Of a DNA stretch of 32,000 nucleotides, positions 1 through 32,000 are shown one piece after another. Source of the stretch: Opitutales bacterium. GTDB taxonomy: Bacteria; Verrucomicrobiota; Verrucomicrobiia; Opitutales; PNEW01. Below the pieces are notes generated by a model. It was not told the DNA's origin and ran no database searches. It saw nothing but the letters and a program-made list of their open reading frames with translations. Numbering within the stretch: the stretch's first letter is position 1; each line of letters opens with the position of its first letter. A program made the position numbers and the translations under genes. The stretch is from positions 2,280,001 through 2,312,000 of the forward strand of contig CBDCNV010000002.1 in assembly GCA_965219535.1 (NCBI GenBank), in the 5' to 3' direction.

Positions 1-1368
1 GCTGGTATTATTGGTTTGGGGAATTTCGCAACAGCAATCTTTGCGCAATCGCAAGGCATGCGGAGATTATCGGTACCTGTTATTGCAGACGCGAACCTCG
101 ATGCAGCCCTCGAGGCGTGCCACCAAGCGGGGATTGAGAAACAGAATACTGCAATCTGTGAAAGTCGCAGTAATGCACTACAAGCGATGGAAGAGGGGAA
201 GCAGGTCATCCTGTCTGACGCGTCTTTGATGATGGACCTGCCAGTCGATATTGTGGTCGAAGCCACAGGCGTCCCTGAAATGGGTGCACACCACGGACTG
301 GAGGCGATTCGTCATGGCAAGCATATTGCAATGGTGAACAAGGAGACGGATGCTACGGTAGGTCCCATCCTTAAACACCTGGCCGACCAGGCGGGGGTCG
401 TCTACACGGCCGTCGATGGCGACCAACATGGTTTACTTATAGGTCTTGTTTCCTGGGCCTGTGAATTAGGATTGGATGTGCTCTGCGCCGGCAAGGCACG
501 CGATTCTGGTATCCTTCTCGATCCAGCGACAGGGTCTGTGTCTAAAAAGAGTGATGAGGTGGATATCAAAGATCCCCACCTTTTTCAGTTGGTAACGCCC
601 GATACTGTTTCTGCAAAAATGATGCACCGTCGGGAGGCGCTGGGGACTCTTGCGAATATAGGTTCTTTCGATGTCGAGGAACTGACGATTGCAGCCAATG
701 CAACGGGACTCGTGCCTGACACTCCTGAGTTGCACGCTCCTGTTGTCCGTACGACCGAGATCCCCCAAGTGCTTTGTCCTACGGAAGAAGGTGGAATCCT
801 CAGCAATCGAGGGGTGATAGATATGGTGACCTGTATCCATCACTATGGCGAGCCAGGCCTTGGAGGCGGGGTATTTATCGTCGTGTCCTGTGCCAACGAC
901 TACTCCAGGCGCATTCTGACGGGCAAAGGTTTAATCAGCAATCAGGCAGGTCGTTCTGCTCTCATCTATCGGCCCTACCATCTCTGCGGTGTCGAGACAT
1001 CCATTTCGATTTTGTGTGCTGTGCTTCTGGGTATTTCAACAGCACCTGTGAATTATGTACCCCATTTTGACGTAGTGCTACGGGGCTTGGCGAATTTCAA
1101 AGCTGGTGATTGCGATGAGTGGAGCCGTTACCCGGGAGTGAGCCACTCGCGTAAGTTCAAAGCTCTGATGCAACCGGTGCAATCCATAAGCTCCGGGAAA
1201 CCACTGCCCATGCAAATGCTCGCCGGGAATGTACTGGCAAAGGAAGTGAAAGTCGGCCAGATCATCACGACCGACATGGTCATCGAGCCACGCAATTCAG
1301 TGCTTTGGTCACTACGGGCGCAGCAGGAAGAACACTTCCTAGGAAAAGCTAACAATGACCCATTTTGA
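1..1368 (+). CDS. NAD(P)-binding oxidoreductase, homoserine-dehydrogenase-like with C-terminal SAF domain (5' end cut by window edge)
   Basis: The frame is open from nt 1 (AGIIGLGNFA, a glycine-rich dinucleotide-binding start), so the listed Met at 16 is not the real start. The core VVEATGVPEMGAHHGLEAIRHGKHIAMVNKE...DGDQHGL and the C-terminal GKPLPMQMLAGNVLAKEVKVGQIITTDMV match my recollection of the COG4091-type 'homoserine dehydrogenase-like with SAF domain' proteins. Confidence 0.75.
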   Translation, partial: AGIIGLGNFATAIFAQSQGMRRLSVPVIADANLDAALEACHQAGIEKQNTAICESRSNALQAMEEGKQVILSDASLMMDLPVDIVVEATGVPEMGAHHGLEAIRHGKHIAMVNKETDATVGPILKHLADQAGVVYTAVDGDQHGLLIGLVSWACELGLDVLCAGKARDSGILLDPATGSVSKKSDEVDIKDPHLFQLVTPDTVSAKMMHRREALGTLANIGSFDVEELTIAANATGLVPDTPELHAPVVRTTEIPQVLCPTEEGGILSNRGVIDMVTCIHHYGEPGLGGGVFIVVSCANDYSRRILTGKGLISNQAGRSALIYRPYHLCGVETSISILCAVLLGISTAPVNYVPHFDVVLRGLANFKAGDCDEWSRYPGVSHSRKFKALMQPVQSISSGKPLPMQMLAGNVLAKEVKVGQIITTDMVIEPRNSVLWSLRAQQEEHFLGKANNDPF

Positions 1369-1479
1369 CTTCCTTCTGTTTCGTGAAAGTGCTTGCTTAG
1401 GGTTATCCGATTCAGGACGATTTTGTTTTCACAAAGATATCGAATATCATAAATTTCAACGGAGTAGAGGAGTTCAAAA

Positions 1480-2451
1480 ATGCCAGACCTGGAAGTCCGC
1501 CGATTAGGACGCACAGAGATGAAAACGAAGGCGCTTGGATTGGGTTGCGGACATCTGGGTTATCCGCAGCGGCCGGATGAAGAGGCGATGGCAACGATTC
1601 GTGAAGCTATAGAGCAGGGGATCGATTTTGTCGATACGTCTCCGTTCTACGAGGAAAGCGAGTATCGTGTAGGATTGGCATTGGCTGGCGGTTGGCGAGA
1701 AAAGGTCTACCTTCAAACCAAGGTGGGTTCTCATCCACGGTTCCTCCGCGATTTTTCAAAAGAAGCGACGACGTGGAGCTTGGAGAACAGCTTGAAGCAG
1801 CTTCAGACAGAGTACCTGGATTCAGTGTTGATTCACGGTCCGCGCTACGACATTGAAGCACCGTTAGGTGAGTGTTTGGATGTATTGGTAGAATGGAAGT
1901 CGAAAGGGCGCATCGGTCACATTGGCATCGGTGTGCGCCAACCTGAATTTCATCGCCGGGCGATTGAAACGGGCGAAATAGATATTGTGCTGTCTTTCCT
2001 GGACTACACCCTGCTTTCTAATTCCCTCGCCCAAACGACAATTCCTTTTGCGCTGGAAAATGACATAGGAATCATTCTGGGCAGTCCATTGGGTGCCTCA
2101 CTTCTCGCAGGTCCAGAACCGGACACCCAAGGCATAAAAGAGCTGGAACCCGATGAAAACGGGATTGTTCCCCCTTCGATCATAGGTGGGCCGACAGACC
2201 CCGCCGTTGTAACTTATGCACACCAGATGTGGCAGTGGTGCAAAGAACAGGGTTTGAACATTCGCGACCTGGCGATGCAGTTTGCTCTTAATGCACCGGT
2301 CAAAGGCAATGGCATTGTTCTGACTGGGCCGGCCAATCCGAAGGAATTTCACGAGGTATATGCGAGCGCCACCACGACGGTGTCGGAAAATGTGTGGCAG
2401 GACTTTGAGGCCACCTTTGGAGTAAGGATTCAAGCAGGGATTTCAACATAG
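1480..2451 (+). CDS. aldo/keto reductase family oxidoreductase
   Basis: 323-aa ORF with an AKR-like layout: RRLGRT..ALGLGCGHLG, GIDFVDTSPFYEESEYRVGLAL, LDSVLIHGP and a C-terminal IVLTGPANPKEF. Confidence 0.9.
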   Translation: MPDLEVRRLGRTEMKTKALGLGCGHLGYPQRPDEEAMATIREAIEQGIDFVDTSPFYEESEYRVGLALAGGWREKVYLQTKVGSHPRFLRDFSKEATTWSLENSLKQLQTEYLDSVLIHGPRYDIEAPLGECLDVLVEWKSKGRIGHIGIGVRQPEFHRRAIETGEIDIVLSFLDYTLLSNSLAQTTIPFALENDIGIILGSPLGASLLAGPEPDTQGIKELEPDENGIVPPSIIGGPTDPAVVTYAHQMWQWCKEQGLNIRDLAMQFALNAPVKGNGIVLTGPANPKEFHEVYASATTTVSENVWQDFEATFGVRIQAGIST

Positions 2452-2490
2452 TTTAAATTATATTTTGTTTCTATAATTCTCTTGCCTCTA

Positions 2491-2532
2491 TCTCATTCAA
2501 TCAGCAATCGAAAATCCGCAATCCGAAATTGA
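2491..2532 (+). repeat. short CAATC-rich motif directly upstream of the sulfatase start codon; second copy at 23755-23792
   Basis: tctcattcaatcagcaatcgaaaatccgcaatccgaaattga here versus tctcaatcgcaaatcgccaatcgaaaatccacaattga at 23755-23792. The cores gcaatcgaaaatccgcaat and ccaatcgaaaatccacaat match at 17 of 19 positions. Confidence 0.5.
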
Positions 2533-2533
2533 A

Positions 2534-4006
2534 ATGACCTCTCGCCCGAATGTGCTCCTCATTGTGACAGATGAACAGCGGTATGACACGCTGGGTTGCA
2601 CGGGCCGCGAGCGTATCTCGACTCCGAACATCGATGGGTTGGCCGCGAATGGAATGCTCTTCGAAAATGCTTTCTGCACAACGCCCATCTGCACACCCGC
2701 GAGGACTTCCATTTTCTCAGGTCTCTATCCGCATACCCACGGAATGATTGCGAACCATCAAATGAGACCCGGTTGTGATCAGATGTTGATGCGTAAAGAT
2801 CTGAAACTCATTGCTGACTACCTAAAACCAGCAGGCTATTTCTGCGGCTACACGGGAAAATGGCATATGGGTTCCGGATACGACAGGAGAGGATTCTCAG
2901 CCTTTAAAGCCGCACATTTTAATTTCGATGTGGACCAGCCGGAAGAGAATGAAATCATTCAACATGCAAAAAAAATTGGAGTGGAGGTTACCGGCCGTCA
3001 TCAAGGTGGAATTGATCCCAACTGGGATAAGTATGACGAGACGATTTTTTTCGGGCCGTCCCGGTTTGGACTTGCCGATCACCCTGCATCGCTGATGTGT
3101 GATCGCGCTGTAGAGTTCATCCATGATGCATCTTCATTGGATCAACCATTTATGCTGGTGTGGAGCACCCATGAACCCCATCCGCCCTGGGTCTGCCCGG
3201 AGCCTTTTATCAGCATGTACAACTCCGATGAGATGATCCTTCCCGAAACCCTGAGAGATACTTATACCGCGACCCATCTCAAGGATCGCCTGCTGGAAGG
3301 TCATTTGCAATCGGTTGAGCAATGGAATGACGATCAGTTACGACAAATGTGGGCGGGCTATTTAGGCGAAGTCAGTTTCGTTGATTTTTTGACCGGACGG
3401 TTAATGGCGGCACTCCATCAAAAAGACCTCTTTGATAATACACTTATTATATTCACTTCGGATCACGGCGAGCTGCTGGGAAGCCACGGTTTTATTTACA
3501 AAAGTGCGTTAATGTTCGAGGAGCTGATTCACATCCCTTTAATTATTGTTCCTCCAGGCGGGGATAAAAAATCGGCGCGCTCTCCGGAACTTGTCTCTCA
3601 TGTCGACCTTATGCCGACGATTTTGAATTACTGTGGTGTTGAACCCCCGGAGGAACTTCACGGTGTATCCATCACCCCGCTCATCGAAGGGGATACACAA
3701 CCCGTGAGAGAAGGTTTAGCGGGAGAATATCATTCCTGTAGCTGGGCGGAAGATCCGGTGACACCCTTGCGAATGTGGCGAACCAGAAATTATAAATACA
3801 TCGAATCCCAGAATGGGATTAATGAATTCTATAACCTTGTTGAGGATCCTCACGAGAAGAACAACCTGATTGACGATCCTCACTACGAGGAGCAAATCAA
3901 TGAAATGCGGTCAGCTCTCTCGGATTGGTTAAAGAAGACTGGGGATACCTGGCCAGACGTTCCAGAACCCCCTGCCGGATTTCGCAGAACCGAACCACTC
4001 CCATAG
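2534..4006 (+). CDS. sulfatase (formylglycine-dependent, Cys-type)
   Basis: PNVLLIVTDEQRYD N-terminus, CTPARTSIFSG (C-x-P-x-R formylglycine motif), GKWHMG, IIFTSDHGELLG. No signal peptide is obvious. Confidence 0.93.
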   Translation: MTSRPNVLLIVTDEQRYDTLGCTGRERISTPNIDGLAANGMLFENAFCTTPICTPARTSIFSGLYPHTHGMIANHQMRPGCDQMLMRKDLKLIADYLKPAGYFCGYTGKWHMGSGYDRRGFSAFKAAHFNFDVDQPEENEIIQHAKKIGVEVTGRHQGGIDPNWDKYDETIFFGPSRFGLADHPASLMCDRAVEFIHDASSLDQPFMLVWSTHEPHPPWVCPEPFISMYNSDEMILPETLRDTYTATHLKDRLLEGHLQSVEQWNDDQLRQMWAGYLGEVSFVDFLTGRLMAALHQKDLFDNTLIIFTSDHGELLGSHGFIYKSALMFEELIHIPLIIVPPGGDKKSARSPELVSHVDLMPTILNYCGVEPPEELHGVSITPLIEGDTQPVREGLAGEYHSCSWAEDPVTPLRMWRTRNYKYIESQNGINEFYNLVEDPHEKNNLIDDPHYEEQINEMRSALSDWLKKTGDTWPDVPEPPAGFRRTEPLP

Positions 4007-4092
4007 AATATTTAAAATATTAAGATCGGGGAGAGTGGAAATTGCAAAAAGATCGACCTGACCCCTTTAGTATTTTAAGGATTACTTGAAAA

Positions 4093-4788
4093 ATGAGTCC
4101 GGTTGCCAATCCCAATCCAGCACATCGCCAACGGTACCTGGACAATGGTTTTGAATTTTACGAAAATCTTCTCAGCCATGATGAAGCGATTGAACTCTTA
4201 GAACTGTTGCGCCCAGCCCTGGATGGTGAATTAGGGCATGTCGGTTTCGGAGAGGAAGGCAATACGGATATTAAACACGGCCGGCAACAGCAGATTAGCA
4301 TCAGCGGCGATGGGCCGATTCCGAAATTAGCTGAGCATCCCTACCGTCACCGAGCCCAACAATTAGCTGAGTATCTCGCAGGTTATCCGTTACGGTTTTC
4401 CTACGGGCAGATAATTGCCAAACCGGCACAATACAACGCCCGGGAGCAATGGCACCAAGACGGTCACTATTGGCAAGGTCATACTGCGAGTGAAGCCGGC
4501 ATCACCTGTTGGGTCGCGTTGACGGCGTGCAATCCGAGAAACGGTGCTGTGGGATATGTGACAGGTAGCCACCGGACGGGTATTCATCAACACGCAAATG
4601 TTGTTGGCAAGTATGAGATCCACCGTGCCTTCGAGGTATCGGAACCCGCCTCAGACAAGGTGGTGTACGCCCACTTAGCTCCAGGTGACGCGGCATTTCA
4701 TCACAGCTTATGCATTCACGGTTCGTCTGGTAACCAGACCGATCAGCCGCGCATCGGCATTGTCTCCCATTTCTTCCCAGTCGAGTGA
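4093..4788 (+). CDS. phytanoyl-CoA dioxygenase (PhyH) family Fe(II)/2-oxoglutarate oxygenase
   Basis: WHQDGHYW (H-x-D iron ligands), VTGSHRTG, a distal His in FHHSLCIHGS, and RIGIVSHF (2OG-binding Arg region). Confidence 0.85.
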   Translation: MSPVANPNPAHRQRYLDNGFEFYENLLSHDEAIELLELLRPALDGELGHVGFGEEGNTDIKHGRQQQISISGDGPIPKLAEHPYRHRAQQLAEYLAGYPLRFSYGQIIAKPAQYNAREQWHQDGHYWQGHTASEAGITCWVALTACNPRNGAVGYVTGSHRTGIHQHANVVGKYEIHRAFEVSEPASDKVVYAHLAPGDAAFHHSLCIHGSSGNQTDQPRIGIVSHFFPVE

Positions 4789-4910
4789 GTATAAAACAAT
4801 CCAAATCGAAATCGCTATCGGGTTCGGGATCGATTCCGATAGCGATTTCAATCCCGATGAAAGATAATCCCAAGCAGATGGTGGAGTTTACGCTTAACGG
4901 CGCGCCCTGG
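4789..4910 (+). repeat. modular intergenic repeat, copy A (H + T modules)
   Basis: Starts 1 nt after the PhyH stop with gtataaaacaatccaaatcgaaatcg. It has a perfect 14-bp inverted repeat, gaaatcgctatcgg (4808-4821) / ccgatagcgatttc (4836-4849). The tail gatgaaagataatcccaagcagatggtggagtttacgcttaacgg is nearly identical to the tail of copy B. Confidence 0.85.
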
Positions 4911-4959
4911 GGGAAAAATTCTCTGGAAGCGTTATACATATACAATCAGAAAAGATAAC

Positions 4960-6261
4960 ATGAAAGAGCTACAACTTTTCGGCGGCTTCGCTCGAACCGA
5001 CATCACGCCCGAACTCGGTATTCTATTGATGGGTTATCCCGATCCAGACCGGAAAGCGGAGTCTGTCCGCGACCCATTGCAGGCAAACGCACTTGTCTTG
5101 AAGCAAGGAGAGACGACAGCAGTCCTGATCAGTTTAACGATCTGCATTCTTGAAGACACCGATGTAGAAAGGATCCGGCTGGGTATTCTGGAACAGACCG
5201 GCATAGACGCGGAGAGAATTGTGGTCTCTACTATTCAGACGCATTCCGCTCCCTGCACCATGACGTGTTGGGGGTGGTGCGATAAGGACGAGACCTACGT
5301 CGATCTTATCGTGAACCAGAGCATCAAAGCGGCGGTGAAAGCCAGTCAGAACCTGAAGGAAATTCAGGTCGGCTTTGGGAAGACGGAAAGTGATGTAGGC
5401 GTGAATCGTAGAGTGATCCTGGCCGACCACTCGGTTGCTCTGGGGAACAACCCCTGGGGGATCTACGATCCGGAAATGACTGTTGTCTGTTTTCAGAGCG
5501 CTGACGGTCCACTAGCAACCCTGATTCACTACGGCGCACATCCCACCGTCTTTACAAGCAAGAGCAGAGCGATTTCTCGTGATTGGCCTGGGGTCATGAT
5601 CGATCGGGTTGAAGACCTTACTGGCGCTCCAGCGCTTTTCGTAAACGCTGCAGTGGGCGACATAGCTCCCCGGAGCAATTTCCTCGGTGCGGTCGGAGAT
5701 GGAGAAGGAGCATTGCAAGAGGTCGGCACCCGGGCGGGAATGGATGCGATGCGAGCCATCCGGACGATCAAGGAATTCCGCAACGTGGAGCTGGGCATCA
5801 CGACAGGAGCATACCAATTACCCTACAGGTCTTTGCCCCCGGAGGAAGAAGCGAGTCGTAATCTTGCAGAAGCTGAACCTCACCGGAACGAATACGGTAA
5901 AGGCATGTGTGAATATAAATATTGGCAAGCCGTCGTCAGCGCTCAGCAGACCGCGCCAGTCTCCGGCAAGAACTATTTTCAGGTCATTCTGCGTCTTGGC
6001 CCAGTTGCGATAGTGCCGTTTCCGGGAGAGCCATTTGCTGAAATAGTCCTTCGCCTTCGTGATCTCAGTCCTGCCCAATACACGCTTTGTGCCAGTACAT
6101 CTTGTGGAAGCAACGGGTACTTCGTTACGCGTGAGTCCTTGGACCGCGGTGGGTATGAGGTCTGGGTAGCTAGAGCGATGGGGGCGTATATCCTTGCGGA
6201 GAATATTGATGATGTGCTGGTAGAGGAAAACATGAAGCTTCTTACCAAAGCCTACGCATAA
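4960..6261 (+). CDS. neutral/alkaline ceramidase-like N-terminal-domain hydrolase
   Basis: The N-terminus GFARTDITPELGILLMGYPDPDRKAESVRDPLQANALVL..TTAVLISLTICIL resembles bacterial 'neutral ceramidase N-terminal domain' proteins. This is recognised from memory only. Confidence 0.7.
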   Translation: MKELQLFGGFARTDITPELGILLMGYPDPDRKAESVRDPLQANALVLKQGETTAVLISLTICILEDTDVERIRLGILEQTGIDAERIVVSTIQTHSAPCTMTCWGWCDKDETYVDLIVNQSIKAAVKASQNLKEIQVGFGKTESDVGVNRRVILADHSVALGNNPWGIYDPEMTVVCFQSADGPLATLIHYGAHPTVFTSKSRAISRDWPGVMIDRVEDLTGAPALFVNAAVGDIAPRSNFLGAVGDGEGALQEVGTRAGMDAMRAIRTIKEFRNVELGITTGAYQLPYRSLPPEEEASRNLAEAEPHRNEYGKGMCEYKYWQAVVSAQQTAPVSGKNYFQVILRLGPVAIVPFPGEPFAEIVLRLRDLSPAQYTLCASTSCGSNGYFVTRESLDRGGYEVWVARAMGAYILAENIDDVLVEENMKLLTKAYA

Positions 6262-6339
6262 GGAAACGAATAAGAAGCAGGATGCAGGTGTCAGTTTATT
6301 GTCGCTCCTGATCCACGACTTTAGTAGGGTAGAGTGATC

Positions 6340-6705
6340 ATGAATTACGAAGCAATTAATTTGAAAAACAAACTCTCCAAATTTGATGAGCATTGGTCTC
6401 CCCGGGTCATCGCGGAGATGAATGACTATCAATTTAAATTAGCAAAAGGGGAAGGGGAGTTTGTCTGGCATGATCACCCGGATACAGATGAAGTCTTCAT
6501 CGTAATTGAAGGCACATTTGAAATTGAATTTAGAGATGGAAAAGTTACTCTGAATGAAGGTGAAATGTTCGTTGTCCCAAAAGGAGTTGAGCACAAGCCT
6601 TTCGCCAAAGGATTATGCCAGGTTTTAGTGATTGAGCCTAGAGGCGTCACAAACACCGGTAATACAGGTGGAGCACTTACAGCAGAAAATGACGTATGGG
6701 TATAA
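6340..6705 (+). CDS. cupin domain protein
   Basis: Cupin motifs [15 protein letters not shown] and [15 protein letters not shown] prefer the ATG at 6340 over the GTG at 6334. The gene is visibly AT-rich compared with its upstream neighbours. Confidence 0.85.
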
Positions 6706-6739
6706 AGCAGCTGAGAAATTAATTTACGCGGACCAGGGT

Positions 6740-7495
6740 ATGAATTCGAAACTATATTCAATGCTAAGCATTGTCATTAAAACATTTGAAAGACCCTATT
6801 GTACAAATCGAATAATAGATTCTATTTTTCATTACTACCCAAAGATGAAGGTTATTGTCGCGGATGACAGCCGTAATCCAGGTGAAAGTGATGCAGTTAA
6901 TTACCATAAACTCCCTTTTAATTCAGGCATAAGTTACGGGCGAAATTTTTTAATAAACCAAGTTAAAACAAAATATTTTTTACTCTTAGATGATGATTTC
7001 ATTTTTACGGAAAAGACAGATCTCAATACATTGTTAAATATTTTAGAGGGTAATGATGTTGATTTGGTGGCTGGGAATATTATGGAGAACATGAAATTAC
7101 GGGACTTATCGGGTATTGGCGTCATGAGACAAGAGGGAGGGACCTTGTATATAACGAGAAAAGAATATTCAGGTAAGCATTTGAATTATTACACCTGTGA
7201 TTTTGTACCCAATTTTTTTATGGCTAACACCGAGCGGATTAAAGAAGCAGGAGCTTGGGATAATGAATTGAAGGTTCAAGAGCACTGGGCATTTTTTTAC
7301 AAAATAAGAGGTAAAGTAAAAACGGCGTTTTGTCCTGCAGTTGAAATTGAACACAAAAGAGAAACCAACGAAAGATACGAGCGCTTTAATGGTAATATTG
7401 TGGATCTGACAGATCAACAGGTATTGGGAAAGCACATGTATAACCTAGAAAAAGTAATTTTTTTGCAAGACGGCAAGATAGGACAAAATTTCTAA
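6740..7495 (+). CDS. glycosyltransferase family 2-like protein
   Basis: LSIVIKTFERP...KVIVADDS and LLLDDDFIF (GT-A fold with a D-x-D-type motif). The long ORF from 6632 overlaps the cupin gene, so I prefer the ATG at 6740 (or 6761). The gene is AT-rich. Confidence 0.75.
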   Translation: MNSKLYSMLSIVIKTFERPYCTNRIIDSIFHYYPKMKVIVADDSRNPGESDAVNYHKLPFNSGISYGRNFLINQVKTKYFLLLDDDFIFTEKTDLNTLLNILEGNDVDLVAGNIMENMKLRDLSGIGVMRQEGGTLYITRKEYSGKHLNYYTCDFVPNFFMANTERIKEAGAWDNELKVQEHWAFFYKIRGKVKTAFCPAVEIEHKRETNERYERFNGNIVDLTDQQVLGKHMYNLEKVIFLQDGKIGQNF

Positions 7496-7505
7496 AAAGT
7501 TCAAT

Positions 7506-7815
7506 AGGGGTCAGGCTGTGCATATATCAGTTATTAACCTAGATCACATTATCCCGGTACGCTTTTTTTAAAAATTTAGAATTACTTGTTGTAAGTAAAA
7601 CAATCCAAATCGAAATCGGAATCGAAACCCAAATCGATCCCGATGAAAGATAATCCCAATCAGACGGTGGAGTTTGCGCCTAACGACGGGCCTCACTTTT
7701 AGCATTATTAGGCTAAGATTCTTTAAAGGATAAGCTATTTAAACTATTAGTTGCCAACCTTGACAATAATTTCATCTATCCGTGATTATACAGAACCTTA
7801 AAATTAATTATTTGT
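7506..7815 (+). repeat. modular intergenic repeat, copy B (P-H-T followed by a second P module)
   Basis: The unit starts with GGGGTCAGGC at 7507. TAGAAT (7577-7582) is followed by TACTTGTTGTAAGTAAAAC. A hexamer-periodic stretch covers 7601-7646. The tail contains GGTGGAGTTTGCGCCTAACG and TTAGCATTATTAGGCTAAG (7647-7730). A second promoter-like module has TTGACA (7760-7765) and TAAAAT (7799-7804). Confidence 0.85.
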
Positions 7816-7846
7816 TTAACGACATCCAAACCCGGGACCCAAACTC

Positions 7847-8854
7847 ATGGCAATTGATTCGCAAGCTTATACAACGATCGACTACGACAAGGACGGGAAA
7901 CAATTCGGTAGACTGGATGTGCCGCTATCGACTAACCGTTCAGGATGGGCGACCCTCTTCGTCGATGTCGCCGTAGTCAAGAACGGCGATGGACCCACTG
8001 CGGTCTTGTTCGGCGGCAACCATGGCGATGAATACGAGGGGCCGACGGCGTTGATGAAACTAGCGAAACGCCTGACCCCGGATCAAATCACCGGCCGCGT
8101 CATCATTGTACCTGCGCTCAACCCGCCGGCCGTCGATGCCGGCACCCGCCACTCGCCGATTGATGGCCGCAACATGAATCGCGCCTTCCCGGGGCATCGT
8201 GACGAGGTCTCGGTGACAGGTATCATCGCCCATTATATGGCGCACGAGATCATTCCGAAAGCGGATCTCGTAGTGGATATTCATTCCGGCGCGGTCACCG
8301 CGCATTGGCTTCCCTGCGTCAATATGCATCATGTACCGGATGACAAGCAGATGGGACAAATGATCGAGACTGCCAAAGTGTGGGGCACGCCGTACGTTTT
8401 TATTTACCAGGATATCGCGGGTAGCGGTCTTTTGCCGGGCTACGCGGAATCGCTGGGCAAGATAACCCTGGGCACGGAGATCGGAGGATCAGCACAATAC
8501 GGCAGAGAAATGGTGGCGATCACAGAAACCGGTGTCGATAACGTCCTGCGCCACGTTGGTATTCTGAGCGGTGAAATTTCGAAGCCGGAAGGCGAGCCGC
8601 ATGTTGTCGCGGCCGACCGCCACGAGGACTATGTCATGGCACCCGTTGGCGGGGTGTTCGAACCGTTTGTCGAGCTCTCGGATCACATCGAAGACGGCCA
8701 GGCGCTTGGGCAAATTCATTCGCTGGAGCGCCCGTTCGACGACCCGTATCCGGTACTCGCGGAGACCAACGGCATGGTGATTTCACGCCGATCGTTTCCG
8801 CGTACGCAGCGTGGGGATTACCTGGTTGCAATCGTGCGGCCATGGAGTGGGTGA
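7847..8854 (+). CDS. succinylglutamate desuccinylase/aspartoacylase (AstE/AspA) family zinc deacylase
   Basis: FGGNHGDEYEGPTALMKL, RNMNRAFPG and VVDIHSG are typical of this M14-like family. Confidence 0.88.
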   Translation: MAIDSQAYTTIDYDKDGKQFGRLDVPLSTNRSGWATLFVDVAVVKNGDGPTAVLFGGNHGDEYEGPTALMKLAKRLTPDQITGRVIIVPALNPPAVDAGTRHSPIDGRNMNRAFPGHRDEVSVTGIIAHYMAHEIIPKADLVVDIHSGAVTAHWLPCVNMHHVPDDKQMGQMIETAKVWGTPYVFIYQDIAGSGLLPGYAESLGKITLGTEIGGSAQYGREMVAITETGVDNVLRHVGILSGEISKPEGEPHVVAADRHEDYVMAPVGGVFEPFVELSDHIEDGQALGQIHSLERPFDDPYPVLAETNGMVISRRSFPRTQRGDYLVAIVRPWSG

Positions 8855-8919
8855 TGGGTTTTTAGGATGTGCCGCGCCGCTGAGCTTGACCGCAATAGAT
8901 GCAGAAAAAAGGAGATGAA

Positions 8920-9486
8920 ATGAAAATCGTGTTAATCGGGGACTCGATACGGATAGGGTATCAACCACTGGTGATGAAGAAGTGTAAGAAAGCTGAGGTA
9001 TGGGGGCCTACGGAGAATTGTCGACATAGCCTCTGGGTCCTCGATCATTTTCAGGAATGGGTTGCCGACGAGGATCCGGATGTGATTCATGTTAACTTTG
9101 GCATACACGATTGCATCCCAATGGCTGACGGGGACCACCAGATTCTGCTTCCTCAGTACCGGCTCTCCCTCAAACGGGTAATTGAAAAAGTCAAAGAGCT
9201 TGAGAAGACACAGATGATCTGGGCCACCACCACGCCGCTATACACTTCCGAGCAGAATAAACCGATGAACGAGTGGCAGATCAGGGGTAATGCCAAGCTT
9301 AAGGAATACAACGATGCCGCGCTCGAGATCGTACAGGCTGAAGGTATACCGGTGAACGATCTACACGAGGTCATTATGAGTAATGACTACACCAAGTGCC
9401 TCATTGAGGACGGATGCCATATGACCGAATTAGGAAACGTGGTTTTGTCGGATGCCGTGGTCAAAGCGACTGAGGCGTTGCTGTAG
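8920..9486 (+). CDS. SGNH/GDSL-type hydrolase
   Basis: KIVLIGDSI (block I G-D-S) and DGCHMTELG (block V D-x-x-H). AAGGAG at 8909-8914 lies 5 nt before the ATG at 8920, so I prefer that start over 8899. Confidence 0.8.
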   Translation: MKIVLIGDSIRIGYQPLVMKKCKKAEVWGPTENCRHSLWVLDHFQEWVADEDPDVIHVNFGIHDCIPMADGDHQILLPQYRLSLKRVIEKVKELEKTQMIWATTTPLYTSEQNKPMNEWQIRGNAKLKEYNDAALEIVQAEGIPVNDLHEVIMSNDYTKCLIEDGCHMTELGNVVLSDAVVKATEALL

Positions 9487-9525
9487 GTGACACAAACGAT
9501 ACCTCCGACGAATTCATAAATAGTA

Positions 9526-10047
9526 ATGTTCAAGAATAACGGTATTCACGTTGACTATCGAAAATGGCCGGACACGACGCATTGGCAGTTTACAGTCTAT
9601 CCACTGGGCAACGACACCTATGGTCGCTGGTTTTATATTCCTGAGGGAGCTTCACTTCAGCGAGGAACAGAACCATCCGTGATCAATACTCGCACCTTTG
9701 CGATGCTTATCGGAGATGACATTTGGTGGGCGGCATTCTGGAACACCGACAAGACAAAGGCACACGAGTTGTACATCGATGTCATAACACCGGTAATCTG
9801 GAACGGGAATAAAGTTATGATGATCGATTTAGATCTGGATGTTGTACGCACATGGGAAGGAAAAGTCGAAATCATCGACCGTGATGAATTTGAGGATCAC
9901 CAGAAGCTATTGAATTATCCCAGAGAAGTCATAGATACAGCAGAACGAACCGCAGATGCATTGGCAGAATCTGTTGCGAGTGGGCAGGAGCCATTTGGCA
10001 CCACGGGTGCTGCGTGGCGAGACGAAGCGATCTCAAGAAATCCCTAA
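9526..10047 (+). CDS. DUF402 domain protein (nucleoside di/triphosphatase-like)
   Basis: The pattern WW..FW....ELYIDV.TP.......V...DLDLDV......V.I.DRDEF......YP matches my recollection of the DUF402 family. Confidence 0.7.
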   Translation: MFKNNGIHVDYRKWPDTTHWQFTVYPLGNDTYGRWFYIPEGASLQRGTEPSVINTRTFAMLIGDDIWWAAFWNTDKTKAHELYIDVITPVIWNGNKVMMIDLDLDVVRTWEGKVEIIDRDEFEDHQKLLNYPREVIDTAERTADALAESVASGQEPFGTTGAAWRDEAISRNP

Positions 10048-10101
10048 TGTCTATAGGTGCGGCGAGGCTTAACCTTGTGAAGGTGGCATTTACTCGCTCG
10101 G

Positions 10102-11538
10102 CTAAAATGTCTGTTCTAGGTAATTGTCTACGAAGGGATCAGCAGTAGTTGTCATATGACTCTTCATCGCATCTTGAAGCCGAGACTGTTCTGTCGCAGC
10201 TTCAGATTTGTCGATCAGATTATTTATTTCATACGGATCTTCACTCAGATCGAAGAGCTCATCCAGATCACCATTGTTCCACACATATTTCCATCGGTTA
10301 TCAGTCACCAAACGCCATTCCACGGTATGGTGAAAACTCCCCAAGGGTTTATGCTCGCTGTAGACATACCGGTCTTGAAAGGGATCGACATCGCCAGTTG
10401 CGAGAAGCGATGAGAGATCCTCTCCCTCTAATTCCTCAGGAACATCAGCGCCACCCTGTGACATTAAGGTGGGCATAACATCAAGCAGTGACACGGTCGC
10501 ATCGGATACAACATTTTGCGAAAGCCACGGCGCGCTGAAGATCAACGGCACTCGCAGATTCTCTTCATAAGGTTCATACTTTTGAAACAGACCGTGAGCG
10601 CCCAACATTTCACCGTGGTCACTGCAGTAGATGACCAGGGCATCCTCAGTAAGACCTTCATCGTCTAAAGCTTTCAGGATTCGCCCGGTCTGATGATCGA
10701 TGTGCGTGCAGAACCCCCAATACGCAGCGAAGGCCTTTTTCCACGGTTCCCAGTCGGTTCCGAAATCCCGGCAGATCTGCCGGTAGTAGTTGTTAGGATT
10801 ACATGCCCGCTCCCGCTCATTCGGCAAGAAGTTTGGAGGGACGGGTATAGCCGTGGGATCGTACATGCTGAAGTAGGGCTCGGGTACTTTGAATGGCGGG
10901 TGCGGTCCGATAAACCCGCAGGTGAGAAAGAAAGGTCGATCTTCGGGTCGGTTTTTCAAATGCTGAATGGTAACGTCGGTGATCCAGGCATCCATCGTTT
11001 CTTCCGGCGGAAGGTCCTCCACGACCGGTGTTGGGATAGACATTCGGGGTTGTGTCTTCGTTACAACTCGCTCATCTGACATAAAAGCCCAGGTCTCTAT
11101 ACTTTTCGGCCAACTACTAATGGAGTTTGCCTCGTAACGATCAAAAGTGTCGGGAAGAATATCGTCATTCAGATGCCACTTGCCAACGTAATGCAGAAAG
11201 TAGCCCTGGGACCGGAGAGGTTCGGTGAAGGGCATGGGGTCCATCGGGTCGCCGCCATTCATCGTCATAGTGGGGACATCTTCCGTGTCATACATGGACC
11301 CCGGATTTTTCGCCCTTTCTGCCGCCAGGTCTTTCCACTTTGCGCGAACCTGATGGGGATGCCTACCGGTGAAAATCCCGCATCGAGCGGGGGCACAGCG
11401 AGTGAACGAGACACCGGTTGCGGCCAAGCGATCCAGGTTCGGTGTTTTGCACGGTGTGCGGTTCAGGTGACCCAGGGTGTCTACGCGCTGCTGGTCAGAA
11501 ATGATAAAGAGTATATTGGGCCGACTGTTATGTTTCAT
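10102..11538 (-). CDS. sulfatase (formylglycine-dependent, Cys-type)
   Basis: PNILFIISDQQRVDTLG, CAPARCGIFTGRHPH (C-x-P-x-R), GKWHL, VIYCSDHGEMLGAHG. Confidence 0.93.
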   Translation of the reverse strand: MKHNSRPNILFIISDQQRVDTLGHLNRTPCKTPNLDRLAATGVSFTRCAPARCGIFTGRHPHQVRAKWKDLAAERAKNPGSMYDTEDVPTMTMNGGDPMDPMPFTEPLRSQGYFLHYVGKWHLNDDILPDTFDRYEANSISSWPKSIETWAFMSDERVVTKTQPRMSIPTPVVEDLPPEETMDAWITDVTIQHLKNRPEDRPFFLTCGFIGPHPPFKVPEPYFSMYDPTAIPVPPNFLPNERERACNPNNYYRQICRDFGTDWEPWKKAFAAYWGFCTHIDHQTGRILKALDDEGLTEDALVIYCSDHGEMLGAHGLFQKYEPYEENLRVPLIFSAPWLSQNVVSDATVSLLDVMPTLMSQGGADVPEELEGEDLSSLLATGDVDPFQDRYVYSEHKPLGSFHHTVEWRLVTDNRWKYVWNNGDLDELFDLSEDPYEINNLIDKSEAATEQSRLQDAMKSHMTTTADPFVDNYLEQTF

Positions 11539-11685
11539 GTGTATTCTTTACTACGATTGATTAACATATAGGTTTTCAGTAGGGGCGGACATGCACCTGT
11601 CACTGCCAACCTGAAATAGTGTTTTCAAAGATTGGAACGATCCATCGGTGAAGATTAGAAGACAAGAGAAATCAGTGAGCCCGTT

Positions 11686-11988
11686 TATGTGTCTATCAGT
11701 TGTGAACCTTGATAACAATTTACCCAATTCGTGAATTATTCAGGACTTAAGAATTACATTGTATGAGTAAACAAATCGAAATCGGGATCGAATCTATAGA
11801 ACCAATAAGATCGATTGCGATAGCGATTTGGATGAAATAAAATTACAACCGGAAGGTGGAGGCAACGCCTGACGGCGAGATTAAGATAATTAAAAGAGGT
11901 CACCCTCTTTTTTTTGCTATCAGTTGTGAATCTTGACAACATTTTATTCCGACTAAAAATGCAGAACTTTAGAATCACTTGTTGGGCC
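11686..11988 (+). repeat. modular intergenic repeat, copy C (P-H-T-term-P)
   Basis: TATCAGTTGTGAACCTTGATAACA occurs at 11694-11718, and a second copy, TATCAGTTGTGAATCTTGACAACA, at 11918-11941. TAAGAAT is at 11748-11754. The leader and periodic segment run from 11765. The tail contains GGTGGAGGCAACGCCTGACGG. TAGAAT at 11970-11975 lies 13 nt before the ATG at 11989. Confidence 0.85.
11895..11915 (+). terminator. terminator-like short hairpin plus T8 inside repeat copy C
   Basis: agagg (11895-11899) / cctct (11904-11908) with loop tcac, then a T-run to 11915. The stem is only 5 bp, so any terminator activity would be weak. Confidence 0.35.
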
Positions 11989-12516
11989 ATGAACAGATAC
12001 CTATACAAAGTATCCCAGCCACGCTCAGATCTGGTGTTCCATCCAAGCACTTTCTGGCACACTTTAGATTGGGAGAGCAGTACTACTCGTTACCGCGATG
12101 ACTACATTGAGGACAAGGTCCTGTATGTTGGCGATTTTGACGAGGTGAATATCCATCTCTTTCCACGCGAGAGGACAGTAAGGGTACGTGCAATTGATGC
12201 GAACCATTCGACTCTTGAAGGCTGTGGAATATTGTGCTTACCTGGCAAAACGGCATACATATTCTGTGCCACCTCAGGTAAGAATGAAGTGGAATCATTT
12301 AGACCAACGATTTTTAAATTCACTTCAGATGGTTTTACAAGAGTTCGAAAAGGCGAATACGTTTCTCGGGTGCCTCAAAAAGCTATAGGCTCGGAAACGA
12401 TGTCCATTGCCGAAGCAGTAAATAAATGGAATATTCAGGTTTGCTATGTTGCGGATCTCAATGCCTTGATTGCCATCCTGACTCGAGAGAAAATATATTT
12501 TGATGAACAAACCTAA
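11989..12516 (+). CDS. hypothetical protein (no family recognised)
   Basis: 175-aa ORF from the first ATG after the repeat. The 11914 start lies inside the repeat's promoter-like module. The 3' end overlaps the next ORF by 14 nt. Confidence 0.55.
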   Translation: MNRYLYKVSQPRSDLVFHPSTFWHTLDWESSTTRYRDDYIEDKVLYVGDFDEVNIHLFPRERTVRVRAIDANHSTLEGCGILCLPGKTAYIFCATSGKNEVESFRPTIFKFTSDGFTRVRKGEYVSRVPQKAIGSETMSIAEAVNKWNIQVCYVADLNALIAILTREKIYFDEQT

Positions 12517-13219
12517 GCCTAATAAGACGGAATATATTGAAATGTTCGAGGATGGTCCCGGGGGATGGTATGCATGGATCAGTAACTTTGAGGGTCCCAA
12601 ACCGCTCGCATACGAGAAGAGCATTGTCACAACTCGTAGCCCCTGGTGGATTGACTATAACCACGCACCCCCAGGAGCAGGTTATATGCACATGCTGGCT
12701 TGTTTGTCCACCTACGGTCCGGAAACAGAAGTGATTAAAGAAGCTGGTGGGCCCAGTCGCTTTATCGCGGGCGGCTATCCAACGGATTTTACGAATGCGA
12801 AAATGACCGTGCGCCTCAAAGGAGAATTACTGAAGCGCAATGCAGAACTTGTAGTGTTGGTGCAAGGAGGGGTTGAGGGCATTTGCAGTGGCTGGCTTTT
12901 GACCGGCCAAGTCCTTCAGATGTCCGAGCAGTGGACCGAGCAGACGGTGACCTTAGCGCCTGACCCGTCGCAATGGACTGCCCTGGGATCTCGTCATGAC
13001 CGCACTGACTCTTACGGTGTCAAACCGTTGGACAAGGTTCTGCGTAATGTCGACATTAATATTATGTTGGTGATGTTTCCCTTGAATGTCGTTCCAATGG
13101 GATCCGTAGGTGGCGACCCCCATGTTCTTCGCGCGGGTCATGACTACCCAGTGTGGCGGTCGAAACTTCCAGAGGGCTACATCATTCTGGACGAAGTCCG
13201 CATCCAGTTTGCAGGTTAA
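12503..13219 (+). CDS. hypothetical protein (no family recognised)
   Basis: 238-aa ORF. The ATG at 12503 overlaps the upstream stop region (12514-12516), which suggests translational coupling. There are no competing ORFs of similar length, and codon usage resembles neighbouring genes. Confidence 0.6.
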   Translation: MNKPKPNKTEYIEMFEDGPGGWYAWISNFEGPKPLAYEKSIVTTRSPWWIDYNHAPPGAGYMHMLACLSTYGPETEVIKEAGGPSRFIAGGYPTDFTNAKMTVRLKGELLKRNAELVVLVQGGVEGICSGWLLTGQVLQMSEQWTEQTVTLAPDPSQWTALGSRHDRTDSYGVKPLDKVLRNVDINIMLVMFPLNVVPMGSVGGDPHVLRAGHDYPVWRSKLPEGYIILDEVRIQFAG

Positions 13220-13278
13220 TCGACTCCAGGTGACGGCTAGCCCAGGATGCACTTATTAATGAGCCAAATACAATCAGA

Positions 13279-13731
13279 ATGAAAGCAAAAACAATTCGCG
13301 TAATTTCAATATGTATATTCAAACACAATCAAAATATATTGGTCTTTGAAGGTTTTGATTCTGTAAAAAAGACAATGTTTTATCGCCCCCTTGGTGGAGG
13401 TGTAGAACCCGGTGAAACAACTGAGAAAACTATAAAACGTGAAATCAGAGAAGAGTTAAGTTTAGAAATGACAGACCTCAATCTGTTAGGGGTGGTAGAG
13501 AATATTTTCACATGCGAAGGTGAACAAGGGCATGAAATTGTGTTTGTCTACGATGGTCGATTCGTCGATAAAACAGTATATGATCTTCCAGGGTTGAAGG
13601 TACATGAAGATAATGGGGAAGTGTTAAGAGCAGAATGGCGTAGTCTTGATTCATTTGATGAAAATCACCGTTTAGTACCAGAGAAAATAGAGAAATTATT
13701 ACAGGAAACAGGATCTGATGGAACTACTTGA
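13279..13731 (+). CDS. NUDIX hydrolase
   Basis: Nudix box GGGVEPGETTEKTIKREIREELSL (G-x5-E-x7-R-E-x2-E-E). Confidence 0.88.
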   Translation: MKAKTIRVISICIFKHNQNILVFEGFDSVKKTMFYRPLGGGVEPGETTEKTIKREIREELSLEMTDLNLLGVVENIFTCEGEQGHEIVFVYDGRFVDKTVYDLPGLKVHEDNGEVLRAEWRSLDSFDENHRLVPEKIEKLLQETGSDGTT

Positions 13732-13755
13732 ATGCTCACTACAAGATAGCTAGAA

Positions 13756-13834
13756 GGGGTCAGGCGGTGTATTTATCAGATGTCAACTTTGATAGTATTT
13801 TACTCCTAATCAATATGCTGAACCCTAGAATCAC
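13756..13834 (+). promoter_or_regulatory. solo promoter-like (P) module of the repeat family, upstream of the GNAT gene
   Basis: GGGGTCAGGCGGTGTATTTATCAGATGTCAACTTTGATAG...CTGAACCCTAGAATCACTTGTT aligns with the P modules of copies B, C and F. TTGATA is at 13789-13794 and TAGAAT at 13826-13831. Promoter activity is inferred, not shown. Confidence 0.5.
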
Positions 13835-13849
13835 TTGTTATGCTACGGT

Positions 13850-14266
13850 ATGAAAATGATGATCCGTAAATTTCAAAAAGAAGATAGAGATGCCTTAATT
13901 CAATTGTGGAAAACGGTCTTCCCTGATGATCCTCCTCACAATGATCCCTCAGTTGTTATCGATGCAAAGCTTGCTGTAGATGATCTTATATTTATCGCAG
14001 TAGATGATGGAAAAATAGTTGGTGCTTGCATGGCTGGATATGATGGGCACCGCGGTTGGTTGTATGCAGTAGCTGTCTTAAAGGAATATCGACGGAGTGG
14101 TGTCGGAGCAGAACTCGTTAAACATGCCATGCATTCGCTACAGAAAATCGGCTGTATCAAAGTAAATTTACAATTACGCTCGACGAATAAAGAAGTTGAG
14201 GCGTTTTATAAATCTTTGGGATTCGCCACAGAGGAACGGATTAGTATGGGAGCATTTATTGAATAA
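13850..14266 (+). CDS. GNAT family N-acetyltransferase, YpeA-like
   Basis: AGYDGHRGWLYAVAVLKEYRRSGVGAELV resembles E. coli YpeA (GGYDGHRG...FRGRGIA), together with an acetyl-CoA binding R-x-x-G-x-G/A motif. The start could be 13850, 13856 or 13859. The TTG at 13835 lies inside the repeat. Confidence 0.85.
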   Translation: MKMMIRKFQKEDRDALIQLWKTVFPDDPPHNDPSVVIDAKLAVDDLIFIAVDDGKIVGACMAGYDGHRGWLYAVAVLKEYRRSGVGAELVKHAMHSLQKIGCIKVNLQLRSTNKEVEAFYKSLGFATEERISMGAFIE

Positions 14267-14308
14267 AATATATAAGAACTGTATGCAGTTTAATAGAGGG
14301 AAAATCAT

Positions 14309-14740
14309 TTGCGAATAAGTCTTGCAGTTATCTTAGGTGCGGTTGTCGGCACCATTATCTTTTTTATAGTCGGGGTTATTTCCAATGCCATCAATCCGAC
14401 TCCACCTGAGTTGATGGATCCGGTAACCCCAGAAGCTGTAGCGCAGCGGGTGGCATCCGTCTCTACAAGTACTTGGCTCACGACACTATTTGGACTCGCT
14501 TTGGGTGCATTTTCAGGGGGTGTCATCGGTGCCAAAGTTGCCAAGAAAAAAATAATCTGGGTAACTAGCGCGATCGGTTTGGTGCATTCCCTTTGGGCTT
14601 TTTATACTTTCTATATCGTTTTTCCCGCAGTCCTTTGGGTTCCAATTGGAATGCTGATCTCAACCTTTCTTTTCTCCTATCTTGGAGGGGTTGTCGTAAT
14701 GCAATCCAAACAAAAAAATAGCGGCCCCACTAATAGTTAG
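14309..14740 (+). CDS. small integral membrane protein, unknown function
   Basis: Four hydrophobic stretches (AVILGAVVGTIIFFIVGVI, LTTLFGLALGAFSGGVIG, VTSAIGLVHSLWAFYTFYIVF, VPIGMLISTFLFSYLGGVVV). The start is a TTG and there is no in-frame ATG nearby, so the start is uncertain. Confidence 0.55.
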   Translation: MRISLAVILGAVVGTIIFFIVGVISNAINPTPPELMDPVTPEAVAQRVASVSTSTWLTTLFGLALGAFSGGVIGAKVAKKKIIWVTSAIGLVHSLWAFYTFYIVFPAVLWVPIGMLISTFLFSYLGGVVVMQSKQKNSGPTNS

Positions 14741-14950
14741 AAGGGATCAGCCTCTTTTATTGCTTTTAGTAAAACAATCCAAATCGGTATCGTAATCGGA
14801 ATCGAATCTACAGAACCAATAAGATCGATCCCGATCCCGATTTCGATCCCGATAGCGATGAAACAAAATTTCAAACAGACCGTGGAGGCAGCGCCTAACG
14901 GGGTGCTTCACATTTAGCATTAATAGGCGAGCATACTTTAAAGTGGTCTA
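14741..14950 (+). repeat. modular intergenic repeat, copy D (term-like, H, T)
   Basis: Begins immediately after the stop of the membrane-protein gene with GGATCAGCCTCTTTTATTGC. It continues with GTAAAACAATCCAAATCGGTATCGTAATCGGAATCGAATCTACAGAACCAATAAGATCGATCCCGAT. The tail contains CCGTGGAGGCAGCGCCTAACGG and CATTTAGCATTAATAGGCGAGCATACTT. Confidence 0.85.
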
Positions 14951-14954
14951 AAAA

Positions 14955-15096
14955 GGGGTCAAACGTAGAATTTAAATGTTATAATTCGATTAACGTTTAC
15001 TTATCCATTTTTTCTCTCTCCTGCATTCGTTAAGCATTTTAAACATGACTGCTTCATCTACTGGTCGATCTATATTTAAATTCTACGTTTGACTCC
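14955..15096. mobile_element. 142-bp MITE-like element with 23-bp terminal inverted repeats
   Basis: GGGGTCAAACGTAGAATTTAAAT (14955-14977) and ATTTAAATTCTACGTTTGACTCC (15074-15096) are reverse complements. Twenty base pairs are perfect and 22 of 23 match overall. There is no ORF inside. The element sits between repeat copies D and E. Confidence 0.7.
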
Positions 15097-15107
15097 TTCC
15101 TTCTCAA

Positions 15108-15280
15108 CTCAATCTACAGAACCAATAAGATCGATCCCGATAGCGATATCGATCCCGATTTCGATCATGATAGCGATGAAACAATATTTCAACCAGACAG
15201 TGGAGGTAGCGCCTAACGGCGTGCCTTACATTTAGCATTAATAGGTTAGCATACTTAAGAGTGATCAGCCTCTTTTTTGC
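15108..15280 (+). repeat. modular intergenic repeat, copy E (right arm, T, term; no 5' leader)
   Basis: CAATCTACAGAACCAATAAGATCGATCCCGATAGCGATATCGATCCCGATTTCGATCATGATAGCGATGAAAC...AGTGGAGGTAGCGCCTAACGG...CATTTAGCATTAATAGGTTAGCATACTT, ending in GATCAGCCTCTTTTTTGC. Confidence 0.85.
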
Positions 15281-15395
15281 TTTTTGGTGTTAACCTTGAA
15301 TACATTATCCCGATACGAGAGTTATTCAGAACTTTAGAATTACTTGTCGTAAGTAAAACAATCCAAATCGGGATCGTAATCAGAATCGAAGTAAG
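15281..15395 (+). promoter_or_regulatory. P module plus left hexamer-periodic arm (5' leader) of the gene-bearing repeat copy F
   Basis: AACCTTGAATACATTATCCCGATACG...CAGAACTTTAGAATTACTTGTCGTAAGTAAAACAATCCAAATCGGGATCGTAATCAGAATCGAA, followed by gtaag and the ATG. TTGAAT is at 15296-15301 and TAGAAT at 15335-15340. Confidence 0.55.
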
Positions 15396-15800
15396 ATGAC
15401 GTTGGGACACGAGAAACTGGACGTTTACTGTCTTTCCATCGACTATGTCGCTTGGGTTTATGATGTGTCGGAAAGGCTGCATGGCGTTCATCGTCACGCC
15501 CGCGACCAGTGGCTACGGGCAAGCCAGTCGATACCTCTGAACATTGCGGAAGGTAATGGAAAAACATCTGAACCGGACCGAAGAAGGTATTTTGAGATCG
15601 CGCGGGGCTCTGCTTTGGAGTGTGCCGCGATTCAGGATGTTCTGGTTGTCGGAAAGGCCTTGGAAAAGAAGACGAGCGAGGGGCGAAAGAGCGAGTTGGA
15701 CCGGATGGCCGCGATGCTAAGTCGACTGGGCGGACGGGGCTATTCTGTTGAAGAAGAGCGTGCAATCTACAGAACCAATGAGATCGATAGCGGTACGTGA
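15396..15800 (+). CDS. four-helix-bundle protein (23S rRNA intervening-sequence protein family)
   Basis: HEKLDVY..., RDQWLRASQSIPLNIAEGNGKTSEPDRRRYFEIARGSALECAAIQDVL is the hallmark of the family. I recall it as TIGR02436/PF05635, named from memory. The C-terminus ends early (AIYRTNEIDSGT*) where repeat copy G begins. Confidence 0.85.
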   Translation: MTLGHEKLDVYCLSIDYVAWVYDVSERLHGVHRHARDQWLRASQSIPLNIAEGNGKTSEPDRRRYFEIARGSALECAAIQDVLVVGKALEKKTSEGRKSELDRMAAMLSRLGGRGYSVEEERAIYRTNEIDSGT

Positions 15801-15952
15801 ATTACTTGTTGTAAGTAAAACAATCCAAATCGAAATCGGTATCGTAATCGGAATCGAATCTTCAGAACAAATAATATCGATCCCGATAGCGATTTCGATC
15901 CCGATGATATGAAATATCAATCAGACCGTGGAGGTCAGCCTCTTTTTTTTTT
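15801..15952 (+). repeat. modular intergenic repeat, copy G (partial P, H, truncated T, term)
   Basis: ATTACTTGTTGTAAGTAAAACAATCCAAATCGAAATCGGTATCGTAATCGGAATCGAATCTTCAGAACAAATAATATCGATCCCGATAGCGATTTCGATCCCGATGAT...CAGACCGTGGAGGTCAGCCTC followed by T10. Confidence 0.85.
15931..15952 (+). terminator. terminator-like short hairpin plus T10 at the end of repeat copy G
   Basis: gagg (15931-15934) / cctc (15939-15942) with loop tcag, then ten T (15943-15952). The stem is very short, so function is uncertain. Confidence 0.35.
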
Positions 15953-15984
15953 GCTTTTATTTTTTATCATGATAAAGAAAGAAA

Positions 15985-17160
15985 ATGAGCACGGATCAGC
16001 CACCGACTAAGTCTTACCGTGCCACGTCCTTTGCCGATGCACTGCCCGAGCTGGCGGCGAAAGGAGCCACGCCGGAGCGGCTGGCTCACCTGGAGGAACA
16101 TGGCTTCGTTATCATCAATGATTTTGTCGATAACCCGTGGATCCCGATTCTCCGCGAAGCAGGGCGTCGCGTAACGGTGGCGTGCCAGCCGGAACAAGAG
16201 TACAGTAAGATCAACTGCTCAAAAGGTTATGTTCACCGGACTGAAAATTGGGAGCCTTGGGCGATCCGTGGCATCATTCATCCCGCTTTCGGGGAGCCAT
16301 GCTTTGCTGAGTTCCAGGGTTCTGAAGATTTTCTGGGCTTCGTCCATTCCTGGTGTCAAGGGCTCAGTCCTGAAGATATGGTGCTAGGTGACATGCTGCT
16401 CTGGTGCAATCCGCGGCAGCACGAAAACGGACCGAGTTGGCACCGGGACGCTACGTGGTGGGGCGACGGGAAGCCCTACTTTTCGCAGGAGGCAGAGGGG
16501 ATATATACCCCTGAGGATTACGCCGAGGAGATCGAAAAAATTCGCTGGGAAGAAATCCGCGCCAACCATAAAAAATTAATCGCGGAGCGCGACAACGTGT
16601 CCATATTCCTTGCACTGGCCGACGACGAGTGCCACGAGCTCATACCGGGCAGCCACAATCGCTGGCGCACCCCATTTGAGCACGACGTGCTTCTGCCGAA
16701 AACGATGAAGGATCAGGGGGTGCCGCACACGCCGAGCTGGGATGGCATCTCACCGCTGCCCAATCAGGTGGCGATCCGGCTCAAGGCTGGAGAAGCGTTC
16801 ATTCGCATAGGGTCGACGATCCACACTGGGCACACCGTGCCCGATCGTGAGCGAAACAGCTTGTTAGTCAGCTGGAGCAAGTGGTCGGGTCCACCCAGTG
16901 ATGAGCCACCCGTGGCCGATGCACGCAAAGCCTGGCAGCTGGATCCGACGGTGCGGGAAGCGCTGCCCTACGCTTGGATGCGGACCACATGGGACCGCTG
17001 GGTGGAGACCTTTCAGCTGGGGAATACGCTCGAAGACCGTTATGCGGAGTTTGATATCGAGCGCATCAAAGCCGGTGAGGTAGTGGGCTGGTGCAGTGAG
17101 CTCGAGCGACAAGCCGCCGCAGCCGGCGAAACTTGGAAACCGTTCCAAAACGTGAAATAA
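15985..17160 (+). CDS. divergent PhyH-like Fe(II)/2-oxoglutarate-dependent oxygenase
   Basis: N-terminal LEEHGFVIINDFV, WHRDATWW (H-x-D), HELIPGSHNRW, a distal His in GSTIHTGH, and RNSLLVSW. At 391 aa it is larger than the other PhyH paralogues and has an acidic insertion. Confidence 0.65.
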   Translation: MSTDQPPTKSYRATSFADALPELAAKGATPERLAHLEEHGFVIINDFVDNPWIPILREAGRRVTVACQPEQEYSKINCSKGYVHRTENWEPWAIRGIIHPAFGEPCFAEFQGSEDFLGFVHSWCQGLSPEDMVLGDMLLWCNPRQHENGPSWHRDATWWGDGKPYFSQEAEGIYTPEDYAEEIEKIRWEEIRANHKKLIAERDNVSIFLALADDECHELIPGSHNRWRTPFEHDVLLPKTMKDQGVPHTPSWDGISPLPNQVAIRLKAGEAFIRIGSTIHTGHTVPDRERNSLLVSWSKWSGPPSDEPPVADARKAWQLDPTVREALPYAWMRTTWDRWVETFQLGNTLEDRYAEFDIERIKAGEVVGWCSELERQAAAAGETWKPFQNVK

Positions 17161-17186
17161 CACGACGAAAACTAGAAAGATCCACA

Positions 17187-18356
17187 ATGTATGAGATTGG
17201 AACAAAGGAACTGGACGCCGTAGAACGCGTTCTGACAAAAGGTAAATTCTTTCGCTACGGCGGTACGGAAACAGTTGAGTTCGAAAAAGAATGGGCGGAA
17301 CTGATCGGCGTGAAGTCGGCAGTTGCGGTCACATCGGGTACAGCTGCGCTCATAACCAGTTTGAAAGCGATGGGAATCGGCCCGGGTGACTCTGTCCTCG
17401 TTCCGGGATATACGTTCATTGCGACCGCCCTCGCAGTGACAGCTGTTGGAGCAATTCCCATATATACGGAAGTAGATGAAACTCTCACGATCTGCCCCGT
17501 CGATATGGAGCACAAGATAGAGAAGCACACAGCTTGCGTTATACCGGTGCACATGCAGGGCATGCCTTGCAACATGCGGGCAATACGACAGATCGTAAAA
17601 GCAAAAAACGTCCTTATTCTCGAAGATTGTTGTCAAGCCCTTGGCGGCAGTTACGGAAAGAAACGGCTTGGGGCAATTGGCGACATGGGCGCCTACAGCT
17701 TTAATCAGTATAAAATTGTCACCGGTGGCGAGGGTGGGGTATGCGTGACATCGAAAAAGATATATGGAGAACGGGCATACATGGCGCACGACGGGAGCTG
17801 CAGCGTCTGGCCGGAAACCGGCAAAATGAGCGAAGCCTTTTTCTGCGGCGGTAACTTCAGATTTAATGAAATCAACGCCGCGATTACCAGAGAGCAGATT
17901 AAACGGCTCGACCGAATACTGGTCGCTCTTCGTAAAGCACGGTCTACATTCTTGACAGAAATTAATTTGCCGGACGGATTCAAATTCGTAAAAAGCAATG
18001 ATGAAAATGGCAACTGCGGTGTGTGTTTTCTAATCCAGGCTGAGAATATCGACGACGCTAAACGACTTGAAGTAATAATGAGCAAGCATCTCACAGTGCA
18101 CCGTCCGATCAACTCGGGTCGACATGTGTATTCAGCCTGGGGCGTGATTAATGGTAAGGTTGGGGGACACAGTCCGGCCTGGGACTGTTTTCGCCATCCC
18201 AAGAACAGGAAGATCAAGACCAACTACCGGCGTCCGTTAAGGCAGACAGACGACTACCTGAAACGCACGGTTCTATGTAATACTCCTTATGGTTGGAACA
18301 AACGGAATACTGGAAAGGCAATCGAAACAATTAACAGGCAAATAGCAAAGCTGTAA
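17187..18356 (+). CDS. DegT/DnrJ/EryC1/StrS family PLP-dependent aminotransferase
   Basis: VAVTSGTAALITSL, VPGYTFIATA, LILEDCCQALGG and SFNQYKIVTGGEGG (PLP lysine). The start is set at the ATG at 17187, after the upstream stop at 17160. Confidence 0.88.
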   Translation: MYEIGTKELDAVERVLTKGKFFRYGGTETVEFEKEWAELIGVKSAVAVTSGTAALITSLKAMGIGPGDSVLVPGYTFIATALAVTAVGAIPIYTEVDETLTICPVDMEHKIEKHTACVIPVHMQGMPCNMRAIRQIVKAKNVLILEDCCQALGGSYGKKRLGAIGDMGAYSFNQYKIVTGGEGGVCVTSKKIYGERAYMAHDGSCSVWPETGKMSEAFFCGGNFRFNEINAAITREQIKRLDRILVALRKARSTFLTEINLPDGFKFVKSNDENGNCGVCFLIQAENIDDAKRLEVIMSKHLTVHRPINSGRHVYSAWGVINGKVGGHSPAWDCFRHPKNRKIKTNYRRPLRQTDDYLKRTVLCNTPYGWNKRNTGKAIETINRQIAKL

Positions 18357-18376
18357 CTGATATATAGACACAAGTC

Positions 18377-19252
18377 ATGAGTGGAACCATAATTTGCGGA
18401 TACGATGTCGAGACCGCGTCAGACAACACGATCGGATTTCTCGAGGGCGCAGAGGAACTTCACGATAGATTGGGAGTGCCGTGGACGATCTACCTCACGG
18501 GGACAACCCTTGAAAAGCATAGTGAGATGATTAGCCGGATGGTTGACAATCCTCTGTTGACTATTGGTCAACACACCTATAGCCACATGCTTCTCAAATC
18601 TATCTACATGACGCCCGGTGATGGCAAACCGGTGCACAATTCCTATCCGAACTTCTTCAAAAAGGGAGGATCACTGCCGGAGATACGTGAGGAAATTGAA
18701 AAGACCCAGGTACTTATGCACAACCTGTTGGGCGTCGAGTGCCACGGAATGACCGCACCTTGGTGTTACTACAGAGGGCTGGCCGACCGACCGGATCTTC
18801 TGGAGATCCTGAGCGACAACGGCATCCAATGGATTCGTTCAAACGCGCGTGACTCTCGCGACTGTCAGCCAACGCCTTTCACCGAGCAGCCCTATTTCTA
18901 CGCGGATCAAGGATTTCCAGATATTTTGGAACTCGGTGTGCAGGGATATCAGGATGATTTCTACTGGGACCGGTTCGACGACCGTCGTTACGGAGACAGT
19001 TATAGGGACTATCTATTTGCGATGCTTCAAGAGGTGTCGGAAAAGAATTGGGTCTGGAATATATGCAGTCACGACCACGACACCTCAAGCAAGGAGGTAT
19101 TCCACGAAACTAAAGGAAAGTGGATTCGAGAATTGTTGGAACGTGCAGCGGATCTTGGGATCAGGTTTCTTTCTCCTGACGAACTCTACGAGGAAATGAA
19201 AAGCGCTAACCACGCCGTGCATGCGACGTCAATTGGAGCGTCTGATGACTGA
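18377..19252 (+). CDS. polysaccharide deacetylase (CE4/NodB-like) family protein
   Basis: GYDVET...WTIYLTGTTL...IGQHTYSH resembles the Asp/His metal motifs of NodB-type deacetylases. This is a moderate, memory-based call. Confidence 0.6.
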   Translation: MSGTIICGYDVETASDNTIGFLEGAEELHDRLGVPWTIYLTGTTLEKHSEMISRMVDNPLLTIGQHTYSHMLLKSIYMTPGDGKPVHNSYPNFFKKGGSLPEIREEIEKTQVLMHNLLGVECHGMTAPWCYYRGLADRPDLLEILSDNGIQWIRSNARDSRDCQPTPFTEQPYFYADQGFPDILELGVQGYQDDFYWDRFDDRRYGDSYRDYLFAMLQEVSEKNWVWNICSHDHDTSSKEVFHETKGKWIRELLERAADLGIRFLSPDELYEEMKSANHAVHATSIGASDD

Positions 19253-19322
19253 CGCTCGATGATAAAGATGGAGAACACTTCGATGCCAATACTTTCGGAT
19301 GGCTGTCGCCGATGTTCTCATT

Positions 19323-20492
19323 TCAAATACGCCAGCGATAACCCATCAGCGACACGATCATAATGAGACCGAGACAAGCGATCGCGAGAGCGATGGTCAT
19401 ATCGTGCCAGGATGTAGCGGTGGCCATCAGTCCGATCAGGAGGTAGTAGAGAATCCCGACGATTTCGCGCGCAGTGTTGACGACTGATGTGACTGTAGCG
19501 CGCGCGTGACTTTCTATCGCGTGCTGAAGCCGAGTTTCGAGAATGATTTCCACTACAGCGAATGAAATGACGAACATCGAGAGCATCACCACCATTGCTA
19601 TGTCTCCACCGATTGGCATGAGTATCAGGCATACTGCGCCCGCGAGGTAGAGGAAATTCATGTGACGCAACTGAAACTCGGGGAGCCTTCCCGCCATCCA
19701 CATACCGGCGGCGCGGCAGCCTTGGTAGCCCGCGGTTACAATGCCTATCATCACAAGGGAGAATTCTCTCTCACGCAGAAACGGCCCCACGTATTCCTCG
19801 AAGACGCTATAGAAAGTGCCGACTCCGGCGAAGAGCACGATGATGTAGAGAATGAGGCGTCGCCCAATGGCATGTTTCCAGCCGCTCTGCAGTGTTCGGA
19901 TATAGGATTCACGACGTGCAGTTTCGTGTACTTCCAAGTTTGGCAGCAGCTGCCACGCCAGAAGTGCAGCCACGAGAGGACTTGCAATCGAGAGCATGAG
20001 TGCCGCGCTGTAACCCAGCCATTGACTGATTACGCCGCCGAGCAGTAGTGCCAATGCGACTCCAGTCTCGCCGATCGCGGAACCCCGGCTGTATATGCGG
20101 GTGAAACGCATCTGTTCGTCATTTTTGGAGAGTCCATCGTAGAGCAGGGCTTGGATGGTCCCGGACATTATCGTGTCGCCCACCCCCCAGCAGATGAAAC
20201 CTACCATGAAGCCGAAAAAATTTGGTATCGTGAGCCAGATGGAAAAAGAGATAGATTTTAGCACACAGGAGACGAGAACCAGTTGCTTACGCGGCATTCG
20301 GTCGCCCAGGACTCCCAGCGGCACCTCCAGAACGACGACGGATCCCGACCAGATGATAAACAGCAGTGAGAGCTCGATGGGTGTAATGCCGCCCTCGGCC
20401 ATCATCACCGCGTAGACCGGATAGATCGGTATCAGATCAAAGAAGAACTGAAGGCTGTACCAACCACGCTCGAGCTTTTTGGTCGAAGACAT
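19323..20492 (-). CDS. MFS transporter
   Basis: About 12 hydrophobic segments and an MFS motif-A-like GVLGDRMPRKQL between TM2 and TM3. Confidence 0.85.
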   Translation of the reverse strand: MSSTKKLERGWYSLQFFFDLIPIYPVYAVMMAEGGITPIELSLLFIIWSGSVVVLEVPLGVLGDRMPRKQLVLVSCVLKSISFSIWLTIPNFFGFMVGFICWGVGDTIMSGTIQALLYDGLSKNDEQMRFTRIYSRGSAIGETGVALALLLGGVISQWLGYSAALMLSIASPLVAALLAWQLLPNLEVHETARRESYIRTLQSGWKHAIGRRLILYIIVLFAGVGTFYSVFEEYVGPFLREREFSLVMIGIVTAGYQGCRAAGMWMAGRLPEFQLRHMNFLYLAGAVCLILMPIGGDIAMVVMLSMFVISFAVVEIILETRLQHAIESHARATVTSVVNTAREIVGILYYLLIGLMATATSWHDMTIALAIACLGLIMIVSLMGYRWRI

Positions 20493-20512
20493 TCAATTAA
20501 AGGTAACTAAAA

Positions 20513-20656
20513 GGGGTAGGTTGTGTATCTATAAATTGTCAGGAATCTAAAATGAAATAGACAGTTGAATGAACAAAAAATACTAATTTCATTAGTATTC
20601 AAATATTTATTGAAACGTAATCTAAGTTGAGATCTATAAATACACAGCCTGACCAC
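20513..20656. mobile_element. 144-bp MITE-like element with imperfect terminal inverted repeats related to the P-module 5' end
   Basis: GGGGTAGGTTGTGTATCTATAAAT (20513-20536) compared with the reverse complement of ATCTATAAATACACAGCCTGACCAC (20632-20656) gives roughly 19 of 23 matches with one indel. The interior is AT-rich and contains a 9-bp hairpin, aatactaat/attagtatt. Confidence 0.5.
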
Positions 20657-20754
20657 ATTTGACTACAACTGTGGGACTCGATACTGAAATTTAAGATTTA
20701 ATATGATAGGAATAGCAGTATGAATTCTCCTTCATTAATTATATTTAATTATTC

Positions 20755-21258
20755 ATGTCAGAAGTGCTAAAAGTTGTCATTTTAATGGGGGTCAGTGGTT
20801 GCGGTAAATCTGAAGTAGGAAAAATTCTAGCAGAAATGATTGGAGGATCATTTATTGAAGGGGACGAATTTCATCCTCCTGCCAATATACAAAAAATGAG
20901 TCAGAGTATTCCTCTCGATGATACCGATAGAAAAGTTTGGCTTGAGACATTGAGAAAACTCGTCGACAAACAGCTGGAACTGCCGGGATATAGCGTGTTA
21001 GCCTGTTCAGCCTTAAAAGCTGACTACCGCAGTTTATTAGGCTGCAACGACCCGAGAGTAAAATTGGTCTATCTTAAAGGATTACAGCCGTTAATAAAAA
21101 AACGTCTGGTAGAAAGAAAAGGGCATTATATGAAACAATCGTTATTAGACAGCCAGTTTGATACTCTTGAGGAACCCTCAGATGCACTGGTGGTCGATAT
21201 TTCAACAACACCTGAAAGTATTGCTTCAATAATAGAGGGAGAGTTAAAGAAAATTTAA
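20755..21258 (+). CDS. gntK: gluconokinase
   Basis: P-loop GVSGCGKSEVG followed by EGDEFHPPANIQKMSQSIPLDDTDRKVWL, the typical GntK/IdnK signature. Confidence 0.85.
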   Translation: MSEVLKVVILMGVSGCGKSEVGKILAEMIGGSFIEGDEFHPPANIQKMSQSIPLDDTDRKVWLETLRKLVDKQLELPGYSVLACSALKADYRSLLGCNDPRVKLVYLKGLQPLIKKRLVERKGHYMKQSLLDSQFDTLEEPSDALVVDISTTPESIASIIEGELKKI

Positions 21259-21304
21259 ATCCTTTTGACTTTTGGACTTATTGATCTTTTGACTCATCCA
21301 TAAT

Positions 21305-22227
21305 ATGGAAAATAAATTTCGCGGTGTATACGTTATTCTGGTCACACCTTTTTATGAAGATGGCAGTATTGATGAAGAGTCTCTTCGTTCGGTTATTGAT
21401 TTCAGTATTGATGCGGGTGCGCACGGGGTGGTAGTTCCCGCGAATGTCAGTGAATTTTTCGCGCTCTCTGATGAAGAGCGTTTACTTGTGAGTCGTATTG
21501 TTTGTGAACAAGCGAATGGACGAATCCCGGTTGTCCTCGCCGCTAACGGAGTGTCTGCACACGCAGCCGCAGAGTTGACGAAGGCTATGAACGGCCTGGG
21601 CGCCGATGGGATTATGGCGATGGCACCACCAATCAAGCCCCTGCAGAGCGAGGGGATATATCGCTATTTTGAAGCCATTGGTGCAGCAACCGAAGTTCCC
21701 GTTATTGTTCAAAATTCCATTTTCGTCGGCTCACCGATGAGCCCGGAATTTATGGCGCGTCTCATCGATGAGATTGAACATATTCATTATATCAAGGAGG
21801 AATCTCTTTCCTGCACGCATGTGGAATCAAAACTTTTCGAGCTTGTTCAGCATAAAGAAAAACTGCACGGGATATTCGGTGGGTTAGCCGGCCGGCACAT
21901 GATGAACGAGATGGCGAGGGGGTGTGCGGGACGATGCCGGCTTGCGATATTCCGGACGTGCATGCAGCGATCTGGAACACTTATGAGCGTGGTGATGCTG
22001 AAGAGGCAAGGCGTTTATTCGATCGCTTGCTTCCTCTCCTGAATATGCAATCTCTCTACCCGTTGCAGCTTTATAAGGAAGTACTCAGACGTCGCGGTGT
22101 TATTCGAAGCGCGAGAATCCGAAATCATTTTCAATCAGCCATGGACGCAATTGATCATCAAGAGATTGATGTTATTCTCTCCGCTATTGAAGACTTGATG
22201 ACAGTGACGGGTAAGTTTAAAAACTAG
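21305..22227 (+). pseudogene. dihydrodipicolinate synthase/N-acetylneuraminate lyase (DapA) family aldolase, interrupted by a 1-nt frameshift
   Basis: ORF 21305-22042 carries the N-terminal two thirds (VTPFYEDGSIDEESL, Schiff-base Lys in HYIKEES). ORF 21922-22227 carries the C-terminal third (MPACDIPDVHAAIWNTYERGDAEEARRLFDRLLPLL) in another frame. The switch lies within 21917-21931, next to a G5 run. Confidence 0.8.
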
Positions 22228-22363
22228 GATTCAGTTCGACAGGTGAGATACCATTTCAAGCTTTCGTTGCCCGGTTGTGATCGCAGTTTGGGTGTGGGAA
22301 TGACGAATTTTCCGGCGTGGGTATTCTTCCTCTTAGGGCGGAAGAGAAATCCACCTGAATTAT

Positions 22364-23584
22364 TTATAATGACGGTTTCGTTATGAATGTTTGTAAGGAA
22401 TTTTCATCGATATCTATTCCTAAACCAGGTTTGTCAGTAGCTGGAAATGCTCCATTTTCAGGTTCGAAAGGGTGGGCTAAATATTGAGACTTCATTTTAC
22501 TGCCCTGCTCGGAGTGTTCCATGATAAGAAAGTTTGGAGTCGCAATTGAAAATTGTACTGTAGCAGCTACTGATAATATTCCTCCACCTCCAACATGAGG
22601 AGCAACAGGAATATTATAGAGGTCGGCAATTGCACCGATTTGTTTAGCTCCCGTTAATCCTGTACGCGCAATGTCAGGCATAGAGATATCATAGGCTCTT
22701 TTCTCAAATATTTCACGCATTTCATATTTCGTTCTCGTCCATTCTCCATTCGCGATAGGAATATCTAAAGCCTGGCAAATTTTTACTTGTCCCGGTATGT
22801 CATTGGGATCTGACGGGGCTTCCAACCAATATACATTTAGTTTTTCAAGTTGCCTACCCAACCTGATTGCCTGGTGGGTGTTAAACATCATATGTACATC
22901 AAGCATCAAATCGATATCATTCCCGACTGCTTTTCTTACCTGGGAAACAATTTCTACTGTATCTTCCAGGTTTTCCCTTAGATGGAGTTTTAAAGCTTTG
23001 TAACCCTTGGCTATTGAAGAGTGTGCCATCTCTGCAACCTTGTTTGGGTCTCTCCCCCCGATTCCGTTGTAGAGTTTGATCGAATCGCGGTGTCTGCCAC
23101 CCATTAATTTATGGGTTGGCATTTTGAGAGTTTTTCCAATTGCGTCCCAAATGGCTATATCTACACCTGAGATGGCATCGATATAGAATCCCGTGTAATG
23201 GCCCCGCTCTTTCATCGCGGTAAAATTATTATTCCAGATTGCTTCTACATCAAAGATGTCGGCATTGATAGTCAGTGGATAAACCAGATCCTTTATTATT
23301 GTCGCGGTTGTATTTGGAGATACAGGTGATTGAGATTCTCCCCAACCAATAATTCCGTCTGAAGTTTCGACCTTTACGACCGTGGTCTGGTGAAATTTAG
23401 AATAGATAGAAGTATGATTAGTTTCGTCTATGAAATGATCACCTAAATCTTTAATTGGAGGACGCTCTGATTCACCTCCGAAGCTTTGATCAGATTCTTG
23501 CTTTACTTTTATATCGGAAGAAGGTGGTTCGCTCAGATCATTTTTCAATCTGATAGGGTAAGCTTTGATATCTACAATTTTCAT
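22364..23584 (-). CDS. mandelate racemase/muconate lactonizing enzyme (enolase superfamily) protein, probable sugar-acid dehydratase
   Basis: DGIIGWGE, DAISGVDIAIWDAIGK...KLMGG, metal-ligand regions DLMLDVH, YWLEAP and IANGEW. The gene is AT-rich. There is a long extra segment between residues ~15 and ~60. Confidence 0.88.
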   Translation of the reverse strand: MKIVDIKAYPIRLKNDLSEPPSSDIKVKQESDQSFGGESERPPIKDLGDHFIDETNHTSIYSKFHQTTVVKVETSDGIIGWGESQSPVSPNTTATIIKDLVYPLTINADIFDVEAIWNNNFTAMKERGHYTGFYIDAISGVDIAIWDAIGKTLKMPTHKLMGGRHRDSIKLYNGIGGRDPNKVAEMAHSSIAKGYKALKLHLRENLEDTVEIVSQVRKAVGNDIDLMLDVHMMFNTHQAIRLGRQLEKLNVYWLEAPSDPNDIPGQVKICQALDIPIANGEWTRTKYEMREIFEKRAYDISMPDIARTGLTGAKQIGAIADLYNIPVAPHVGGGGILSVAATVQFSIATPNFLIMEHSEQGSKMKSQYLAHPFEPENGAFPATDKPGLGIDIDENSLQTFITKPSL

Positions 23585-23754
23585 GATGCAAGTATAATTA
23601 AAATGTCTTTGTTGTGCTCAGTTTTCGGCGGGGTAGGGGATTGTCGAATGTCGAGTGGCCCTCGGTGATTTCAGATTAACAAGAATGATATATTGTTTAA
23701 AAACCCCTTTTGTGCTTTTGTAAGATGTTAGGCGCAGCCTTCGGTAGTTGCTAT

Positions 23755-23792
23755 CTCAATCGCAAATCGCCAATCGAAAATCCACAATTGAG
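23755..23792 (+). repeat. second copy of the CAATC-rich motif seen at 2491-2532
   Basis: tctcaatcgcaaatcgccaatcgaaaatccacaattga. It abuts the tRNA fragment. Confidence 0.5.
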
Positions 23793-23793
23793 A

Positions 23794-23818
23794 TGGCGGA
23801 GAGAGGGGGATTCGAACC
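23794..23818 (-). other. orphan 3' fragment of a tRNA gene (T-loop, acceptor 3' strand, CCA), possibly Ser-type
   Basis: The minus strand reads GGTTCGAATCCCCCTCTCTCCGCCA, which is a T-loop TTCGAAT, T-stem 3' strand CCCCC, acceptor TCTCTCC, discriminator G and CCA. Upstream sequence does not supply the matching T-stem, D-arm or anticodon arm. Confidence 0.65.
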
Positions 23819-24179
23819 TATTTGAATCGTTCATCTGCATGCATCTATTTTCAACTTGTTTCTCTAGTCATTATTTATCAGCATTTTATGAAATTTTAAA
23901 AATGCTATTAAATGCAGGTAAAGGCAGCAAAATGAATTATAATTAGCAAATTTTTAGAAAATCTTAACTTTATATTCAGCGTTAGTTTTAGTTACCGTTA
24001 CTAACACTGCTGTGTTCAGGTCTAGTAAATGGAAGTAGGTTATATCTCGATAATTTTCCTTTGTAAATTGTAATCTTTTTGATTGGTCGATTGCTTACTC
24101 GTTTAATAGTTGTTAGTCTAAAAGTCACCGGTTTGATTATCTTGTATCTAAATTAATAAATTCAGCATCCCGATTGGCG

Positions 24180-25501
24180 TGACCGCCGGGGACTGGACCA
24201 TTGCCAGTGAGAGTCTTTCCGTAAATAAGAACGGAAAGACGAATGAAACAGAAAAGACACAACACCGAGCAGATCATAGCAATCCTGCGCGAAGTAGACA
24301 GCGCCAGAGGCATCCAGGAAGTCTGCCGTGAGCACAACATCAGTGCTCAAAGTTACCATCGCTGGCGAAAAAGATATGACCAGATAGACCTACGCAATGC
24401 GAGGCGGCTAAAGGAACTTGAACGCGAGAACATGGAACGGAAAAAGATGTTAGCCGAGCAGATGTTAAAGAATCGCGTATTGGAGGAAGTGGATAAAAAA
24501 ATGGTAAGCTCGTCGCATAAGAAAGAAGCGGTCAAGCATGTGGTAGCCCAGGGGGTTTGCTCGCTGCGTTGGACCTGCAGGTTTTTTGGGCTCCATCGCT
24601 GAACTTATCTCTACGAGTGCAAGCGAGAATCTTATTGTAATCAGACCATGGTGAGACGAATCATTAGACTTTCAAAGGTACATTCACGTTATTGCTATCG
24701 TCGTATTCGTGCCCTAATGGACAAAGAGGGGTGGAAGGTAAACTGTAAATTGGTGCAAAAAGTGCGAAGAACTGAAGGGCTTGGAGTGAAACCCTCTCGT
24801 CGCCGACAGAGACGACGAGGGCACTCTACTGGGCTCCCTACCAAAGCAGTAAAGCCGAACCATGTATGGAGTTGGGATTTTGTTGCCGACCACACCGATC
24901 GCGGGGGACAACTGCGGATGATGACTTTAATCGATGAACATACCCGTCAATGCCTAGCCATAAAGATATCTCATTCGCTCAAAAGCGAAGACGTGGTGCA
25001 ACCCCCATGCATCCGCTCCGATAACGGTTCGCAGTTCGTAGCACAAAAAGTCACAGAAGCACTCCTCAAGCGCCAGATCGACATTATCTACATCGACCCT
25101 GGCAGTCCTTGGCTACCGAGCGAAGCGACCCCTCAACGAGCGAAAGCGAGAATAATAAACGGCCATGTTGAATCCTTTCACCATCGACTGCATGACGTAC
25201 CGAGGAACGCAGTGACGACATAGCGAAGCACTCATGCTTAAACCAGGAGTGGTTTTTAAGCGTTACCGAAGCGCGTGTTGTCATCCATGCGTGGAAGCAA
25301 AAATACAATACCCATCACCCTCATTGTCGTTTAGGCTTTCTCTGTCCCAACGCTTTTGCCAAACTCTGGCAGGAACTCAATCCAACAGGTGCTGGCTCCA
25401 CTCGGCCTATGGTTTCCCTCCGCCAGCACCTGCTAAACCAGCAACAGATAACCCACGGAATGACTCTCACTTAACTTGGTAGTAATTATGGGGTCCAATC
25501 A
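24180..25501 (+). mobile_element. IS3-family insertion sequence, decayed
   Basis: The candidate imperfect terminal inverted repeats are TGACCGCCGGGGACTGGACCATTGCCAGTGAGAGTC (24180-24215) and the reverse complement of GACTCTCACTTAACTTGGTAGTAATTATGGGGTCCAATCA (25462-25501). Both share TGA...TGGACC...AGTGAGAGTC. The transposase reading frames are broken; see the pseudogene entry. Confidence 0.8.
24243..25474 (+). pseudogene. IS3-family transposase (HTH OrfA part plus DDE/rve OrfB part), inactivated
   Basis: The HTH part is EQIIAILREVDSARGIQEVCREHNISAQSYHRWRKRY. An in-frame TGA lies at 24600-24602 inside ...CRFFGLHR*TYLY. The DDE region is WSWDF...IRSDNGSQF...NGHVESF, with missing or extra segments. 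The C-terminal CLNQEWFLSVTEARVVIHAWKQKYNTHHPHCRLGF is readable only in a different frame (about 25226-25474). Confidence 0.85.
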
Positions 25502-25519
25502 ACACCACACAATCGACAA

Positions 25520-26722
25520 TCAGATGGGTTTGTCCCCCAACTCTGGAAAGACAGGTCCAGTATAAGGTCTGTTCGCCACTACTTCCTCGTTCAACTCGAC
25601 ACCCAGGCCAGGTGCGCTCGGTGGTATAATGTAACCGTCCTCCCAACGAATGGGATTCTTGAGAACCTCAGCATGAAAACTGCCAAAAGTCTCAATGCTT
25701 TCCTGGATTAAAAAATTGGGGCTGCAGGTAGCGATCTGTATATTCGCGGAGGCTTCAATCGGACCACAGTAAAGATGCGGGGCGATATGCGCGTAATGCG
25801 CTTCCGCCATCCCGGCAATCTTCTTAGCCTCGAGGATTCCTCCCACCCGTCCGAGAGCAGGTTGGAGTATTGCCGCAACCTGTTTCTCCAGTAAATCTAC
25901 AAACTCATATTTTGTTGATAGACGCTCACCGGTGGCGATGGGGATGCTGGTGGATTGGGCTACACGCGCCATTTCATTTATATTTTCTGGCGGCACCGGC
26001 TCTTCAAACCACAAGGGGTCAAAAGGCTCCATTCTTTTCGCAAGGCGGATCGCACTGGAGGTCGTCATTTGCCCGTGTGTTCCGATAAGTAAATCACACT
26101 TACTGCCGACTGCTTCGCGTGTGTTTTTAATCACCAGCTCGGCATTATCCAACACCTCGAGTGAAAGCTGCCGCGGATCAAAGGCGGTCATCGGCATCAC
26201 GGGGTCGAATTTTACGGCGGTGAATCCCTGCTCAACGTAGTCGGCAGCTCTTTGTGGAGTTAGCTCCGGGTGACCGAAGACATCAGCTATTGACCAGGCA
26301 TCTTTGGTGTCACTTTTCGGGTCCGGATAAAGGTAGGTATAAGAGCGAAGTTTTTCATGAACCTGGCCGCCAAGTAAGTTATAGATTGGCTGGTTGAGCG
26401 CTTTCCCTAAAATATCCCAGCAGGCCATTTCAATTGCACTGAGCACAGCCATTAACGTCATGTCGGGATGCTGAGAATACCCGCTCGAGTAGATAATCCG
26501 CCATAAACTTTCAATTCTGAATGGGTCCCAACCGATAACACAGCGCTCGACAACATCTTCAATCAGCTGGGCAACCTTGTTGGGATGAAACGGTGCCCCG
26601 TAGGCTTCACCTACGCCATCGATTCCGTTGTCGGTCGTTAACTTGAGGAAGACAAAATAGGGGCCCCCATTATGTGGCGGCGGATTCGCTACGACGTAAG
26701 TCTTTAGCTCTTTTATTTTCAT
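25520..26722 (-). CDS. mandelate racemase/muconate lactonizing enzyme (enolase superfamily) protein, probable sugar-acid dehydratase
   Basis: GIDGVGEAYG, SAIEMACWDILGKALNQPIYNLLGG, WFEEPVPP and IATGERL. It lies 49 nt downstream of the SDR gene on the same strand, so they are probably an operon. Confidence 0.9.
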   Translation of the reverse strand: MKIKELKTYVVANPPPHNGGPYFVFLKLTTDNGIDGVGEAYGAPFHPNKVAQLIEDVVERCVIGWDPFRIESLWRIIYSSGYSQHPDMTLMAVLSAIEMACWDILGKALNQPIYNLLGGQVHEKLRSYTYLYPDPKSDTKDAWSIADVFGHPELTPQRAADYVEQGFTAVKFDPVMPMTAFDPRQLSLEVLDNAELVIKNTREAVGSKCDLLIGTHGQMTTSSAIRLAKRMEPFDPLWFEEPVPPENINEMARVAQSTSIPIATGERLSTKYEFVDLLEKQVAAILQPALGRVGGILEAKKIAGMAEAHYAHIAPHLYCGPIEASANIQIATCSPNFLIQESIETFGSFHAEVLKNPIRWEDGYIIPPSAPGLGVELNEEVVANRPYTGPVFPELGDKPI

Positions 26723-26771
26723 ATAAACTTTTTCTTCGCATCTTTACCTGTCGATTTGATTTACCACTAAA

Positions 26772-27608
26772 CTACAACATAAACGCACCGCCAGTGACAG
26801 AAATTGCTAAACCGGTGAGATAATCGGACTCGGTCGAAGCGAGAAAAGCTGCCATTTTTGCAATGTCTTCACCTTTGGCTATCTGCTTTAGGGGAGTATT
26901 TGCGAGAACATTTTTATTCCATTCTTCAGTGAACGCCTCTTCCGACTGATCATCGGCTACGAGTGCGGAGGCCATATGATTCATCCGATTCGTTTCAACA
27001 TGACCGGGGCAGATAGCATTGACATTGATGCGGTGCTCACCCAATTCACGCGCCAATACTTGAGTGAGACCAATCACCGCGAACTTGGACGCACAGTAAG
27101 CACCGAAGCGGTCGTGTCCGGTTTTTCCGGACACCGATGACATATTAATTATTTTTCCCCTCTGTCCTTGATCAATCATCACCCTGGCAACGGCACGGCA
27201 GCAAAGAAAGGTACCCTTGGCATTAATTTCCTGGATCCGGTCCCAAACTGCTTCCTCTAAATCAACGATGGGTACCCGGTCACGACCGGGACTCGAACCG
27301 GCATTATTCACGAGTATATCGATCCGTCCAAACGCTGACAACGTCTGGTCAACCATCTGTTGCACACTATTGGCATCGGTTACATCCGCGAGGACGCATA
27401 CCCCCTTCCGTCCGTGTGCCTCGATTTCGCTAATGACCGCTGATAGTCCACCCCAGCCCGGTGAGAGGTCGGGATAGGGGTTTTCCACGATGTCACTGAC
27501 AACGACATCGGCACCCTCCCGCGCTAAACGCGTCGCGACTGCCCGCCCGATGCCAAGCTCCGCACCCGCACCCGTGACGATGGCCACTTTGTCTTTAAGA
27601 TCATACAT
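26772..27608 (-). CDS. SDR family oxidoreductase (FabG-like)
   Basis: VAIVTGAGAELGIGRA (T-G-x3-G-x-G), NNAG, and the catalytic S...YCASK (Y-x3-K). Confidence 0.92.
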   Translation of the reverse strand: MYDLKDKVAIVTGAGAELGIGRAVATRLAREGADVVVSDIVENPYPDLSPGWGGLSAVISEIEAHGRKGVCVLADVTDANSVQQMVDQTLSAFGRIDILVNNAGSSPGRDRVPIVDLEEAVWDRIQEINAKGTFLCCRAVARVMIDQGQRGKIINMSSVSGKTGHDRFGAYCASKFAVIGLTQVLARELGEHRINVNAICPGHVETNRMNHMASALVADDQSEEAFTEEWNKNVLANTPLKQIAKGEDIAKMAAFLASTESDYLTGLAISVTGGAFML

Positions 27609-27626
27609 GGGAAGTATTGGTGTAGA

Positions 27627-27650
27627 GGGTTCAGGGTACAGGGTTCAGGG
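27627..27650 (+). repeat. heptamer tandem repeat (GGGTTCA/GGGTACA x3 plus a terminal GGG), a G3N4G3N4G3N4G3 motif
   Basis: GGGttcaGGGtacaGGGttcaGGG lies 19-42 nt upstream of the SDR start codon, on the strand opposite to that gene. Confidence 0.7.
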
Positions 27651-28287
27651 TCAAGTGAACAATGCTTTGTAAGATGGGTTCGGGGTAGACAGGAGGGTGT
27701 CCCTTCGACTTCGCTCAGGGCAGGCGGGGTTCGGGTGGGAGAGACAGACAGTCGGGAAATTATCAAAGCGCAAATCAGCGTTATTTTAATTCAAGTCTAT
27801 TGGATTAAAGTATTTCGTGCTTGCTATGTAACTCCAACACTTACAATAAAAAATATTACAAACATATTTTCTAATTATGTTTAAATTATATTCAGTCTTA
27901 GCATTTTTTATTACTCTAAGCTCATTAACTTTATCGGCGAATGAAATTCATGAACTCTTTCGTGAAATTAAGCACTCCGTTGTCGTTATCAAGATTAAGG
28001 AGAAACAATCCTCTCCAACTAGAGAGCGTCTCATGGCTACTGATTGGACCCCGTTTTTCGTACCAATTATTAAGTGAGAGAGTTACCGGGTGTTAATGGT
28101 TTTAGCTGCACTTGGGACAATCGTCTTCAGTCTCTCCCATAAATACACTGACAGCTATTACGCTGCGGCGGTTTTATGTATGAGCTTTTCCCTCATCCTG
28201 TTTTTATTCTCATTGAAGATAAATAATCCCCAGGAAAAATTTGCACCTTCTCCATAACTATTTTACCATTAAGTCTCTTTATCAGCC

Positions 28288-29250
28288 ATGAAAGTTCTTT
28301 TTCTTCGCAACGCAGACAGGTTACATTTTTCTTATCATTATCTGGTTGAATTTATTGACGGTCGTTATCCCATTGTAATTTACGATCCAAACAAACCGGC
28401 TGCTGATCAGTTTAAGGAGATTGAGGTAGTCATTGATACGGGAGGGGCCATAGGAACCCATGAGATGATGGACGCGGCTAAAGCAGCTGAAGTTAAACTA
28501 TGGCAGGTTACGACCAACGGTCTCGACCATGTCGACACGGAATATATCTTGGGTAAAGGTCTGCTCCTCACCCACTCTCCGGGGCCCCTAACCGCTGTCC
28601 CTCTTGCAGAGCATGCGCTTCTTATGATTCTCTATTTCGCAAAAAACCTCAATCACAATCGCACCAAAGACTGGCATCGGGTGATGAACGATGAGCTCGA
28701 AGGAAAGACTTTGGGATTGGTCGGCTTCGGAGCAAGCGCGAAAGAATTGGCAAGACGGGCCCGGGCCCTGGGATTACGGATCATAGCCATTGATAATAGA
28801 GATATTCCGCAGCATGAACTCGACGAATTTCATCTCGCCTTTCTTGGATACCCCGAAGATCTTGAAAAAATTCTGGTCGAGTCTGATTTCCTTTCTGTGC
28901 ACGTTCCTTTAACCAAGCAAACGCGACACCTGATTGACCAGCACGCTTTCAGCGTAATGAAGGAAAAGGCGGTCCTGATCAATGTTGCGCGAGGAGAAAT
29001 CGTTGACAATGATGCACTGATTGAGGCCCTGACAAGCGGTCGCATTAAAGGTGCGGGTATCGACGCATACGCCGAGGAACCTTTGGCCCCGGAACATCCC
29101 CTTTTAAAGTTAGATAACGTTTTAACTACGCCGCATGTCGCTGGATTCACACAGGGGACGTGGCATCGACGCGCTAAAGCCGCCGCGGAGAATATTGATC
29201 GCTTAGCGAAAGGTTTATCCCCACGCAATCTAGTAAATCCACTGAGGTGA
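28288..29250 (+). CDS. D-isomer-specific 2-hydroxyacid dehydrogenase family protein
   Basis: GLVGFGASAKELARRARALG (G-x-G-x2-G), LINVARGEIVD and TPHVAG (the catalytic His region). Confidence 0.9.
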   Translation: MKVLFLRNADRLHFSYHYLVEFIDGRYPIVIYDPNKPAADQFKEIEVVIDTGGAIGTHEMMDAAKAAEVKLWQVTTNGLDHVDTEYILGKGLLLTHSPGPLTAVPLAEHALLMILYFAKNLNHNRTKDWHRVMNDELEGKTLGLVGFGASAKELARRARALGLRIIAIDNRDIPQHELDEFHLAFLGYPEDLEKILVESDFLSVHVPLTKQTRHLIDQHAFSVMKEKAVLINVARGEIVDNDALIEALTSGRIKGAGIDAYAEEPLAPEHPLLKLDNVLTTPHVAGFTQGTWHRRAKAAAENIDRLAKGLSPRNLVNPLR

Positions 29251-29460
29251 CCCCCCATGATTATAATTCAGTGAACACCCTGGTTGACAGTTTCTGACTC
29301 TTGGGACTTGCGATGGGCTTCCAGAATTTTCTGCATATCAGTCTTGGCCGGTGTGGCTTTAAATTAAAATTCGTTGCAATATTATTGGGAGTTATTAGCC
29401 TTATGGTTTTGATATGGGGAATATCAATTAATAGACTTTCCCTTTATAAATTGCGAAATA

Positions 29461-29469
29461 TGGTATAAT
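29461..29469 (+). promoter_or_regulatory. candidate extended -10 promoter element (TGgTATAAT)
   Basis: TGGTATAAT ends 22 nt upstream of the ATG at 29492. No good -35 is present, which is compatible with an extended -10 promoter. Confidence 0.35.
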
Positions 29470-29491
29470 TAACAGTGAATTAAAGTAAAAA

Positions 29492-30259
29492 ATGCTTACC
29501 GCGCATCAACTCACGCACTTCAATACTTTCGGTTTCCTTCCCCTGCGAGGATTATTCAGCCCGGGTGAAATTGAAACCTTCAAGGAGGAATTCAAGTCTA
29601 AGCTGGAAACCACCCGGCGCTACACAGAACCTGAAGACACGCCTCCCCAGGTTATAAGCTGGACCAACCTGGGTGCGCAGACGCCCCTTCTCGCCACCTT
29701 GATCGAAGACCCGCGCATTGTAAGCATCGCAGAACAGATAATGGGGGAAGACTGCGTTGGAATATCCTGCAACTCGATCAGCTACGTCAATGATACTGCC
29801 TGGCATGCCGATGATTATAATTTTCATATGCACGATCTAAAATTCCTCTTCTACCTCCAACCGGTTGATGAGGATAGCGGCGCTTTGAGGGTGATTCCCG
29901 GATCCCATAAGAAAGCTTTTCATAAAGAAATAGCAAAGTATGACGGTCTCACGGGTTATGATGATGCAGAGAACCGCCTTGGAACAGAACGTATTAAAGA
30001 AGGTCCAGCCTATATTTGCGACGTAGAACCGGGTGATGGATTTATCTTTGATTCCCATGTATGGCATGCCAGTTGTGGCGGATCGACGGATCGGCGCACG
30101 TTTTCCATCGTTTATTCTGGAAATCCAAAGAACGCAGAAGAAGGAAGGGCTCTAACGGAATATTTGCATATCACTAATGAAATCAGGACATCGGCAGCCG
30201 AAACAACTTTTGATTCTCCGTCTCCGGAATACCCGCTTGAATGGCTGGATAAATCCTGA
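29492..30259 (+). CDS. phytanoyl-CoA dioxygenase (PhyH) family Fe(II)/2-oxoglutarate oxygenase
   Basis: N-terminal LTHFNTFGFLPLRGLFSPGEI, WHADD (H-x-D), VIPGSHKK, a distal His in HVWHAS, and RRTFSIVY. Confidence 0.88.
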   Translation: MLTAHQLTHFNTFGFLPLRGLFSPGEIETFKEEFKSKLETTRRYTEPEDTPPQVISWTNLGAQTPLLATLIEDPRIVSIAEQIMGEDCVGISCNSISYVNDTAWHADDYNFHMHDLKFLFYLQPVDEDSGALRVIPGSHKKAFHKEIAKYDGLTGYDDAENRLGTERIKEGPAYICDVEPGDGFIFDSHVWHASCGGSTDRRTFSIVYSGNPKNAEEGRALTEYLHITNEIRTSAAETTFDSPSPEYPLEWLDKS

Positions 30260-30813
30260 GCAGAATCCCAGGCGGCAGCGGTGGATAGATTGGCTGCATA
30301 AGTGGAGATTTACAGAGATCGCCCAGGGCACGCTAATCCCGGACGATTCGACCTTACAAACCGTAAAAGCATTTTCTGATCCCTTTCGAGATACCCCGGC
30401 TGACGAATAGAGTCTGGTCGTGACCATTTATACCAACGATCTATAAGCAGATTTTTAAAAATCTCTGGCATTTAATTATAAAATAGCAGTTGCATTTGCT
30501 TCCAGATTAATGGGAGAAGTAGACTCCATTAATCTGGTGTGAAAGGCCAGCTAAGACGATTACATATATCGCTCCAACGATCCGACATCACAAAGCCAAC
30601 CAATTCTTCTTTGGAGTATATTCCCATAGGTACACATTTTGAATTCTTATCTGCGCATTTCAAAGACTTTGAATTTGACGCGATCAGATTTGCTTGATCA
30701 TAGGTAACTGAGAGTGCAATGCCGCAGTATTGCGATTATCTGCTCTGTTGTGTATCGTTTTCTTTTCATTGAGGTTATCCGTTTATCCCGATAACCTCTC
30801 TCTGTAAATGATA

Positions 30814-31054
30814 CGATTTTTGGGGGTCACTCCATACCCCCTTTTCCAGAGCCAAGTTTATATATTCAAAGCCGCCTGGCAACGGAAAATTACACCCCTT
30901 AGCAGGGAGCAGGAGTAAGCGAACCTGCGTCTCTGAGATCCCCAGTCATCGCGACCGCGGGGGTGAACTTAGACAAAAGGTTCGTTGCTCCTTACTCCCT
31001 GCTCCAAGGTGTAAACTCAAATTGTACCACTACCCGATTTTTGGGGTCACTCCA
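30814..31054 (+). repeat. 20/21-nt direct repeats bracketing a ~200-nt segment that contains an imperfect 34-nt inverted repeat
   Basis: CGATTTTTGGGGGTCACTCCA (30814-30834) and CGATTTTTGGGGTCACTCCA (31035-31054) are the direct repeats. Between them, the inverted-repeat arms 30892-30925 and 30979-31012 pair in blocks of 6, 9 and 5 bp. Confidence 0.75.
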
Positions 31055-31822
31055 GAAACGATTGCCTATTTTAAATTGTATGGGGCGACGAAAGGTATTT
31101 TCATTGCAGGTTCACTAGCTACGAGCGAGTCGGACGCATTCTCCGATATCGATTTGCGTGTTGTCGTTACCGACAATGAATTGGACCACTTTGTTGAAAA
31201 TCGATTAGAAGTCCCAAAGAATTGGGGAGCGCTTCTCTTTAATCAATGGTGGCCTCGTGCCCATCACTGTGTTTCCCATTTTAATCCGTTTGTTAAGTTG
31301 GATGTATTTTACTACGGAGTTTCAGAATTTGAACCTTCGCCCTGGTACGCTTTACCCATCCGTATTGCTTATGATCCAGAAAGTATAATTAAAAAAACAA
31401 TTGATCAATCAACATCCTTGTCTTTTGAAATAGATAAAGATGAAGTCAATCGTGTAATCAGCAGAGGGATTGCCTACGCGCATGAAGCGTACAGATGTTT
31501 AATGCGATCAGAATTATTTTATGCAAATAATCTAATGGATAGTCTGCGAAGCTGCATAATCTTATTAGACGATGCGATAAATGGACGAAATACAGTTTCT
31601 TCTCCTTTTTCCAAATACGAACAGAGAGCTGGGCAGAAGGATCTGCAAAAGATCACTGAGTCATACGGGCAGCTCAATAACAAACTGATGTTAGATAAGC
31701 TTAAAACACTAACGGAAGTTTATTGTAAAAAGGTAGAAATTGCACATAGGAAGTTTGCAATGAGCCGAGCAATTGAAGACGATCTCTCTGCGTTGGAGGT
31801 TATATTTAACGAGAAAATTTAA
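31022..31822 (+). CDS. nucleotidyltransferase-domain protein (ANT/MNT-like fold)
   Basis: GSLATSESDAFSDIDLRVVV is the G-S...D-x-D nucleotidyltransferase signature. The ORF has no ATG near its 5' end (TTG at 31022), so the true start is uncertain; see the finding on 30808-31057. Confidence 0.7.
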   Translation: MYHYPIFGVTPETIAYFKLYGATKGIFIAGSLATSESDAFSDIDLRVVVTDNELDHFVENRLEVPKNWGALLFNQWWPRAHHCVSHFNPFVKLDVFYYGVSEFEPSPWYALPIRIAYDPESIIKKTIDQSTSLSFEIDKDEVNRVISRGIAYAHEAYRCLMRSELFYANNLMDSLRSCIILLDDAINGRNTVSSPFSKYEQRAGQKDLQKITESYGQLNNKLMLDKLKTLTEVYCKKVEIAHRKFAMSRAIEDDLSALEVIFNEKI

Positions 31823-32000
31823 TAATTCAGGTGAAAGGCAAAGATGACGAAAAAGAAGGTTATCTCAGGTTAATCGATTCAAGATTCCTGTGATAGGGAT
31901 TGAAAAATTGGACTTAAAAGTATAATATTAAATGGATAAATTAGAATAACCTATAATCATAGAGGATATATGGTAACACAGGAACAGTTGAATCACTACT

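Follow-up and report, generated by a model that had tools for sequence, protein, structure and literature searches.

A repeated module with a predicted promoter and an attI-like 3' end precedes unrelated genes in marine Opitutales

The integron platform is described as comprising one attI site, one Pc promoter and one integrase (PMC4889954). Clusters of attC sites without a nearby intI gene are termed CALINs, by a definition that includes neither a head sequence nor a promoter; they are common, half of the known ones lie in genomes without IntI, and their expression has been raised as an open question (Cury et al. 2016, PMC4889954). Cassettes also enter attG sites, which are numerous and loosely defined by GWT and a short right-hand motif (Loot et al., bioRxiv 10.1101/2022.09.11.507474).

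The module described here, termed P, is a repeated stretch of 70-100 bases in the marine Opitutales genome G000 and its relatives. Like attI with its Pc promoter, P is a non-hairpin site ending in GTTRRRY at which different promoterless cassettes are joined between G and TT (G/TT), with a predicted outward promoter just upstream and attC-bounded cassettes downstream. Unlike attI, P has no intI beside it or found in the genome and is present in 10-25 copies instead of one; a terminator-like hairpin lies ahead of it, and it alternates with a hairpin/four-helix-bundle unit. The dispersed arrays behind P resemble CALINs in having two or three attCs and no intI found in the genome, but each array found here has a common promoter-bearing head. 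As with attG sites, the cassettes lie outside a classical integron, at GTT, and would be expressed if near a resident promoter, whereas P is a single long, conserved sequence that is used repeatedly at one base position. The Correia elements of Neisseria and the pneumococcal BOX elements are modular, multi-copy intergenic repeats that can bring promoters or hairpins to unrelated genes, and they multiply much as transposons do, inserting with terminal inverted repeats and duplicated target sites. P is likewise modular, multi-copy intergenic DNA beside unrelated genes, but it has integron-type joints and no inverted termini.

P copies and their cargo

The window, the whole stretch of 32,000 nucleotides analysed, contained six matches to the P profile, all on the plus strand (E 2e-16 to 3e-21). 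Seven further copies were found in G000 outside the window, with a total of at least 11 for the genome, and dozens were found in two related Opitutales genomes and marine metagenome contigs, at 10-25 per genome across the genomes compared. The best-conserved part of P, a 22-nt core (CAGAACTTTAGAATCACTTGTT), occurred 11 times in G000 when 4 mismatches were allowed; as a control, shuffled versions of the core, ten in all, gave only 2-8 matches even with 5 allowed.

The original prediction, that one promoter-like module precedes five unrelated genes in the window, was confirmed, with strong P copies at four of the five sites and all positions at these four correct on reading the sequence. The copy before the AstE-family gene (7724..7819, plus strand, profile) has TTGACA at 7760-7765, GATTAT at 7784-7789 and a degenerate core at 7791-7812 with TAAAAT at 7799-7804, ahead of the ATG at 7847. 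Before the unknown gene pair (11891..11990, plus strand, profile), a terminator-like hairpin at 11892-11911 is followed by TTGACA (11933-11938), AAAAAT (11955-11960), a perfect core (11962-11983) with TAGAAT at 11970-11975, the junction GTTGGGC (11981-11987) and the ATG at 11989. The copy before the GNAT gene (13751..13847, plus strand, profile) has TTGATA at 13789-13794, CAATAT at 13811-13816, its core at 13818-13839 with TAGAAT at 13826-13831, and the junction GTTATGC at 13837-13843, before the ATG at 13850. A copy of type H (15256..15355, plus strand, profile; core 15327-15348, TAGAAT 15335-15340) faces the left hairpin arm and the four-helix-bundle gene (15396-15800), with its ATG at 15396. 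The PhyH site was the weakest of the five: TAAGGAT does end 10 nt before the ATG at 4093, but it belongs to a degenerate, indel-bearing 14-nt remnant of the P 3' end (TTAAGGATTACTTG, 4075..4088, plus strand, from reading the sequence), which lies 4 nt from the ATG, lacks the upstream/-35 part and was missed by the P profile even at E<10. The junctions at PhyH and AstE are not clean GTTRRRY.

The remaining copies, 7502..7596 (core 7569-7590, then GTAAGTAAAACAATCC; profile and core search) and 11671..11768 (degenerate core 11741-11762; profile), are plus-strand copies of type H with a hairpin module ahead, not a gene. The second faces the H-T module at 11760-11886 (profile), and an H-T module with GCCTAAC at 7678 lies at 7586..7729 (plus strand, profile and core-like motif). 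P alternates in the window's array with the hairpin/four-helix-bundle unit.

H-T modules had been noted immediately after the stops of the PhyH and membrane-protein genes, and profile matches were indeed found on the plus strand from 4786 (stop 4788) and from 14761 (stop 14740). The first (4786..4944, E 4e-38, hairpin z -2.3) carries the core-like motifs GCTTAAC at 4892 and GTTATAC at 4930. The second (14761..14948, with GCCTAAC at 14893) comes after a terminator-like hairpin that follows the stop; P is absent here, and G003 has P at the equivalent place. Another H-T module, ending in a hairpin and a T-run (15807..15982, plus strand, profile and fold), lies past the four-helix-bundle gene, behind a P 3' fragment (GAATTACTTGTT, 15800-15811). 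The proposal that cargo is bracketed as P, gene(s), H-T, like bookends, was partly right: two cargo blocks fit it and cargo lies at the P/H junction, whereas the remaining two have a further P at their end and H-T is not a canonical attC. The T module was rejected as a canonical attC (GCCTAAC...TTAGGC spans about 40 nt, z about 0). In the window's array, no canonical attC was found beyond one truncated relic between the GNAT and membrane-protein genes (TGTATGCA followed by GTTTAAT; 14267..14294, plus strand, from reading and comparison), at whose position the relative G003 has a full attC.

The anticipated genome-wide placement of P ahead of, and co-oriented with, start codons was borne out. 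An ORF of at least 100 aa on the same strand started within 60 nt of 24 of the 34 gene-facing copies (non-redundant, three genomes), compared with 22% of random genome positions. The genes behind P are functionally unrelated. Their contexts differ between genomes: the GDSL gene is directly behind P in G001 and G003 and behind AstE in G000, and the second gene of the unknown pair was found in three different contexts.

Promoter boxes and the conserved core

At its 5' end, P carries a small palindrome, GTTGTCAA-CC-TTGACAAC, which includes the -35 box TTGACA. This is followed by a spacer of 16-18 nt, a GAATAT-type -10-like box and the 22-nt core, with TAGAAT inside the core and downstream of the GAATAT-type box. 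TTGACA and TAGAAT had been thought to lie about 31 nt apart, too far for one sigma70 pair, and about 30 nt was measured (11933-11938 to 11970-11975). Two options had been left: that TTGACA pairs with a -10 about 17 nt downstream, or that TAGAAT itself is the -10. The first is favoured. A predicted -35 and an nAnnnT box (GAATAT, GATTAT, CAATAT or AAAAAT, ending 1 nt before CAGAAC) were found 16-19 nt apart in 40/52 copies, a sigma-70-type arrangement in which the second and sixth bases of the -10 are A and T, and TTGACA was perfect in 28. No -35 box pairs with TAGAAT, and in 10/52 copies the last T of this hexamer is replaced by C or A, which speaks against the second option. A consensus promoter scan found two of the window's P copies, in a region where the scan was not enriched over shuffles. 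A promoter reading of P, with the GAATAT-type box as -10, is therefore plausible from its sequence.

The promoter idea does not explain why the most conserved 22 nt lie downstream of the -10, nor the knife-edge end after CTTGTT. One explanation would be that a regulator or RNA-binding factor recognises the core as its operator or 5'-leader element, the genes behind the core forming a regulon and the GTT end being incidental. Core conservation does exceed that of the -35 and -10 boxes, the core contains an AGAAC/AGAAT direct repeat, and P is kept with orthologous genes across genera despite a replaced -35 part (C2:900341, L020, L026). Such an element would leave the G/TT breakpoints, the junction/attC complementarity and the attC arrays unexplained, the cargo lacks functional coherence, no Rfam family matched and the leader has no significant fold; we regard this explanation as highly improbable. 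In fold analyses of P on either strand, no significant structure was found (z -1.3 to +1.0), and the consensus folds only at the 7-bp 5' palindrome, which would be in keeping with the double-stranded recognition expected of an attI site. P was rejected as an attC, as it forms no hairpin (an attC is an imperfect hairpin of 55-140 nt with paired R''/R' and L''/L').

The G/TT boundary and the arrays behind dispersed copies

The conservation profile of 52 non-redundant P copies ended abruptly. Information content was 1.6-1.8 bits across TTGTT and fell to 0.2-0.4 bits at the following base, and the four bases past the boundary leaned to RRRY (junctions GTTAGGC, GTTGGGC, GTTATGC, GTTAGAC, GTTAAAT and others). 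Homology broke at the same place: the copy at C1:552607 of G000 and that in L018 of G001 share 92.6% identity across 242 nt ending with the core's last T, and are unrelated beyond. The cut point in the core lies after CAGAACTTTAGAATCACTTG and before TT. Boundary, homology break and junction sequences therefore give P the GTTRRRY end with a G/TT crossover that is expected of an attI site.

An attI site is also followed by cassettes whose start is complementary to the inverse core (R'') of their own attC, and this was observed outside the window. Where the first ORF stops, the sequence matched the reverse complement of the junction 7-mer at 7/7 positions in 5 of 29 gene-facing copies and at 6/7 in 4 more; 1/790 mismatched junction/cassette pairs scored 7/7, and in 20 of the 29 copies the rule did not hold at this stop codon. 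A sixth perfect case was found in metagenome contig L065, where P is followed by TTAGCG, CGCTAAC and GTTATGG. In the window, the copies at 11891 and 13751 did not follow the rule (5/7 at the first stop, at best 6/7 within the cargo).

Canonical attCs were found behind dispersed copies. P at C1:552607 heads three cassettes, each of which fits its own inverse core (TTCTAAC, GTATAAC and CCCTAAC) with its first six bases, and P at C2:889965 heads two (GCCTAAC..GTTAAGC and GCCTAAC..GTTGGGT). Hairpin folds were obtained for these attCs (z -1.9 to -2.7), which were judged by eye, fold and the cassette rule, not by IntegronFinder's model; no consensus structure was derivable from nine local attCs. With three and two attCs and no intI nearby, both arrays correspond to CALINs (at least two attCs on one strand), and every recognisable integrase-less cassette array in the genome was headed by a promoter-bearing P. 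A cassette in another genus (G003) shares 98% identity with the first one of the C2:889965 array, whose homology stops at the G/TT of its attC.

It is very unlikely that P is instead the lineage's cassette-terminal site, a double-stranded substitute for attC at the cassette 3' end whose promoter reads into the next cassette. Within arrays, P does come after almost all cargo blocks and four-helix-bundle units, G003 has a P-only segment (L022:9365 to 9938) that runs from an attC crossover to the junction that follows, and the 5' palindrome block, the sole folding part of the consensus, resembles a core remnant beside an inverse core. In the canonical arrays, however, P is present at the head only and the cassettes end in ordinary attCs; the fold of P is unlike that of attC, and from copy to copy the two halves of the 5' palindrome vary without matching each other.

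The search for an integron integrase was negative in G000 (94% complete), where the best match to TIGR02249 scored 84 bits against a cut-off of 265, and TIGR02249 had no match at E<=1e-30 in G003 or in G001, which consists of one contig of 4.49 Mb. Searches by tblastn with six Opitutales IntI proteins gave only Xer-like genes, far from any P, and no intI was found beside P in six metagenome contigs. The intI neighbour that defines attI is thus missing from P. In the order Opitutales, integron integrases above the curated cut-off were found in 8 of 61 sampled genomes.

A candidate docking site for cassettes

On balance, P is probably the conserved left arm of a multi-copy, attI-like primary recombination site of integron type, with an outward Pc-like promoter of its own. 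Circular gene cassettes would be joined to P between G and TT of the terminal GTTRRRY, presumably by an IntI-type enzyme that is absent from these assemblies, and the cassette gene would be transcribed from the P promoter, which lies some 25 nt ahead of the joint. Since cassettes would join at this G/TT, whichever gene was carried would start 5-50 nt past the core. P abuts unrelated genes, we propose, because its 3' end behaves as an integron-type crossover (G/TTRRRY) that takes spliced-in cassettes. The window would then contain a series of docking sites in tandem that carry cargo at the P/H junctions, this cargo having probably arrived by cassette joining at P, and the P promoter would be active. 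Against this attI-like reading stands the single attI of a normal integron compared with 10-25 copies of P, many of them inside arrays. The conservation of the core also goes well beyond what the left arm of an attI would require, and so the core may have a further role.

Alternatively, P might be the portable promoter and leader of the P-H-T repeat, a four-helix-bundle transcription unit, spread by duplication and homologous recombination; cassettes would have entered the GTT of P only as one of the loose secondary attG sites (consensus GWT) that IntI can also use, with promoter-near insertions being expressed and kept. This is consistent with the confinement of tandem P-H-T units to one locus per genome, with P subtypes that correlate with the following sequence, and with copy homology that sometimes starts inside P, as for recombination between repeats. 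Cassette insertion at many genomic sites, with expression near a resident promoter, also has precedent (bioRxiv 10.1101/2022.09.11.507474). It nevertheless seems rather unlikely, as many independent loci, from three genomes and from metagenome contigs, have different cassettes joined to P at the identical base, and conservation within the module is highest just ahead of the joint, which is unexpected for fortuitous secondary sites.

A more speculative extension of the attI-like reading, which we consider doubtful, is a 'many-headed' integron of the Opitutales, with dozens of promoter-bearing docking sites, dispersed along the chromosome and in tandem with the hairpin/four-helix-bundle unit, served in trans by a recombinase other than a recognisable resident IntI. 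This could be the integrase of a visiting mobile element or a different enzyme that has adopted the G/TT chemistry, with the four-helix-bundle (Avd-like) unit as a possible functional partner instead of a mere passenger.

Cassette joining at P would account for the identical 5' region on unrelated accessory genes in this lineage and for the species differences in gene order of the 17-kb island. The 22-nt core provides a sequence handle for finding such heads in metagenomes. If the P promoter fires, these arrays would give a concrete answer to how orphan cassettes are expressed and, if P is recombination-proficient, it would be a natural case of many parallel cassette docking sites in one chromosome.

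Distribution and putative promoter boxes of module P

The window, at C2:2280001-2312000, is located towards the end of a contig of 2.31 Mb in the source Opitutales genome, G000 (4.47 Mb in total, 45% G+C, 94% completeness). Almost every gene from about 4000 to 16000 lies on the + strand, and the functions are unrelated: the genes encode PhyH, a ceramidase-like hydrolase, a cupin, a GT2 glycosyltransferase, an AstE-family enzyme, a GDSL hydrolase, DUF402, a sulfatase (- strand), two unknown proteins, NUDIX, GNAT, a small membrane protein and a 23S-IVS-family four-helix-bundle protein. The intergenic spacers of this region are assemblies of repeated modules, and an Rfam scan of the whole window (E ≤ 1) gave no match. 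At 24243-25223, an IS3-family transposase present as two adjoining ORFs (HTH_Tnp_1, then a short rve core) is probably a decayed insertion sequence, and is unrelated to P.

A profile of the promoter-like module P was built from six module copies, and recovered all six copies in the window, each on the + strand (E 2e-16 to 3e-21), with further matches in G000 at C1:552607, C1:568530, C1:1290775 and C2:889965. The 22-nt core of P, CAGAACTTTAGAATCACTTGTT, occurred 11 times in G000 at up to 4 mismatches, whereas ten shuffled cores gave only 2-8 matches each, even at up to 5 mismatches. Two copies with identical cores (C1:859701 and C1:2153891; 3 mismatches each) were followed by an ORF of only 8 codons; with one situated close to the C1 contig end, they may be part of a larger repeat. 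The original prediction placed P directly in front of five unrelated genes. Four of these sites were true copies, at the positions and distances predicted; the sequence at PhyH was also present, but merely as a 14-nt indel-bearing remnant that the profile missed. The window copies at 7502 and 11671 point at a hairpin module rather than at a gene.

At least 17 copies of P were found in G001 (OY829953.1) and at least 13 in G003 (CBDANS01), the nearest relatives, and six marine metagenome contigs carried it. In the rest of the public collection, taken as one genome per species, only single chance matches were obtained. The consensus of 52 non-redundant copies was tatcaGTTGTCAAcCTTGACAACATTATCCCCATACGCGAATATA-CAGAACTTTAGAATCACTTGTT. 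In 18 of the 52, the sequence after P was GTAAGTAAAACAATCC, which forms the left arm of a hairpin that encloses the four-helix-bundle gene in some units, and in 34 it was different. In this second group a same-strand ORF of at least 100 aa began within 60 nt in 24 of the 34, against 22% of random positions, with relatedness among the copies inflating any simple count statistic.

Of the 52 copies, 40 had a -35 box with an nAnnnT box 16-19 nt downstream (GAATAT, CAATAT, AATTAT or GATTAT, ending 1 base before CAGAAC), and 28 had a perfect TTGACA. Two promoter readings had been proposed, one pairing TTGACA with a -10 box about 17 nt downstream and one using TAGAAT as the -10, and the gap between TTGACA and TAGAAT had been judged too long for a single sigma-70 pair. 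This gap is indeed 30 nt, and TAGAAT has no -35 partner. Moreover, the final T of TAGAAT is replaced by C or A in 10 of the 52 copies. The last T of the -10 is the base that a sigma-70 box tolerates losing least. For both reasons the first reading was favoured over the second, and TTGACA with the nAnnnT box would be the better candidate for the promoter of P. The transcript would start inside CAGAAC, with the remainder of the core as leader, and activity of this putative promoter seems reasonably likely. ECF, sigma-54 and Bacteroidetes-type promoters were compared by eye as the identity of the core, and their consensus sequences did not fit. A literature search on transcription starts in Verrucomicrobia returned nothing of use. 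The -35 box is also half of a palindrome, GTTGTCAA-CC-TTGACAAC (e.g. window 11924-11941, and 3710-3730 of the G001 locus L017), which resembles a core-site remnant beside an inverse core. It is the sole folding part of the P consensus (7 bp), and its halves show no co-variation between copies.

The end of P and the cassettes behind it

Conservation in P peaks not in the promoter boxes themselves but in the 22 nt that follow them. The right edge of the core is sharp: information content falls from about 1.7 to about 0.3 bits per base directly past CTTGTT. The bases that follow lean towards RRRY, so that P ends as GTTAGGC, GTTGGGC, GTTAGAC, GTTATGC and similar. Read as sequence, the end of P is an integron core site (GTTRRRY, crossover G|TT). 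The copy at C1:552607 and the G001 locus L018 share 92.6% identity through 242 nt ending at the last T of the core, and are unrelated thereafter.

The first six bases of an integron cassette (TTRRRY) derive from its own attC, and so complement the inverse core that closes the same cassette at its 3' end. In 29 gene-facing copies, the region of the first ORF's stop codon was accordingly searched for the junction 7-mer in reverse complement. Five copies agreed at 7/7 and a further four at 6/7, compared with 7/7 in 1 of 790 mismatched pairs. L065, one of the metagenome contigs, has P|TTAGCG as its junction, matched by CGCTAAC...GTTATGG two genes on, in an array that terminates at a tRNA gene. The GTT of P is probably an IntI-type crossover point.

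Visual inspection, folding and this cassette rule served to recognise sites of the attC type. Behind C1:552607, three cassettes (DUF7919, an unknown gene and a methyltransferase) are bounded by TTCTAAC...GTTATAC, GTATAAC...GTTAGGG and CCCTAAC..., each fitting the start of its own cassette, and behind C2:889965 two cassettes are bounded by GCCTAAC...GTTAAGC and GCCTAAC...GTTGGGT. The attCs of both arrays fold as hairpins of 57-87 nt (z -1.9 to -2.7). P has no such fold, which ruled it out as an attC. The first C2:889965 cassette (C2:889405-889990), encoding a 158-aa membrane protein, is 98% identical in DNA to its counterpart in G003 (L023), which belongs to a different genus, and the similarity stops at G|TT in the cassette's attC. 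Third codon positions were likewise 98% identical, against 83-91% in other shared neighbouring orthologues, and this difference points to a recent transfer of the single cassette.

A heuristic genome-wide attC finder was overly permissive, returning hundreds of ordinary hairpins, and a stricter version failed on true sites. RNAalifold gave no consensus structure from nine local attCs, so that no attC covariance model was obtained. An nhmmer profile of the nine found its own members and one extra attC, behind C1:568530, and nothing else.

Cargo and hairpin modules in the window

The integron signature was weaker in the window's own array. Junctions matching the core site were found at 11981 (GTTGGGC) and 13837 (GTTATGC), and those of AstE and PhyH were degenerate. 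At the P copies 11891 and 13751 complementarity was 5/7 at the first stop and at best 6/7 within the cargo, short of the cassette rule. No complete attC was present in this array; a truncated one (..TGTATGCA GTTTAAT) lies between the GNAT and membrane-protein genes, and the equivalent position in G003 holds a full site. The 17-kb island is syntenic with G001, with the cargo blocks in a different order. The GDSL gene directly follows P in G001 and G003, but AstE intervenes in G000, and the second member of the unknown pair lies behind P in G003, behind the cupin in G001 and behind its partner gene in G000. The comparison with the relatives does show turnover at P. Whether the window's own cargo came by integron-type joining appears evenly balanced.

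The hairpin modules H-T were correctly predicted after both PhyH and the membrane-protein gene, and the PhyH insertion begins 4 nt ahead of the ATG and ends 0 nt past the stop. The wider picture, of cargo bracketed by P and H-T, holds insofar as the P|H junction is the usual place of cargo, but this is a kernel of truth and not the whole arrangement. H-T was confined in G000 to C2:2279307-2295982. The module is a stable hairpin in which a GCCTAAC motif and a relic of the tail of the four-helix-bundle gene are found. Its fold is not that of an attC; when T-Term-P was taken as one attC, or H-T as the attC of PhyH and membrane-protein cassettes, complementarity was just 5-6/7 and the inner boxes were unpaired. 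Every T module contains GCCTAAC or GCTTAAC (4892, 7678, 14893 and 15211; GCCTGAC near 11870), the most frequent integron inverse core in G000. An imperfect TTAGGC lies about 30 nt past the GCCTAAC, and the left end of H is RTAAAAC. These motifs may be decayed attC parts, not folding as one attC.

The gene-less H-T copies (11792-11880, 14806-14898 and 15112-15216) were compared with the four-helix-bundle gene (15396-15800) in the frame of its last codons, and the frame was open through the Asp-X repeat with a stop (TAA or TGA) at the same place. An H-T copy in G001 (L017:3495-3640) carries an internal deletion of this gene. No paper tying 23S-IVS proteins to integrons was found in the literature searched. 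At 14953-15098 an H-T module is interrupted by a MITE-like element whose terminal inverted repeats (AAGGGGTCAAACGTAGAATTTAAAT) are 25 nt long. At least 12 such elements are present in G000, often beside P (C1:568706-568837, C1:898334, C1:907403, C1:1765014, C2:748539 and others).

Integrase search and status of the P-headed arrays

The integron integrase model TIGR02249 gave a best score of 84 bits in G000 (cut-off 265), and no match at E ≤ 1e-30 in G001 (a single 4.49-Mb contig) or G003. Scores above the cut-off were obtained in 8 of 61 sampled Opitutales genomes, all of other families, and no P-like sequence was found beside the intI genes of those families. Searches by tblastn with six Opitutales IntI proteins returned just Xer-like genes, distant from any P. 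Xer-like recombinases of G000 lie at C1:1805898 and C2:2090097. Pfam analysis of the neighbours of P at four G000 and three metagenome loci revealed no transposase or recombinase. In G059, a 7.2-Mb genome of another Opitutales family with several intI copies above the curated cut-off, a sulfatase gene directly adjoins intI (L052).

Upstream of the P copy at C1:552607, a broken reading frame with an HTH end (..IAAIARKLKLNYNTVYSWIQKYS; C1:552700-552900, about 7700-7900 of L047, - strand) resembles the N-terminal part of a transposase. Separating this pseudogene from P is a 140-nt 'U' block, which also occurs at C1:568530, in G001 and in L065.

The main rival explanation is that P is a mere portable promoter, and that cassettes were inserted there as they are at the secondary sites termed attG (Loot et al., bioRxiv 10.1101/2022.09.11.507474); against this, one identical base was reused at many loci. 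Less likely, the core may act as an operator or leader, or P as the terminal site of a cassette. On balance we lean towards P being a multi-copy docking site of the attI type that carries a Pc-like promoter and is now without its integrase. As no integrase was found in G000, G001 or G003, or beside P at the seven loci inspected, the P-headed arrays can be classed as CALINs, defined as attC clusters without an integron integrase (PMC4889954). That two species of one genus differ in their cassettes implies that recombination has been active since their split.
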